From: Macrostomum lignano
Lineage: Eukaryota
Direction: 5' to 3'
NCBI GenBank assembly: GCA_002269645.1
Contig: NIVC01002582.1
Location: 95,748-159,747 of the forward strand
Length of the DNA: 64,000 bases
The notes beneath the pieces are model-generated. The model saw nothing but the letters and a program-made list of their open reading frames with translations, had not been told where the DNA came from and did not search any database. The stretch's first letter is position 1; each line of letters opens with the position of its first letter. Of the stretch, positions 1 to 64,000 are shown piece by piece. The position numbers were made by a program, and so were the translations under genes.

Positions 1-1455
1 CTCCCAGATCTTCAGTTGCTGGGCCAGCCTCCCAGATCTTCAGTTGCTGGGCCAGCCTCCCAGAGTGTCAGTTGCTGGGCCAGCCTCCCAGAGTGTCAGT
101 TGCTGGGCCAGCCTCCCAGATCTTCAGTTGCTGGGCCAGCCTCCCAGATCCTCAGTTGCTGGGCCAGCCTCCCAGATCCCCAGTTGCTGGGCCTGCCTCC
201 CAGATCCCCAGTTGCTGAGCCAGCCTCCCAGAGTGTCAGTTGGTGGGCCAGCCTCCCAGATCTTCAGTTGCTGGGCCAGCCTCCCAGAGTGTCAGTTGCT
301 GGGCCAGCCTCCCAGAGTGTCAGTTGCTGGGCCAGCCTCCCAGATCCCCAGTTTCCGGGCCAGCCTCCCAGATCCCCAGTTTCCGGGCCAGCCTCCCAGA
401 TCCCCAGTTGCTGAGCCAGCCTCCCAGATCCCCAGTTGCCGAGCCAGCCTCCCAGATCCCCAGTTGCTGAGCCAGCCTCCCAGATCCCCAGTTGCTGGGC
501 CAGCCTCCCAGATCCCCAGTTGCTGGGCCTGCCTCCCAGTTCCCCAGTTTCCGGGCCAGCCTCCCAGATCCCCAGTTGCTGAGCCAGCCTCCCAGATCCC
601 CAGTTGCCGGGCCAGCCTCCCAGACCCAGTTGCTGAGCCAGCCTCCCAGATCCCCAGTTGCTGGGCCAGCCTCCCAGATCCCCAGTTGCCGGGCCAGCCT
701 CCCAGATCCCCAGTTGCCGGGCCAGCCTCCCAGACCCAGTTGCTGAGCCAGCCTCCCAGAGTGTCAGTTGGTGGGCCAGCCTTCCAGAGTGTCAGTTGGT
801 GGGCCAGCCTTCCAGAGTGTCAGTTGGTGGGCCAGCCTCCCAGATTGTCAGTTGGTGGGCCAGCCTCTGAGATCCCCAGTTTCCGGGCCAGCCTCCCAGA
901 TCCCCAGTTTCCAGGCCAGCCTCCCAGATCCCCAGTTTCCGGGCCAGCCTCCCAGATCCCCAGTTGCTGAGCCAGCCTCCCAGATCCCCAGTTGCCGAGC
1001 CAGCCTCCCAGATCCCCAGTTGCTGAGCCAGCCTCCCAGATCCCCAGTTGCTGGGCCAGCCTCCCAGATCCCCAGTTGCTGGGCCTGCCTCCCAGTTCCC
1101 CAGTTGCCGGGCTAGCCTCCCAGATCCCCAGTTTCCGGGCCAGCCTCCCAGATCCCCAGTTGCCGGGCCAGCCTCCCAGACCCAGTTGCTGAGCCAGCCT
1201 CCCAGATCCCCAGTTGCTGGGCCAGCCTCCCAGATCCCCAGTTGCCGGGCCAGCCTCCCAGATCCCCAGTTGCTGAGCCAGCCTCCCAGACCCAGTTGCT
1301 GAGCCAGCCTCCCAGAGTGTCAGTTGGTGGGCCAGCCTTCCAGAGTGTCAGTTGGTGGGCCAGCCTTCCAGAGTGTCAGTTGGTGGGCCAGCCTCCCAGA
1401 TTGTCAGTTGGTGGGCCAGCCTCTGAGATCCCCAGTTGTTAGGCCAGCCTCCGAG
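1..1455. repeat. 28-bp minisatellite array (CTCCCAGATCCTCAGTTGCTGGGCCAGC and variants), runs off the window start
   Basis: Direct reading: about 50 tandem 28-bp units with variants. The ORFs at 16-1442 are periodic translations of it. Confidence 0.97.
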
Positions 1456-1494
1456 ATCTCTATGCGCTTTACACTCAATGTTTGCCCCTTGCAG

Positions 1495-1597
1495 TCTAAA
1501 AGAGCAATGGATGTCGGAAGCCGAGTTTGCCAAACTGAAGCTTCTGGAAGCAAAGCAAGCAAATTTATTAAACAGCAAAGATTCCTCAAACCCTTGA
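1495..1597 (+). CDS. Possible terminal coding exon of a gene starting upstream of the window (...LKEQWMSEAEFAKLKLLEAKQANLLNSKDSSNP*)
   Basis: Acceptor-like TTTGCCCCTTGCAG ends at 1494, followed by an open helical-looking frame to TGA at 1595-1597 and an AT-rich 3' UTR-like region with AATAAA near 1771. Family not recognised. Confidence 0.4.
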
Positions 1598-2179
1598 TAC
1601 AACCATTGTTTTCAATCCGCGAAGTTTACCAGATAGTGCTGTAATACTCCGTATTTAGTCATTCATACTTTCAATTATTAAATACTGCTGAAGTACTTAA
1701 CATTGCTCTACTTTTGTGTGACATTTCAAAAATATCAAAGCAAGCTTGGTTTGTTTTATTGGCGGATAATAATAAAAAAACTGCATGTTTTTCCGTGTTT
1801 GTAGAAAGTAATATGATTTTCGCTCAACTGTCTAACGCCAGCTACTGACACTAGATACGATCTCAGCCTGTGTTGCACCTTTGTTCTATTTCTTATCTCT
1901 TGTGTGTGCGTGACTGTTTGTTTTAAAACTGTATCCGTCCGTTTGTTGTTGCACTTTTAATGGTCTCATATGTCAAATTAGTTCTATTCTAATTGTTTTA
2001 ATGAATTGGTTAAAATTTGGTTGCATTTTTAAATTTTTGCTTCTTTAGTTTAACTGTTAGGTATATGATAGGATTACTTAAACTAGAATTCTTTTACTGG
2101 TGTGTTTAGTCCTCAATAACGTTATTATTTGTTTCTGATTTTAATTTTGAACTAAAAACTTCAACCAATGTAACAGCAA

Positions 2180-2730
2180 TCTCAGTTGCTGGGCCAGCCT
2201 CCCAGATCCTCAGTTGCTGGGCCAGCCTCTAAGATCCTCAGTTGCTGGGCCAGCCTCCCAGATCCTCAGTTGCTGGGCCAGCCTCTAAGATCCTCAGTTG
2301 CTTGGCCAGCCTCTAAGATCCTCAGTTGCTGGGCCAGCCTCTAAGATCCTCAGTTGCTTGGCCAGTCTCCAAGATCCTCAGTTGCTTGGCCAGTCTCCAG
2401 GATCCTCAGTTGCTGGGCCAGCCTCTAAGATCCTCAGTTGCTGGGCCAGTCTCCCAGATCCTCAGTTGCTTGGCCAGCCTCTAAGATCCTCAGTTGCTGG
2501 GCCAGCCTCTAAGATCCTCAGTTGCTGGGCCAGCCTCCCAGATCCTCAGTTGCTGGGCCAGCCTCCCAGATCCTCAGTTGCTGGGCCAGCCTCCCAGATC
2601 CTCAGTTGCTGGGCCAGCCTCCCAGAGTGTTAGTTGCTGGGCCAGTCTCCCAGATCCTCAGTTGCTTGGCCAGTCTCCCAGAGTGTCAGTTGCTTGGCCA
2701 GTCTCCCAGATTGTCAGTTGGTGGGCCAGC
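2180..2730. repeat. Second array of the same 28-bp minisatellite
   Basis: Same unit and orientation as 1-1455. Confidence 0.95.
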
Positions 2731-3214
2731 CTTCAAATTTGTCTGGGCAGAAAGGTGCGTGTATATACTGCTTAAAAATTGCACTACTTACTACTGACAA
2801 TGTTAGTACATCGCAGACTTATAATTGTTTTGTACTTTTTTGGCCAAATCTAAATGTTTTTTTGCGCTTGACTTTTACTGCTTTAAGTTTTTTGCTTGCT
2901 TTTATCGTATCGCAATGGCAAAGCACTTTAGTTGTCAGTGAGCCCTGAATTTGCACTGATAGTTTGCTTGACTATTATTGTCATCACTTAAAATCGTTTC
3001 CTTAATTGAACGCTATAAAGTTTATTTGTTGGCTTCTGCAATTTTTAGTGGTTTCTAATCAACATTTTAACCTGATTTGGCTAATCGCTCAGGACTTAAT
3101 ACTGTATTTAGCTCAATTTTTCAATTAAAAATATTAAATTTTAGCTCTAAATCATTTTTAGTAGATAGAAAGTAACGGCTGTAAGTTGTGCTTGTTTTTA
3201 TTCGATATTTCTGA

Positions 3215-4250
3215 CCCCCATTCTTCCCTCTCTTCCCCATTCTTCCCCCTTCCCCATTCTTCCCCCCTTCCCCATTCTTCCCCTCTTCCCTATTCTTCCT
3301 TCTCTTCCCTATTCTTCCCCATTCTCCCCCTCTTCCCTATTCTTCCCCATTCTTCCCCTCTCTTCCTTCTCTTCCCTATTCTTCCCCATTCTTCCCCATT
3401 CTTCCCCTCTCTTCCCCATTCTTCCCCTCTCTTCCCCATTCTTCCCCTCTCTTCCCCATTCTTCCCCTCTCTTCCCCATTCTTCCCCCCTTCCCCATTCT
3501 TCCCCTCTCTTCCCCATTCTTCCCCTCTCTTCCCCATTCTTCCCCTCTCTTCCCCATTCTTCCCCTCTCTTCCCCATTCTTCCCCCCCTTCCCCATTCTT
3601 CCCCTCTTCCCCATTCTTCCCCTCTCTTCCCCATTCTTCCCCCCCTTCCCCATTCTTCCCCTCTCTTCCCCATTCTTCCCCTCTCTTCCCCATTCTTCCC
3701 CTCTTCCCTATTCTTCCCCATTCTCCCCCTCTTCCCTATTCTTCCTTCTCTTCCCTATTCTTCCCCATTCTTCCCCTCTCTTCCCCATTCTTCCCCTCTC
3801 TTCCCCATTCTTCCCCTCTCTTCCCCATTCTTCCCCTCTCTTCCCCATTCTTCCCCCTTCCCTATTCTTCCCCCTCTTCCCCATTCTTCCCCCTTCCCCA
3901 TTCTTCCCCTCTCTTCCCCATTCTTCCCCTCTCTTCCCCATTCTTCCCCTCTCTTCCCCATTCTTCCCCTCTCTTCCCCATTCTTCCCCTCTTCCCTATT
4001 CTTCCCTCTCTCCCCCATTCTTCCCAATTCTTCCCCTCTCTCCCCCATTCTTCCTAATTCTTCCCCTCTCTCCCCCTCTCTTCCCCATTCTTCCCTATTC
4101 CCCCTCTCTTCCCCATTCTTCCCTATTCTTCCCCTCTCTCACCAATTCTTCCCCTCTCTCCCCATTCTTCCCAATTTCCCTCTCTTCTTCCCCTCTCTTC
4201 TCGATTCTTCCTCCTTTTTTCAAATTTTCCCAATTTCACTCTTTAATTCC
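3215..4250. repeat. Polypyrimidine tract of ~10-bp units (CTTCCCCATT / CTTCCCCTCT)
   Basis: About 1 kb of almost pure C/T on the + strand with 10-bp periodicity. Confidence 0.95.
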
Positions 4251-4857
4251 CATTCCCTTTTTGAAAAGGAGTTTCCATCTAGCATTCAGCTTCAATTGCA
4301 AGTTTCTGCTAGACCTGCAACTTAACTTAATTCGCTATTCATTTCGACCCAGCTCTGAGAAATGTGTAGTCATTTAGTTTATATTCATTTATTTACAAAT
4401 ATTATTCTAAGCTTGTAAAATCGTTAATGCTGTACAAATATGCTTTTTTGACAAGAAATGTCTTGCTTCCATTTATTAGTTCATATTTATTTTTTTCAAT
4501 TTTCCTAATTTCTATTTGCATGCCAGTTGCTTTGATTGCGAGATAACCGCTTGTAAAACTGAATGTTTGTTTGTTATAATTGAATTTGTGTCAAAGTTTC
4601 TAATTTTGCTTGACTTTTTTCTATTCCTTTTTTAAGCATAACAACGAGAGCTGTCCATGATTCTGACTGTTAGCTTGCAAATATTATTAATATTTAATTA
4701 CTTTAATTTATTACATAACTGTTTTCTGGGTTTGTCAATTGTTATAAATATAACATTTAGCAAACCTTGCTGTGCTAAACCGTTTCTCTTCCCTTGAAAC
4801 TGATTCTTCAAATGATACTGTATTTTTGATATCTGTGTTCATCTTTTTGAGACCAAT

Positions 4858-6030
4858 TTGTGTCTCCAGCTTGTCTCTAGATTGTGTCTTCAGCTTGTCT
4901 CTAGATTGTGTCTCCAGCTCGTCTCTAGATTGTATCTTCAGCTTGTCTCTAGATTGTGTCTTCAGCTTGTCTCTAGATTGTGTCTTCAGCTTGTATCTAG
5001 ATTGTGTCTTCAGCTTGTCTCTAGATTGTGTCTTCAGCTTGTCTCTAGATTGTGTCTTCAGCTTGTCTCTAGATTGTGTCTCCAGCTCGTCTCTAGATTG
5101 TATCTTCAGCTTGTCTCTAGATTGTGTCTTCAGCTTGTCTCTAGATTGTGTCTTCAGCTTGTATCTAGATTGTGTCTTCAGCTTGTCTCTAGATTGTGTC
5201 TTCAGCTTGTCTCTAGATTGTGTCTCCAGCTCGTCTCTAGATTGTGTCTTCAGCCTGTCTCTAGATTGTGTCTCCAGCTCGTCTCTAGATTGTGTCTTCA
5301 GCTTGTCTCTAGATTGTGTCTTCAGCTTGTCTCTAGATTGTGTCTTCAGCTTGTCTCTAGATTGTGTCTTCAGCTTGTCTCTAGATTGTGTCTTCAGCTT
5401 GTCTCTAGATTGTGTCTTCAGCTTGTCTCTAGATTGTGTCTTCAGCTTGTCTCTAGATTGTGTCTTCAGCTTGTCTCTAGATTGTGTCTTCAGCTTGTCT
5501 CTAGATTGTGTCTTCAGCTTGTCTCTAGATTGTGTCTCCAGCTCGTCTCTAGATTGTGTCTTCAGCTTGTCTCTAGATTGTGTCTTCAGCTTGTATCTAG
5601 ATTGTGTCTTCAGCTTGTCTCTAGATTGTGTCTTCAGCTTGTCTCTAGATTGTGTCTTCAGCTTGTCTCTAGATTGTGTCTCCAGCTCGTCTCTAGATTG
5701 TGTCTTCAGCTTGTCTCTAGATTGTGTCTTCAGCTTGTATCTAGATTGTGTCTTCAGCTTGTCTCTAGATTTTGTCTTCAGCTTGTCTCTAGATTATATC
5801 CAGATTGTCTCTAGATTGTGTCTTCAGCTTGTCTCTAGATTGTGTCTTCAGCTTGTATCTAGATTGTGTCTTCAGCTTGTCTCTAGATTTTGTCTTCAGC
5901 TTGTCTCTAGATTGTGTCTCCTGATGTGTCTCTAGATTGTATCCAGATTGTCTCTAGATTGTGTCTCCAACTTGCCTCTAGATTGTGTCTCCAAGTTGTC
6001 TTTAGATTGTGTCTCTAGATTGTCTATAGA
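4858..6030. repeat. 24-bp minisatellite (TTGTGTCTTCAGCTTGTCTCTAGA)
   Basis: About 45 highly homogeneous units. They give the periodic LSLDCVFS / CLQLVSRL ORFs. Confidence 0.97.
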
Positions 6031-6526
6031 TTTTTTCCGCAGACTGTCTTTAAATTGTCTACAATTTGTTTCAAAAAATCTTGTGCACATGCATTGTTTT
6101 AACTATGAAGTAATAAAATGTGTCTGCAGATTGTGTCCAGATTTGATGTTGCTTGTTGCTGTGGAGGGTAGCCGTGACAGTCAGTTACTTCATGCTGCTT
6201 ACTGTTGTTAAAACTGCAGCAATTTTTTTACTTCCGACAAGACAAGACCACCTTGTTGAAATCGAAATTGAAACTCCATTTTCAAATGACTAACTAATTA
6301 GCTTCCAGTCCAGATGCTATTTTTAGAGTTCCACGATTTTAGACTTGGGAAAAGAAAAAACAGACGGAAAGTACCGCGGCCATAGACATGATTTTCATCA
6401 TCTTCGGTACAGTTTAGCCGCTGTGAATTAGTGAACTACAGACTGCTTATTGCTCTCTTAATGTTTTAATTTATAAAAGCAGAGCCATTCAAGAGTTGAA
6501 GCAGCAACAGCACCTACTTGAAAAAG

Positions 6527-6979
6527 ATGTCTTCTGGCCAGCAATCTCCATCCCCTGCCGTAGCCGCCGCTATCAAGCAGATTCGAATACAAACTGGCGT
6601 AGTCAAACGCCTAGTCAAAGAGGTTCGAATGTACCAAACCGAATCTGCCAGTCTGCTAGCCGAACTTGAGCAGCTGAAAATGAAGCAGGTGCCTTCTTCT
6701 ACGGCTAGCGAAGAAGCCGAGCATCGACTTCGCAAACGGCAGGAGGTGCTGCGCGAATCCCAGATGATGGTGCCGGATACGGAGAGACGTTTAAGCACCG
6801 CCAAAGAACGCTTAGACTCCCTGCTTCAGCAGCACAAAGGTCTGTGCGACTCCGACCCGGTGTATCTGGAGGCTGTCGAAGAGTTGAAGAAATTGTCTGT
6901 TAATGATGAGGCAGCCTCTGCCGATGCCAGCGCTGGTAAAGCTGCCGAGCTGCCGCAGAAAGAAGCTGGAGACTGTTGA
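6527..6979 (+). CDS. TBCA: Tubulin-specific chaperone A (cofactor A), intronless, with a short C-terminal extension
   Basis: IKQIRIQTGVVKRLVKE...QEVLRESQMMVPDTERRL matches the TBCA family motifs (human QIKIKTGVVKRLVKE...EILQESRMMIPDCQRRL). First ATG at 6527; the track starts at a TTG at 6518. AATAAA near 7224. Confidence 0.93.
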   Translation: MSSGQQSPSPAVAAAIKQIRIQTGVVKRLVKEVRMYQTESASLLAELEQLKMKQVPSSTASEEAEHRLRKRQEVLRESQMMVPDTERRLSTAKERLDSLLQQHKGLCDSDPVYLEAVEELKKLSVNDEAASADASAGKAAELPQKEAGDC

Positions 6980-7315
6980 TTGATCGCTGATTGATATTAA
7001 TTGCTTACTATTATTAGTAGTAAAAATTTCACATAGAGATGAATTACTGTACTCTGATGCAGATTCAATCTGAGCTAACTAGCTTAGAATCAGTTTTATT
7101 TATAGCCCAAAAAGACTTATTCTTGATCTGCTTCTTAGGAACTATCTTATACCCGATAAATGCCCTGAAGACTGTATGAATCCTTTATAGCCTTAGTGCG
7201 ACGCTGTGATTAAACGAGAATATAAATAAAAAAGCTGGTGTTTATTGATTTTAATTCTTTGATTCTCGAAGAAATCAATCAACCGTTGCAAGTACAGTAA
7301 TACCTATGGCGAATG

Positions 7316-7832
7316 TGTCAGCCTCTCAGATCCTCAGTTGCTGGGCCAGCCTCCCAGATCCTCAGTTGCTGGGCCAGCCTCCCAGATCCTCAGTTGCTGG
7401 GCCAGCCTCCCAGATCCTCAGTTGCTGGGCCAGCCTCCCAGAGTGTCAGTTGCTGGGCCAGCCTCCCAGATTGTCAGTTGCTGGGCCAGCCTCCCAGATC
7501 CTCAGTTGCTGGGCCAGCCTCTCAGATCCTCAGTTGCTGGGTCAGCCTCCCAGATCCTCAGTTGCTGGGCCAGCCTCCCAGATCCTCAGTTGCTGGGCCA
7601 GCCTCCCAGAGTGTCAGTTGGTGGGCCAGCCTCCCAGATCCTCAGTTGCTGGGCCAGCCTCCCAGAGTGTCAGTTGCTGGGCCAGCCTTCCAGATCCTCA
7701 GTTGCTGGGCCAGCCCCAGATCCTCAGTTGCTGGGCCAGCCTCCCAGATCCTCAGTTGCTGGGCCAGCCTCCCAGATCCTCAGTTGCTGGGCCAGCCCCA
7801 GATCCTCAGTTGCTGGGCCAGCCCCAGATCCC
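7316..7832. repeat. Third array of the 28-bp minisatellite, between convergent TBCA and PKD2 3' ends
   Basis: Same unit and orientation as 1-1455. Confidence 0.95.
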
Positions 7833-8203
7833 AGATTTGAAAAATTAAGTAAGCCATCATCGGAAAACACTTTTCAGAATGCTGGCTAATAGGTCTGATA
7901 AAATATTATTCCGTTGGATATTGTGTAAGAATATTCTTTATATAGAAAAAGATGGGCAGAAAAAATCGGGTAAAATTATTATTATCAGATAGGCTTTCAT
8001 CTTGCACAGAGAAAAATATAGTTGTTGAATAACATAAAATATCCATGGCACAGGAGTCCCATGAGCCTACAGTCGGATTAATATAGTTGAGAAGTTTTTG
8101 TACTATTATTCGATAGCTAAATATGATTATAAATGTTAAAATTGCTCCATGCATAGCCTAGCAAGATTTGGCGATGTCATCTCGAAGAGCTCTTTATTCT
8201 CTC

Positions 8204-11200
8204 TCAACGGTTCGATTGCTTTGAGGCGGCGGAACCGCTGCCTCGGCCGCTGGCAGACTCCAGCTGGTGCTCCGACTCGACCGCCGCTGCCGCCGGGGGC
8301 GTCTCCTCCTCTCCGGCGCCGCCCCAGCGCTCCAATTCCTGACGCACCATGCGCTCCATCTTCTCCCGTTTCTCAGCCTCGCTGTCGCCCTCGCACTTGC
8401 CGATGGAGTCCAGCAGGCGACTCATCGTCTCGCGACGCTTCAGCTTGGCGCGCTCCATGCTCTCGAGTTTCAGCAGGACAGAGTCGATTCGATTCACGAT
8501 GCCGCCGATGCTGTGCTCCATGCGGTCCACCCGGCGGGACAGCGTCGTGAACTCGTCGATGGGGACGCCGCTGCCGCCGCCGCCGCTGTTGCTACCGCTG
8601 GTGTTCGGTCGGCCGCCTCTGGTGGCGCTGCGCATCGAGCCGCGTAGGCTGACAGCGCCGTCTCTGTCGTCGCCTGCCAGTTCGTCGTTGTCGGCGTCTC
8701 CGTCGTCGGCGCCGACGCCGGCGCTGCCCTGGCGCTGCTGCTCCGCGCGCTCACTTTCGATTTGACTGTTCAGGGCGGCCTGAGGGGCGCGTGGCATGCG
8801 TGGTGGGGGGGAGGATTTCTTGACGGTTTTTTTGCCATGTATCCTTCTTTGACCTCTAATTGTTCTGTAATAGCGCGATTCCTAATTCACCGCTTCTTGA
8901 TTCACAGATTCCTGATTCACGGATTCCTGATTCACAGATTCCTGATTCACCGATTCCTGATTCAAGGACTCTTGATTCACAGATTCCTGGTTCACTGATT
9001 CTAAATTTGCCATTTCGCTGCCTCACCTTTTGTCCCTCGAGCTCCCACTGCATCTTGCGCTGCTCTTCTTCGTCCAGCACCCTATCGCCGTCCATGTCGT
9101 ACCGGGCAAACAGGGCCTCAATTTCGCCGTCAGCGTAGCCTCGCCTTCAATTGTGATTGGCGGTTCGGAGGCCAAAAGTAAACGCACAATTTTTTGAGGC
9201 AAGCGATGTTTGTAAGAAGGGTGTCAGCTAGGGGTCAGTTGCTTGGAAAGACGTTCATCAAGATACTCGTATTAAAGTATTTTCGAGAACACCATATATG
9301 ATATTGTCAGTAGAGGATGTTGTCAGTAGGAGATATTGTCCGTAGAGGATGTTGTCAGTAGGGGATATTGTCAGTAGGGGATATTGTCAGTAGGGGATGT
9401 TGTCAGTAGGTATTAGTGTCGGGAAATATGCTGTCAGATTGGCCAGCAGATCCCCAACTGTCTCAAACTCACATCTTCAATTCGGTTCGCCACTCCTCAA
9501 AGTCCAGCTGCCTGTCGTTGTTCATGTCAGCAGATTGCATCGCCCGTTGAATGTCGACGATTTTGTCGCGTCGCAGGTGCAGCTTGTCGAGGACACGGCC
9601 GGCTCGCTAGGAAAGAGAAGGGACGGTTTGAATCAGGAAAGAATAAAAGATTCGTATGGCCGACTTAAGCTGAATCTAAATGCCCTGCAATAAATTATGT
9701 ATTCTCTTAATTGCTTAAGTTTGGCGTTGCTATGGCGACGAGCAAAGTGTTACGACACAACATATAAAACTGGTCTGAACATCTAATACTATAGAAGCTT
9801 AATGGATCTGTAAGTGATGCGTTAAGCGTGATGCGCTATGTGTTTAATTTTTAATGACATTAAATGCGAGAGTTCTATTGAACAGAATGTTAAAATTGAT
9901 TTTAAGGATGAGTTCTCACAGACCTACATTGAAGCACACCTTGTGCTCCAGTTTGGCACCTCATGGTTCTCTTTTGGCGCATCTCACAGTTCCATTTGGG
10001 CACATCTTACAGATCCATTTGGGCACATCTTACAGATCCATTTGGGCACATCTTACAGATCCATTTGGGCACATCTTACAGATCCATTTGGGCACATCTT
10101 ACAGATCCATTTTGGCACATCTTACAGTTCCATTTGGGCACATCTTACAGATCCATTTGGCACAGCAATTTGTCAGGGTTGCAGTGTTCCCTAATGCTCA
10201 CGAATCACTTAATACTAACGATTATAGTATAGTCAATAAAACCCTACCTGCTTAAAATAGTCGGTCATCTCGAAGTCGTTCGGTTGATTAGCCAGGTTGC
10301 TCTTCACCTCGCTGTACGTGTCGTTAATGATCGCCAGGAACATGTTGATCAGCACGAAGAAAACGAAGAACACGTACAGGATGAAGTAGATCGGGCCCAG
10401 CACTCGGTGCGCGTTCTGCAGACTGGCGAAGTCAAAATCGCCCAGAATGATGCGGAACAGCGTGAAAATGGCCTGCTGAAATTCTCTGAAGTCTTCAACT
10501 TTGGTGCCAAAGATCAGGTAGCCCAGCTGAGCAAAGGCGAAGAATACAATGAAGAACATCACGGCGAAGCCCAGTAAGTCTTTAGCGCAGGCGCCCAGAG
10601 TTGAGCTCAACTGCGTCATGGTCTTATTAAAGCTGATGTACTTGAAGATCTTCACCCAGGCGAAGAACACCGTGATAGCGATGGCCTGGTTAAACTGTTC
10701 CTGCCAGAAGCTGAGGAAGTCGAAGTCCGGATATTGAGTCTCGTCCTCCAGTAGTCTGGTGAGCTTGTTCCCAACGCTGATGGTTCGGTAGATATTGAAG
10801 GCGGCGCAGACCAGGGCAATTACAATCACGACAATGTCAAGCCAGTTCCAGAACGAGCTGAAATAAGCCAACTTGTGCCGCTTGATCTCGATGATCTCTT
10901 CAACAATGTAGTAGCAGATGAACAGCATGAAGATGCACTCGCAGGCCAGTACGAAATAGTCGATAGGTTCAACGTAGCGCAGAAGCTTCACAGTGCGAAA
11001 CTCCCAAGAGGTGAAGCCGCCGCCAGTTGCCGGGAATTCAGCTATCAATTTGATCACGCAGAACAGGTTAATGTTAGCGTTGTACACTGTGAAGTCAATG
11101 AACACAGCCCTAGTAGCCCTGTCAATCCACAGGCCATGGAAGAGTTCATCAATTTTTGCAGTGGATTCTTCGCGGCTCCGGCCCAGATCGATGTAATATC

Positions 11201-14200
11201 CGCCGCCGTTGTACGTGGCGAGCTTGCCGGAGTAGCCGCGACCGTCTAGCTGTTGTTCGGTGCTGTAATTCCAAGCCGTCGAGTTCATGTAGCCGAACGG
11301 TTCGCGGCTCTCGGCGCTGCGGCTGTACATGGCGTAGCAGGCGCGGATGTTGGCGCGAAAATCTGTCGCGATTGAGCAGCTGTCGTTGCGGACTCGAACC
11401 TGGCGGACAGATTGCCATTTTTGGGCAGCGTTAATAACTATCTATAATGTTTCTAATTTGTAATTTATATAATGAGAATAATTTATTACGCCTGGCCTAA
11501 TTTGACCAGATGTGCAACCGACAGCTCAGCCGCAGCTATTGCGCGGCGCATCTGAAGGCTGCGTACGGCTGTTCAGTCCAAGGACTGGGGAGTCGCCACA
11601 CACAGCCTCAATTACCCCAGCCAATGCTGGCACCCATTTTACAGCTGGGTGAACTGAAGCAATGCAGAGTTCAGTGTCTTGCTCAAGGACACGAATTGTT
11701 CCGAGTGGGTCGAGACTCCAACTCCCGACCTTTCAGTCGTGAGTCCAACATCCGAACCACTAGGCTACATCCCTTACAACACAACCCTTTTAGCACACGT
11801 CCGCGCATAAATAAGGAAACTTGCTGCTCTATTTTTAACTTATTTTATTGTTTTCCTTACTGATTTCACCAAAAACCCAAGCGTCCACCATGAATAGGAC
11901 TGTCAAGGGGGGCATGGCGCAGCCCAGTGGTCAAGCACGGCGCTCTGATGAGCCAGCGGCCCAGACTCGATTCCAAGTGTGGTTACATTGACTTGGGGCT
12001 AAATTGGAATCTCGGTTTGGCTCTGCTCGTGCAATTAATGACCTTAGGGGCCAACCCCCAAGTCACAGTGAAGTGTACATGCCTAACGATAGATAAAGTT
12101 AGGGCCGCTGTACACTCCTGTGTGAGTGTGTGCCTGTGCGTATGACTGTGTACGTATCCGCGGCAGTAATGCCTCTCACTGGTTGTGAGACAATGTCGCT
12201 TAAAGTGCGCCAGGGTGCATTCCCGTTTGATTCATGGCCTCTCAGCAACTCCCGTTTAACCCTGTCATCTCTCAAAATTCCACATTGATTGATCAATCAA
12301 AATCAACAGCCAATCACCTGTCGCATCCTTGGTACGCCGAGCAGTTTGTTCTCATAGTAGATGAAATTTCGCTCTCTCGGATCGGTCACATTGGCATTGT
12401 TATACCAGGTGTCCCAGTACAGGCCGGAGATCAGGGGGCCTTGAGCGAACTGAGGGTTTAATTATGAAAAATATCATGCCTTCGGTATTTTTCATTTTTT
12501 TTATTATTGTCACAGCAGTGTGCCAGGAAGCCGATCGCTCACCCCCCACCAGTCCGCGAAGTTCTTCACCGACGTAAAAGTAGCACCACTGGCGGTTGGC
12601 GTGGTCAGGAACAGCGAGTTCATCACGAACGTGTAATAGTACATTGTTGACGAGGTCATGCCGAAGGTCACTGGAATTATAAGTAGTTAATTTTACTTTC
12701 TGAATTTTTCCTTGTTAAACACTAAAAATGACTGTCACTGATTTGACTTTCACTGATTTGACTTTCACTGATTTGACTTTCACTGATTTGACTGTCACTG
12801 ATTTGACTGTCACTGATTTGACTATCACTGATTTGACTGATTTGACTGTCACTGATTTGACTGTCACTGATTTGACTGTCACTGGTTTGACTGTCACTGA
12901 TTTGACTGTCACTGATTTGACTGTCACTGATTTGACTGTCACTGGTTTGACTGTCACTGATTTGACTGTCACTGGTTTGACTGTCACTGATTTGAGTGTC
13001 ACTGATTTGACTGTCACTGATTTGACTGTCATTGGTTTGACTGTCACTGATTTGACTGTCACTGTTTTGACTGTCACTGTTTTGACTGTCACTGTTTTGA
13101 CTGTCACTGTTTTGACTGTCACTGTTTTGACTGTCACTGTTTTGACTGTCACTGACTGTCACTGCTTGACTGTCACTGTTTTGACTATCCCTTACTGTCA
13201 CTGATTTGACTGTCACTGTTTTGACTGCCACTGCTTGAGTGTCACTGCTTGACTGTCACTGTTTTGACTGTCACTGACTGTCACTGCTTGACTGTCACTA
13301 TTTTGGTTGCCATGGATCAATCTCTGGCCCCAACCTAAACTTCAATTCTAACCCTAATTACCCTAACCCTAAACTTTCTGTGCTCTATGCAGTGCCCCAT
13401 ACAATTTGAATTTATAAGTACGTAAATTCGATAATAAGTCAGTGAAAGTGACATACAGATCATTAGCACTATCAGGAACAGGCAGTACACGATGAGCTCT
13501 CTCAGGGTGGTCTTGATGTACAGCTCTCGGTTCTCGCGAGTATCCATGGTGTAATTGGTGCGCCACACAACTGCATTTCGTGAAATGGTGATTTTGTGTG
13601 CATCGTACGAGAAGTGTGATTGTCACAGGAAAGCAGAGGTGTAAAATTAAACTACACGTTTATAATAGCCGTGATTTAAATAAAAGAAGCAAATAAAGTT
13701 GTTTAAATTTAGGCATTATAAATTATTACGAATGCAGATGACCACCAGGAATAGGCAGTACATGACCAGCTCGCGCAGAGTGGTCTTGATTTTCAACTCA
13801 GCGTTCTGCGACACATCCTCCGTGTCCTTTGTCATCCAGACGGCTGAGTGAGTCGATTTTAGATAAATGATATAGTCTTGGTTACCAGGAGCCTAGCCAG
13901 GGGAGCGGCTAGATGGGGTCGCCACCCTCACACTCCCTGACCCCCCTGTTCAAAGTTTTAACAGTTTTCCAACAGCTCCTTTGGTGCCATCGGTGCCCGT
14001 TTGGTGTCGGTGTGCCGTTTGATGTCGGTGTGCCGTTTCATGTCGGTGTGCCGTTTGATGTCGGTGTGCCGTTTCATGTCGGTGTGCCGTTTGATGTCGG
14101 TGTGCCGTTTCATGTCGGTGTGCCGTTTGATTTCGGTGTGCCGTTTGATGTCGGTGTGCCGTTTGATGTCGGTGTGCCGTTTGATGTCGGTGTGCCGTTT

Positions 14201-16030
14201 GATGTCGTTGTTCCATTTGGTGTCGGTGTGCCGTTTCATGTCGGTGTGCCGTTTCATGTCGGTGTGCCGTTTCATGTCGGTGTGCCGTTTCATGTCGGTG
14301 TGCCGTTTCATGTCGGTGTGCCGTTTATTGTCGGTGTACCGTTTCATGTCGGTGTCCCGTTTCATATCGGTGTCCCGTTTCATATCGGTGTCCCGTTTGA
14401 TTTCGGTGTGCCATTTAGTGTCAGTGTGCCTTTTGGTGTCGGTGTGCCGTTTGGTGTCGGTGTGCCGTCTCATGTCGGTGTGCTGTTTATTGTCGGTGTG
14501 CCGTTTGGTTTCGGTGTGCCGTTTGGTGTCGGTGTGCCGTTTGGTGTCGGTGTGCCGTTTGGTGTCGGTGTGCCGTTTGGTGTCGGTGTGCCGTTTGGTG
14601 TCGGCGTGCCGTTTATTGTCGGTGTGCCATTTAGTGTCAGTATCTGTCCATCTGGCCCACGAAGCCTCTCTATCTGTCCATCTGGGTCCTTTGAAACTTT
14701 ACAATAATATAGCGATCCAGTCTGCTCAAGGTTTGGATCTCTTCTCAAATCTTTTTCTTCTCTCCTCTTGTCTCCACTCTTCTCCTTTATTCCCTTTCCT
14801 CTCATCTTTTCTCCAATCTCTCTTCTCTCCCCTCTCCCCTTCTATGGCCCAGAGTCATGCGTTCATCGGTTCTCCCGGGCAAATGGGGGCAAATGGGGGC
14901 GTCGAGTGTACAAGCCGTTGAAAAAAACTTACCGCGCACGCCTCTCTTAAACTTTCCCCAGCATCCGGTAGCCTCATCATCGGTGCCATTATTAGCCGGC
15001 ATGATAGCCGCCTGGCTGCCAAAGTTCGACGAGTTCTCCAGCTGTTCGGCTGCGGCAGAAGTTGTCGGATTGTCGGCGTTGGCTTCCCAGGCCTGAATGG
15101 AACGATGAGGATTAGGGTAGACAGTTAGCCCGAAATTGTGTTAGTTGAATGTAGGGCGCAGTTTCTGCGAAAGCAACTCCCTCTTGAGCCGTGTCTTTAA
15201 CCCTAAATCTCCCCTTGATTCTTAGCATCTCAGTATGAAGGGGTTGTAGCCTGTTGGTTAGAGCGCAGGACTCACGACTTGAAGGGCGGGGGTTCGATTC
15301 TCGACTCAATCGGAACAATTTGTGTCCTTGAGCAAGACACTTAACTCTGCATTGCTTCAGTTCACCCATATGTAAAATGGGTGCCAGCATTAGCTGGGGT
15401 AATTGAGGGTGTGTGTGGTGACCCCCCAGTCCTTGGACTGAACAGCCGTACGCAGCCTTCAGGTGCGCCGCGCAATAGCTGCGGCTGAGCTGTCGGTTGC
15501 ACATCTGGCCATTAGTCGTAGTCGTCGTGTCGCACAATCGGCGATAGGCATTACTGCCCATTCCGCCGACTCCCCTGAGCAGGCAAACACTCACACAAGA
15601 GTGTACAGCGGCTCTAACTTTATTTATCGTTAGGCATGTACACTTCACTGTGCCTTGGGGGTTGGCCCTCAGTGGTGTTAATTGCACGCGCAGAGCCAAG
15701 CCGAGATTCCAATTCAGCCCCAAATTAATGTGACTGCACTTGGAATCGAGCCTGGGCCGCTGGAACATGGATCAGAGCGCCGCGATGGACTACTGGTGGG
15801 TTACGGCTTTACCGTCTTAGCTCTTTTGTACGGAACTATACAGTGGTCATGACGGTTCTCACCTGACTGCCGCCAAGTTGACCACGCGACTGGGCCGACC
15901 CAGTCCTCACAACGTCGTCGTCGTGGACGGTGCGACGCGATTTGGCGCTCGACGCCTGCGGCTGCGTCTGCTGCTGCTCGGCTCCGCTAGCAGATTTTCG
16001 ACTCCTAGCGCTGGCTGGTCTCGACGCCAT
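8204..16030 (-). CDS. PKD2: Polycystin-2 family (TRPP) cation channel, about 893 aa
   Basis: Exons, all GT-AG and phase-consistent: 15863-16030, 14933-15092, [13730-13843 or 13457-13570], 12543-12670, 12318-12449, 10248-11399, 9473-9606, 9027-9144, 8204-8779; total 2682 nt. Motifs: [21 protein letters not shown] (TOP domain), [16 protein letters not shown] pore, [21 protein letters not shown]6, EF-hands, [18 protein letters not shown] coiled coil. Confidence 0.96.
8877..8998. repeat. 15-bp intronic minisatellite (GATTCCTGATTCACA)
   Basis: About 8 units in the last PKD2 intron. Confidence 0.85.
9300..9410. repeat. 16-bp intronic minisatellite (GGGGATATTGTCAGTA)
   Basis: About 6-7 units. Confidence 0.8.
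9985..10162. repeat. 23-bp intronic minisatellite (TCCATTTGGGCACATCTTACAGA)
   Basis: About 7-8 units. Confidence 0.9.
11505..11773 (-). mobile_element. tRNA-derived CORE-like SINE, family A
   Basis: The reverse strand starts GGGATGTAGCCTAGTGGTT (A box) and has a B-box-like segment. It continues GTGTCCTTGAGCAAGACACTGAACTC...TTCAGTTCACCCAGCTGTAAAATGGG, resembling the MIR/CORE domain. Four other copies in the window. Confidence 0.8.
11907..12220 (+). mobile_element. tRNA-derived SINE, family B
   Basis: Head GGCATGGCGCAGCCCAGTGGTCAAG...GACTCGATTCC (A and B boxes). Body shared with the copies at 15527, 23375 and 43937. Confidence 0.75.
12728..13300. repeat. 15-bp intronic minisatellite (ACTGATTTGACTGTC)
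   Basis: About 35 units with variants. Confidence 0.95.
13457..13570 (-). CDS. PKD2: PKD2 alternative exon 3b (pre-S1/S1: [37 protein letters not shown])
   Basis: 114 nt, acceptor AAATGCAG, donor GTATGT, phase 1-1. Confidence 0.9.
13730..13843 (-). CDS. PKD2: PKD2 alternative exon 3a (pre-S1/S1: [37 protein letters not shown])
   Basis: 114 nt, acceptor CTCACTCAG, donor GTAATA, phase 1-1. Paralogous to exon 3b and absent from the ORF track. Confidence 0.88.
13990..14640. repeat. 18-bp intronic minisatellite (GTCGGTGTGCCGTTTCAT)
   Basis: About 36 units. Confidence 0.95.
14650..14850 (-). mobile_element. hAT-like non-autonomous element fragment with a GA/CT tract, family C
   Basis: GAAGCCTCTCTATC...GGTCCTTTGAAACT...GATCCAGTCTGCTCAAGGTTTG is the reverse complement of about 47810-47880, followed by a CT-rich tract. 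Confidence 0.6.
15241..15514 (+). mobile_element. CORE-like SINE family A, near full length
   Basis: GGGTTGTAGCCTGTTGGTTAGAGCG head, GGTTCGATTCTC B box, CORE-like GTGTCCTTGAGCAAGACACTTAACTC...TGTAAAATGGG, and the shared 3' body. Confidence 0.85.
15527..15800 (-). mobile_element. SINE family B, tail-to-tail with the family A copy
   Basis: Reverse complement matches 11907-12220. Confidence 0.75.
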
Positions 16031-17280
16031 GGGCAGTTTTGTGCTGTTTTCTCTCGTTGTTTCGCGAATGAATTGTCTGGAAGATAAAGCGTTATAGAGC
16101 GGTCACTCTGTCAAATTGTTCAATGGACGTACGGGTTTGTTACATGTAGCTAAAATCAAAGCGAAGTTCAAAGGCTACCGGACGAGCGACTCTGGAGAGG
16201 GACTCCGGAGCTGCCCACGGTCGCCCAGGGTTAGCGGAGTTATCTGGACGCCCGGGAGCCCCTTGCAGCTAAGTCAAGTGCGCCAATAAAATGGCTCTAT
16301 GCTGTCTATGGCCTTCCTTTGTTTATATGTTACAAAGTTTGTTTCTGCCAAGATACTGTTTCCTTTCGTGACGTAGTCTAGCTAGAGATCAGGGCGTAAG
16401 ACTGCTGATGTGTCTAGACCTACATTTTCTTTTTTTATTTATTCTAAAATGTGCCCCATGGTTGCAAGGTAAGATTAGGTAGCAGGTATTTAACTAGACG
16501 CTGTTATGACTTACCAAAGCAGTTTACCTCTCGAAGCTGTCTTCCTCAGTTTCTCGCTCGATGCGTCAGCTCATTTCCCTATCGCTCTCCCCTTAAATCC
16601 CCTTCGCTGGGATGGAATCTGAGGGGAGGCGGGGAGGCTGTGGGCGCTTCATCCCTCTCCGCCGTCTGTTTGTTGTGAGAAAATAATCAAAATTTGTTAT
16701 TCGGTTGCTAGGAGCAACAAAAATTGCAGCTTAGATACAGTAGAAGTAAGCGAGATGAAGCTTTATCCACACAACAATTGAGGAGGTAGGTGAGCAGTCT
16801 CTCAATTCTCCAAAATCCACCCCAATCAAACAAAGTGAAGCCCGTAGGCACTAAAAGGATTTTCCTCCGCATTAAATTTTCAACAGAGCGTCACTGCTCT
16901 CCGGGCGCCATTACAAGCTAGCTATCTCTGGGACTGCGCAAAACGAGAGAGAAAGAGCGAGATAAAAAAATACTCCCCGAGAAATTGATTCCATTGAGTG
17001 TCTGTCGGCCCATTGTATTTTGTCTGGCAGTGTGGCAGGTGAAATGCAGCCTTTTAATTCTGCATCAGACACGCTTCGTTGCGATGTAATTTTTCTGTTG
17101 AAGTGGCTGATGAAGATGATTGATGCTGAGTCTTGCTGCTCGGGATTTGATTAAAAATTATCTGCATATCTTCGCTGTGCAAATCGACAAATTTCATTCA
17201 AATAGAGAGCTAGAAATAACTATGCATGAATGAAGATTTTTTATTTAATAAATCATATTATTACTCCCTTGATAATTTTC

Positions 17281-18625
17281 TGTCCTGTCAGTTCCTATCA
17301 GTTCTTATCAGTTCCTATCAGTTCTTATCAGTTCCTATCAGTTCCTATCAGTTCTTATCAGTTCCTGTCAGTTCCTGTCAGTTCTTATCAGTTCCTGTCA
17401 GTTCCTGTCAGTTCCTGTCAGTTCCTGTCAGTTCTTATTAGTTCCTGTCAGTTCCTGTCAGTTCCTATCAGTTCTTATCAGTTCCTATCAGTTCCTATCA
17501 GTTCCTGTCAGTTCCTGTCAGTTCCTGTCAGTTCTTATCAGTTCCTGTCAGTTCCTGTCAGTTCCTATCAGTTCCTGTCAGTTCCTGTCAGTTCCTGTCA
17601 GTTCCTGTCAGTTCCTATCAGTTCCTATCAGTTCCTATCAGTTCTTATCAGTTCCTGTCAGTTCCTATCAGTTCCTATCAGTTCCTGTCAGTTCTTATCA
17701 GTTCCTATCAGTTCCTATCAGTTCCTGTCAGTTCCTATCAGTTCCTATCAGTTCCTGTCAGTTCTTATCAGTTCCTGTCAGTTCCTATCAGTTCCTGTCA
17801 GTTCCTATCAGTTCCTATCAGTTCCTGTCAGTTCTTATCAGTTCCTGTCAGTTCCTGTCAGTTCTTATCAGTTCCTGTCAGTTCTTATCAGTTCCTGTCA
17901 GTTCCTGTCAGTTCCTATCAGTTCCTGTCAGTTCCTGTCAGTTCCTGTCAGTTCCTATCAGTTCTTATCAGTTTCTATCAGTTCCTATCAGTTCCTGTCA
18001 GTTCCTGTCAGTTCCTGTCAGTTCCTGTCAGTTCCTGTCAGTTCCTGACAGTTCCTATCAGTTCCTGTCAGTTCCTGTCAGTTCCTGTCAGTTCCTATCA
18101 GTTCCTGTCAGTTCCCATCAGTTCTTATCAGTTCCTATCAGTTCCTATCAGTTCCTATCAGTTCCTGTCAGTTCCTATCAGTTCCTGTCAGTTCCTATCA
18201 GTTCTTATCAGTTCCTATCAGTTCCTATCAGTTCCTGTCAGTTCCTGTCAGTTCCTATCAGTTCCTATCAGTTCCTGTCAGTTCCTATCAGTTCCTGTCA
18301 GTTCCTATCAGTTCTTATCAGTTCCTATCAGTTCCTATCAGTTCCTGTCAGTTCCTGTCAGTTCTTATCAGTTCCTGTCAGTTCTTATCAGTTCCTATCA
18401 GTTCCTATCAGTTCCTGTCAGTTCCTATCAGTTCCTGTCAGTTCCTATCAGTTCTTATCAGTTCCTATCAGTTCCTATCAGTTCCTGTCAGTTCCTATCA
18501 GTTCCTGTCAGTTCCTATCAGTTCCTGTCAGTTCCTGTCAGTTCCTATCAGTTCCTGTCAGTTCCTATCAGTTCCCGTCAGTTCCTATCAGTTCCTATCA
18601 GTTCCTGTCAGTTCATGTGAGTTCC
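17281..18625. repeat. 10-bp minisatellite (GTTCCTGTCA / GTTCCTATCA / GTTCTTATCA)
   Basis: About 134 units of three main variants. Confidence 0.97.
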
Positions 18626-19119
18626 TTTCTGTTCTCAAACGATTTCTAGAAACAGTCTTTTTACATTTCGGTTTGTTATAGTTGTCGATTATTTAATGTC
18701 ATTTTTTATCTAATAAATGTACTGTTGGCAAATACTAAATAAATAATTTTAAACGACAGTTGAGCACTATGCTGCACTATTATCTTATCCCCTAATGTTC
18801 TTAATACAAAAATCACATTAGAATGCTTGATACGATCTCCAAGCAGTCTGAGAATCCGTAAGATAAAGAAGTTCGAAGTTCACACAGCACGCCAAGTTGT
18901 TGTGCACAGCTTGTCTGTTGGCACTTTTGAGTTGACCTCAGTAGAAATGCTTTAAATAGCGTTGAAATTTAACGCTGTACTTTAACAAAACAACTTTCTC
19001 TTTGCAAGCTCAACTGTTGCTATCTTTGCCTAAAAACAAGGTCAGTCAAACGTTTGTCTGATTATTTACGTTTTATTTTATTGCAAACATTTTTTGTGCT
19101 ATTAGACCTTGGTAGATGT

Positions 19120-20627
19120 TTAAACAGGTGTCAGGATCCTTAAACAGGTGTCAGGATGCTTAAACAGGTGTCAGGATGCTTAAACAGGTGTCAGGATCCT
19201 TAAACAGGTGTCAGGATGGTTAAACGGGTGTCAGGATCCTTAAACAGGTGTCAGGATGCTTAAACAGGTGTCAGGATGCTTAAACAGGTGTCAGGATGCT
19301 TAAACAGGTGTCAGGATGCTTAAACAGGTGTCAGGATGCTTAAACAGGTGTCAGGATGCTTAAACAGGCGTCGGGATACTTAAACAGGTGTCAGGATGCT
19401 TAAACAGGTGTCAGGATACTTAAACAGGTGTCAGGATGCTTAAACAGGTGTCAGGATGCTTAAACAGGTGTCAGGATGCTTAAACAGGTGTCAGAATGGT
19501 TAAACAGGTGTCAGGATGCTTAAACAGGTGTCAGGATGCTTAAACAGGTGTCAGGATGCTTAAACAGTTGTCAGGATGGTTAAACAGGTGTCAGGATGCT
19601 TAAACAGGTGTCAGGATGCTTAAACAGGTGTCAGGATGCTTAAACAGGTGTCAGGATGCTTAAAAAGGTGTCAGGATGCTTAAACAGGTGTCATTAGGAT
19701 CCTTAAACAGGTGTCAGGATGCTTAAACAGGTGTCAGGATGCTTAAACAGGTGTCAGGATGCTTAAACAGGTGTCATTAGGATCCATAAACAGGTGTCAG
19801 GATGCTTAAACAGGTGTCAGGATGCTTAAACAGGTGTCAGGATGCTTAAACAGGTGTCAGGATCCTTAAACAGGTGTCAGGATGGTTAAACGGGTGTCAG
19901 GATCCTTAAACAGGTGTCAGGATGCTTAAACAGGTGTCAGGATGCTTAAACAGGTGTCAGGATGCTTAAACAGGTGTCAGGATGCTTAAACAGGTGTCAG
20001 GATGCTTAAACAGGTGTCAGGATGCTTAAACAGGTGTCGGGATACTTAAACAGGTGTCAGGATGCTTAAACAGGTGTCGGGATACTTAAACAGGTGTCAG
20101 GATACTTAAACAGGTGTCAGGATGCTTAAACAGGTGTCAGGATGCTTAAACAGGTGTCAGAATGGTTAAACAGCTGTCAGGATGCTTAAACAGGTGTCAG
20201 GATGCTTAAACAGGTGTCAGGATGCTTAAACAGTTGTCAGGATGGTTAAACAGGTGTCAGGATGCTTAAACAGGTGTCAGGATGCTTAAACAGGTGTCAG
20301 GATGCTTAAACAGGTGTCAGGATGCTTAAAAAGGTGTCAGGATGCTTAAACAGGTGTCATTAGGATCCTTAAACAGGTGTCAGGATGCTTAAACAGGTGT
20401 CAGGATGCTTAAACAGGTGTCAGGATGCTTAAACAGGTGTCATTAGGATCCATAAACAGGTGTCAGGATGCTTAAACAGGTGTCAGGATGCTTAAACAGG
20501 TGTCAGGATGCTCAAACAGGTGTCAGGATGGTTAAACAGGTGTCAGGATGCTTAAACAGGTGTCAGGATGCTTAAACAGGTGTCAGGATGCTTAAACGGG
20601 TGTCAGGATGCTTAAACAGGTGTCAGG
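19120..20627. repeat. 20-bp minisatellite (TTAAACAGGTGTCAGGATGC) with a 666-bp higher-order period
   Basis: About 75 units. Diagnostic variants recur 666 bp apart. Confidence 0.97.
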
Positions 20628-20722
20628 ACGCGCGTACAGAAGATTGTGTGACCTCCGTTACGTTTAACTTAGCATCAGTAAAAATTATTACAATACTCAA
20701 CTCGCCAGCTCAGACCGTCAGC

Positions 20723-23700
20723 ATGGCACTAGTCTACCAGATCAAGCTCCTAGCCAACATGCTGTCGCGAAAGAAGACTCTAGACGAAGCTCACATGGAA
20801 GAGACTCAACTAAATCGCTGCCTAACAACTCTCGACCTCACCGCACTGGGCGTCGGCTCGACCCTGGGCGCCGGTGTCTACGTGATCGCCGGAGAGGTCG
20901 CCCAGAAAGCCACCGGCCCAGCTGTGGTCGCGTCGTTCTTCATTGCGGCGTCTGCGTCAATCTTGGCTGGCCTGTGCTACGCAGAATTCGGCGCCAGAGT
21001 GCCCAAGTCGGGCTCCGCTTACGTCTACAGCTACGTGTCAGTTGGAGAACTGATGGCCTTCGTCATCGGCTGGAATCTCATCCTCGAGTACGTGATTGGA
21101 ACTGCAAGCGTTGCTCGGGCTTGGTCGCAGAACTTTGACAGCCTAGTTGGCGGCAAGATTATCGATTTCTTCAAGGACTACATGAGCATGTCGCTTCCTG
21201 GACTGGCCGATTATCCTGACCTGTTCGCACTGGGCATGGTGCTGCTTCTAACGGCTATCATTGCTATCGGGGTCAAGGAGTCCGCCTGGGTGACAAACAT
21301 CTTCACTTTCATCAACCTGATTGTACTGGCTGTTGTGTTCGTTGCGGGATGCTTCTTGTCCAGCTTTGCTAACTGGAGCATCCGACCGGACTTGAACGGC
21401 ACGGTTGTGTACCACAATGTCACGTACTCGGCCGATCAAGTTGGCGATGGCGCCTTTCTGCCGTTCGGTCTGCAGGGTGTTGTCTCCGGCGCTGGGACCT
21501 GCTTCTACGCGTTTGTGGGATTCGATGCGATTGCCACGACTGGAGAAGAGGTTCGTTAGTGAGTTCATTGAGTTGTTTTAATGAATGTTACATAGCTATG
21601 TACGCTAGCACACGATAGATCACACAGGGTGGACAGAAGCTTTGACTTTCTCATTGTCAGACAGGCATGTACACGCTCTGTGCATTGAGAGTTTAACCTC
21701 ATTGTTGAGAATCGTTAAAGCTTTGCGGGCGCCCCTGTCTCTTGGTTGGCGCCCCTGTCTCTTGGTGGGCGCCCCTGTCTCTTGGTGGGCGCCCCTGTCT
21801 CTTGGTGGGCGCCCCTGTCTCTTGGTGGGCGCCCCTGTCTCTTGGTGGGCGCCCCTGTCTCTTGGTGGGCGCCCCTGTCTCTTGGTTGGCGCCCCTGTCT
21901 CTTGGTGGGCGCCCCTGTCTCTTGGTGGGCGCCCCTGTCTCTTGGTTGGCGCCCCTGTCTCTTGGTTGGCGCCCCTGTCTCTTGGTTGGCGCCTCTGTCT
22001 CTTGGTGGGCGCCCCTGTCTCTTGGTGGGCGCCCCTGTCTCTTGGTGGGCGCCCCTGTCTCTTGGTGGGCGCCCCTGTCTCTTGGTTGGCACCCCTACTC
22101 CTGTGTCCTAGGCCTAGGCCGGTTGAAAGTTGGGATCCTGCCATTTGTTGAGTACCATCTGTCCATTAGTTTTTGAGCAAAACTTTTGTAGGGACGATTG
22201 GGGCTCCTCTGCGTACGCCACTGTACAATAGCCAGATGCAAAAAATCAAGAACTAAATTTTAAGTACTCTACTAAAATGTTAGTAGTAGAATACCAATAT
22301 TTTTTTAAAATCCGCTCTTGATTAATCTATTTATAGGTGAAAAATCCTCAACGAGCTATCCCAATCAGCATCATTTTGAGTCTGGCAATTTGCTTCGTAG
22401 CCTACTGCGGCGTCAGCTCCGTTCTCACCTTGATGCAGCCGTACTTCGCTCTGGACCCGTTTGCGCCCCTGCCTCAAGCGTTCGCCGCTCACGGTTGGCT
22501 TGTTGCCAACTATTTCATCGCTGTTGGCGCCATCTGCGCCCTGTCCACTAGCCTGCTGGGAGCCATGTTCCCCCTGCCCCGAGTGGTCTACGCCATGGCT
22601 AGCGATGGGTTGATCTTTCGCTTTCTATCTCGGGTTCATCCGCGTCTCGCTACTCCATTAATTGCCACCGTGCTGACGGGAGTCATGGCCGGCGTCATGG
22701 CATGCATGTTCGAGCTGAAAGCACTGGTTGACATGATGTCTATCGGTACACTACTAGCCTACACTCTTGTAGCCCTGTCTGTGCTCATACTTCGCGGTAG
22801 TTGCGACGTTTTCAACAATCGAGCAGTGTCTGCTCCGAGTGAGACCCCTAGTGGAGAGCAGCAGGTTCTGGAAGAGCCCGTTGTTGCAGCGACAAGCTCA
22901 ATGAAAACTGTACTGGTCGACGTTGAGGAAACCGACTTTGTTGAGCTCATTGAGTCTACCAGAGCAGATAAATTTACGCTTAAATCCTATCTGAGCTGCT
23001 CATTCCGTAGAGGTGGCTACTCTGAGCCGAACAATCTGACTGAACAGGTCACTCGAGTCAACTCCGGCTTATTTATGATCTCAGCAGGTGTGTTGGCATT
23101 CGTACTTGAGCGGATGCCTAACCAACTGGGAGCTGGCAGGCCAGAAGCAGTGATCCCGGCATCCATTGCCTGCCTACTGTGTCTGTTAGCCATGATCAGT
23201 TTGGCCATGCAGCCGCAGAGTCGAAAACCAGTGGCTTTTAAGGTAATGCTATTTCATATGTCTTAAAGTGGTAAAGAAATTTATAAAGGGTTGACCTGAT
23301 GCTCACAAATGCTATTCCTGTGTCGCTTTGTAGACCCTTTGTAAACCGCGGCCTTTTTAGAGGCAGGGGCCTGTGTGCACCCTGACGCACTTTAAACGAC
23401 ATTTTCGCACAACCGGCGTGAGGCATTGCTGCCCATTCCGCCGACTCCCCTGAGCAGACACAAAAGCGCGCGGATACGTACGCAGTCATACGCACAGGCA
23501 CACACTCACACAGGAGTGTACAGCAGCCCTAACTTTATTTATCGTTAGGCATGTACACTTCACTGTGCCTTGGGGGTTGGCCGTCAAGAGCGTTAATTGC
23601 ACGAGCAGAGCCAAGCCGAGATTAGCTAGCCCCAAATTAATCTGACTGCACATGGAATCGAACCTGGGCTGCTGGCTACAGCCCCTACGGAATCTTTGAC

Positions 23701-24164
23701 CACGTACATTTTGCAGATGTGAATGAAAAAATTAAAATGGTTGAAATTAACTTTAAAACTTATCGTAACAATCAGAATGTTACAAATCAATTCTAAGGTT
23801 ATTTTCGTACGACAGATGCATGTTCCTATAATCCTGTCATCGACATCGAACTAAAACCAACTCTGATTGTCCTTATTTACCTTGGCTCTCACAGGTGCCC
23901 TGGGTGCCGTACCTTCCGTGTCTGTCTATCCTGGCCAATCTCTACCTGATGACCGCCCTATCAAGCAGTACATGGATTCGATTTATAGTCTGGAGCGCTA
24001 TCGGATTCCTTATTTACTTTGGCTACGGCCTGTTGCACAGCAACGAGCACGCGGTTCAGACTCGGCCGGTACTGCTGCTAGCGGCAGAGCAACAAAACCG
24101 GACATTGGTAGCCAACGGTGTTGGTGGCCGCGATAATCAGCAAATAAATAATTTGCACTTGTAA
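20723..24164 (+). CDS. Cationic amino acid transporter (CAT subfamily of SLC7, APC superfamily), about 667 aa
   Basis: Exons 20723-21550, 22337-23242, 23895-24164, all phase 0 and GT-AG. Motifs: [107 protein letters not shown]. The SLC7A1-4 ortholog cannot be resolved. Confidence 0.95.
21726..22092. repeat. 20-bp intronic minisatellite (GCGCCCCTGTCTCTTGGTGG)
   Basis: About 18 units in CAT intron 1. Confidence 0.95.
23375..23705 (-). mobile_element. SINE family B in CAT intron 2
   Basis: Shares the ACTTTATTTATCGTTAGGCATGTACACTTCACTGTGCCTTGGGG body with the other copies. Confidence 0.75.
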
Positions 24165-24303
24165 ATATGAGTGCCCGACAATTTACTACCAACAAAAGGA
24201 CCGTCGCAAGCTAGTCAGACATTTAAACTTCATCATGTGACTATAGTCAGAGTTTTGACTTTTAATGCGGAAATACTAACGTCTACCGTAAATGAATATC
24301 ATA

Positions 24304-24770
24304 CAACAACAACAACAACAAAATACGCGGCCCCGCAAGCAAAGTCAGTTAGAGCAGGGCGCGTCAGATAGCGCGCCGCAGAGCCTGGGAGCGAACGAAG
24401 TCCGCTCCGTTGGCAGTGTCTGGCGCCCCAGCGTCGCACAGCAGGCAGTCCACGTATCGACGGGTTCGGGCCTGACCCCGCCTGAACGGGCCCTGCAAGG
24501 TGAGCAGCAGGACGTCCTGAACGGGTTGGGGGCAGTAGCCCTCGGCCCGGATCACGTGGCCCGCCAGTTGGAGTCGCCGTCGGCGCAGGATGGTGGACGG
24601 GCGCTGCAGCTTGGCCCGATCGTACAGGGCCTCGGTCCCGACGCTCTCGTCAGCTCGAAAGGCCGCACGGAGCAGCCCTGAGTGCGCCGAGTCCAGCTGC
24701 CGCTCTAGCGTAGCCGTCAGCGTCCACGTCTCGGCGTTGTAGAGCAGGACGGTTTCGACCACCGCCTGCC
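24304..24770 (-). mobile_element. 5'-truncated RTE-clade LINE with a (TTG)n tail and a 10-bp target site duplication
   Basis: ORF VETVLLYNAETWTLT...LRRRRLQLAGHVIR is the RTE C-terminus. Tail (CAA)n on + at about 24304-24322. GAATATCATA at 24294-24303 and 24771-24780. Confidence 0.9.
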
Positions 24771-25199
24771 GAATATCATAACAAGGTTAATTAAATCTTT
24801 TGACGCTCCAGATTTTAATTGTCAATTTCCAATTCTCGGCTAAAGAGTGTGTGGATTAATTCTTTGAATTTTTTTTTGAAGATTGAGTTTATTTTTACTA
24901 TCTGGTACATCACTTCTGGTGGAATTTTTTCGTAAACGACACTCAGGGGCTCTACATGTAGAATGCTTGATTTAATTGTACATAAAAATATAGGCACCCA
25001 GACCGATACTTATAGTATACTTACCCAACCTGACTTTGTATACTCCGGTTTTAAAACCGTCTTAAGCCTCCTTACCTGCATCACGTACATACTGTACATT
25101 GAGTTAGATTTCATTAGTTCATCAAATATCCCGGAAAAGGCCTATAATTAAAAAGGAAACTTTATAAGTCGAACCCACCAGATCCATCATCTTGTACGT

Positions 25200-25830
25200 G
25201 GCCATATGGGTGCACTCGACCGACCAGCAGCCATTGCTATCGTCAGCTGCAGTTTCTGTGACGTCCAGCTTCCAGTGTTTGAAGCTCATCTCGGCGTCGT
25301 CATCTCAGACAGACACAAAGTACATCCATCCAGCAGGAATGGGGTCACTGTGGACGTATCTGATCTGCTTGGATTCGGCCGTCAACTTCAGAGCTGGTCT
25401 GCTCTCGACAACACTTTATAGCACCACCAGTAAAACTGCTAAAGACGTCTGTGACAAATTTTTCTAACAAAGTGAGTTGCCTTGCTGATGACGTAGAAGA
25501 TTCTGGTCTTCGGAGAACGCTGCTTTTCTTGGCTGAACAGCTGCTGCTCTGTCTGACCTTGCCGCATGCACGTCCTTACTCGGCACTCACTACTATGCTA
25601 TGTCTGACCTTCATGCTTAGAAGCAAAGCTTGCTACGCAACTTTGCGAGAAATTCTTTGCCTGCCACATCCAAAGTCAAAGACTCCTCAGAAACAGTTGG
25701 GTTGTTTTACCCACGTTGCATCTCAGAGTGAAGCAGAGCGTACTGCTTCTCATGTATTTGCATCACTGCCTCGCACTGGCGTTTGATGAAATGCACATTA
25801 AGCCATCTATTCTTTTGTTTCCTCGTTCGT
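25200..25830 (+). pseudogene. Degenerate P-element/THAP9-like transposase fragment
   Basis: LLFLAEQLLL...RPYSALTTMLCLTFMLRSKACYATLREILCLPHP, a frameshift, then ...LAFDEMHIKP. This resembles the YS..ll..S..aY..lr..lP and DEmxIK segments of P-like transposases. Recognised from memory only. Confidence 0.5.
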
Positions 25831-26047
25831 TAATGCGTCCGTCGTTAGATTTATTGGCATATCCTTGGATTTTTTGCTTACTATTTAAGCTGATAAAATA
25901 CATGCGTTCGTCTTACCTTAAATCAGCCAGCCCCCACATTTCTTACTCACTAAAGCCGAGTTTCCAGTCCCATCTTTCTATGGTAAACTTCTATCGCAGA
26001 AGTCGCTGTTATTGCAGTCCAGATTTCCTTGAAATTGGTTTGAATTT

Positions 26048-26143
26048 CCAACTGCTTCAGCGACAGCGAGAACTCTCTCTAGTGCGCAGGAACAAGTGGG
26101 ACGACATGCTGAGCACTAGGCTGAGTACAGTGGATTTTCTGTT
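26048..26143 (+). pseudogene. Decayed copy of a fragment of the fibrinogen-domain last exon
   Basis: AAGTGGGACGACA(TG)CTGAGCACTAGGCTGAGTACAG..TTTTCTGTT aligns with AAGTGGGACGACACTGAGCACTGGGCTGAGTACAG..TTCTCTGTT at about 27629-27676. Confidence 0.65.
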
Positions 26144-26305
26144 ATCAAGGAAACTCAGAAATTTCTACGTGGTCCAATCAGATGCATCTGACTATATGCA
26201 TCTACGCACGTCAAATACACATTAGATAGCTATACATACATATGCATAAATTCTACTAGATTCCAATCCCACTCAGACTATAGTCAACAACTCAGCAAAA
26301 CAATC

Positions 26306-27990
26306 ATGTACAATTTCGTAGCTTTGCTGACTCTGTGCTTAGCCACGGCTGCTTCTGCTGTTCAACTGCACGAAGTCGACAGCCAAAGCTGGTCAGGCGA
26401 TAAAGTGCGCGAGTTCCGCCTATCTTTCATCGACCAAGCCAACGATTTGCTGGAGTGCGCCGTTTTTGCAGCCAAGTACCTGCTTAGTGATCAGCTTCTG
26501 GTATTCATCAAAGGCGATGGAGCAGTGAAGTCTCAGTGCTTTTTAGGTGAGGAAAACATGAATGTTTTACTGCCGGTCTATTTTTTTAGATTCAAGCAAA
26601 ACTTTTCCGACACCTTTTTTCTCCAGCGAAGAAAACTCGTTGCCTCAGACTCCCGCGGAGCAGCCCTGCGACTTCATCATCAATAAAAGTAGGTGACCAA
26701 CTTCTAGCGATTTGAAATGATTTCGAAACAACTTCGGTGGTATCAGCGAACACATGTAGAATATATATTTCAGGTTTTCGTGACATCACTGCCAACTTGT
26801 TGGACAACAATTCAGCACCGAGTCGACAACACGATCGATTTTCATCGCAACTGGGCCGACTATGCTGCTGGATTTGGCCAGGAGCCAAGCCGAAACTTCT
26901 GGATTGGTGCGTACCTGTGCATAGCAAGGACCCTTAGAAGTTACCGTTTCATTAAGTCGTAATATTACCGTTCAATGGACAACTTGTGCTACTGTTTGAC
27001 TGGGGGTTAAACTAAAATTATTTTAAATTATGTACTGTTTGTTCTTTAAACAGTTTTTTTGCAGAATGCATTGCATCAAAGAGGTGTTTTCCCTGAAAAT
27101 CTTCGTTTGAGAAAAGTCTGACTAAAATTGCGTCTAGAATGATACTCTCATGCAGGACTCGGCCATAGATCTTATATAGAGAATAGAAGACGGGAGAGGA
27201 GAGATGACAAACAGAGAGGTGGGATGAGAGAAGAGATAAGAGAGCAGATAAGAGGAGAGAAGAGGTTAGAGAGCTGAGATAAGACACAAACCATAAACGG
27301 GCCGGAATGCTATTGCGAAGTTTCAAAAGACATGAGGGCCGGATGGAGAGGCTTCGCGAGCCTCATATGGCTCGCGGGCTGGAGTTTTCCGACCACTGCT
27401 CAAAGGAGACAGGAGGAGCGGTAACCGGCCTAGCTTCTATTCTGTGCGTTTGACAGCCTCTTGTAGAATTTTTTCCTGAATTTAAGTCGACAATAATTAT
27501 AAGATTGAACATATTGTCGGCCTTTCGGAATTCAACAAATAGGACTAATTATACCTTTCAATACAGGCCTTCGAACTCTTCACTGGCTGACCTCGCCAAC
27601 TGCTCGAACTCTTCGCGTGAGCATGAAAAAGTGGGACGACACTGAGCACTGGGCTGAGTACAGCAGCTTCTCTGTTGCCAACGAGGCTGAGAAATTTCGT
27701 TTAAGTTTTATCGGATTTTCAAGCTCATCAAGCCAGGTTGGAGACTCGATGGCGTATCACAATGGTATGTACTTTAGCACCTATAACTCGGACAACGATC
27801 TTTCGCCAAGCAATTGCGCTGCATTTTATAAAGGAGGTTGGTGGTACAAAGTATGTCATCATACTAATCCAAACGGCTTATACTATAATCTCCTGAGGCC
27901 GAAAATGTTCCAAGTGCTACTGGTATCAGTTGGCTCTTTGAATTTCAACACAAATATTCAATGAAGGAGTTTGAAATGCTAATCTGCTAA
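26306..27990 (+). CDS. Secreted fibrinogen-related domain (FReD) protein with an apparent 1-nt frameshift near the C-terminus
   Basis: Signal peptide MYNFVALLTLCLATAASA. Exons about 26306-26546, 26590-26688, 26760 or 26774-26906, 27567-27990; the exon 2/3 junction is not fully resolved. Motifs: WTTIQHRVDNTIDFHRNWADYAAGFG, NFWIGLRTLHWLT, HNGMYFSTYNSDND, NCAAFYKGGWWYKVCHHTNPNGLY. The canonical GISW...YSMKEFEMLI end is in another frame. Confidence 0.82.
27170..27398 (+). mobile_element. hAT-like family C element in FReD intron 3
   Basis: GA-rich tract, then GAGGGCCGGATGGAGAGGCTT...GCGGGCTGGAGTTTTCCGACCACTG. The end reads CAGTGGTCGGAAAACT on the reverse strand, resembling hAT/Charlie termini. 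Confidence 0.6.
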
Positions 27991-29044
27991 AACTTCACTA
28001 TATTGTAAAGCTTATAAATTTACAAATATATACCTGTTGAACAGACTAGGTAAGAACTTTTTATGAATGGAACTCTGCACTGTCTTGCAATACCGATCTT
28101 ATTGACTCAGTTTTAATACTACACTGACCTTTTTGAGACCCAATTTAAATGTACAACCAGATTTTATTCACATATGAATTGCATAGAAAACTGACTTAAT
28201 TATGGCGCACCTTTTATGTTCTACCCAATGACGCTGACTCTACTTTGTTTGTTTAGAAGTGCAAGACCTTGCTATAATGAGTATTGTAAGGAAACAATAT
28301 TACTCGTATGTAAAAACCTATTTGATCTAAAATAATACAACTAATTTTTATCAACGTTCAAACTTAGCAAGCGATTTCTAAGAACTAGAAAATCAATAAA
28401 AAGAAAATATTTGGATTTTTCGGTTCAATCATTTTCGGAATTTTTTGTAGCAAGATAAAATTGCAGCCATAGAGAGGGTTTACTCTTGTCATTAACCGAG
28501 CTTGCTTCTGGGCACGTGAGTGGAATGAGAGGCAGAAATGAAATGAAATGGTACCAGTATACGACTTTTAGTCTGAACCTGTGACAGGCAGGCTGATAGC
28601 TGCATGGTCATCACTTTATCCCACCCCAAATGATTGCTGTCGCATCGACTGAATCTATCAATTTGGGAAGCTTTCCAGCTCCCGCTGTTGCATGGACAGC
28701 TCTATTATTCATGAAGAATGTGGAATTGCAGTTGGGAAGCTATAAAAATGAAATAATAGAGGCGACTGTTGAGAACGATGCCTTTTAGTTTAGTCAGTTT
28801 AGTCCATTTTGTTGGACTAAGATTTTTGTTTCTGCATAGAAGAGCATAACTCATAAAGCACACAAAATTCAAGTATATGATAGAACTATCTGTTGTGCAG
28901 CCATCCAAAGTTGACGGGCTCTGATAATTTTTAGATATTCAATTGTAGCTTACGATTAATAAGGACCAAAAAGGTTTAAAATTTTTACTGTTACTGTATT
29001 TTACAAGTCTTCTTAAGTTTATCTAACTGTAGGTAACTCTAGAG

Positions 29045-29165
29045 GGGGTTGTAGCCTAATGTGTGTGGCGACCCCCCAGTCCTTGGACTGAACAGCCGTA
29101 CGCAAGCTTCAAGATGCGCCGCGCAATAGCTGCGGCTGGGCTGTCGGTTGCACATCTGCCTATTA
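29045..29165 (+). mobile_element. Internally deleted SINE family A
   Basis: The head GGGGTTGTAGCCTA is joined directly to the 3' body TGTGTGTGGCGACCCCCAGTCCTTGGACTG...GCACATCTG. Confidence 0.75.
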
Positions 29166-29429
29166 TAGGGCAGGTGTAATCAAATATTGTTATAAGAATG
29201 TAACTCGTATCGTTTTCAAATACTCGTACGTATAACAAGATGTACATGTAGCCAGCTAAACCCCGTACAGCAATCTAACGTTGGTCGAGGTTTCCGATGA
29301 CTATCAACTTCGGTTACGTCGCTATAGGAAATGGGTATCTTCACATTGCACCGACTTTCAGCTGATGTATATAACGCCGTTAATTGTCGTTGCAATGTAA
29401 AAATACCCCATTTCCCACTTCGAGGGGTG

Positions 29430-30488
29430 TCAAAATGTTGCGCGGGAAAGTGAAGTACTTATGGTTGTCTCGGGGTTGTCTCGAGGTGGCCTGGTAGGTC
29501 TTTGAATCCCACCGCTGCCACCAATGTTGTACCTGTGCTTCTCCTGCTGTCTAGCACAGTGATTTTGGCTCTCCGTCTTCTCAACCGGAAGCCTTCTAAT
29601 ATTAGCTCTTAGTAGCGTAGGTAGTGCTGCCACAGTTCCTTCAGGTCTCGGCCTTCAGTGAGGTGAGCTTCCCGTCGGAACGAAATAAACAAGTCAACGA
29701 ACTCAGCACAGCGTGCAGATTTGCAGATTAATGAACAAGGCGTCCTGGTCAGCAGATCCCGCCGGGCTCAGGGGCTGGGAAGGCAGTGTTAGCCTCGATC
29801 CTTAGGCTTGGGCGTCAATGGGCAAAACTGAACGGAGTCTAGAAAACTAGACTAAAGAAGAACAACAAGAAGACAATAAGAAGACTAATTCGACAACTAC
29901 GAGTAGGAGACTAAGAAGACAAATTCTTGACTGAACCAAGGGTGAGGGGCACGTATTTATAGGCAGGAAATCCCCGCTGCACCAGTGTGCGCCGGACCTC
30001 CTGACTCTGTTCTATTTTAGAACTGACGTCACTCTCTGCCTTAGAGAAGGCAGGCTCTGCGGGTAAAGTGCACAGAGTGCATGGCTCATCATCTATTTTT
30101 AGAAACATGAGTCACCTATTACCTTAGAGAAGGCAAGGGCCCCGAAGCACGTGATTCCTCCTGTAAACACGGGCCAACGAATGCAGTAAACATGTTTACT
30201 GCACTTTAGGACTTCGCGAAAACAAGACTTGTCAGGTGACTTGCTCACATGACAAGGAAAACAGGCCGCCAGCGTGACCTCAGGACAGAAACGAACCGCA
30301 GAGCAGGCCACAGCAGAGAAGCTCGTGGCTGCAAGCAAGAGCGCAGAGAAGAGGGGGGCGCCAGAGAACAGGCAGCAAAAAGGGAGGGAGGCTGCCCAGC
30401 GGCAGACAGCAACCCAGGGCGAGGGCGAGGGCGAAGGAAGCTGCTGACAATAGTGCGACGCCGAACACCAAACTAGCAGATCACTACA
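29430..30488 (-). mobile_element. LTR retrotransposon 5' LTR (about 29525-30488) with a tRNA-Leu primer binding site (29504-29523), internal region lost
   Basis: On - the LTR ends ...GTACAACA, then one T, then TGGTGGCAGCGGTGGGATTC, complementary to the 3' 20 nt (incl. CCA) of eukaryotic tRNA-Leu(AAG/UAG) as recalled. TATAAATA on - near 29960. Candidate LTR start TGTAGTG at 30488; this end is uncertain. Confidence 0.72.
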
Positions 30489-31109
30489 AAAGTAATATCG
30501 TAGCTAGGTCGCTTAACCTCATAAATCCCGAAATTTCGATACGTCAAAGACGACATAATTCACAAGTTCGAAATCTTATAAACTTGAAGGTTAAAAGTCT
30601 CGAAGTTTCCTCTCCAATTTTGCTTAAAAATCATCGAAATCGATTAAAGAGCTTGCGGAAGTGACTATATTAAGACTCTTGGACGATGTGAACTTTAAGC
30701 TTGAAAAATGGAAAGATTGTCAAATGCAATATGATGCGAAACATTCGGGAAACCCCGCTATTGTAGATAGCCATGTAGCTACTAGCTCGTATGCATTGCT
30801 ATTACGAGAGTACAACTAAAATAGTCAATTTTAAACATGAAACAAAGCGAACTCTGGAATTTATTTTGTACAAGTCCATTAAAAGCTTCGTCCTTGTTAA
30901 AGATTAACGAAAAAAAATAGATTTGGCATAAGCTATTGAAATTTATTTTTTTAAGCACATAAACAATAATTTCATCTGAGAAGTAAATATATATAAATCT
31001 AAGCTGAATCTATGATGTACGAGTACAGTGTTACTTTTAAAAAATTTTTCACGATGTGAATTACTACGGTAGCTACAATTAACATAATACCCGGTTGAAA
31101 ATAAATCAG

Positions 31110-32320
31110 GATTGGCCCACTAAAATTGGCCCACTGATCGGCCACTTCGTGTCCCAAAAGCCCACTGAAAAAGCCCCCTTATTTTTACAAATCATGCTCA
31201 GCCCACTGCTCGGCCCATCTGACGGCCCACTGAAATAAAGCCCACTGATCGGCCCACTGACGGCCCACTGAAATGAAGCCCACTGACGGCCACTGAAATA
31301 AAGCCCACTGATCGGCCCACTGACGGCCCACTGAAATGAAGCCCACTTATCGGCCCACTGACGGCCCACTGAAATGAAGCCCACTTATCGGCCCACTGAC
31401 GGCCCACTGAAATGAAGCCCACTGATCGGCCCACTGACGGCCCACTGAAATGAAGCCCACTGACGGCCCACTGAAATAAAGCCCACTGATCGGCCCACTG
31501 ACGGCCCACTGAAATGAAGCCCACTTATCGGCCCACTGACGGCCCACTGAAATAAAGCCCACTTATCGGCCCACTGACGGCCCACTGAAATGAAGCCCAC
31601 TGATCGGCCCACTGACGGCCCACTGAAATGAAGCCCACTGACGGCCCACTGAAATAAAGCCCACTGATCGGCCCACTGACGGCCCACTGAAATGAAGCCC
31701 ACTTATCGGCCCACTGACGGCCCACTGAAATGAAGCCCACTTATCGGCCCACTGACGGCCCACTGAAATGAAGCCCACTGACGGCCCACTGAAATAAAGC
31801 CCACTGATCGGCCCACTGACGGCCCACTGAAATGAAGCCCACTTATCGGCCCACTGACGGCCCACTGAAATGAAGCCCACTTATCGGCCCACTGACGGCC
31901 CACTGAAATGAAGCCCACTGATCGGCCCACTGACGGCCCACTGAAATGAAGCCCACTGACGGCCCACTGAAATAAAGCCCACTGATCGGCCCACTGACGG
32001 CCCACTGAAATGAAGCCCACTTATCGGCCCACTGACGGCCCACTGAAATGAAGCCCACTTATCGGCCCACTGACGGCCCACTGAAATGAAGCCCACTGAC
32101 GGCCCACTGAAATAAAGCCACTGATCGGCCCACTGACGGCCCACTAAAATGAAGCCCACTGATCGGCCCACTGACGGCCCACTGAAATGAAGCCCACTGA
32201 CGGCCCACTGAAATAAAGCCCACTGATCGGCCCACTGACGGCCCACTGAAATGAAGCCCACTGATCGGCCCACTGAAATAAAGCCCACTGACGGCCCACT
32301 ATGTCGTCACGTCGGGAATA
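31110..32320. repeat. Modular GCCCACTG minisatellite (units of about 25-38 bp)
   Basis: Mixed modules CGGCCCACTGA / CGGCCCACTGAAATGAAGCCCACTGAT / ...AATAAAGCCCACT. Confidence 0.95.
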
Positions 32321-32531
32321 AAAAAATAATACAACAATGTACAATGTGAAGTGTTACATATTGTTACAATGTAACAACGTGCACTCATTTGTGTCCAGTC
32401 TCAAATATAAAATTGTAACCCCTGACTGATGGGCATTTTGTTTGACTATATTTATATACGCCTTAGACGTTGGACGTCTTGGGCACGAAGTCGAAAATTT
32501 GAACTTTAAAACTTTAAAACTTTAAAATGAG

Positions 32532-34015
32532 TCACAGGTCATCATCTGACGAATCGTTACTGTCGCCGTCGACTCCGTCGCCACCGCCGCCGCTACCGCC
32601 GCCGCCGCCGCCACCGCCGCCGCTTGCAGTTGGAAGCAGTGCTGTCGACGGATCTGAGCAAGTTGGCTCGCTCGCCTTTTTTGAGCTGCGGTTCCGGCGG
32701 GTTCTGGCAGTGCGGCGGAAGACTCTGCCTAATTCGGCATCCTGTATGACGCATCTGTCAGCCTCTTCAAGTTTGCTGACGAGGTACGCCTTTATGGCCG
32801 CCTTTTTCGAGCTGTCTGGCTCAATCCAATTGGCAGACTTGGCAGTATTGGTCTGACGACCAGCCCAGGATGCGGTCTTGAAGTCCGAATCGGAACAGAC
32901 AGCCGATATAACGAGCCGAATGGCTCGCCTGCGACTCTTCTGATTCCTTGGTGCTTGCCTCAGTCCTTTCGTGGCAGCATCCAACTCGGGCAGGTCGGAC
33001 CGGCGAACCAGTATTGTAGGAAATTCAGCCATCAGTGGTACACGACGGTCGCTGGACGAGGCACATGCTGAGGTGATCGACGACGAAATAGTACTAATAG
33101 CTAAGGCTATAGACTGATTGAAAAATCACCGCCAATACGCGCCGACCTTGAGCCGATTTGCTCACGCGCCGATCCTGAGCCGCCTGTCCGCCTCATCGCG
33201 ACAAGCGTCCCGTAGCTCGCGACATTCGGCGTCCAGGTTTCGGCAACGCGAACGCGTCTGCAGGTAGGCGTCTGCAGGCTCCGACCCAAGTGACGCCGCC
33301 GATTTTAACAGGTTGTTGTGCGACGCTCACTAAACAGTTGGATGTACGCAGCTTAGGAGTCGTGAGTCAATGCAGAGCCAGCAAACACTGCAGCCCCATT
33401 CCTCCTGCCTGGCTGCATGGCGACCTCAGCAGCACCAGCATCATCATCAGCATCATCGTCATCACAGCCACACGGATCTAGATCTTCGGCAGACATAGGC
33501 GCACCGCCCCAATAGTCGTCATCCTGGGCAAGGTCGCCATCTGGATCAACGACCATGTGCTTTACATCTTCATCATCGGAGTAGTTCGAGCCAACAGGCT
33601 CAATTGTCTTCTGCATCGTGACACCGCCAGTCTCACTGGGCGCTCGTGCATTGCTGCCCGTAGCTAAATTGCCACTGTCTTCGTCGGGATCAACGACAAT
33701 AGGCTGCTCATCAGATCCAGCAGGCTCCACCGCCCCCGACTACATGTGGACACTGCAGGTCGTGTCGGCGGCACTGCTGCCGTTAGCCGCACTGCTACCT
33801 GACGCCAGCGGCTTGGTCGTACCAGCAGGCTCCACCGCACCCGCATACGCTTGACGACCGTTACCAGTAGCAGCAGGTGGTAACTGAAGTGTGTTCGCCA
33901 ATGATTTGCGTACTCGACTAAAGCCACGAGCGATGGACCGTGACTTTTTGTCCAGTTCTCGGAGTTGTTCGAGCGACTTTAAATGAAAATTAGGGTTAAG
34001 AATCCGTTGGAGCAT
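32532..34015 (-). pseudogene. Spliced gene with an acidic low-complexity N-region, a coiled coil and a BEN-like C-terminal domain, interrupted by an in-frame TAG
   Basis: ORFs 33740-34015 and 33353-33730 share one frame, separated by TAG at 33740-33742. Exon about 33166-33325 (RCRNLDAECRELRDACRDEADRRLR, donor GTGAGC) is phase-compatible with exon 32532-33051 (RRAIRLVISAVCSDSDFKTASWAGR...SSKKAAIKAYL...ELGRVFRRTARTRR). The BEN call is pattern recognition only. Confidence 0.5.
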
Positions 34016-34235
34016 GCAATGCGTACAATACAGGTCTAAATGAAGACAGGGTTTTAGAACCTGCAGAACTATCTATAATACTGTAGAATGAACTGGACAG
34101 ACATATATACGTGGACACGCACCTCAAGATACATCCAGACAAAAGTAGACAGACGGACCGACAGAACTAGATGCACATCAAGATATAGGGAAGGATAGGT
34201 AGATAGGTGGACAGATGGATAATAGACAGATGATG

Positions 34236-34662
<427 letters not shown>

Positions 34663-34859
34663 ATTCTGATTCTGATTGGCATAAACCAGTCACTGTTTAC
34701 TTATAAAATGTAGAAAGTGGTCTGAACATGACCACTGGTGTGTGCCGCATAACATGTGCCGCTGAGAAGCACAGTACGCTATTCTAGCAAACCTTGCTGA
34801 TAGTTAAAGTTACAGACTAGGGCTGGGCCTTGTCTTGTGCAAGCAGTATCAAATAAAGT

Positions 34860-35010
34860 GTCATTCAGTGACGGCCTTCAATTCAGTGGGCCATGCACCA
34901 GTGGGCTGACCAGAGGGCTTCAGTTCAGTGGTCCGTCAATGGGCCACATCAGGCCACCTGTGGGCTGATCAGTGGGCCTCTGAGAGGGCCGCACTTTGGC
35001 CGCAGTGCCA
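34860..35010. repeat. Degenerate inverted copy of the GCCCACTG modules
   Basis: The reverse complement reads GGCCCACTGATCAGCCCAC...GGCCCATTGACGGACCACTGAACTGAAGCCC, matching the 31110-32320 units. Confidence 0.7.
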
Positions 35011-35873
35011 GAAAATTCTTTGGCGAAATCTTTGCAATTTATTGTCTTAACACAAGTTTGGAAGAAACGAAAAACAGATGAATAAAAATGTAGATAAATG
35101 TTTTCAAAAATTGGCAGCGTGGGAGGAATGTATAAATATATTTTTGGCTATGATTTTTAGAGAATCAAAAAGGCCACCATAGTCGATCGCGAACACCATG
35201 CAATTTTGATAGATTAGTCATATATAATATTTTAGAACATGCAACGTGCCATTTTAATTCAGCGAGTTAATGAAAAAAAGTTGATCAAAAATTTCCGATG
35301 CTTAACGCATGAAATTTGGTATTGGAAGGATTCGAAAAAATGAAAGTAACAATGCTTTCATTAATTTGAAGAAAAGTGAAAAAAATTACTTAGATTTCAA
35401 ACCTCAAGAAACGTAAAACTTGCTGAAAAAATATTGTTTGCTTTGGACGTTAGCTTTGTTTAATATGATCTGTGTAGGGCCTAGATTGATTTCATAATAA
35501 AGACACGACTCCCTATACGTCACGAATCTATATTCACCTAACTGATCACATTCATCTAACTATGAATTATATACATCCTACATGTTCATCATTCAAACTT
35601 ACTCCTAGCTACATATAACATCAAGCCAGAGGTCATCCACTGGTAGCATCTTAGAAACCACTTGGCTTAAGTAAACTTAAAATCAGACAAATAAACTCTC
35701 TTCTTTGGGGAATAGGTCATGTTACTAATAGTAGCTTATTCAAAAAATTACGAGCTCGTAGTAAAGTTTGATACTTTCAGAAGCAATTCTTTAAAAATTT
35801 CCACCTTACCATGCTGGATATTGTACTTTAGTAAAGTTTCCGCGAGTGTACGTATTTGATGCGTTCAAAAAAA

Positions 35874-38800
35874 TCAAAACTTTGGAAAGAAGAGCAGCTT
35901 TAATAGTGTAGATTTGTAGCACGGTATCTGCCGGTTACCAGTCTCATTGAGAACATCTGATGTCACCTTGGGCAGTAAATGTGTGAACTCTACTGGCGAA
36001 TCCGGACTGTCATCGCTGTAAGCCTCGAGAACTGAGTCTTTGAACTTTTGAATGAACACGGTACCTGTGTTGAGATTACGATCTGACTTGTCACACTCAA
36101 CGACGCTGTAGATATAAAGCGAGTCCTCATTCTTCCAGAAATTTTCAAGACCGTGGCAAACTCGGAGTGTTATCTCCCGTGGGACGTGACGACAGGCCTG
36201 TGTAATGAAAATCTTCGGTTTTCCTTTCAGCCATTGGTGAATTTGAATGGGCCCGAAAAGTTCGTCTAATTTGACTTCAGCTCCGTCTGACGAGTACACG
36301 GAGCCCAGGAAACCATGCGACATGATGCACAGCAAGAACGCAGTGCAATTTTTGTACTCGTCCTCCGTGAATAATATTCTCAGCTCTCTGACCTCATCGA
36401 AAAAGGCTCTGCCCACGTCTCGTAACAGATGATACTTAAAACCCAGCTTTTGCAGACTCAGGGGCAAGCAGTCGAGCTCATCGTCTCTCTCAGCCCCGAC
36501 GCGTGTTTGAAGTCGTGCAGGATCGTTAAATATGATATTGTTGATCACAATGGCCAATCGATCATCTGAGTTGCCAACGTCGTATCGTTGCCTTTGAGTA
36601 GCTGTCGCCCCACCAGAAGATGCTGAGCCACCCGCAGTTCCCTGCGCAGATCCGCCAGCAGAACCTCCAGCTGAGGCGCCAACACCACCTGCTGAGTTGT
36701 CCGGGTCCTCTGGATTTTCATGCTCCAAATAGACTTGGCCTTGATTGGTTTGATTCGGCAGCTGTCTAATGCTGAAAGTTTTCAAATTGTCGTAAATGTA
36801 CATTCAAATAAACTTTATTTTTGGCAAGTCTTATTTAAGCATCACAAAACTCACCACTCTCGAATAAAAGCTGCACACTCCCAATGCTTTCCCAGCTCGG
36901 CCCACTGCAGGCTTGTTCTCTTGTACTCTCCAACAACTTCCCAATCTTGTAGGCTATCGATGCGCTCACTCAGAACCTTCAAAACCTCCTGACAGCCCTG
37001 TCGAGCGGCCCAAATAACTGGTGTATTACCAAATCGATCAGCATGTCTGATGCTGGATCCGGAGTCAAGCAATATTTTCACCACTTTAGCGAAGTTTTTT
37101 TTCGCTGCATGCGTCAAAGCGGTGTAGCCAAGCCGATCCTGTAAAAATTGTTGTGTCTCCAGCTTGGTTGTGTATTTTAAGTGTGTAATTGCAATTTTCT
37201 CGTGAACTCACCTCGAGATTGAGATCTGCATCCATCTGTAGCAGCTCTGAAACTACTTCATCATGGCCAGAGTGAGCTGCGAGCATCAAAGGCGTCTGTC
37301 GCATGTTATCGGGCCTGTTCGTCTCAATCTGCAGTACGTTTTCGTCCAGAATTCGCCGAAACACTTTCACCGGTTGCAGGTGGCCGAGAAAGCTCGCCCA
37401 ACTCAGAGCGGATCTGCCTGATACGTCGCAAATCGAGGCGACTGCTGGGACCTTTTCTAATAGCTTCTCGACTATGTCGCTTCTGTTCTTCTTGGCAGCA
37501 ATTACCAGCAGCGTCTCCTTAAATGGCGGCAGCTGAATACTTAAGTCCGATGAGCTGTGAACGTGACGATTAAGATCTTCATCACTCCAATCTTGTGGTC
37601 TCCTGTAAAATGAACAAATGATGCTACAGAGATAATTGTAAAATGTACCTTTGATCCGTGTTATTTTCATTGAAAAAAATACTTTAGTCACTAACCTTCG
37701 TGCAGGTTTCGTCGTGTACTCATTCAGTACAAGGTTCTTTAGCTTATTTCTCAAACGTTCAACATTATCCCAGTCTCTTGTGTCGAATGCCAGACGATTT
37801 TCGGTTAGTATAGTTTCCATTTTGGCTAGACAGAACTGTACTTGCTCCTTAGAGCTACTGTAATGAGCGATGGTCATGTGCTCTTCAAAGTCAGGGTACT
37901 CCTGTAATTTCGAAAACCAGGCATCAAGTTCGCTGTTTGTAGCTCCTAACAGCTCGGCTCTCAGGCTCCACGCGAGGCAGCAGAAGTTCACGTACAGATG
38001 AGAGCTTCCTGTCCTGGATTTTCGAATAACAAGCAGGTTTCTGGTAAATTCTGGCAGGCATGAGAAATTCACAACTTCTGAAGGACAGGGAAGACAGAAT
38101 CGCCATGCCCAATCTGTGCCCTGAAACACTTGATGCATATTTTCGATTTGATCTGGCTTCCAGCTTCTCATCACCGTGTGGTTGTCAAGTCCTTTCAGAA
38201 CTTTTTTTGCGGCTTCGAAGTCTTCAACTTTATATAGCAGTAGAATATTCAAACAAGCTGCTGTAGTCTTGCACCAAGTCAGATTCTCTAGAGGTTTTAA
38301 GAGTGCCATGGCATCACCAGCCTTGTCCGAAAACAGTTCAAAGTAGCTACGAACCACATCGTACAGCTTTCCGAATGTAGAGACGGTGATTTCTGAGTTT
38401 CCTTCAGTCTGCAACGGGTTCAAGGCTTGCAGTGGAACCATTGTGAATGGATGAAAATAGAAATTTTCATTCTGCAGTGGCTTCAGCTGGTGCTGCAGCT
38501 TTTGTACGACAGCTTCGGCTAGGTTAGTTGTGCGAAGTCGCTTGAGCTGGTCTCGAACCCTCGATTTCGTTTGCTGAAAGTCGCCACCGACACCAGCATT
38601 GGCAAAGTACAGAGGGCTGTCCGGGAGAAAAAAACTCGGCATACATATGTCCGGATCGGGACCTGAGTCGATGAACTCGAGTAGTTTATCGAGCGACTCG
38701 TTTAAAAGCCGAATTAAGTTATCTGGCCTCCAAATTTGTTCATCAAAACCGTGCTCATGAAGTAAGTAAAGCAGCAATGTCTTGGCGTGGTACGTCTTGA

Positions 38801-41577
38801 GACCCGCTGTAGCGACTTGACCAGAGACAAGTCTATTGAGTACGAACTTCATGAGGATGTAAAGTTGACCTTGACAATCAGTTAAACTCCTCATGATGGC
38901 TTTTTCCAGAAAGCTGAAGCTAATCCGAAGTTCGTGGTCAGCAGTGGGTCTGGCTGCTCGAACCAGATGCAAAGGCAGTGCGTTTGCTTCAAAGCAGCCA
39001 CGCATAACTGTCTGCTCAGCAATCGAGTTGGAGCAGCAGGGATTGGCAAAGCAGAAGCTCTCAGCCGGCTTGGAGCCGCATTCTGCAGCAGTCATAGCTG
39101 GTTCACTTCCTGGAAGAGTTTTAAAATACACAGCGCGTCACTACATGTAGTTAGTAAAATATAACATAACAATTAATTCAAGTCAAATTTACTCGTTCTC
39201 AGTGGCCTTACCAATCATAGCATCCACTTGAACATAACCTTGTTTAACTTCAAATCTGGTTTTCTTCACCGCTTTGCAGCTGCATCCATTGAGTAAGTGC
39301 ACTGGCTCTCGAGGCCCGACAAGACATGTCCAATTAATGTCACAATCATCCGACGCTTGGCCATTTAGCTGGGTCAGACTGGAACCCCATCCCTCAGCGA
39401 AGCTTCCTACTACGTGAATGCCTTCATTGTTCTCGTGAATTTGCCTGACGATATCCTCCATCGAGTCCGCCATTTTTTGCTGCAGTTTAGCTCTCTGCCA
39501 AGTAAATCCAGCTTCTTTCAGCAGCTTGTGAAGAGCAATGCTTTTTGAGGCGTCAGCTTCCAGGCTAAAACAGAGGAAGTTGTTGATCTGACACAGTAAA
39601 AACTATAAGGCATTGATTATTTACAAATAAAGCAAGCTCTGCAATGGGGCAGTTTGGGTCGCGGAATCGGCTTTGAGATCAATTCTGAAGCTCTGAAAAT
39701 TGTAAATACTTTTTGCGAATTTGAATGGCAGAATAGTCCCATCTGGAGAATCTAAGAACCTAAATTTGACCTATATATAAATGTTAACTAGCTAGTGCAC
39801 CGATCGATATGTGCTCGTACCTACCTATACGGCTCACCATATTAGGCCGAGCACTTACATGCAGTGATGCAGATAATAAAATAACTGATTACACCTGCCC
39901 TAATGGGCAGATGTGCAACCGACAGCTCAGCCGCAGCTATTGCGCGGAGCATCTGAAGCCTGCGTACGGCTGTTCAGTCCAAGGACTGGGGGGGGGGGGG
40001 GGTCGCCACACACACACCCTCAATTGCCCCAGCTAATGCTGGCACCCATTTTGATTAGAGCGTCTGACTCAGAAAGGATCTGAAAGGTCGGGGTTTCGAT
40101 TCTCGACCCACTTTGAAAATTTTGTCCTTGAGCAAGACACTACTCTGCATCGCTTTAGTCGACTCAGCTTTTCAGCTGTCGCAGAACAATAGAAAACATT
40201 GTTTTACCACACTTACGGCTGCTCCAACGAAAGGTAGGATGTATCCAAGCCTCTGTACTTTAAGTATTCGCTGAAATATAGTTAGCTCACGGGTACAACG
40301 CGAAGTTTTTGGAATTTTAAAATTTAACAACAATTCACATAAAAAGTCCAACGCAGTTACCCATCAAGCAGTCGCACGATTTGATAATGTCCGAACTTCT
40401 CGGCCAACTGTATGCTGGTATCCTTGTCTTTGTGCAGTGCATTCGCACCGTGGTCAAGCAGCACTTTTGCCGCTCTAACCTGGCCTGTCATGCAAGCCCG
40501 AGTGAGAGCCGTTCTGCCATCATCATCTGTGACGCTGTCAAGGGAGACTTCTATTTCCAGTAGGTGTTGGATTAGTCTGTGCTGGCCAGCATCTGCAGCA
40601 AGCATCAGCAAGTCGCACAGCGGTGCTCTGTCCTCGTTTTCTTCTAAAACCTTTTCCAGCAGAGCTTTCGACGTTTCTATGAGGCCGCCTGATACGCAGC
40701 GAGCCAAAATCTTCCAGGCGTCCGATGAAGATTCAAATTTTTTACTTTTCAAAGTTGCTTTTAACGCTGAGTTGCCGCCAGTAATAATTGTTTTCTCTAG
40801 CAAGTTGAGATCAATGCTCTTAACCTTTTCAATCCTAACAGGTGCTGCTTGGTAAGCAGGTGCGTTCTGCCTGGTAGAGCGCTCAATCGTAAGCTTAATA
40901 GCTAATGATAAACAGCGAAAACTGCAGTTTAGCACTGAAAAATCTCTTTTCGATGCAAAATCAGAAAAATTGTCCGAATCCAGAGGATCAATGTAATCTA
41001 TGATCACTTTTTCATCACTAGAGACATCGAATTCGGTTCGGTCAACGATTGTCTTGCCTTGCGTCTGCTGAAAAAAAACCTCGAATAAATATTTGTTACT
41101 GACTGGACTAACCTGCGACTGGAACTTTTTAAGTAGGTAAATTTGGCGTCGGATACATCCCGTAAACAAAAAAAAACATTTAACCATGTTACCAACGTCA
41201 TGGCTTTCTACTTTAAAACGTGTTTTTTCGCGGTTGTTTTCAAATTCAATAAACTTTTCTATTTCAAAGTCGTGTTCGGACGCTCCAATTATGCCGTAGT
41301 TTAAGGCGAAAGCAGGTTGAACCATATATAGGTATTCACTTGAGATTTCGTTTAACTCAGTTGACGCAATTCTAAATCTTTTTTCTTTCTCTTCTTCTTT
41401 GTCTTTTCTTTCCTTGTCTTTTTGAAACTCCATGCAACATTTGGAAAGTTCTTTCATCACATGCTCTAAAACGCATGCTTCATGCCATAACTCTTTTGTT
41501 TGAAAATCTTTGAATTTCCAGGCTTTCGACCCCGGTCTGCGATAGAATTCTTGCTTTGAAACGATTTCACGGCCCAT
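35874..41577 (-). CDS. Multidomain protein, about 1518 aa: alpha-kinase-like region, ANK x3, Mab-21/cGAS-like nucleotidyltransferase (cGLR), helical region, ANK x6, Gly/Ser linker, caspase (C14)
   Basis: Exons 40361-41577 (donor GTAACT, phase 2), 39212-39564 (GTAAGG, phase 1), 37696-39109 (GTTAGT, phase 2), 37212-37602 (GTGAGT, phase 0), 36855-37138 (GTGAGT, phase 2), 35874-36771; total 4557 nt, no stops. Mab-21 motifs: GSFAEGW, ELRISFSFLEK, LKTYHAKTLLL, CMPSFFLP. Caspase motifs: LAIVINN, R-V-G-A-E-R-D, IMSHG, GKPKIFITQACR, SDRNLNTGTVFIQ, QIP. Further 5' exons are possible (acceptor TTATTTGCAG just upstream of the ATG). Confidence 0.85.
39900..40170. mobile_element. SINE family A with its 5' half inverted, in intron 1 of the cGLR-caspase gene
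   Basis: 39900-40052 is the 3' body in - orientation. 40053-40170 is the head plus CORE-like part in + orientation (GGTTTCGATTCTCGACCC...TGTCCTTGAGCAAGACAC). Confidence 0.75.
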
Positions 41578-42083
41578 GGTGTTGCTATAAACTGCAAATA
41601 AAATAGCTCCGCTCGTACATTCAAAGCTTGTATTGTTGCAAAAGAGCTCAGGAGGCTAAATATCCACCTAAAAGCAGAAATCATGAATGTAGCTTTGCAT
41701 CAACTCGGTTTTTAGTCAAGTTTTAATATACCTTTTGCGCCCTAATTATCAGGTTATTTTCTTGATTCAACTTGGTGCGTGGCGGGAGGTCAGGCGGAGC
41801 AAAAGTTATCAAGATTTGTTAGTATGTTTTGGCCATAGAGAAACAATTAGTAAATGAAACATTCCTCGGTGGGTGGACACTTTCTCTGTTGCTGAGTACA
41901 GATGAGTTATATCTGCTCAACAGTAAAAATTTGATCCCTAGACTAGGGGCAACAGTTATCTTGATTGTAGCGTTCTGCCACTCTAGATTAATTCGACAGC
42001 TCCTACGCTCGTAAGCCCGGAGGGGTAAAAAGCCATATTTAAAATAGCAAATTGAACTAAATCCTAGATATGTCTGCCAAAGG

Positions 42084-42392
42084 AATGGAGCTTTTGTCTA
42101 TGGTAGCAAGGCTGGCACAACAGCTGGCACAGCAGCTGGCACACAGCAACAAGCATAATCAATTTGGTCAATTTAGCAGCATGAATGAAACCCAATCATG
42201 AGTTACAACTGTGTAGTGCAATTTATTTTGAGAGAATTTCACTGTACCAATGTTTGACAGTCTAGCATATAGTCCAAGATCTTGGGGCTGATCTTGCTGA
42301 TCTCCGCAGCAGTTTTAAATGAGACCATGGACCAAATTAGAAAGCTGTTATGCCATACTTGCTACGAGCGTACCATAGACAAAAGCTCCATT
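42084..42392. mobile_element. MITE-like element with 22-bp perfect inverted repeats
   Basis: AATGGAGCTTTTGTCTATGGTA (42084-42105) and TACCATAGACAAAAGCTCCATT (42371-42392). No clear TSD. Confidence 0.65.
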
Positions 42393-43936
42393 ATTTTGAT
42401 TAAACATTCCTTGGATGAAATTCAATGCCTGCAAATCCAGATAGACTAAAAGCTATATTTTAGCACCTAGCTTTTCGACAACCTGAAATTTTGTGATAGT
42501 TCATTGCTCCCTCTCTTCAGACGTAAGCTCTAAAAACTACAAGAAAACTGTCAAAAAAAGCTATCTAAAAGCTATTACGCAGTTAAGCACTCACAAAGGT
42601 ATGCACTGTGCTTCATGACTTTTTTGTACAATTTCCCGTGTCACAGTGACCCTTTAATATGTTAATAAATATGATAGAACGCATGATTTTTACTCACCAA
42701 ACAACTGTGGAGATGACACAGTTTAAATGAGTGGCAAATACAGACAGGAAACTGATAATGTGCTTTTGCTTTTTCTGGTCCCCGCTTGCTTTTCCGAACT
42801 GTGTGTTTATGACAGAAGCTTTCCAAAGCTTTAAATACACCCTTAGCCCGTATCTCGGTTTTGGAAAACCGACGAACTGCGACTGCCTACAGCTATGCTA
42901 CTATTGAACTACCGTAGCTGCTATACGGCACTTAAATTCCAAGCTAGCAGGCATTCCAAGTAAGAGTTTAGAAAGAGAGAGAGACAGAGAATAGACAGAG
43001 TGCTGTGACTGAAGACAGAAATTTCTTTCCTGTCTGCATGGCGGTACTGTACAGCGAACCACAAAGAGAAGGCCCAGTGGCTGTTTGAGGAGGCCATAGC
43101 AACTTAGGGAGAGAGGGACAATTGCCTGTCTGGAGTCTGTTGAGACCCGTCTCCGTCCTTTCCTCGCGCTGTGCACGTTAGATTCAAGTTAAATATACGT
43201 TAGGACATATGCATACATATTTAACTGAGGCTTTTCTCTCACTGCGTTTATTAGATATACCGCATACTTTTTCTAATCGGATCTTTCTAGCACCAAGATT
43301 GTCGTTGGTAAAACCTCATTTGATGTGATGCATGTGTGCAAAAAAATACTGTCTGAGAACACACAGCAGTACCTCAAATCGAACAGATTACTGAACTTTA
43401 TACGGAAACTGAAATTTGAGCAACTACACGCAACCAGTTAGGTACGAAATAGTTTACCTTGCACCTCGTAAACTCAATAGTTTACCTTACCTTACACCTT
43501 GCACCTCGTCTCTATTGAACTGTAGAACTGCAAAACGATTTGACATGCTGAGCAAAACTTACATGTATGACAACTTTAAGCATGCACGCATGGGTCCACA
43601 CAGTTTGGAGACTTTTGCAACATCCCTCGTATATGTCTGCTCTCTACTACCCGTAATGTCTGGAATAACCTAGCTGGCAAACAAACCCCCCTTGCGATGA
43701 AAATTTCGATTAGTCATAAAAATAGCTATTTCAGCTTCTCCTCGCTTTTAATAAAAAATTATTTTTGAAAAAGTATTAAAATCGACATTGTTGTCTTCCT
43801 TAAAGAAGTTAGCGTTTTATACTACTTAAACAATGCTTCGTTAGTAGTGCTTTTGAAAAATTTATCAATCGAAACAAGCCAAATGAAATATTATTCCAAG
43901 CTGATAGTCATTGTATTTGACAGGTCAGGTTCATGC

Positions 43937-44272
43937 GGCGCACTTTTAGCGACATTGTCGCACAACCGGCGAGAGGCATTGCTGCCCATTCCGCCGACTC
44001 CCCTGAGCAGGCACACAAGCGCGCCGATACGTACGCAGTCAAACACTGCAGGCACACACTCACACAGGAGTGCACAGCGGCCCTAACTTTATTTATCGTT
44101 AGGCATGTACACTTCACTGTGCCTTGGGGGGTTGGCCCTCAAGGCCGTTAATTGCACGAGCAGAGCCAAGCCGAGATTCCAATTCAGCCCCAAATTAATG
44201 TGACTGCACTTGGAATCGAGCCCGGGCCGCTGGGATATCAAAGCGCCACTCTGGACTACTGGGCAACGGGCC
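43937..44272 (-). mobile_element. SINE family B
   Basis: Strong match to the other B copies, including the head GGCTCGATTCCAAG on -. Confidence 0.78.
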
Positions 44273-44659
44273 CCGTTTTAGACCAATATTTTTAGTATAA
44301 TGGATTTCATTCTCAATAGTTGAAATCTTGCTATAAAAGGTAGAAATTTACATTCTGTTATAGTTAAAGATTAAAAATATACAATTGTTGAGCGGCATAT
44401 AGGCTCAAAGTACGGTTTTGCAGAGATTTGAATTTCTGCGCAGAGCTGAATGGGGTTTTGCCATAAACATATACATGGACATAGAATAAACCAAACTAAT
44501 GCACATGCAATCGTTTTTGTATCCTTGCCTAATAATAATATTATAATAAGATAGCATTTTGCAAGCCATTTGATATTACGAACAAGCAATTTAATAATCT
44601 GTGGGGAAACCCTGTGCAAAAAGGTAGATTTTTCAGTACTTATGGTCCAAACCATGGGC

Positions 44660-44831
44660 TGGACTGGGGGTCGCCACACACCCTCAATTACCCCAGCTAA
44701 TGCTGGCACCCGTTTTACATCTGGGTGAACTGAAGCAATGCAGAGTTGAGTGTCATCTTGCTCAAGGACACAAATTGTTCCAGTGGGATTGGGAATCGAA
44801 CCCGACGCTATGACCACTAGGCTGCAACCCT
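44660..44831 (-). mobile_element. SINE family A, 3'-truncated with a deletion in the head
   Basis: CCCTCAATTACCCCAGCTAATGCTGGCACCC...CTTGCTCAAGGACAC...TAGGCTGCAACCC. Confidence 0.75.
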
Positions 44832-45339
44832 CTTGGCCTAAATGTGGTTTCTTAATATTTTGACACGTGTTTAAAGCTCCCCTGCTGTTCTGCGTGGCCA
44901 ACTCTGGTCTCTTTGTCGGAGAAAGATATGAAGGATCAGTTAGGCAGCAACTTCCCCATGCAGGGCTCCTGGAGTTGCCAGTTGTTTGTTCTTCATCCAT
45001 GCTTTCAATATTGAAGCAGCAACATCTGCAGCAGCTGTTGTCTGCTGTTCGGTCTGCATTGCTGCATTTAGCCGTCAGGCATGACTGACAGCTCTTTGGC
45101 AGCGGTCAGTATGAATCGAGCAGCATGCAGATAAGGAACTGCAATTTTTTGTATGCAGATTTCCAGCATGGCACGGAGATGCTTTATTGCATGAATTTAT
45201 GATTTAAACTTAATACGGTCAAGCGCGCTTTCGAATAAGACGACGAAAATCACTTGAAAATTAATAATTTAGTGGAGAAGAGACTTAATTAGAAATTTAT
45301 TATATCCGAATAAAATAGAGATTGAGCGCCTTAGCTCGT

Positions 45340-45790
45340 AGTGAAGATGGAGCGATAATGAGCGTCTAATAGAAATTGAGCGCCTAATAGAGATTGAGCG
45401 CCTAATAGAGATTGAGCGAGCGTCTAATAGAGATTGAGAGAGCCTAATAGAGATTTAGAGAGCCTAATAGAGATTGAGCGAGCGTCTAATAGAGATTGAG
45501 AGAGCCTAATAGAGATTTAGAGAGCCTAATAGAGATTTAGAGAGCCTAATAGAGATTTAGAGAGCCTAATAGAGATTGAGCGCCTAATGGAGATTGAGCG
45601 CCTAATAGAGACTAATAGCCTAATAGAGATTGAGCGCCTAATAGATATTAAGCGCCTAATGGAGATTTAGCGCCTAGTTGAAATTGAGCGCCTAATAAAG
45701 GTTGGGCGCCTAATACAGATTAACGCCTAATAGAGATAGAGCACCTAATGGAGACTGATTGCCTTATAGAGATTGAGCGCCTAATAGAGA
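45340..45790. repeat. Degenerate 18-22-bp minisatellite (GAGCGCCTAATAGAGATT)
   Basis: About 22 units. Confidence 0.88.
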
Positions 45791-47039
45791 GTAGGAGCTC
45801 CAAATTTAGTGTTTAGTGCTCATTACAGTGTCCACTGTACATGTACCAAACCCATCCTTATATATTAACCTAAACAGACTTTGCTGACTCGGCTCTGTGA
45901 CTAAAAAGAGACTTTGATAAAAAAACTGGAACATTGTGTATGTATGGTGCAGTATGAAGAGTGTTACGCTTGGTGCTACAGTAATCCAATTGTCTGATCT
46001 GACAATAGGTTGTTCATAATTTACCATCTAAAACATGTGTATGCAAATAGTAAGCAGACAAGAATACACCTGTCTGCCTGACTCCATCGCGTGGGAAAAT
46101 ATTGTGAATAGAGAAGAAAACTCTGTGAAAATGCATGTTGAAAAGCTTCGAATGTCATGAAAAGCTGCGGCTGGATGGCAGCACATTCTATAGGCAATAA
46201 ATAAACTCTTATAACTTTTGTATTGTGCTTTATATTTTGTATTCTCCCCCCGTGTCACACTTACCCAAACCAGCAGGTTTATACAGGCCGTTGTATTTCT
46301 TCACCTAAGCAATGGCACACTCCATTTTGCAATCGCAATGCGTCATACAATGTACAGTTTTCATTGTCAATTTTGACCTTCGAGACCCTCAGCTCTAGAA
46401 AATGCTAACACCTGTAGTGACTGGCTTTTATACCTATTTTTGCCTCAACTACTGAAGCCCTTTAAGTGTTAAATTAGTGACAAAAATATCTTCCTCTTGA
46501 CATTTTTCATTCTTTCTCGCTTCGCTGCAAATTTGCATTCAAATTTGCACAGAATTCAATACAGCCGCATAATGAACCGCGCAATCTTCGCAGATTGTAA
46601 AACTCGAATATTCTATAAGATGATCATAAAAAGCTACTTTATTATATCTGGCCTTATTTTGGCTTTTTTACAACTGTTGAACTCTTGCGAACTACTTGGG
46701 TCTGCTCAACTATTTTGAAGGTGTGAAAATACTGCTGCACACTGGGGCCTCGCTGCTTCACTATTCTAAGTTGCATTTCATTGAATTAAAAAGGTGCAAA
46801 TAAAGATAGAAGATGGCGATACGATGCCCCCCCTCTACAAAAGATGTCGAGTTAGGGTAGTTCACCCATTGGCTGAGCCTTCCATTGGCGGGGATCCGGC
46901 CCGCGCCGCTACCCCATCCCCCGTCCCAGCCTCCTCCCCAACATCTCTATTCATCCAAGGGTCCGCGCATCTGTATAAATCAAGCCCAATAAACTCCCAC
47001 TTGTCTAACATAAAGAATTCTGAAGGTTCAGCTTAACAA

Positions 47040-50000
47040 ATGGACATCGCCAAGATTCTGGACCTGTCATCTCAAGCGGCCCCATCAGGAGATACGGCAG
47101 AGGTCCCGTCAGTTAGAACTGACAGTCCAGAAGATGCTTCGGTATTAGAAGTTTCAACTACAACTACAGCAACAGCAGCAGCGGTAGCAGCCGTGCCCGG
47201 AGACTCGGGAAAATTGCAGCAACTGCAGTGTAGGAATGATCTTAGGTAAGAACAACTTCGGAATTCCCTGCAATTCATACCTCAAGCACCACATAGAGAA
47301 TGACTGCGGACCAGAGGAGGAGATTAAGGAGATGGAGTAGAGGAGAGAGAGACAGAGAGAGAAAAGAAAGCTAGGAGAAAGGCGAATGAATATCAGAGAC
47401 GAGAGGAGACGAGAGATGAAATATAGGAGATGAGGGAGGAGAATAGGGAAAAAAGAGGGGAGAGGAGAGATGGGAGAGGCAAGAAAAGAGAGGCGAGAGG
47501 AGAAAGGGGAGAGGGGAGAGGGGAGAGGGGAGAGGGGAGAGGGGAGAGGAGAGAGGGGAGAGGAGAGAGGGGAGAGGAGAGAGGAGAGAGGAGAGAAGGG
47601 AGAAGGAGAAGAGAGAGGAGAGAGGAGAGAGGAGAGAAGGGAGAGGAGAGAGGGGAGAAGGGAGAGGGGAGAGGGGAGAGTAGAGAGGGGAAAGGCGAGA
47701 GGAGAGAGGGGAGAGGAGAGAGGAGACGCGGAGAGAGATGGTAAAAAGAAGAAGAAAGAAAAGAGAAGAGAGAGGCGATCAGAGCGAAGAGAGCTGAGAA
47801 GAGCCACAAACAAACTTTGAGCGGACTGGATTGTTGCTGAGCAGTTTCAAAGGACCCGAGGGCCGGATAGAGAGGCTTGGCGGGTCGGAGTTTGACGATC
47901 CATTTTCAGAACTCAATTCCTAAAATATCTACACAGCTTCTATTCAATGGCTGAATTGCTCTCTCGGAGTCTCTCGCTTTGTAGAATTCTAAAAGAATTT
48001 TTAGCTAATTCGAATAATTGTTCAGAAGTTCTACGCTTCTAATTGGAGCAATGTCTTTACCGAAGAAATTGACGCTCAAGTTTGCTGTCAGTCTGCAGAA
48101 ACTCAACCCCAATCCCAATATTCTTTTATAAAAAGTAAATTCTTCTTATCCTTGCAATGACACTTGCAAGAAAACTGTATATTAATTGGCAAAGTTGTGG
48201 AGCTGGCGTGGGCTGAATTGATGGAAGCTGGACAAAGTCTGCAGAACGAGTTAAAAGAATTCTACATCATGAGGGCAAATACATCATTAAATTTCTTGAG
48301 CCGGGCTGCGCGCAACTCAAGTGGCTCTCGATGCATGGGGGGGGCTGTTGGTTTTGAAAGTGTAGTGAAAGTCTTACAGCTGTGTACTGACTTTTCCACG
48401 AACGCCTTGCAATTTTTTTCTCACGCGATGATATCCCAATAATCCCCACCTTTAGCAGCAGTCATCAACAGGTGGATGGGAGGTCCGTCTTGGAGAGTTG
48501 AGCAGGGTTGAGTTTGCAGATGGAGACTTCGGGGATGTGGAGAGCGAGCTCCCCAGCTCAATGCAACTTTGTCTCAACGGGTTGCCCTCTGAATACACAA
48601 AAACAGGCCATGAGGCAAGACGCATCTGCCATTGGGTTTCACAAGCCCTACTCGAGCTGCAGCAACTCCATTCTGCTCAATGCAAGCATTCCTAGATAAT
48701 AGGCAATTGTTACCCTCTATAAGGCTCAATATGGAATCTCGCGCTTCTTAAGTTTTTTAGCAAACACCCGTGCACCAACCCTTTAACAAGCAGCGCAAAC
48801 ATCTCTGAGAATCCTCACTGCTATCGGATCTGATAGACACATAAAAGCCTCTATTCAAGACTGCAACTGCAAGCCGCGGCATCACTGAGCTGCACATGCA
48901 GTGCGTATTGAGCGAAACTGACAATTATGGAGCATTTTGAGTTTTTTTCTGCATCGTGTGCAGCTTTCTCTCAGTGCACTTCTCAATGAGGATCGAGTGC
49001 ATTGGTATAATAGATGATTGATCAGCTAATGACGATATAATTGCTCTTGCTCAAGGAGGCTCAACATCTTCTTCACGTTTGACTCGAATTGTTGCCCATC
49101 TTCACTTTTTGACCCGAGGCTCAGCAATATAACTCTGATGATGGATGATGAGAATTGAAGAGCAGGTGCTCAGAGCGAAGACAGACTTGTTTACAGTAGC
49201 TCTGAAGATATGCACTCAATGCCTATTGGAGATGAGTAGATGGGGCACCTGACCCCCTAGAATTGAGACGCGGAGGATAACGCCTCCTTCAAAAAGCGCT
49301 CAGCTGCAGTGGAGAAGTTCCAGTCAAAATTTCATTTGTTTAAAGCTTTTAAAAACCACATGCAGTCCGAGGAGCCTCTCTATCAGGCCCTCGGGTCCTT
49401 AAAAAATTCACAATAGCAATCCGCCCCTACTCAGCTCCGCCCCTACTTGTGTCTCTACTCAGCTCTCTTCTCTTTTCTCGCCTCTTCAATCCCTTCTCTC
49501 TCCGATCTCCTCTCCTCTCGTCTCTCGTCTCTCCTCTCCAGTTTCACCTATCCTCTATCCTCTCTCCTCTCTCCTCTCTCCTCTCTCCTCTCTCCTTTCT
49601 CCTCTCTCCTCTCTCCTCTCTCCTCTTTCCTCTCTCCTCTCTCCTCTCTCCTCTCTCCTCTCTCCTCTCTCCTCTCTCCTCTCTCCTCTCTCCTCTCTCC
49701 TCTCTCCTCTCTCCTCTCTCCTCTCTCATCTCTCCTCTCTCCTCTCTCCTCTCTCCTCTCTCCTCTCTCCTCTCTCCTCTCTCCTCTCTCCTCTCTCCTC
49801 TCTCCTCTCTCCTCTCTCCGCTCTCCTCTCTCCTCTCTCCTCTCTCCGCTCTCCGCTCTCCCCTACTTCGTATCCTCTCTCCTCTAAAAAATAAAAAATG
49901 AACTTATTTGTATTTTTGAATTTTTTAGCGACTTAACGGGCTCATTGACTCGAGCCCGCTCGGATCTCGAAGCCGCAGTCAGGCACTGCGAGGAACAAAG

Positions 50001-53000
50001 TCGACGAGTAGATCGGTACGGTCGCGAACTCGAATCTCTGCAACAGGAGCGCCTGGCCCAAGTGGAGCAGCTCCGACAGTTGCACGTGGAAATTTCCAGC
50101 GTAAGCAATGACTCTATTTGTACTAGTAAGCTGCGCTTCGCTTGAAACTCGTACAAATATGCTTCTCTGTCTTTGGGGAAATTTTTCTCAGGTCAATATA
50201 TTTTCAAATTTGATATAATCGCCCACAAAGTCACAGAATCGTTCACAGAAACCCCATATAACATAGAATCGCACACAGACCCATATAATCGCCAACAGAA
50301 CCATAGAATCGCCCACAGAACCATAGAATCGCCCACAGAACCATAGAATCGCCCACAGAACCATAGATTCGCCCACAGAACCATAGAATCGCCAACAGAA
50401 CCATAGAATCGCCAACAGAACCATAGAATCGCCCACAGAACCATAGAATCGCCCACAGAACGATAGAATCACCCACAGAACCATAGAATCGCCAACAGAA
50501 CCATAGAATCGCCAACAGAACCATAGAATCGCCCACAGAACCATAGAATCGCCCACAGAACGATAGAATCACCCACAGAACCATAGAATCGCCAACAGAA
50601 CCATAGAATCACCACAAAACCATAGAATCGCACACAGACCCATAAAATCGCCAACAGAACCATAGAATCGCACACAGACCCATAGAATCGCCAACAGAAC
50701 CATAGAATCGCCAACAGACCCATAGAATCGCCAACAGAACCATAGAATCGCCCACAGAACGATGGAATCACCCACAGAACCATAGAATCACCCACAGAAC
50801 CATAGAATCGCCAACAGAACCATAGAATTGCCCACAGAACCATAGAATCACCACAAAACCATAGAATCGCACACAGACCCATAGAATCGCCAACAGAACC
50901 ATAGAATCGCCAACAGAACCATAGAATCGCCCACAGAACCATAGAATCGCCCACAGAACGATAGAATCGCCCACAGAACCATAGAATCGCCAACAGAACC
51001 ATAGAATCGCCCACAGAACCATAGAATCGCCAACAGAACCATAGAATCGCCCACAGAACCATAGAATCGCCCACAGAACGATAGAATCACCCACAGAACC
51101 ATAGAATCGCCAACAGAACCATAGAATCGCCCACAGAACCATAGAATCGCCCACAGAACCATAGAATCGCCCACAGAACGATAGAATCACCCACAGAACG
51201 ATAGAATCGCCCACAGAACCATAGAATCACCCACAGAACCATAGAATCACGACAGAACTATAGAATTACCCACAGAACGATAGAATCGCCCACGGAACCA
51301 TAGAATCGTCCACAGAACCATAGAATCGCCCACAGAACGATAGAATCGCCCACAGAACCATAGAATCACCCACAGAACCATAGAATCGCCCGCAGAACCA
51401 TAGAATCGCCCACAGAACGATAGAATCACCCACAGAACCATAGAATCGCCCACATAACCATAGAATCGCCCACAGACCCATAGAATCGCCCACAGAACCA
51501 TAGAATCGCCCACAGAACGATAGAATCACCCACAGAACCATAGAATCGCCCACAGAACCATAGAATCGCCCACAGAACAATAGAATCGCCCCTGAAGCTC
51601 CATATCGGATAACCAAAACAATTATCATGGTCACGTAGAATCATTGCTTCCGTTTCAGCGAGCGGTTGACATTTCAATTATAATTCTACAATTATATTGG
51701 AGACTTGCTTCGTTGCTAAAACACATTCACTTCCATATAGCCTGCATATGAAGATTACGTAATCCATTAGCACTTGGTGCTGCTTGAAGTTCCATGTTCA
51801 ATCTTTTTAAGCACCCATCTAGCGATACAGATCTATCTCTTATTCTGCATCTTCCCTTGACATATTTCGTGCTGGTCAGTAAGGGCTATCATGTCTAGAA
51901 ATTTGAAGATTTTTTCAAAGCATCAACATTTTTGTTGTCTTCTTTTGCAACATGTCAATCGGAAGAGATGTTAGTGTTTGTCAGTAGAAACAAAAAACAT
52001 TTGCTGTTTCTGCAGAAAAGGAGAAGAGAGATCAGATACAGAAATCTCCAGTGCCCCAAACTCTTTGACCCCTGAACTGAACTGATGGGAGCTGTGTGCA
52101 TGGAATATCTCACAAGCCCAAAACTTCATATAGGCTTTGTACGGAATTTCCCATTTTCAAAAAACTCTTGCTTACTAATTCCGCTAGCTTAACAACTTAA
52201 ACTAATTTGACAATGTGAAGAATCGAGCTTGTGAAGAATCGAGTCTGTGACGAATCGAGCTTGTGATGAATCGAGCTTGTGAAGAATCGAGCTTGTGAAG
52301 AATCGAGCTTGTGAAGAATCGAGCTTGTGAAGAATCGAGCTTGTGAAGAATGGAGCTTGTGAGGAATCGAGCTTGTGAAGAATCGAGTCTGTGAAGAATG
52401 GAGCTTGTGAAGGATCGAGCTTGTGAAGAATCGAGTCTGTGAAGAATCGAGCTTGTGAAGAATCGAGCTTGTGAAAAATCGAGTTTGTGAAGAATCGAGC
52501 TTGTGAAGAATCGAGCTTGTGAAGAATCGAGCTTGTGAAGAATGGAGCTTGTGAGGAATCGAGCTTGTGAAGAATCGAGTCTGTGAAGAATCGAGTCTGT
52601 GAAGAATCGAGCTTGTGAAGAATGGAGCTTGTGAAGGATCGAGCTTGTGAAGAATCGAGCTTGTGAAGAATCGAGTCTGTGACGAATCGAGCTTGTTAAA
52701 AATCGAGCTTGTGAAGAATCGAGTCTGTGAAGAATGGAGCTTGTGAAGAATCGAGCTTGTGAAGAACCGAGTCTGTGAAGAATCGAGATTGTGAAGAACC
52801 GAGCTTGTGACGAATCGAGCTTGTGAAGAATCGAGCTTGTGAGGAATCGAGCTTGTGAAGAATCGAGTCTGTGAAGAATCGAGCTTGTGAAGAATCGAGC
52901 TTGTGAAGAATCGAGCTTGTGAAGAATGGAGCTTGTGAGGAATCGAGCTTGTAAAGAATCGAGTCTGTGACGAATCGAGCTTGTTAAAAATCGAGCTTGT

Positions 53001-56000
53001 GAAGAATCGAGTCTGTGAAGAATGGAGCTTGTGAAGAATCGAGCTTGTGAAGAACCGAGTCTGTGAAGAATCGAGATTGTGAAGAACCGAGCTTGTGACG
53101 AATCGAGCTTGTGAAGAATCGAGCTTGTGAAGAATCGAGCTTGTGAAGAATCGAGCTTGTGAGGAATCGAGCTTGTGAAGAATCGAGTCTGTGAAGAATC
53201 GAGCTTGTGAAGAATCGAGCTTGTGAAGAATCGAGCTTGTGAAGAATGGAGCTTGTGAGGAATCGAGCTTGTAAAGAATCGAGTCTGTGAAGAATCGAGC
53301 TTGTGAAGAATCGAGTCTGTGAAGAATGGAGTCTGTGAAGAATCGAGTCTGTGAAGAATCGAGCTTGTGAAGAATGGAGCTTGTGAAGATTCGAGTCTGT
53401 GAAGAATCGAGCTTGTGAAGAATCGAGCTTGTGAAGAACTGAGCTTGTGAAGTTTCGAGCTTCGAACTTTTCTGTCTTCCTCTGAAAACAAGATCTTTCA
53501 AGATGGCTTGGAAGAATGAAAGAAGGGTCGCATGATTCCGAAGCCATTTGAACTGAGAGGCAGAAACTTAAGGAAGCGATTTAAAAGATAAGAAGATATA
53601 CATGTGTCTAACAAAAATGACTACTTTATTAAAACGCTAAAAATTGTATTGTTCCAATTATTTTATACATTTTAAGACCCGGAAAATCTAGTCAATAACT
53701 CTATTAGCAATAATTTGAATTCGATTTCTGCCGATCAATATCGATAGCTGATATTGCTAAGAGTAAGGATTGCTGGGAGTTCACACCACCTGCCGTGTTT
53801 GCCCAATTAGTGTCAATAACCAATCAGAGATGCTAAGAGTTTGCACAGTTCAGTTCAGTAAGAAGTGTCTACACTGTGTAGTTGTGTCAGTCATTTTTCT
53901 CTCACCACGCTGTTCCTCATTTCTCCAGTTCCCCTCCAGCTCCCCTTTCTCCAGATCTTCATCTCATTATTTAATAGTGAAATTTTTGCTAGCAATTTCT
54001 AGCTATAGTTTTTAACGATCTGTTTAAACAGGTCAACTTTGACAGTGAGCAAGTATTGTTTCAAGAGCTCAACTCACTCAGGTCCATATTGTAGACAGAA
54101 CGAGGAGTGGGAGAAAAGAGGGGAGAGGTCCAGAATCTCTTCTTCATCATCGTTTCAGACTCCTATTATACGGTAAATCCCATTAGAAAGCTGAATCGTT
54201 TAATCAGGTTGAGAGAAGGCTTGAGTCGGCGGTATAAGCTTGGTTTACGCTGTGTCAACACGTTCTGGGGAGTTCCGAAGAGAGTCAGTCAGTCTCAAGT
54301 CTGAAAGGGTTTTTGAAGCGATATTGAGAAAGTGACTGATGATCTCCAGTCTTTGAGTTCTGTATAAGCAATAGAAACCCCCTTGAAGCTCGCTTTACAC
54401 ACATATTAGTGCCTGAGTGCAGGGATTGGCATCTTCAGTTTCATTCTTGACCCACTGCGATCGAGGCCCTATACGTATATGCGCATGGAGGTCTTTGGGA
54501 AAAATATAGCAAACAGACCAGCAACTTGGCTTTTATACTTGGCGGTGCCTGACCGTTGAAATTGGGAGGCGGCGGGCCCGAGAAAGTATGGAGAAAAGCT
54601 GGACAAACAAGGCAATCCGAGAGTTCTAAGCCAGCCGACGGTTCCCCGAAAATCCCCAAAAAACAAAGGTGTTTCGGTTTGGGGGAGGACTGCAATAATA
54701 AACACCTATAAGACAGGGATGCAGGCTTGAGGATCAAATTGTTTGCACACTCCTGCGCAGTGTGGGTGTCCGGCTAAACCTTATCGAATAGATTTTTTTC
54801 TCTTGGCAAAAAATGGCTAATTTTTTTTCTTGTGCGGAAAATAGCGGAGAATGCCGAGAGCCGCGTGAATAGGAGATGTCAGCTGTCTGTCACGATCGCT
54901 GGCCAAATGTAAAAAAGAAGAATTCGATTCCCAAAGTCTGGCAAACTTGCAATGCGGTCTTTGAATTCCTCAGCAACTTAGGTGGCCGGTTTTCCGTCTG
55001 CTGGTCTGAGGAATGCTGCAAGAGGGTTGGACAACTCTCGATGGTTTTCTAAAATTGTGCATAATATGCATCTATTGTTTGTTTATATTGTTTTGATAAC
55101 TACGAGTATTGAATTACATGTATATAGGATGTTAAAACAGGCTGAAGACAGAAAGAGTATTGAGTGAGATATGGAGAGACTACTGAGTGAGATACGGAGT
55201 GCTGAGTGAGATATGGAGAGAGTGCTGAGTGAGATATGTAGAGAGTGCTGAGTGAGATATGGAGAGAGCATTGAGTGAGATGGAGAGAGTGCTGAGTGAG
55301 ATATGGAGAGAGCATTGAGTGAGATGGAGAGAGTGCTGAGTGAGATATGGAGAGAGCGTTGAGTGAGATATGGAGAAGATATGGAGAGAGTGTTGAGTGA
55401 GATAGAGAGATTAGTAAGTCATAATTCGTTATCCGTTGATATTACGCAATGTAATTTTAACAAGCCGTGTCCTGTCCCCACAGCTGGAATCCAACTTGAA
55501 GCGCTCCGAAAGCGAACAGTCCCGCGAGTTGCAACGCCTCCGCTGCCTGTTGGACACCTACGGCCTGTTGCTAGGTCAGGTGAATCGACTGCGAATGAAA
55601 TGCGGCCTCGAGCCTCTGCAGGACTTTCGGAACACTGGCGGACTCAATGTCGAGTGAGTTGATGCATGCCACACCATGGGATTATCTGGAGCCCCCTAGG
55701 GGGGTTTGATTGCTAGTCTAATTGACTAAAATATTGAAATTCAAGTAGGAACCGGTTTAAATGCAGCAATAAAGTTTGAGTTCGATTTCAGTTAAGAAGT
55801 TTTTTACGAGCCGTAGCATTAAATTAATTTTTTATTAAGCTATTTTCTTTATTATATGCAAAAAGTGCAACCAAAGACAGTAACGGAAGCAAGCAAAGTT
55901 CCTAATGTACTTTTATATGTGAAGTCTTATAGCTCGAAACGTGGATATTTTTCGACCGAGTAAAAATCCCCAGTCAAATCTTTTCGAAATCCGTTTAGAC

Positions 56001-56981
56001 AAAAAGCCGTATCTTGAGCAATTCCGCTTCTCAATGATGTATTTTTAAGCTGTATTTTTAGCATAACTACGAATACTGTAGCTTCAAAAGTTCAGGGCTT
56101 ACTTTGCAGAATAAAATTCCTGTCTCTCAAACATAATTCAAAGTACATGTAGTGGCAAGTCTTTAAAAATATTCCCGTACATTGACACGTGTTGTGCGAG
56201 CTTGCGAGCAGTGGAGTTGGTTATTATGTCATGATTTCAAAAAAAGTACTCCTCCGGTTTTAACCACCCCTAATCCCGAATTGCATCCAGCATCGCGAAC
56301 AAATGCGGTCAGATCCCGATGGGCAACAATGGGTCAGCCGCGGCCGCGGCAGCCGCTTTGGACTTCATGAGCCGGCACCTGCTGGGTTTCGGTACGCCGT
56401 TCCTGCCGAATTTTGGCGGCGTCGGCGGCGGCGGTGGTGGCGGAGCATTCCTGCCGCCGCCTCCCGGATCTGCCGTCTATCATCATCTCCAGCATCAGCA
56501 CCAGCAGCATCATCAGCATCAGCATAATCAGCAGCAGCAACAGTCGCTGCCACCGCCTCCACCGCCGATGTCCGCGGCAGCAGCAGCCGCTGCCGCCGCT
56601 GTAGCAGCCGCCGCCGCAGCCGCCGTCAGCTCTTCGTCGAGCAGCCTGTGCGGCCGGCTCTACCCTCCTCCTCACCCGCACTCCCTGACCCCGAGGCCGG
56701 GCAGCTCAAACGCCGCCCTGCACCAGCCGGCAGCTCTGTCAACAACTTCCTCGTCCTGCCCATCGGCTGGCGTCTCCATGCAGCAGCCGATGCCGCAAGT
56801 CTGTGCCACGGCCACGGCCGCCGCCGCCTTTCGACAGCAACCGCCGCCGATGAAAGCTTGCACCTCCTGCCACCAGCAGATTCACCGGAATGCGCCAATC
56901 TGCCCGCTCTGCAAAGCCAAGAGCCGGTCTAAGAATCCCAAGAAGCAGAAGCGAAAGATTGACGGCTCGCTGATTGGTTGA
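47040..56981 (+). CDS. ZC4H2: Zinc finger C4H2 domain-containing protein, about 412 aa
   Basis: Exons 47040-47245, 49929-50100, 55484-55653, 56291-56981; phases 2/0/2, GT-AG, 1239 nt. Coiled coil [19 protein letters not shown] (human LLQEKMAHVEELRLIHADI). C-terminal [39 protein letters not shown] is nearly identical to human ZC4H2. Confidence 0.93.
47300..47905 (+). mobile_element. hAT-like family C element with an expanded (GGAGA)-type tract
   Basis: About 500-bp purine tract, then GAGAGCTGAGAAGAGCCACAAAC...AGTTTCAAAGGACCCGAGGGCCGGATAGAGAGGCTT...GCGGGTCGGAGTTTGACG. Confidence 0.65.
49365..49885 (-). mobile_element. hAT-like family C element, inverted, with a (TCTCC)n tract
   Basis: AGCCTCTCTATCAGGCCCTCGGGTCCTT is the reverse complement of about 47850-47878 with 1 mismatch, followed by about 430 bp of CT repeat. 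Confidence 0.65.
50215..51590. repeat. 20-bp intronic minisatellite (CCACAGAACCATAGAATCGC)
   Basis: About 68 units in ZC4H2 intron 2. Confidence 0.97.
52214..53455. repeat. 16-bp intronic minisatellite (AAGAATCGAGCTTGTG)
   Basis: About 77 units. An internal block recurs at a 288-bp offset. Confidence 0.97.
55155..55405. repeat. ~23-bp intronic minisatellite (GAGTGAGATATGGAGAGAGTGCT)
   Basis: About 11 units just upstream of ZC4H2 exon 3. Confidence 0.9.
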
Positions 56982-58189
56982 GAGACTCTCAGTATCTCCC
57001 TGACCGAAAATTGACATGCAGATCGAGCGTTTCACTTTTGCATGCAATCGGGGACTATAAAACTAACTAATAATATGGTTCGTTTAGCGATCGATATCTA
57101 TAACAAACATGAAAGTCAAGCGTTGCCTTCAAACTACAGTTTAAAATGCGAGTTGTTGTTAGCTGTGTAGATTGGCAAGCTATATTAAATTTTTGTTTGC
57201 GTACAAACTTGTTTGACTACATATTGTATGTCTATATTATTTGCCACTTTTTTATCTTGTATGTAATTCATTTCTCTGTGTACTTATTAAATTCTGATTT
57301 CGTTAAATGTCCTAGCTATAAACAGCCTGTCAGTTTTATTTGCGTCTGTTTTATCGCACTCGACGCACCCTTATTATTTTACCCCCGCACCAAATTAAAC
57401 AACATCACTGTCAATTTTTTAATTTATGCAACTTTCCTTTCTTCAGACCTCAATATTCATTCATGACAAAATCAACTTCTATATACTGATGCTGAAATTC
57501 TTCTGGGCCATCTGTTTCAAATCTACTAGCTGTAATAGTAAAAATATAACAAAAATCAACCGTTATCAACTCTTTGTGAGTCGTGCACAAAGTGTACGCA
57601 TTTAAATCTTTTGGTTACTCATTTGAGTCGCCAGACTATAGAACCAGGACAGAATTAAGGGGTTCCAAACTTTTAATAGGCAATTAAAAATAGTACAATA
57701 TACTTTTGGTTAACTTCATGGCATTGTATCATACCTCACTAGCTGTGTGAATAATTTAAATGTAAAAAATCTTCTGATGTGCTGTGCGTTGCTTAGGACC
57801 TTACGTATACAGTACAGGTACTTACACCGCGCCCGCGTGTTCTCATCAAAATGTACGCCATGCTACACAGGGACGTCGCCAAGGGGGACGGGCCGGGATA
57901 TTCCCCACTAAAAGTTGTGGGAGGGGACCAAAAACCAGTGTATACCGGTAACACTACATGCACAATGGTCCTTGGAGGGGACATGCCAAATGCTTTATAG
58001 TCCCAAGAAATTTGCTTCAGGAATTTGAATTTGAAGTGTCTGAGTGTCTGTAGAACCAATGCAAGACTAAAATACTAACAGTGTACACAACATGCATGTA
58101 CATTTTGAGTATACATTTTGAGTGTGTACACTGTTAGTACTTTTGTCTTGCATTGGGTCTTACAGCCATGACAGCAACCAGGCCAGTGC

Positions 58190-59990
58190 TGCCAGGGACG
58201 AGCTGCAGCGCATCCACGCCCAGCGGACTGAAGCCTTCATCGAAGAGGCTGTGGGCGAAATCCAACTCGCTTGCCACTGACAACTGCCGCCATAGTGCTG
58301 CCATAGGACGGCCATCAACCAGCTGACTGGCAGGAAGCCCAAGCCCAACACCATCGTCGGCGCTGATTCCACCGAGCACCACAAGGCCCTGCTGGCCACT
58401 CACTACCGCGAGGTGCTCAACGCGCCCGTTATAGCTGCGCCTCTTCTGCCAATCCCAGACTCTTCGCTCCAGCCCAGCCAGGCGCCTTCAACACCGGCCC
58501 CATCACTTCGGGCGAGGTTGGCCGAGCACTGAAGATCATGCGAGCTGACGCCGCCGCTGGGGTGGACGCCATCCCTCCCAGGGTCCTGAAGCTGTCCGAG
58601 CTCACCCCAATCATTACCAGCCTGCTGAAAAAGCACTGCAGCCTTGAAGGCAACGAGACCGCTTCAGCTCCTCAGCAATGTGCACCTCCAAGATTGTCTT
58701 CATCCTGAAGAAAGGCGCCTCCACCAGCCTGGACAACCAGCGGGGCATCGCTCTGGAATGCACAAAGCCGAAGCTGCACTGAACACAATTCTGATCAACT
58801 GCCTCCTAGCCCGGCCTCAACCCACTGCTGCTGAGCCTCCAAAGTGGCTTCCGTCCGGGCAGGTCCACCACCGAGCAGGTTGCCACCATCCGCTCTGTCA
58901 TCGAGGCCTGCAAGACGGCCGCCAGCGCTCCGTGTCAATCATCTTCGTCGACTTTCGTAAGGCGATTGACTCGGTGTCCAGGCCTGCGATCGCGTGGCTT
59001 TTATCTCACTATGGTGTACCTGCTGCGCTGGTGATCACTGTGATGGACCTCTACCGCGACTCCAGGGCTTTTGTAATCTCGCGCGATGACCCCACAGAAG
59101 AGTTCGGCACCAGCTCAGGCGTACTTCAGGGTGACACACTGGCTCCTCTGCTCTTTCTCGTGGTTGTGGATTACGTGCTCCGTCGGTCCCTCTGCGAGGA
59201 CGACAGCTACTTGCTGGTCTCACGCCGAAGCTCCAGACACCCTGCTGTTTCGCTTCCCGCTCTCGCATATGCTGAGGATATCGCGCTGCTTTGCCGCGAA
59301 CCTGCTGCAGCCCAGTGCGCTCTCACAAGGCTCTGCGACGAGGGTGCCCGCGTTGGGCTGCTGGTGAACGCTCGCAAGACGGAGGCGCTGCACGTGGGCA
59401 CGAATACCACCCCAGCCCAATGGAGACCGCATCGCGGTGCACGAGGACTTCCGGAACCTCGGTGCCCTTATTATGAACCCCGATGCGATTGTCTCCGACA
59501 AGGAGCAACCAGGCCTGGCGCGCCGCGCACCTGCAAAGGAACGTCTTCAATTCAGCTGCCACAGACGACCTGAAGGTGCGTCTGTTCCGCGTGGCCGTCG
59601 AGCCGATCCTCCTGTACGGCATGGAGGCTGTGCCGCTGACCAAGACGCGAGAGCGAGCCCTGGACGCGCTTTACCGATCGCTGCTGCGCTACGCACTGGG
59701 CGTGCGCTACCCGGAGCGCCCGCCTATCAGCGCTACCCTCCGCTGGCGCCGTCAGATGCTGCTGGGCCACCACTGCCTACGAACCCTGGGCCCGTAGGTG
59801 CGCCCGTCCTTCAGGCTCTGCTGCAACGGTCAACCGAGCAACTGCGCCGCGGCCCGGCCCACACTGCCACTCTGACGGACTGCCTCATTGCTGACTTGCA
59901 GGCGCTTGCACTGACCCCTCAGGCAGCTGCCTGCTCCTCCTGCCTGTTCTGCGAGCGCTTACGCGCTAGGGGTCTACTGTGTGCGCCCTA
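58190..59990 (+). mobile_element. Degenerate RTE-clade non-LTR retrotransposon (RT region, frameshifted, endonuclease missing)
   Basis: SIIFVDFRKAIDSVSR, GVLQGDTLAPLLF, LAYAEDIALL (YADD changed to YAED), LFRVAVEPILLYGMEAVPLT. Several frameshifts and stops; GC-rich against an AT-rich background. Confidence 0.9.
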
Positions 59991-62900
59991 AAAATGTATA
60001 TGATGCATGCATATGCTACCGGTTGTATTACTAGGTACTATATTTTTAGTACACCTGCTGTACATGTATGCAAATATTTCAACGGTGCTAATACTAGTAG
60101 TATAATAATGATATGTTATCCATTCCATGAAATGCTGGGGCACCATATGCAGATGAAATCGCTATAGGGATGCAGAATTAGTTGTTACATGTAAACCTGT
60201 CGTGCCGCGAAGGGAGCTACATGTACGTAACAGTAATAGTGTAGGTTGCGGGCCGACAAACCAAATTTGTTTTTAGACTGTTCATTTGGTTTACATGTAC
60301 GTTTAATATGTTAATAACGGCACTTTACATGTATGTAATTGAATAAAAATTCAACGAGGTCCACTCGATCAGGACTGTGTAACAAGAAATCATTCATATA
60401 TTAGATCCTCAATTAAAGAGCGCGCCCGTGCACTGGTAGTATTTTCATCGAAATTTCCCAACAGAATACACACAAGAGTATTTATTCTATTTCGGAATCT
60501 ACGCAGGTGTATTTTTTGCACAATGGTAGAATGGGTAAAAAAATCACAGGGTTTGGCATGTTGTTTCATTGTATACTAGGCCCACACTACAGGGAGCGAT
60601 TCAAAAGCAATAAAATTTTCAAAAATTTTTATGTTCCATATACAATAATGTAATACACTAACTGTATTTAGTAAAAAAGTTTGCTATCTTAAAATTTTAC
60701 CATATATTTGTTTAAATGGTCAACGTATAAATCGCATCAATATGACGTTGAATAAGCAGGTCCTCAACTGCTTAATACTCAACTGCTTCAGTAGTTAGTG
60801 TCAGACTGGATCATCAGGACACATATGGGCGATATGGCTTATGTCGTATGACGTTAAACATATGTTAATTTTTCATTGACATTAGAAGGCCTATAATTTT
60901 TATAAAATATTATGTATTACCTACCTAATTTATATTTAATTTAGATCTATATTCCTGAAAGCATTGGTAGGCCCATTAAAGTGCTATCCTAGGCTTAATT
61001 TTTGTTGAGTAGGGGCCTAAATTAAATTAAGAGTACATAGCAATGGCCTAGGCAAATTTAACAATGAGCAGAACTCAAAAAAGTTAAGCATTGGCAATAT
61101 TTGTGAGAGCTAAAATTGCAGCTAGTATTGTATAAAATATCAATAACCCAAAGGCCAAAGCTAGGCCTAATGTCATAGGCTTAACCCATAGGCCTATATG
61201 GCCTTATGATAAGGCCATGGCCATCTATAATATTCCCTTTTAGATTTGAAACAAAATAGTACAAATGAGATTGAGAATTTATAGGCCTAGGTAGTGCTGG
61301 TCTAGCCTAGCTTTTTATGTTAAGAAGTAAAGACAAAGTAGTAATTATTAAAGTAGTAGGCCTAATAAATAGGCCTATTAATTAATTTGTTATAATTAGA
61401 CCTAGACATTTCATATTTATACAATTATAGGCCTATTAAAAAGTTTTGGCAATAATATGCTGTGTGCACTTATACTATAGGCTAGTAGGCCTAGCTAGGA
61501 TCAAATTGTTTGTGGTTAGTTTGCTAGGATATATTACTTTGTCTATTGTCAGTTAATTTGCTAGCAGATAAAATGAGTTTTTAGTGGTGGGTATGTTTAT
61601 TGTTTGTTTAGTATAATTATGAGGTAGGGGTTAAGAAAGAAAATAAAAAAAATTGGATTTGGATTTTCCTTGTAACTGATTGGCATTGAGTTTGCACAAA
61701 TGAATACAGAAATGGTGCAGACGAATCACAACAAATTGCTTTCTCCTGTTTTATTTCAACAGCCGGGGTCCTCAAATTCTGGGGGGAGGGTAGTCGTAAT
61801 CATAGCGGAGCAGTCTTGTAGCGGCACGGTCGTTCAAACAATAATACACTAGAGATTTTGGCGTCATAAAATTAATGTGTTAATTTGCTGGCTGGTTACT
61901 TTTGGTAGGGTAGTTGCTGCCACCACTATAATTTAAATATTTTGGAACAAATTAAGTCTTAGAGCTTTCTTTGAGATGAGAACTTTGGTTTTTTTATGCC
62001 CCATAGGCAAATGACTCAAGCAATACTATGGCTTATGTCAACAGATAAATGTGGTGTTTATGTTTATTAAGTTTCATTTATTATTTAGCAGGCTTAATAA
62101 AAAAGTTACTAATGCTATTTATAATTAGGACAATTACTGAGCTTTGCATTTAATTTATTATGACGACAATGATTGTGGGCGCCAGTGCGCAAAACGAGTT
62201 AAGAAAGTAAAATTGAACTAAACTTGGCAAAAGAAAACTGAAGTGAAGGAGGAGAAGAAACGCATGAACCTAAAGTGGCACATCATGGGCTATATAAATA
62301 TTAATGGAGAGGCTGCAGTCAATGAGTGTGGCTGCCACTGGTCACACTAGTAGACCAAAATCTTGGACGTGGACACAACAGATGGAACAGCTTTATTGAC
62401 ATGCAAATTGAGAAAATAAAACAAAAAATTTAAGCAAAATTCCAGCAGGGGAAAACTCTTTTTTTTCATAGAATGGGATGACAAAACACTTGCTAGATCT
62501 CCAATCAAAAGAACATGAGAAAAAATTATTAGCAAACAGACAAGAAAAAATTAACTCTTTTGTGAGCAGTTTGAAGGGCTATTAAAAAATAAAACAGTTA
62601 ATTAAAATTCAGACCAGTGGCACCTAACTGCCACAATTATATGACATAAATACTATATATTGTATGATTAGTCAATTAATTCAGGTATAATTTAGCCATC
62701 AATATTCAAAGCAAAAAACAAATTATTATAGTTTATTTATACACTGCTTAATATAATTTAAAGAGATGACACTATGTAATTTAGCTTTCATTTTTAACTG
62801 TGATTTTAAACTTTGATTTTTATATTTAAATTGTGATTTTAAAACATATTTCCTATGAATTTAGTTGCAGTTATCCCATCTCCTATTTTTCACTATGAAC

Positions 62901-64000
62901 TCTTATTTTGACTCTAAAAACCAAATGAGCTTTAAACTTTGTGCAAAATTTCTCCCAAAATGTAAATTCAAAACTTCAACTACTGATCATTCATCTGCTT
63001 ATTTGCTTATTTGCTGCAAATACTGCTCTTTACACTAATATATGCTTTGCTGCTTCATTGCTAGGTATTGTTTTCATTGGACACAATAGCACAGCAGATG
63101 AACTGTCCACCTTAGCATGGATCTCCAGTAGACAAACTGATAGCAGATTAAATGACCTAGTTTGCCCCTAGTTTGTACTATAGACAACAGGAAAAATGAC
63201 CATTGCTTCATGGCTACACCAATACATGATTAAATTGAGTGCTTATAAAATAAACTAGATTATAAAATGGTAATATTAGGCAATGCCAATTTGATTATAG
63301 CTACAATAAAATGTTAGTATGAATAGATAACTTGCTATTGCAATAATTGAATGAATTATGAATACTTGATAAATATCTAAAACAATAAGATCTAATAAAA
63401 TTGCTATCATTTTGCACCATTGCCAAGAAAGTGTTCAGTGTATGCCAGAGTTTTTTAGGCAAAATTGAAAGTTATATACCAATATGCCAAAAATTAGAAA
63501 TGTGACTGTCATGTATACCAAAATTTCAAAATGATGCAACCTTACTTTGCCCTATGAGAATAAAGATAAATGATCCTTTTACATTCCAACAATCAAGGAC
63601 CTTTTCTATTGTTAGGTTTAATGTTTACATGTACACTATAACAAAATAAGTGTTGTATCTATTACTTAATAACAACTTGCCATCACAAAGTTCTAATACT
63701 TAAACCCTTTAAAAACACTATCACATTCAATAATTATATATATATATATAATATACATATTTATTTATTCATATATATACTTTTTAAGACTCAAACACAC
63801 GCAAATATGCATGTTAATGAACTTAGAACTATAAATACAAAATAGTCTCCTTTGTAGTAGCCATTAATATCCATTTTTATATGTTTTGTCTAATATAAGA
63901 TTTGAATAAAGATATATGATAACTGAAATTTCACTATACATATAGTTATTATCGCATATATCAGAATTTTATTAATTGTGCTTATACAATTCTCATACAA

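Follow-up and report, generated by a model that had tools for sequence, protein, structure and literature searches.

Tandem homologous exons encoding the pre-S1/S1 region of a TRPP/PKD2-family channel gene in Macrostomum lignano, probably used as alternatives

A TRPP/PKD2-family channel gene of the flatworm Macrostomum lignano carries two adjacent homologous exons, here termed A and B, each of which encodes a module made of the pre-S1 tryptophan (PKD2L1 W81 / PKD2 W201), a linker and helix S1. Our preferred reading, to which we give a probability of roughly two in three, is that the pair arose by an old tandem exon duplication and that its members serve as alternatives, one per transcript, with the default choice reversed between two paralogue families. 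Duplication of a 114-nt exon would thus have yielded two interchangeable versions of the module, and the pre-mRNA would be spliced as either E2-A-E4 or E2-B-E4, giving subunits that differ only at 14 of the 37 residues encoded there. In whole-animal RNA, the A form would dominate for this gene and the B-like form for the paralogue family Mlig004710.

Host gene and anatomy of the exon pair

The window, i.e. the whole 64-kb stretch of DNA that was analyzed, contains the following features, given in the direction of transcription of the gene:

8204..16030, minus strand: coding region of BOX15_Mlig009305g2, TRPP/PKD2-family, 893 aa (ATG at 16030, stop at 8204)
14933..15092, minus strand: constitutive exon E2, 160 nt, phase-1 end (..GVR G, followed by gtaagt), encoding the bulk of the pre-S1 helix
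13997..14632, unstranded: tandem array with an 18-nt unit, ~35 copies, occupying most of the E2-A intron
13843-13730, minus strand: exon A, 114 nt, phase 1-1, the copy present in the annotated mRNA
13571..13729, minus strand: A-B intron, 159 nt, U2-type GT-AG, the only intron segment conserved between the paralogue families
13570-13457, minus strand: exon B, 114 nt, phase 1-1, of ancestral type, found in none of the annotated models of this gene
13436..13454, minus strand: sequence +3 to +21 past the exon B 5' splice site, complementary to units of the downstream array
12729..13277, unstranded: tandem array with a 15-nt unit, ~38 copies, occupying most of the B-E4 intron
12543..12670, minus strand: constitutive exon E4, 128 nt, covering the last part of S1 and the first part of the extracellular polycystin/TOP domain

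Stitching of exons E1-E2-A-E4-E5-E6 gave an open frame that is 100% identical to the GenBank protein PAA56728.1 over 618 aa, and the junctions proposed in an earlier note on this DNA, with the E2 donor after 14933 and the next exon starting from 12670, are right. Precomputed Pfam assignments comprise PKD_channel, Polycystin_dom, Ion_trans, YVC1_C and EF-hand domains (PF08016, PF20519, PF00520, PF23317), and matches to PDB sequences include PKD2L1 (5.5e-52) and PKD2 (~1e-40). The protein shows the hallmarks of the TRPP/PKD2 family, namely a six-helix channel core in which S1 and S2 are separated by the PKD_channel and polycystin (TOP) domains. In the AF2 model (mean pLDDT 66.5), S1 is followed by a beta-rich loop domain and then by helices; the pre-S1 helix (100-112) ends at W112, a low-confidence linker spans 113-123 and S1 begins at 124. 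W112, the pre-S1 Trp, and K600, the Lys of the TRP-like domain, are both invariant in an alignment of 34 homologues. The label 'PKD2', which the earlier note had attached to the gene, should be considered accurate at the level of a PKD2-family channel, as indicated by the Pfam and PDB matches, but not as one-to-one orthology with PKD2: names and scores in the databases point partly to polycystin-2 and partly to polycystin-2-like 1, PKD2L1 outscores PKD2 as a match to the N-terminal region, and the five M. lignano paralogue families form a clade of their own. As judged from these sequence relationships, the gene is co-orthologous to vertebrate PKD2, PKD2L1 and PKD2L2.

Inspection of the pair confirmed what had been described before, that is, two paralogous 114-nt exons, both phase 1-1, with intact splice sites and 159 nt apart. 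The acceptor contexts read CACTCAG at exon A and AATGCAG at exon B, while the donors read GTAATA and GTATGT, respectively. Each exon encodes a peptide of 37 aa, flanked by (A) and (L) in the case of exon A and by (V) and (L) in the case of exon B. The two are identical at 23/37 amino acids and 72/114 nucleotides, including a 16-nt stretch, GTACTGCCTRTTCCTG, that is nearly identical between them, and their codons differ by 10 synonymous and 14 non-synonymous changes (dN/dS ~0.32, Nei-Gojobori). When the A peptide was searched by tblastn against the 64-kb window, B was recovered at E = 2e-12 and the next best match at E = 0.58, so that the similarity of A and B is far beyond chance. The description of the pair as a tandem duplicate encoding the first transmembrane helix thus holds, more precisely for the pre-S1/S1 region of a PKD2-family channel. 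Equal length, common frame, homology and GT-AG boundaries, by which mutually exclusive exons (MXEs) are predicted from sequence, are all found in this pair. It should be noted that both exon sizes are divisible by three, leaving the frame open whether both exons are included or both are skipped.

Paralogues, selection and divergence of the two exons

The exon pair is found on six separate contigs, and its length, phase and splice sites hold in the five loci beyond the one studied here. Exon A is intact in both sister copies of the gene (L001 and L002). Mlig004710, a 68% identical paralogue family with three copies, presents at all three loci an A-like exon, a 163-nt intron and then a B-like exon, both exons being of 114 nt, phase 1-1 and AG/GT-bounded. 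The families Mlig009158, Mlig005060 and Mlig010261 have a single B-like exon, and no remnant of A was found in these three families at E < 0.01. A is slightly less similar to the paralogue A-like exon (21/37 aa) than to B. The single origin of the pair is therefore argued from derived residues common to the A-type exons and from conservation of both the arrangement and the intron, rather than from a resolved tree; on these grounds, an old tandem exon duplication is the best reading.

B and the paralogue B-like exon are identical at 30/37 amino acids, with pN of 0.13 and pS of 0.76, the latter indicating saturated synonymous sites, while A and the A-like exon yield dN/dS of ~0.24. Among recent copies, the unannotated exon of each family varies at 1/114 sites, the change being synonymous, whereas 37/465 and 43/667 intron columns (6-8%) vary (Fisher p = 0.003 and 0.014); the three copies compared in each case are very young duplicates, however, and part of the exon identity could stem from gene conversion. 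All four exons retain the ten residues that never vary in 116 homologues (W2, T4, T7, E15, T20, T21, R23, E24, L25 and Y28), including the pre-S1 Trp in A, B and both paralogue exons. Private substitutions of B are no more numerous than those in the constitutive S1 exons of single-exon paralogues. The suggestion that both exons are under selection is hence borne out, selection being of the purifying kind, given the low dN/dS values, the invariant residues kept and the one synonymous change among copies. By these substitution patterns, both exons are under purifying selection and B is probably no relic.

The A-type exons of both families share M/L3, K5, D6, V10, loss of R11 and R14, K/R17 and M/L27. 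Both have thus lost three arginines (positions 3, 11 and 14) and carry T10V and Y17K/R, and the derived states fall at positions that are strongly conserved in other homologues, namely T10 (103/116), R14 (89/116) and Y/H17 (106/116). B would accordingly represent the ancestral, canonical type and A a specialized one. The earlier note had further contrasted an acidic pre-S1 segment with that of the other exon; net charges of positions 3-17, by residue count, are -2 for A, -2 for A-like, 0 for B and -2 for B-like, and so a contrast of acidic versus basic is not consistent. The differences between A and B would map to the juxtamembrane cytosolic linker and to the cytosolic end and body of S1, with variable residues predicted to adjoin the Trp that contacts a lysine of the TRP-like domain in PKD2L1/PKD2. 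That the A-type substitutions line a single side of an uninterrupted pre-S1 helix was considered and rejected, as the helix of the AF2 model stops at the Trp. The two isoforms may differ in gating or in lipid (PIP2) regulation; the functional differences suggested in the earlier note, in trafficking, partner binding or gating, are speculation.

Exon usage, splicing control and alternative readings

In GenBank, the models of the three nearly identical copies of this gene (g1-g3) all contain A and lack B, while those of Mlig004710 contain the B-like exon and lack its A-like partner; at all six loci, the dominant transcript as annotated is thus single-inclusion. These gene models were built from RNA-seq data with StringTie and TACO at an isoform-frac of 0.75, so that they represent dominant isoforms only (PMC5730564). 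An exact look-up of the full-length B isoform in protein collections gave no match, a homology search with the E2-B-E4-E6 fragment gave nothing above 55% identity, and no member of the M. lignano clusters contained the other exon (B here, A-like in Mlig004710). As the annotation pipeline dropped minor isoforms, the lack of a B product in GenBank says little. With regard to the exclusive choice that the earlier note thought likely, single inclusion agrees with the models (A only in the three copies of this gene, B-like only in Mlig004710), but a B-containing product was absent from the searched collections. Nonetheless, purifying selection on B argues for its use, and B is probably spliced in this gene as a minor or cell-type-specific form.

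Strict exclusivity of the A/B choice is inferred from topology, as a product with both exons would gain a seventh helix, and the remainder of the channel would be inverted. With exons of 3n length and an intron of 159 nt, neither frame-shift with nonsense-mediated decay (NMD) nor steric blocking enforces it. Indeed, none of the known enforcing mechanisms, i.e. NMD, a short intron, U2/U12 incompatibility or docking/selector pairing, was found at this locus, where all donors are U2-type GT. Exclusivity may instead be controlled by a distal branch point or by proteins.

When aligned with the 163-nt intron of Mlig004710, the A-B intron gave z = 4.9-5.5, while seven further segments of intron sequence scored between -1.2 and 1.7. 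The conserved blocks consist of TAAASAACTTTATTT and UCAC sites, with TCAC occurring 4 times (0.8 expected) and 5 times (0.4 expected) in the A-B introns of the two families. The conserved, UCAC-rich intron would carry elements that control exon choice. A conserved RNA structure was sought in this intron across the six loci, but the consensus reached only -3.3 kcal/mol and such a structure was rejected. As for the arrays, pairing of the exon B donor with the downstream array comes first, at -22.2 kcal/mol, when 1782 windows of this gene are ranked, and the equivalent pairing in the paralogue ranks second among non-array sites but is weak or absent in two paralogue copies. In a control with the upstream array, however, an arbitrary site inside exon E4 reached equal pairing energy, and the donor/array pairing is thus not distinguishable from chance. 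Long-range RNA pairing of the exon B donor with the downstream array is accordingly possible, at low confidence.

Several other readings of these data should be weighed against alternative single inclusion. The choice could be fixed, with A constitutive and B an unused relic in this gene and the reverse in Mlig004710, so that subfunctionalization of the paralogues would already have settled the duplication and no alternative splicing would be under way. Every model is indeed A-only here and B-like-only in Mlig004710, the databases hold no product with the other exon, and the three families with a single B-like exon demonstrate that loss of one copy does happen. Yet the unannotated exons have kept an open frame, exact length, AG/GT boundaries, the ten invariant residues and low dN/dS despite synonymous saturation, and they carry a single synonymous change among recent copies, against 6-8% variable columns in the introns; conservation extends to the A-B intron, and the pipeline discarded minor isoforms. 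We therefore consider a fixed choice unlikely. A single pair used in both families is likewise preferred over two independent, convergent duplications or an assembly or annotation artefact, which we judge highly improbable. Convergence would account for A being marginally closer to B than to the paralogue A-like exon and for the 16 nt over which A and B are nearly identical, but not readily for seven derived positions common to both A-type exons, nor for the same order, phase and length with introns of 159 and 163 nt that are alignable in sequence. The presence of the pair on six separate contigs excludes an artefact.

A and B might, on the other hand, be tandem cassette exons that are included independently, such that forms with both (seven helices) and with neither (no S1) are appreciable and only the single-inclusion forms are functional. 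With 3n exons and a spliceable 159-nt intron, double inclusion and double skipping would remain in frame and escape NMD. Pairs of 3n exons predicted to be exclusive in C. elegans often proved to be tandem cassettes, with 8/41 predicted clusters behaving in this manner (PMC4165533). However, the dominant transcripts at the six loci are single-inclusion, two consecutive copies of S1 would invert everything downstream, and conservation of the intron between the exons points to control of the A-B junction. Independent inclusion is thus given a slim chance, below that of a fixed choice and above that of convergence or artefact.

A more far-reaching version of alternative single inclusion is held only tentatively, and we lean against it. 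It would see a regulated, cell-type-specific pre-S1-to-S1 switch in a ciliary/sensory TRPP channel, controlled by the UCAC-rich intron, in which an ancestral pair is being resolved into genes and which recurs in lophotrochozoan polycystin-2. Such a switch might retune the coupling of the N-terminus with the TRP-like domain, affecting PIP2 or gating sensitivity; two paralogue families would have kept the pair with opposite defaults and three would have lost A. The theme of recurrence would draw on Capitella, where the adjoining exon has been duplicated independently, as described below.

Relation to known exclusive exons and to other PKD2-family genes

Homologous exon substitution is rare, functionally weighty and concentrated in ion channels. 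The MXEs described in channels, such as SCN/Nav exon 5A/5N, Cav pairs and Drosophila slowpoke (PMC9741552, PMC8373072, PMC5740500), are adjacent homologues of equal length and phase, as are A and B, and likewise cover a transmembrane segment with its flanking linker and have long been kept under purifying selection. Ion channels are the class most enriched for tandem-duplicated exclusive exons. The TRPP/PKD2 family and the pre-S1 Trp/linker/S1 module lie outside the described cases, and the terms PKD2, polycystin and TRP are absent from the main texts of the MXE catalogues PMC9741552 and PMC5740500. In contrast to the known MXEs, the presumed exclusivity of A and B has neither NMD nor a too-short intron to rely on. 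A search of the literature combining 'mutually exclusive exons' and 'polycystin' returned no PKD2 event, the M. lignano gene identifiers of these loci were not mentioned in the literature searched, and a search for Macrostomum polycystins gave nothing useful. As far as the literature searched shows, such S1 exon alternatives are previously undescribed for the TRPP/PKD2 channel family, while their kind is well known in channels.

In vertebrate PKD2 and PKD2L1, the pre-S1/S1 region is encoded once, unlike in the flatworm gene, and the PKD2 splice forms known to us are exon-skipping forms. The pre-S1 Trp and a Lys of the TRP-like domain form a functionally essential pair in these channels (W201-K688 in PKD2, W81-K568 in PKD2L1; PMC6483072). 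The flatworm exons start at the Trp that aligns with this residue, and the flatworm protein has kept the Lys as well, which makes the module a plausible determinant of gating and PIP2 regulation. The pair would hence constitute a natural 'domain swap' of a module that experiments on human PKD2/PKD2L1 implicate in both. A TRPP/PKD2 case would extend homologous exon substitution to channels of cilia, sperm and mechanosensation, although general principles are unchanged by it, and the paralogue set illustrates, in a small and clear-cut case, how alternative splicing and gene duplication interact. As M. lignano is tractable for transgenesis, isoform-specific reporters or knock-outs are feasible.

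Among other animals, RefSeq isoforms of 14 PKD2-like gene sets (hemichordates, echinoderms and bivalves) contained no variation of the S1 exon or the next exon. In the wider TRP superfamily, a mutually exclusive exon pair has been validated in TRPL of Bactrocera dorsalis, which differs in belonging to the TRPC-like subfamily and in the region affected; Pkd2 in this species is represented by two separate genes, not by alternative exons (PMC6137742). A PKD2-like gene of Capitella teleta was found in this analysis to present a candidate duplicated exon, with both copies of 131 nt, AG/GT-bounded and identical at 96/131 nt. As with A and B, these are adjacent homologous exons for the N-terminal membrane region of a lophotrochozoan PKD2-family gene. 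The Capitella pair, however, corresponds not to the S1 exon but to the next one (S1 end and start of the extracellular domain), and represents an independent event; its exon length is 3n+2, and double inclusion would shift the frame, unlike in the case of A and B.

Structure of the gene and the module encoded by the exon pair

Exons of the rebuilt gene model BOX15_Mlig009305g2
16030-15863, minus strand, E1
15092-14933, minus strand, E2, constitutive
13843-13730, minus strand, exon A, 114 nt, phase 1-1, AG before and GT after
13570-13457, minus strand, exon B, 114 nt, phase 1-1, AG before and GT after
12670-12543, minus strand, E4
12449-12318, minus strand, E5
11399-10248, minus strand, E6, a single exon of 1152 nt
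reaching to 8204, minus strand, C-terminal exons

Over 618 aa, the A-containing product matches PAA56728.1 (GenBank 'hypothetical protein BOX15_Mlig009305g2', Macrostomum lignano) at 100% identity. As its Pfam domains are PKD_channel, Polycystin_dom, Ion_trans, YVC1_C and EF-hand, and the nearest proteins of known structure are PKD2L1 (E = 5.5e-52) and PKD2 (about 1e-40), the gene is assigned by sequence to the TRPP/PKD2 channel family, being co-orthologous with the vertebrate PKD2/PKD2L genes. An earlier note, which had named it PKD2, was thus right about the family but not about PKD2 itself. The polycystin (TOP) domain through the end of S6 is intronless, lying within E6 (10248-11399), and the N-terminal membrane region is encoded by small exons.

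The same note had described two 114-nt, phase 1-1 exons with intact splice sites, 159 nt apart; the rebuilt gene agrees, also with its junction coordinates. Exons A and B are identical in 23/37 residues and 72/114 nt, their codons showing 10 synonymous and 14 non-synonymous differences. With tblastn, the A peptide finds B in the window at E = 2e-12, the runner-up having E = 0.58. In the older M. lignano annotation, copy g1 of the gene is broken precisely at the exon pair into two models, P0123 and P0124 (UniProt A0A1I8I1J2 and A0A1I8I176), one of which continues past the exon A donor into the intron (...VICIRNNA), while the other begins in E4 (MTSSTMYYY...). An in-frame ATG in strong context (ACCATGG, 13533-13539) lies within exon B, and the GenBank model of Mlig004710g3 (P0138), from a paralogue family described below, begins at the equivalent Met of its B-like exon (MTEDTRED..., about 4001 in its locus, L008); the model may be truncated at its 5' end, or may reflect an alternative start.

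The position-2 Trp of both A and B aligns with PKD2L1 W81, the counterpart of PKD2 W201. This Trp and the TRP-like domain Lys (K568 in PKD2L1, K688 in PKD2) form a functionally essential pair, the contact of which is modulated by PIP2 (PMC6483072). The flatworm equivalents, W112 and K600, are invariant in a 34-sequence alignment. The A isoform as modelled by AlphaFold2 (mean pLDDT 66.5) has its pre-S1 helix at 100-112, encoded mainly by constitutive E2, followed by a low-confidence linker (113-123) and a long S1 helix (124-152). By the Trp alignment and these modelled limits, each alternative exon provides the Trp together with the juxtamembrane linker and S1.

Selection on, and origin of, exons A and B

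Both sister loci (L001 and L002) retain A and B. Among the three near-identical gene copies, A and B show one difference each, both synonymous, as compared with 37 variable columns of 465 in the flanking and intervening introns (Fisher p = 0.003). The pair is also present on three further contigs in a much older paralogue family, Mlig004710, the proteins of which are 68% identical to the window's product, in the order A-like exon, 163-nt intron, B-like exon, each exon being of 114 nt, phase 1-1 and bounded by AG/GT. Here, the unannotated A-like exon varies at 1/114 sites, synonymously, against 43/667 intron columns (p = 0.014). Although synonymous sites are saturated between the two families (pS 0.6-0.76), B and its B-like counterpart keep 30/37 residues (pN 0.13), and dN/dS between A and A-like is about 0.24. 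Each of the ten positions that are invariant in 116 homologues (W2, T4, T7, E15, T20, T21, R23, E24, L25 and Y28) is retained in all four exons. The selection on both exons proposed earlier is therefore borne out by low dN/dS, synonymous-only variation among copies and retention of invariant residues. Private changes in B are no more numerous than in constitutive S1 exons of single-exon paralogues, and the sequence evidence argues against exon B being a relic.

The S1 exons of the other M. lignano paralogues, and those of other animals, are similar to exon B. Common to both A-type exons are the derived states M/L3, K5, D6, V10, loss of both R11 and R14, K/R17 and M/L27, while elsewhere T10 is conserved in 103/116, R14 in 89/116 and Y/H17 in 106/116 homologues. 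A single duplication predating the split of the two families is favoured by these shared states, by the matching order and phase, and by the intron, which can be aligned. In a neighbour-joining tree, 165/200 bootstraps join the five families of M. lignano paralogues, without fixing their branching order. As three of these families (Mlig009158, 005060 and 010261) have a B-like exon alone, the A-type copy was probably lost at least once.

Exon usage and exclusivity

GenBank proteins of all three copies (g1, g2 and g3) carry A and none (0/3) carries B. A constructed full-length B isoform had no match in a collection of 15 billion sequences, nor did a fragment search for a B-containing product yield one. 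The GenBank annotation is transcriptome-derived (StringTie and TACO, isoform-frac 0.75; PMC5730564), so that only dominant isoforms were retained. These models therefore point to E2-A-E4 as the main mRNA, one that skips B, and the absence of B is no evidence against any use of B. In the annotated Mlig004710 proteins, the B-like exon is included and the A-like exon skipped. The earlier interpretation is thus partly supported: A and B are a real pair of alternative exons in a TRPP channel, of ancient duplication and under selection, and the two families differ in which exon is the default, while use of B in this gene and strict exclusivity are likely only.

The mutually exclusive use suggested earlier was argued from topology, in that two consecutive S1 helices would invert all downstream parts, and this argument is sound. 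Dominant transcripts at six loci all show single inclusion. However, no simple enforcing mechanism applies: the exons are 3n, so neither frame shift nor NMD would act, and the frame of the rebuilt gene stays open with both exons or with neither; the 159-nt intron is long enough for splicing, which removes steric block; and the splice sites are U2-type and not incompatible. In C. elegans, moreover, predicted pairs with 3n exons often proved to be cassette pairs (PMC4165533). Exclusive choice between A and B should therefore be considered likely only.

Exon substitution between tandem-duplicated homologues is well described as a class, with strong enrichment in ion channels (PMC9741552; PMC5740500), and the A/B pair has the sequence features used to predict it. 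Our literature search found no report of such substitution in a PKD2-family gene, and in hemichordates, echinoderms and bivalves the RefSeq isoforms of 14 PKD2-like genes do not vary in the S1 exon or the next. Unlike in M. lignano, the S1 exon of a Capitella teleta PKD2-like gene (locus L009, from KB311032.1) is single (1242-1355), and it is the post-S1 exon that has two adjacent homologous copies (4437-4567 and 4671-4801), each of 131 nt, bounded by AG/GT and identical at 96/131 nt, one encoding TFSMTSPTMYYYTKVMSELFLDTQFEDTRNTFRGMTTMRDFWR. The annotated protein contains the second copy. Including both copies would cause a frame shift, since their length is 3n+2, and these copies are an independent candidate exclusive pair of the same kind.

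Intron elements, tandem arrays and neighbouring ORFs

The A-B introns of the two families (159 and 163 nt) align with z = 4.9-5.5 against shuffles, as compared with -1.2 to 1.7 for seven other intron segments of both genes. Among the blocks conserved between them are TAAA(C/G)AACTTTATTT, about 25-40 nt past the exon A donor, and several similarly placed (A/T)TCAC motifs. One intron has 4 copies of TCAC (expected 0.8, P = 0.005) and the other has 5 (expected 0.4, P < 0.0002). UCAY clusters are targets of Nova/Pasilla-type regulators, and UNAY also matches the branch-point consensus. A search of the A-B intron for conserved secondary structure found none. We read the intron conservation as evidence for putative control elements of exon choice.

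The 20 nt that follow the exon B 5' splice site resemble, in inverted form, the 15-nt unit of the tandem array that fills the next intron, and 13436-13454 (+3 to +21 past the donor) is complementary to array units at 12741-12789, 13145-13157 and 13267-13279. The potential duplex (-22 kcal/mol) ranks top of 1782 windows. However, an upstream-array control yields equal energy at an arbitrary exonic site, so that long arrays can give such energies by chance; the significance is uncertain, and the complementarity is noted as an unexplained feature and not taken as the splicing mechanism. One paralogue locus shows similar complementarity, although its array is unrelated, and two further copies of the paralogue show it weakly. 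At the Mlig004710g1 locus (L003, in its own coordinates), intronic arrays upstream (2304-3589) and downstream (4189-5184) of the pair are mutually complementary, at about -22.5 kcal/mol per 22-nt window in many copies, and could loop out the exon pair; the gene in the window shows no such complementarity.

Long minisatellite-type arrays lie at 1-1600, 3100-4300, 4700-6100, 12729-13277, 13997-14632, 21600-22170 and 31100-32300, several being open in multiple frames. Their abundance is consistent with the share of tandem and simple repeats in the M. lignano genome, about 15% (PMC5730564). The window also holds other ORFs with Pfam matches.

Neighbouring ORFs with Pfam matches
6518-6979, plus strand, tubulin cofactor A
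20588-23266, plus strand, amino-acid permease, in two pieces
35874-36803, minus strand, caspase domain
37086-39131, minus strand, Mab-21-like and ankyrin repeats
40357-41577, minus strand, ankyrin repeats
56319-56981, plus strand, zf-C4H2
58644-59573, plus strand, reverse transcriptase fragment

What the first reader, a model, noticed from the sequence alone, without database searches (positions are those of the whole stretch)
35874..41577. cGAS-like receptor (Mab-21) fused to ankyrins and a caspase in one predicted ~1518-aa chain
Seen: five ORFs that look separate in the track join through five GT-AG introns with matching phases at every junction, giving alpha-kinase-like, ANK x3, Mab-21 NTase fold, helical, ANK x6, GS linker, caspase. 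Established: animal cGLRs (cGAS, Drosophila cGLR1/2) make cyclic dinucleotides and signal through a separate receptor such as STING. Bacterial CBASS pairs CD-NTases with separate death effectors, and initiator caspases normally use CARD or DED prodomains. Inference: sensor and protease are linked in one protein, so ligand-driven oligomerisation of the Mab-21 module could activate the caspase directly, as a STING-independent immune or cell-death switch. I do not recall this architecture being described, but I could not search.
Basis: partly seen in the sequence, partly recalled or inferred. Interest (0 to 1): 0.93.

Follow-up and report, generated by a model that had tools for sequence, protein, structure and literature searches.

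The report
Flatworm cGAS-like–ankyrin–caspase fusion gene
A flatworm (Macrostomum lignano) gene really does encode one long protein that joins a cGAS-like sensor fold, ankyrin repeats and a caspase. The architecture is transcript-supported and conserved in paralogs but undescribed in the papers I could search, and the cGAS-like part has probably lost its enzyme activity.

Summary
The gene model is real. Six minus-strand exons (41577-35874) joined by five GT-AG introns give a 1518-aa chain. Its order is: variable N-terminus, ANK x3, cGAS/Mab-21-like NTase fold, family-specific helical domain, ANK x6, G/S/A linker, caspase. The organism is Macrostomum lignano. Two ~94-97% identical copies (PAA80948.1, PAA59752.1) and a diverged paralog (PAA93319.1, 2111 aa) are deposited as RNA-seq-derived gene models with the same junctions. 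In the paralog the ANK-to-caspase intron sits at the same codon and phase. The cGAS-like fold is confirmed by profile and by structure; the caspase keeps its His/Cys dyad. "Alpha-kinase-like" is unsupported: the first ~245 aa are hypervariable and match nothing. The caspase-fused cGLR modules have lost family-conserved catalytic Asp residues (N483, S541), so they are probably pseudo-enzymes. ANK-linker-caspase is a shared cassette that also follows a kinase head, a type already described as sister to the platyhelminth 'ANK caspases'. I found no paper describing a cGLR-caspase fusion. Best reading: a single-chain sensor-protease switch working by induced proximity, without a nucleotide messenger. 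That mechanism is inferred, not shown.

The parts
40843..41577 (-). Exon 1, 5' part: start codon and hypervariable N-terminal region (aa 1-245). No recognisable domain; not alpha-kinase.
   Evidence: No Pfam or PDB hit. AF2 pLDDT <50. Against homeolog L001: 87-aa indel, ~45% aa identity, dS 0.43, omega 0.77, and all 8 gap runs are multiples of 3.
40361..40842 (-). Exon 1, 3' part: degenerate plus 3 canonical ankyrin repeats (aa 246-405). Ends in phase 2 at donor GG|GTAACT.
   Evidence: Pfam Ank_2 at aa 324-404, E 3.6e-14. Homologous to the ANK block that precedes the NTase core in all paralogs. Nearly identical in the homeolog.
39565..40360 (-). Intron 1 (796 nt, GT..AG). Contains a poly-C tract and repeat-like sequence.
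   Evidence: The junction RLLDG|LEADASK is also used in deposited model P0001. 82% identity with many non-3n indels against L001.
39212..39564 (-). Exon 2: NTase N-lobe of the cGAS/Mab-21-like fold. G459-S460 activation-loop motif (VVGS). D479-C-D481-I-N483-W, with the N483 codon at 39333-39335.
   Evidence: GS and D481 are invariant in the family. N483 replaces an Asp conserved in 16/16 caspase-less paralogs. 95% nt identity and no indels against L001.
39110..39211 (-). Intron 2 (102 nt, GT..AG, phase 1).
   Evidence: The junction is identical in P0001, P0026 and P0176.
38535..39109 (-). Exon 3, 5' part: rest of the NTase core and the Mab-21 C-terminal helix bundle (to aa ~715). Includes S541 (codon 39057-39059) at the family's third-Asp position, and the signatures LRISFSFLEK, GLKTYHAKT and MPSFFLPDSPLYF.
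   Evidence: Pfam Mab-21_C. Profile A2 against PDB: cGAS 8e-6, cGLR1 2e-3. AF2 plus Foldseek: top 50 all cGAS/MB21D2/MAB21L1. Motif table.
37696..38534 (-). Exon 3, 3' part: family-specific, mostly helical domain (aa 716-994; DWAWRFCLPC, LPEFT, HLYVNF..L.WSL.AELL). Fold and function unknown.
   Evidence: Conserved in all paralogs. No PDB or Pfam relative. omega 0.48.
37603..37695 (-). Intron 3 (93 nt, GT..AG, in frame, no stop). Lies inside the single 681-aa ORF 37086-39131.
   Evidence: Spliced out in the transcript-based models P0026 and P0176 (KPAR/TR|RPQDW). 6-nt indel against L001.
37212..37602 (-). Exon 4: first part of the C-terminal ANK x6 block.
   Evidence: Pfam ANK. 98.7% identity, no indels. 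Contiguous ORF with the Mab-21/helical region, so this link needs no splicing.
37139..37211 (-). Intron 4 (73 nt, GT..AG, phase 0). Splicing restores an ANK repeat (..DADLNLE|DRLGYTALTHAA..).
   Evidence: The same junction is in P0026 and P0176. A phase-0 intron sits at the homologous position in paralog locus L002.
36855..37138 (-). Exon 5: last ANK repeats. Ends ..CAAFIRE + TG| (phase 2) at donor GTGAGT.
   Evidence: Pfam ANK. 98.6% identity, no indels.
36772..36854 (-). Intron 5 (83 nt, GT..AG): the critical ANK-to-caspase junction. It splits a Cys codon as TG|C.
   Evidence: GC 0.28, like the other short introns. 1-nt indel, and its AATAAA is not conserved in L001. The same join FIRE-C-IRQL is in P0026 and P0176. 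Same codon and phase in paralog P0033/L002 (IRT-C-IRK, 340-nt intron).
36579..36771 (-). Exon 6, 5' part: ~65-aa low-complexity G/S/A-rich linker (aa 1220-1284).
   Evidence: Composition. An equivalent G/S/P-rich linker is present in P0033, P0027 and P0029.
35874..36578 (-). Exon 6, 3' part: caspase p20/p10 domain (aa 1285-1518) and stop codon. Catalytic H1372 (codon 36315-36317, CIMSHG) and C1413 (codon 36192-36194, QACRH). S1-pocket R1310, Q1411, R1451.
   Evidence: Pfam Peptidase_C14 95 bits. Caspase-3 1.3e-13 with aligned motifs. Dyad conserved in all relatives. omega 0.62, no indels.

Best explanation
**What it is.** This is one copy (of at least three near-identical loci) of a Macrostomum lignano gene encoding a 1518-aa single-chain protein. 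In this protein a cGAS-like-receptor-derived module is joined through six ankyrin repeats and a flexible G/S/A linker to a catalytically intact caspase. The module consists of the NTase/Mab-21 fold plus a family-specific helical domain, preceded by ANK x3 and a hypervariable N-terminus.

**Shown.**
- The gene structure.
- The domain identities.
- Transcript-level support in sister copies.
- Conservation of the fusion and of its intron in a diverged paralog.
- Purifying selection on all modules.

**Inferred.**
- The cGLR module has lost family-conserved catalytic aspartates (N483, S541). It therefore most likely acts as a ligand- or partner-binding pseudo-enzyme, not as a cyclic-nucleotide synthase.
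- Binding of its (unknown) ligand drives self-association, as ligand binding does for cGAS.
- Self-association brings the C-terminal caspase domains together and activates them by induced-proximity dimerisation. The long pro-region plays the role that CARD or DED pro-domains plus adaptor platforms play for initiator caspases.
- The output would be proteolysis leading to cell death or signalling, with no nucleotide second messenger or STING step.
- The ANK x6 block may hold the caspase in an autoinhibited state or recruit substrates.

**Wider family.** The protein belongs to a wider flatworm set of 'variable head - ANK x6 - linker - caspase' proteins with Mab-21, protein-kinase or other heads.

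**Confidence breakdown.**
- One real fusion gene with these domains: about 0.9.
- Inactive NTase: about 0.7.
- Induced-proximity sensor-protease mechanism: about 0.4-0.5.
For: **Gene model.** The model is reproduced. E3 and E4 form one uninterrupted ORF.

**Independent models.**
- PAA59752.1 and PAA80948.1 are 94-97% identical to the window protein outside the N-terminus and use the same E2-E6 junctions.
- PAA93319.1 has the same domain order.
- These GenBank models derive from a genome-guided RNA-seq transcriptome, with boundaries cut at experimental SL and poly(A) sites (PMC5730564).

**Comparison with the homeolog and paralog.**
- Exons have 0 indels, introns have indels, and the AATAAA in intron 5 is not conserved.
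- omega is 0.37-0.62 for every module.
- The ANK/caspase intron is at an identical codon and phase in paralog locus L002.

**Domain identities.**
- cGAS fold.
- Caspase dyad and S1 pocket.

**Degenerate NTase site.** The substitutions are found specifically in the caspase-fused proteins, while 16/16 caspase-less paralogs keep [DE]SDID and 15/16 keep the downstream Asp at the spacing Li et al. define for the third acid.

**Context.**
- The paralogs end right after the helical domain, so ANK x6 + caspase is an added cassette.
- The same cassette follows a kinase head in P0027 and P0029.
- Flatworms are reported to have lost FADD/DED-caspase activators (PMC11463336) and, for Schistosoma, cGAS/STING (PMC4117786).
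- Induced-proximity activation of long-prodomain caspases and ligand-induced cGAS oligomerisation are established knowledge, not tested here.
Against: - No functional data of any kind, and no ligand known.
- No transcript evidence for this particular copy. The window's own caspase exon is in no protein record.
- Which of the three tandem Asp positions are catalytic could not be fixed structurally. D479/D481 (DCDI) formally satisfies [DE]h[DE]h, and a formal h[DE]h (FEA) exists at X=81, so residual NTase activity is not excluded.
- omega of 0.46-0.62 is fairly relaxed and rests on few substitutions.
- The NJ tree does not place the caspase-fused proteins as a clean clade.
- Caspase-3 is the best PDB match, so an effector-like, cleavage-dependent activation mode is possible.
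- The gene neighbourhood gives no immune context.
Confidence: 0.5

Rival explanations
1. Active cGLR with an appended protease. The NTase still makes a nucleotide signal, using D479/D481 and another acid such as D520, E540 or E562. It signals in trans, to a STING-like or other receptor, or in cis. The caspase is then an additional or nucleotide-regulated output, conceptually like bacterial cyclic-oligonucleotide-activated caspase-like proteases.
For: - The GS motif and a formal [DE]h[DE]h (DCDI) are present.
- A formal h[DE]h lies within X50-90.
- The fold is complete across both lobes.
- The NTase core is under purifying selection (omega 0.39).
- Li et al. accepted other M. lignano ANK-cGLRs as having complete active sites.
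Against: - The two Asp positions conserved across the caspase-less family (16/16 at the DSDID position, 15/16 at the downstream site) are N and S here.
- In the second caspase-fused paralog three of the four conserved acids are gone (TNDINW, QQTT).
- The three caspase-fused accessions are absent from the parts of Li et al.'s tables that are held.
- No recognisable nucleotide-receptor domain (STING, SAVED, CARF) is in the chain.
Confidence: 0.15
2. Non-immune initiator caspase. The protein is a lineage-specific member of the flatworm ANK-caspase group used in developmental, germline or tissue-turnover apoptosis. The Mab-21-like pseudo-enzyme is only a protein-protein scaffold or localisation module, as in MAB21L1/2 or MiD49/51 (my knowledge), and does not sense any pathogen-derived ligand.
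For: - Degenerate catalytic site.
- ANK caspases are proposed as the flatworm replacement for lost DED-caspase pathways (PMC11463336).
- Mab21L-type proteins have developmental roles (PMC9980059).
- No immune genes nearby.
Against: - The family shows a lineage-specific expansion (at least 25 paralogs).
- The N-terminus is hypervariable and weakly constrained.
- Head modules are swapped on a common effector cassette.
- These features are more typical of immune-receptor repertoires than of core developmental genes. This is suggestive only.
Confidence: 0.25
3. Two genes, not one. An ANK-Mab-21-ANK gene ends at TGA 36851-36853 and is polyadenylated after the AATAAA at 36819-36824. A separate caspase gene starts at ATG 36803 (MYIYDNLKTFSIRQL...). 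The fusion would then be a read-through or assembly artefact.
For: - ORF 35874-36803 has its own ATG, and an AATAAA lies in the 83-nt gap.
- M. lignano has polycistronic, trans-spliced transcription units (PMC5730564).
- No protein record contains the window's own caspase exon.
Against: - The transcript-derived models of two sister copies and of a diverged paralog all splice across this gap. The annotation pipeline cuts units at experimentally detected SL and poly(A) sites.
- The intron position and phase are identical in the paralog despite 39% caspase identity and a 340-nt versus 83-nt intron.
- The AATAAA is AAAAAA in the homeolog.
- The only strong acceptor (36772) lies downstream of ATG 36803. 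After it there is no in-frame Met until inside the catalytic SHG motif.
- The 32 nt from the ATG to the acceptor have intron-like GC of 0.28.
Confidence: 0.04
4. Functionless recent duplicate. The window copy, or the whole caspase-fused subfamily, is drifting after the recent genome duplication, and the intact ORF merely reflects its youth.
For: - omega is about 0.46-0.62 on small counts.
- NTase catalytic residues are lost.
- The N-terminus is nearly neutral (omega 0.77).
- The region is repeat-rich.
Against: - Three near-identical copies all keep a 1100-1518-aa ORF with no frameshift or stop.
- There are 0 indels in 3340 nt of exon while introns have indels.
- The diverged paralog keeps the same architecture, intron and caspase dyad.
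- dN<dS in every module.
Confidence: 0.06

Closest known systems
Platyhelminth 'ANK caspases' and the M. lignano protein-kinase-prodomain caspase (Krasovec et al. 2024, PMC11463336; first noted in Schistosoma, Lee et al. 2014 as cited there)
   Same: - A caspase with ankyrin repeats immediately N-terminal in place of CARD/DED.
- Flatworm-specific.
- The nearest relatives of this caspase domain are the kinase-headed M. lignano proteins P0027 and P0029 (33-34% identity). They share the ANK x6 - G/S/P linker - caspase cassette.
   Different: - Here the pro-region additionally carries a cGAS/Mab-21-like fold, a helical domain, ANK x3 and a variable N-terminus.
- That paper reports ANK caspases as restricted to parasitic flatworms.
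- It states that no other unusual pro-domain caspase was detected in platyhelminths, so this architecture was missed.
- Phylogenetic placement within or beside the ANK-caspase clade was not tested here.
ANK-fused cGAS-like receptors, including M. lignano PAA86972.1 and PAA45980.1 (Li et al. 2023, PMC9980059)
   Same: - Same protein family as the core here: ANK repeats followed by a cGLR NTase fold with GS..D.D motifs.
- These M. lignano members were curated as cGLRs and cloned for the biochemical screen.
   Different: - Those proteins end after the core or helical region and have no protease.
- They keep the DxDxD and downstream Asp.
- The window protein adds ANK x6 + caspase and has N483/S541 at those positions.
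- No CASc or caspase entry appears in the held part of their fused-domain table.
cGLRs fused to death-fold adaptor domains: Stylophora cGLR-death domain (PMC9980059) and oyster HEPN-Ig-DED-TRADD-N-cGAS-like-TPR (XP_011454060.1; Kaur et al. 2021, PMC8195603)
   Same: A cGAS-like module is physically coupled in cis to the cell-death machinery in an invertebrate with lineage-specific expansions.
   Different: There the coupling is through an adaptor domain (DD or DED) that would recruit a separate caspase. Here the protease itself is in the same chain and no death-fold domain is detected.
Initiator caspases activated by induced proximity (caspase-8/-9/-2, Dronc; established knowledge)
   Same: - A long non-catalytic pro-region N-terminal to a p20/p10 protease.
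- Intact dyad and Asp-binding pocket residues.
- The proposed activation logic is the same.
   Different: - No CARD or DED.
- The oligomerisation platform and sensor would be built into the same polypeptide.
- The best PDB sequence matches are effector caspases-3/-6/-7.
- The activation mode is untested.
Catalytically inactive Mab-21-fold proteins (MAB21L1/2; MiD49/MiD51 - my knowledge; MAB21L1 noted as lacking a predicted functional active site in PMC9980059)
   Same: cGAS-like fold retained with a degenerate catalytic site and used for binding or scaffolding. MAB21L1 and MB21D2 are among the Foldseek hits.
   Different: No close sequence relationship (profile E 0.5 to MAB21L1, against 8e-6 to cGAS). 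None of those is fused to a protease.
Bacterial CD-NTase/CBASS and type III CRISPR systems with caspase-like (CHAT/C14-type) protease effectors (my knowledge, not checked here)
   Same: The general theme of pairing a cGAS-family nucleotidyltransferase or sensor with a caspase-like protease as the output.
   Different: - In bacteria these are separate proteins linked by a diffusible cyclic oligonucleotide and a SAVED/CARF receptor domain.
- Here there is one chain, no receptor domain, probably no messenger, and a true animal caspase.
- No evidence of direct descent.

Membership tests
Mab-21 / cGAS-like NTase fold superfamily | Bilobed fold: Pol-beta-type NTase core plus C-terminal helix bundle, with detectable homology across both lobes | tested here: met
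   - Pfam Mab-21_C is marginal.
- Family profile A2 hits only cGAS (8e-6), cGLR1 (2e-3) and MAB21L1 (0.5) in PDB.
- The AF2 model (pTM 0.79) gives 50/50 top Foldseek hits to cGAS/MB21D2/MAB21L1, with about 350-430 aligned columns and target TM about 0.5-0.57.
Predicted catalytically competent cGLR (criteria of Li et al. 2023) | Active-site motif h[QT]GS X8-20 [DE]h[DE]h X50-90 h[DE]h | tested here: not met
- The window protein has VVGS (no Q/T). DCDI formally fits [DE]h[DE]h.
- The family's conserved DIDW pair reads DINW (N483). The family's conserved third Asp (QDT, X about 57) is S541.
- The only strict h[DE]h in range is a non-conserved FEA.
- The register of the catalytic pair could not be verified structurally, so residual activity is not excluded.
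Predicted catalytically competent cGLR (criteria of Li et al. 2023) | Synthesis of a nucleotide second messenger on ligand binding | not testable with these tools
   Needs a biochemical assay of recombinant protein.
Caspase (peptidase family C14A) | Peptidase_C14 p20/p10 domain with the catalytic His (SHG) and Cys (QACxG) dyad | tested here: met
   - Pfam PF00656 scores 95 bits against a cutoff of 21.4.
- Caspase-3 matches at 1.3e-13 with CIMSHG and QACRH aligned to SHG and QACRG.
- The last motif residue is H, not G.
- The dyad is conserved in all 8 relatives checked.
Caspase (peptidase family C14A) | S1 pocket residues for Asp specificity (caspase-3 R64, Q161, R207; numbering from my knowledge) | tested here: met
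   R1310, Q1411 and R1451 align with them in the caspase-3 alignment (coordinates).
Caspase (peptidase family C14A) | Asp-directed proteolytic activity | not testable with these tools
   Needs an enzyme assay, with a C1413A control.
Platyhelminth ANK caspases (Krasovec et al. 2024) | Ankyrin-repeat pro-domain directly preceding the caspase domain | tested here: met
   ANK x6 (aa about 1027-1215), then a 65-aa linker, then the caspase.
Platyhelminth ANK caspases (Krasovec et al. 2024) | Phylogenetic placement inside the monophyletic ANK-caspase clade | not tested
   - No tree was built with the published ANK caspases.
- The closest caspase domains are the kinase-headed M. lignano proteins.
- A kinase-prodomain M. 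lignano caspase, apparently of that type, is placed in that paper as sister to the ANK clade.
Alpha-kinase | Alpha_kinase catalytic domain (Pfam PF02816) or structural equivalent in aa 1-300 | tested here: not met
   - No Pfam hit at E<=1 anywhere in the chain.
- No PDB sequence hit at E<=10.
- The AF2 model has pLDDT 42.
- The region is not conserved even between 95%-identical homeologs.

The most novel reading that the evidence does not exclude
The caspase-fused proteins are single-chain pattern-recognition or guard receptors. A cGLR that has given up nucleotide signalling senses a nucleic acid or other danger ligand and switches on its own caspase by self-association. Together with the kinase-headed and other-headed ANK-caspases, they would form a modular, flatworm-specific innate-immune and cell-death receptor repertoire. 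That repertoire would replace STING, FADD/DED-caspase and inflammasome-type wiring. It would be an animal example of a cGAS-family sensor hard-wired to a death protease.
Probability: 0.3. Interest if true: 0.85.

Novelty: new variant of a known kind. Interest (0 to 1): 0.64.

Why it matters
**How it differs from known cGLRs.** cGAS-like receptors are thought to act through diffusible nucleotide messengers and a separate receptor. Li et al. report that 87% of them carry no appended signalling domain. The fusions described so far are to binding repeats or death-fold adaptors.

**What this gene would represent.** A conserved, transcript-supported fusion of a cGLR-derived module to a caspase suggests another way of wiring this sensor family. 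The sensor would couple directly to a protease and could afford to lose catalysis.

**Evolutionary context.**
- It revises the picture of flatworm caspases. ANK caspases were reported only in parasitic species, and no other unusual pro-domain caspase was reported in platyhelminths.
- It shows that one effector cassette has been combined with different head modules.

**Testability.** M. lignano has RNAi and transgenesis, so the hypothesis can be tested directly.

Tried and rejected
**Searches that led nowhere or misled.**
1. The whole-chain PDB search and the untrimmed family profile were swamped by ankyrin hits. I replaced them with trimmed queries.
2. Word-index homolog searches with ANK+linker+caspase and with the caspase alone found nothing. 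Exact look-ups of the caspase ORF and of P0021 also failed. For a while this suggested the caspase exon had never been annotated. The exhaustive HMMER search overturned that and found PAA59752.1, PAA80948.1 and PAA93319.1.
3. The N-lobe-only profile against PDB gave no NTase hit, so the catalytic register could not be fixed by alignment.
4. The N-terminal structure prediction was too poor (pLDDT 42) for a fold search. I did not run one.
5. The helical-domain profile had no PDB or Pfam relative.
6. I looked for a tRNA-derived SINE in intron 1. ARAGORN found nothing in the window.

**Hypotheses considered and rejected.**
- A separate caspase gene from ATG 36803, with AATAAA-directed 3' end formation. 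The evidence against it is given under the rival explanations.
- 'VQVDAM' D520 as the third catalytic acid. The spacing (X=37) is outside the 50-90 range and the position is variable in the paralogs.
- Another copy of the gene or of the caspase in the window. There is none.

Full report

The region 35874-41577 contains five minus-strand ORFs. Reading the minus strand and splicing explicitly gives six exons:
- 41577-40361
- 39564-39212
- 39109-37696
- 37602-37212
- 37138-36855
- 36771-35874

They are separated by five GT..AG introns of 796, 102, 93, 73 and 83 nt. Each has a pyrimidine-rich acceptor (TTTTAG, TTCCAG, TTACAG, TTACAG, TTTCAG) and the phases are compatible. Exons have GC 0.42-0.50 and the four short introns 0.28-0.36. 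Exons 3 and 4 lie in one uninterrupted 681-aa ORF, so the link between the Mab-21 region and the first C-terminal ankyrin repeats needs no splicing at all.

**2. What are the modules?**

Pfam on the whole chain gives ankyrin repeats at aa 324-404 and about 1027-1215. It gives Peptidase_C14 at aa 1291-1513 (95 bits) and a marginal Mab-21_C at aa 624-688.

*The caspase.*
- The caspase domain matches caspase-3 at E 1.3e-13.
- CIMSHG and QACRH align to the catalytic motifs.
- R1310, Q1411 and R1451 align to the Asp-binding pocket residues.

*The cGAS-like core.*
- The Mab-21 claim needed more work, because the core alone has no PDB sequence hit.
- A homolog search identified the organism as Macrostomum lignano and returned 25 paralogs with ANK plus Mab-21_C.
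- Their alignment shows cGAS-type signatures: LR[IV]SFSF.EK.IM, GLKTYHAKT, W.P.NL and MPHFF.PD.PLYF.
- A trimmed family profile hits only cGAS (8e-6), cGLR1 (2e-3 to 4e-3) and weakly MAB21L1 in PDB.
- An AlphaFold2 model of aa 406-994 (pTM 0.79, pLDDT 74) has cGAS, MB21D2 or MAB21L1 as all 50 best Foldseek PDB matches (E from 5e-6).
- The cGAS-like fold is therefore established.

*The other modules.*
- The roughly 280-aa helical domain after the core is conserved in all paralogs but matches nothing known.
- The linker (aa 1220-1284) is G/S/A-rich.
- The 'alpha-kinase-like' label for the N-terminus is not supported. There is no Pfam hit at E<=1, no PDB hit at E<=10, and the AF2 model has pLDDT 42.

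**3. Is it one gene?**

The weak point was the E5 to E6 junction.
- *Case for two genes.* The caspase ORF has its own ATG (36803) inside the putative intron. The upstream ORF stops one codon after the donor. An AATAAA lies in the gap. None of the 25 paralogs carries a caspase; they all end just after the helical domain.
- *Misleading negatives.* Word-index searches found no protein containing the caspase exon.
- *The exhaustive search.* An exhaustive HMMER search with the caspase domain found P0026, which is 94% identical, is 1099 aa long and has the caspase at its C-terminus. It also found several long relatives.

*The deposited models.*
- P0026 is PAA59752.1.
- Its cluster mate P0176 is PAA80948.1 (1444 aa, full length).
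- P0033 is PAA93319.1 (2111 aa).
- All three are from the Mlig_3_7 annotation.
- P0026 and P0176 use exactly my junctions: KPA[RT]R|RPQDW, DADLNLE|DRLGY and CAAFIRE-C-IRQL.

*How those models were made.* According to the genome paper, these GenBank models are TransDecoder ORFs on a genome-guided RNA-seq assembly (StringTie/TACO). Its units are cut at experimentally detected trans-splice and poly(A) sites (PMC5730564). The junctions therefore have transcript-level support in sister copies.

*Comparison with homeolog locus L001.*
- Exons 2-6 are 95-99% identical with zero indels in 3340 nt.
- Introns 1, 3 and 5 carry indels, including a 1-nt indel in intron 5.
- The AATAAA is AAAAAA in L001.

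*Comparison with the diverged paralog locus L002.*
- The ANK to caspase intron splits the same Cys codon TG|C (IRT-C-IRK against IRE-C-IRQ), although it is 340 nt long instead of 83.
- The phase-0 intron inside the ANK block is also conserved.

*Conclusion.*
- After the acceptor at 36772 there is no in-frame Met until the catalytic SHG motif, so that acceptor only makes sense when cis-spliced.
- I consider the two-gene rival essentially excluded for the family. It remains untested only for this individual copy.
- The window copy is a third locus. It is 94% identical to P0026 and about 90% overall to P0176, while those two are 97% identical to each other.

**4. Selection**

All values are for the window against L001.

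| Module | dN/dS |
|---|---|
| NTase core | 0.39 |
| Helical domain | 0.48 |
| ANK x6 | 0.37 |
| Linker | 0.35 |
| Caspase | 0.62 |
| All | 0.46 |

The counts are small, but every module has dN<dS and all copies keep intact frames.

The first ~245 aa behave differently:
- an 87-aa indel
- about 45% aa identity
- dS 0.43 against 0.03-0.09 elsewhere
- omega 0.77
- all eight gap runs are still multiples of three

This points to a hypervariable coding segment with a separate history.

**5. The cGLR module is probably a pseudo-enzyme**

Li et al. define putatively active cGLRs by h[QT]GS X8-20 [DE]h[DE]h X50-90 h[DE]h.

In the 16 caspase-less paralogs I aligned:
- all have [DE]-S-D-I-D-[WFY]
- 15 have an Asp about 57 residues later (QDT, LDT, QDL or MDY)
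- 14 have hTGS

The caspase-fused proteins differ at exactly these positions:
- The window, P0176 and P0026 read VVGS/LVGS ... D-C-D-[IM]-N-W ... A-E-S-F.
- P0033 reads LIGS ... T-N-D-I-N-W ... Q-Q-T-T.

By analogy with cGAS (EFDVMF) and OAS1 (DADLVVF), which I take from my own knowledge, the catalytic pair is most likely the D-I-D immediately before the hydrophobic strand. N483 and S541 would then remove two of the three carboxylates.

I could not verify the register structurally. DCDI formally satisfies the motif, so I rate inactivity at about 0.7. The core is still under purifying selection, which implies a retained non-catalytic role. Li et al.'s tables include other M. lignano ANK-cGLRs (PAA86972.1, PAA45980.1 and others) but, in the parts held, not the three caspase-fused accessions.

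**6. Wider family**

*Nearest relatives of the caspase.*
- P0027 and P0029: M. lignano proteins of 1072-1073 aa, with a protein kinase, a second degenerate caspase-like stretch, ANK x6, a G/S/P linker and a caspase.
- P0031 and P0028: other head or fragment, then ANK, then caspase.
- P0033: the second Mab-21 version.

*Census and branching.*
- Among 53 long caspase-bearing hits, only the M. lignano proteins combine Mab-21_C with a caspase. ANK x6 - linker - caspase is thus a shared cassette placed behind different heads.
- An NJ tree of the cores places the two caspase-fused lineages as successive early branches below the large caspase-less clade. It is not decisive about a single origin.
- The conserved intron argues for one origin of the fusion.

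**7. Comparison with what is known**

- Krasovec et al. 2024 (PMC11463336) describe platyhelminth 'ANK caspases', reported as restricted to parasitic species. They note one M. lignano caspase with a kinase-like pro-domain as sister to that clade. They state that no other unusual pro-domain caspase was detected in platyhelminths, and that FADD and DED-caspase components are lost.
- Li et al. 2023 (PMC9980059) report that 87% of cGLRs are stand-alone. Some are fused to TPR, ANK, further cGLR domains or, in a coral, death domains. Their fused-domain table has no CASc or caspase entry in the held, alphabetically sorted part. [quoted passage not shown]
- Kaur et al. 2021 (PMC8195603) describe an oyster DED-TRADD-N protein with a cGAS-like domain.
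- Wu et al. 2014 (PMC4117786) report loss of cGAS and STING in flatworms, based on Schistosoma.
- Further full-text searches for a cGLR or Mab-21 fusion with a caspase found nothing.

The architecture is therefore deposited but, as far as I can search, undescribed. I rate it a new variant that combines two known kinds, ANK-cGLRs and ANK caspases.

**8. Mechanism**

*Shown.*
- One chain.
- A cGAS-like fold with a degenerate active site.
- An intact caspase.
- A flexible linker.
- Conservation of the arrangement.

*Inferred.*
- The cGLR-derived module, with its helical domain and perhaps the variable N-terminus, binds a ligand or partner.
- Binding promotes self-association.
- The tethered caspases are activated by induced proximity.
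- The ANK x6 block acts as an autoinhibitory or substrate-recruiting element.
- No nucleotide messenger or STING is needed.

*Rivals.* An active cGLR with an appended protease (0.15), a non-immune scaffolded initiator caspase (0.25), two genes (0.04), and a drifting duplicate (0.06).

*What was not tested.*
- Nothing here tests the ligand, oligomerisation or protease activation.

**9. Verdict**

- It is a real and interesting lineage-specific architecture. It is not categorically new and has no functional evidence yet.

Noticed in passing
window 40843-41577 (aa 1-245) vs L001 6001-6500: Mosaic divergence between homeologous copies. The N-terminal ~245 aa have dS 0.43, omega 0.77 and an 87-aa in-frame indel, while the rest of the gene has dS 0.02-0.09. 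This suggests gene conversion of the 3' part or swapping or diversification of the 5' module.
   Followed up: partly
P0027 / P0029 (PAA89054.1, A0A1I8GZ94); not in the window: Kinase-headed relatives contain two Peptidase_C14 stretches. The internal one is degenerate (e.g. FFVQTHRD, with no catalytic Cys motif). It is followed by ANK x6, a linker and an intact caspase, a possible built-in pseudo-caspase partner.
   Followed up: no
P0002 (UniRef M. lignano model, 1036 aa): This model carries a second cGLR core at its C-terminus (..IGSYSEGWGNSLTTLDGRTDSNSDIDVMC..). It is either a tandem multi-cGLR protein, as Li et al. describe, or two adjacent genes merged by prediction.
   Followed up: no
window 34236-34663: A perfect (GGCA)x107 microsatellite lies about 1.2 kb downstream of the gene's stop codon. 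It creates three spurious 163-171-aa ORFs.
   Followed up: no
window 1-1458, 2181-2732, 3216-4211, 4858-6032, 7319-7831, 12729-13277, 13997-14632, 17283-18634, 19115-20628, 31200-32300, 50262-51591, 52214-53462: The window is packed with long minisatellite arrays (periods 10-178 nt, up to 100 copies). The same 28-mer array recurs at 1-1458, 2181-2732 and 7319-7831. Most long ORFs outside the genes are repeat artefacts.
   Followed up: partly
window 10233-11330 (-), 20588-23266 (+), 56319-56981 (+), 58644-59573 (+): Neighbouring coding pieces are a polycystin-type cation channel exon (PKD_channel 3e-77), two amino-acid permease exons, a zf-C4H2 protein exon and a reverse-transcriptase fragment. 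There is no immune-gene cluster around the fusion gene.
   Followed up: partly
window 39990-40010 (intron 1): A run of about 15 C (minus strand) flanked by repeat-like sequence sits inside the 796-nt first intron. ARAGORN finds no tRNA-like element anywhere in the window.
   Followed up: partly
window 41595-41603 (upstream of the ATG at 41577): An acceptor-like TTTGCAG lies 18 nt upstream of the start codon. It could be a spliced-leader trans-splice site, which is common in M. lignano. The homeolog's CDS starts at the same ATG.
   Followed up: no
method (vs 53): The word-index homolog search missed PAA59752.1, PAA80948.1 and PAA93319.1 even though they are 94-97% identical to the query. The exhaustive HMMER search found them. 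Negative results from the word-index tool should not be read as absence.
   Followed up: yes
L002 1303-3126 and 18252-20307: The diverged paralog PAA93319.1 is flanked by a CABIT-domain gene and an ERO1 gene. As in the window, there is no obvious immune neighbourhood.
   Followed up: no
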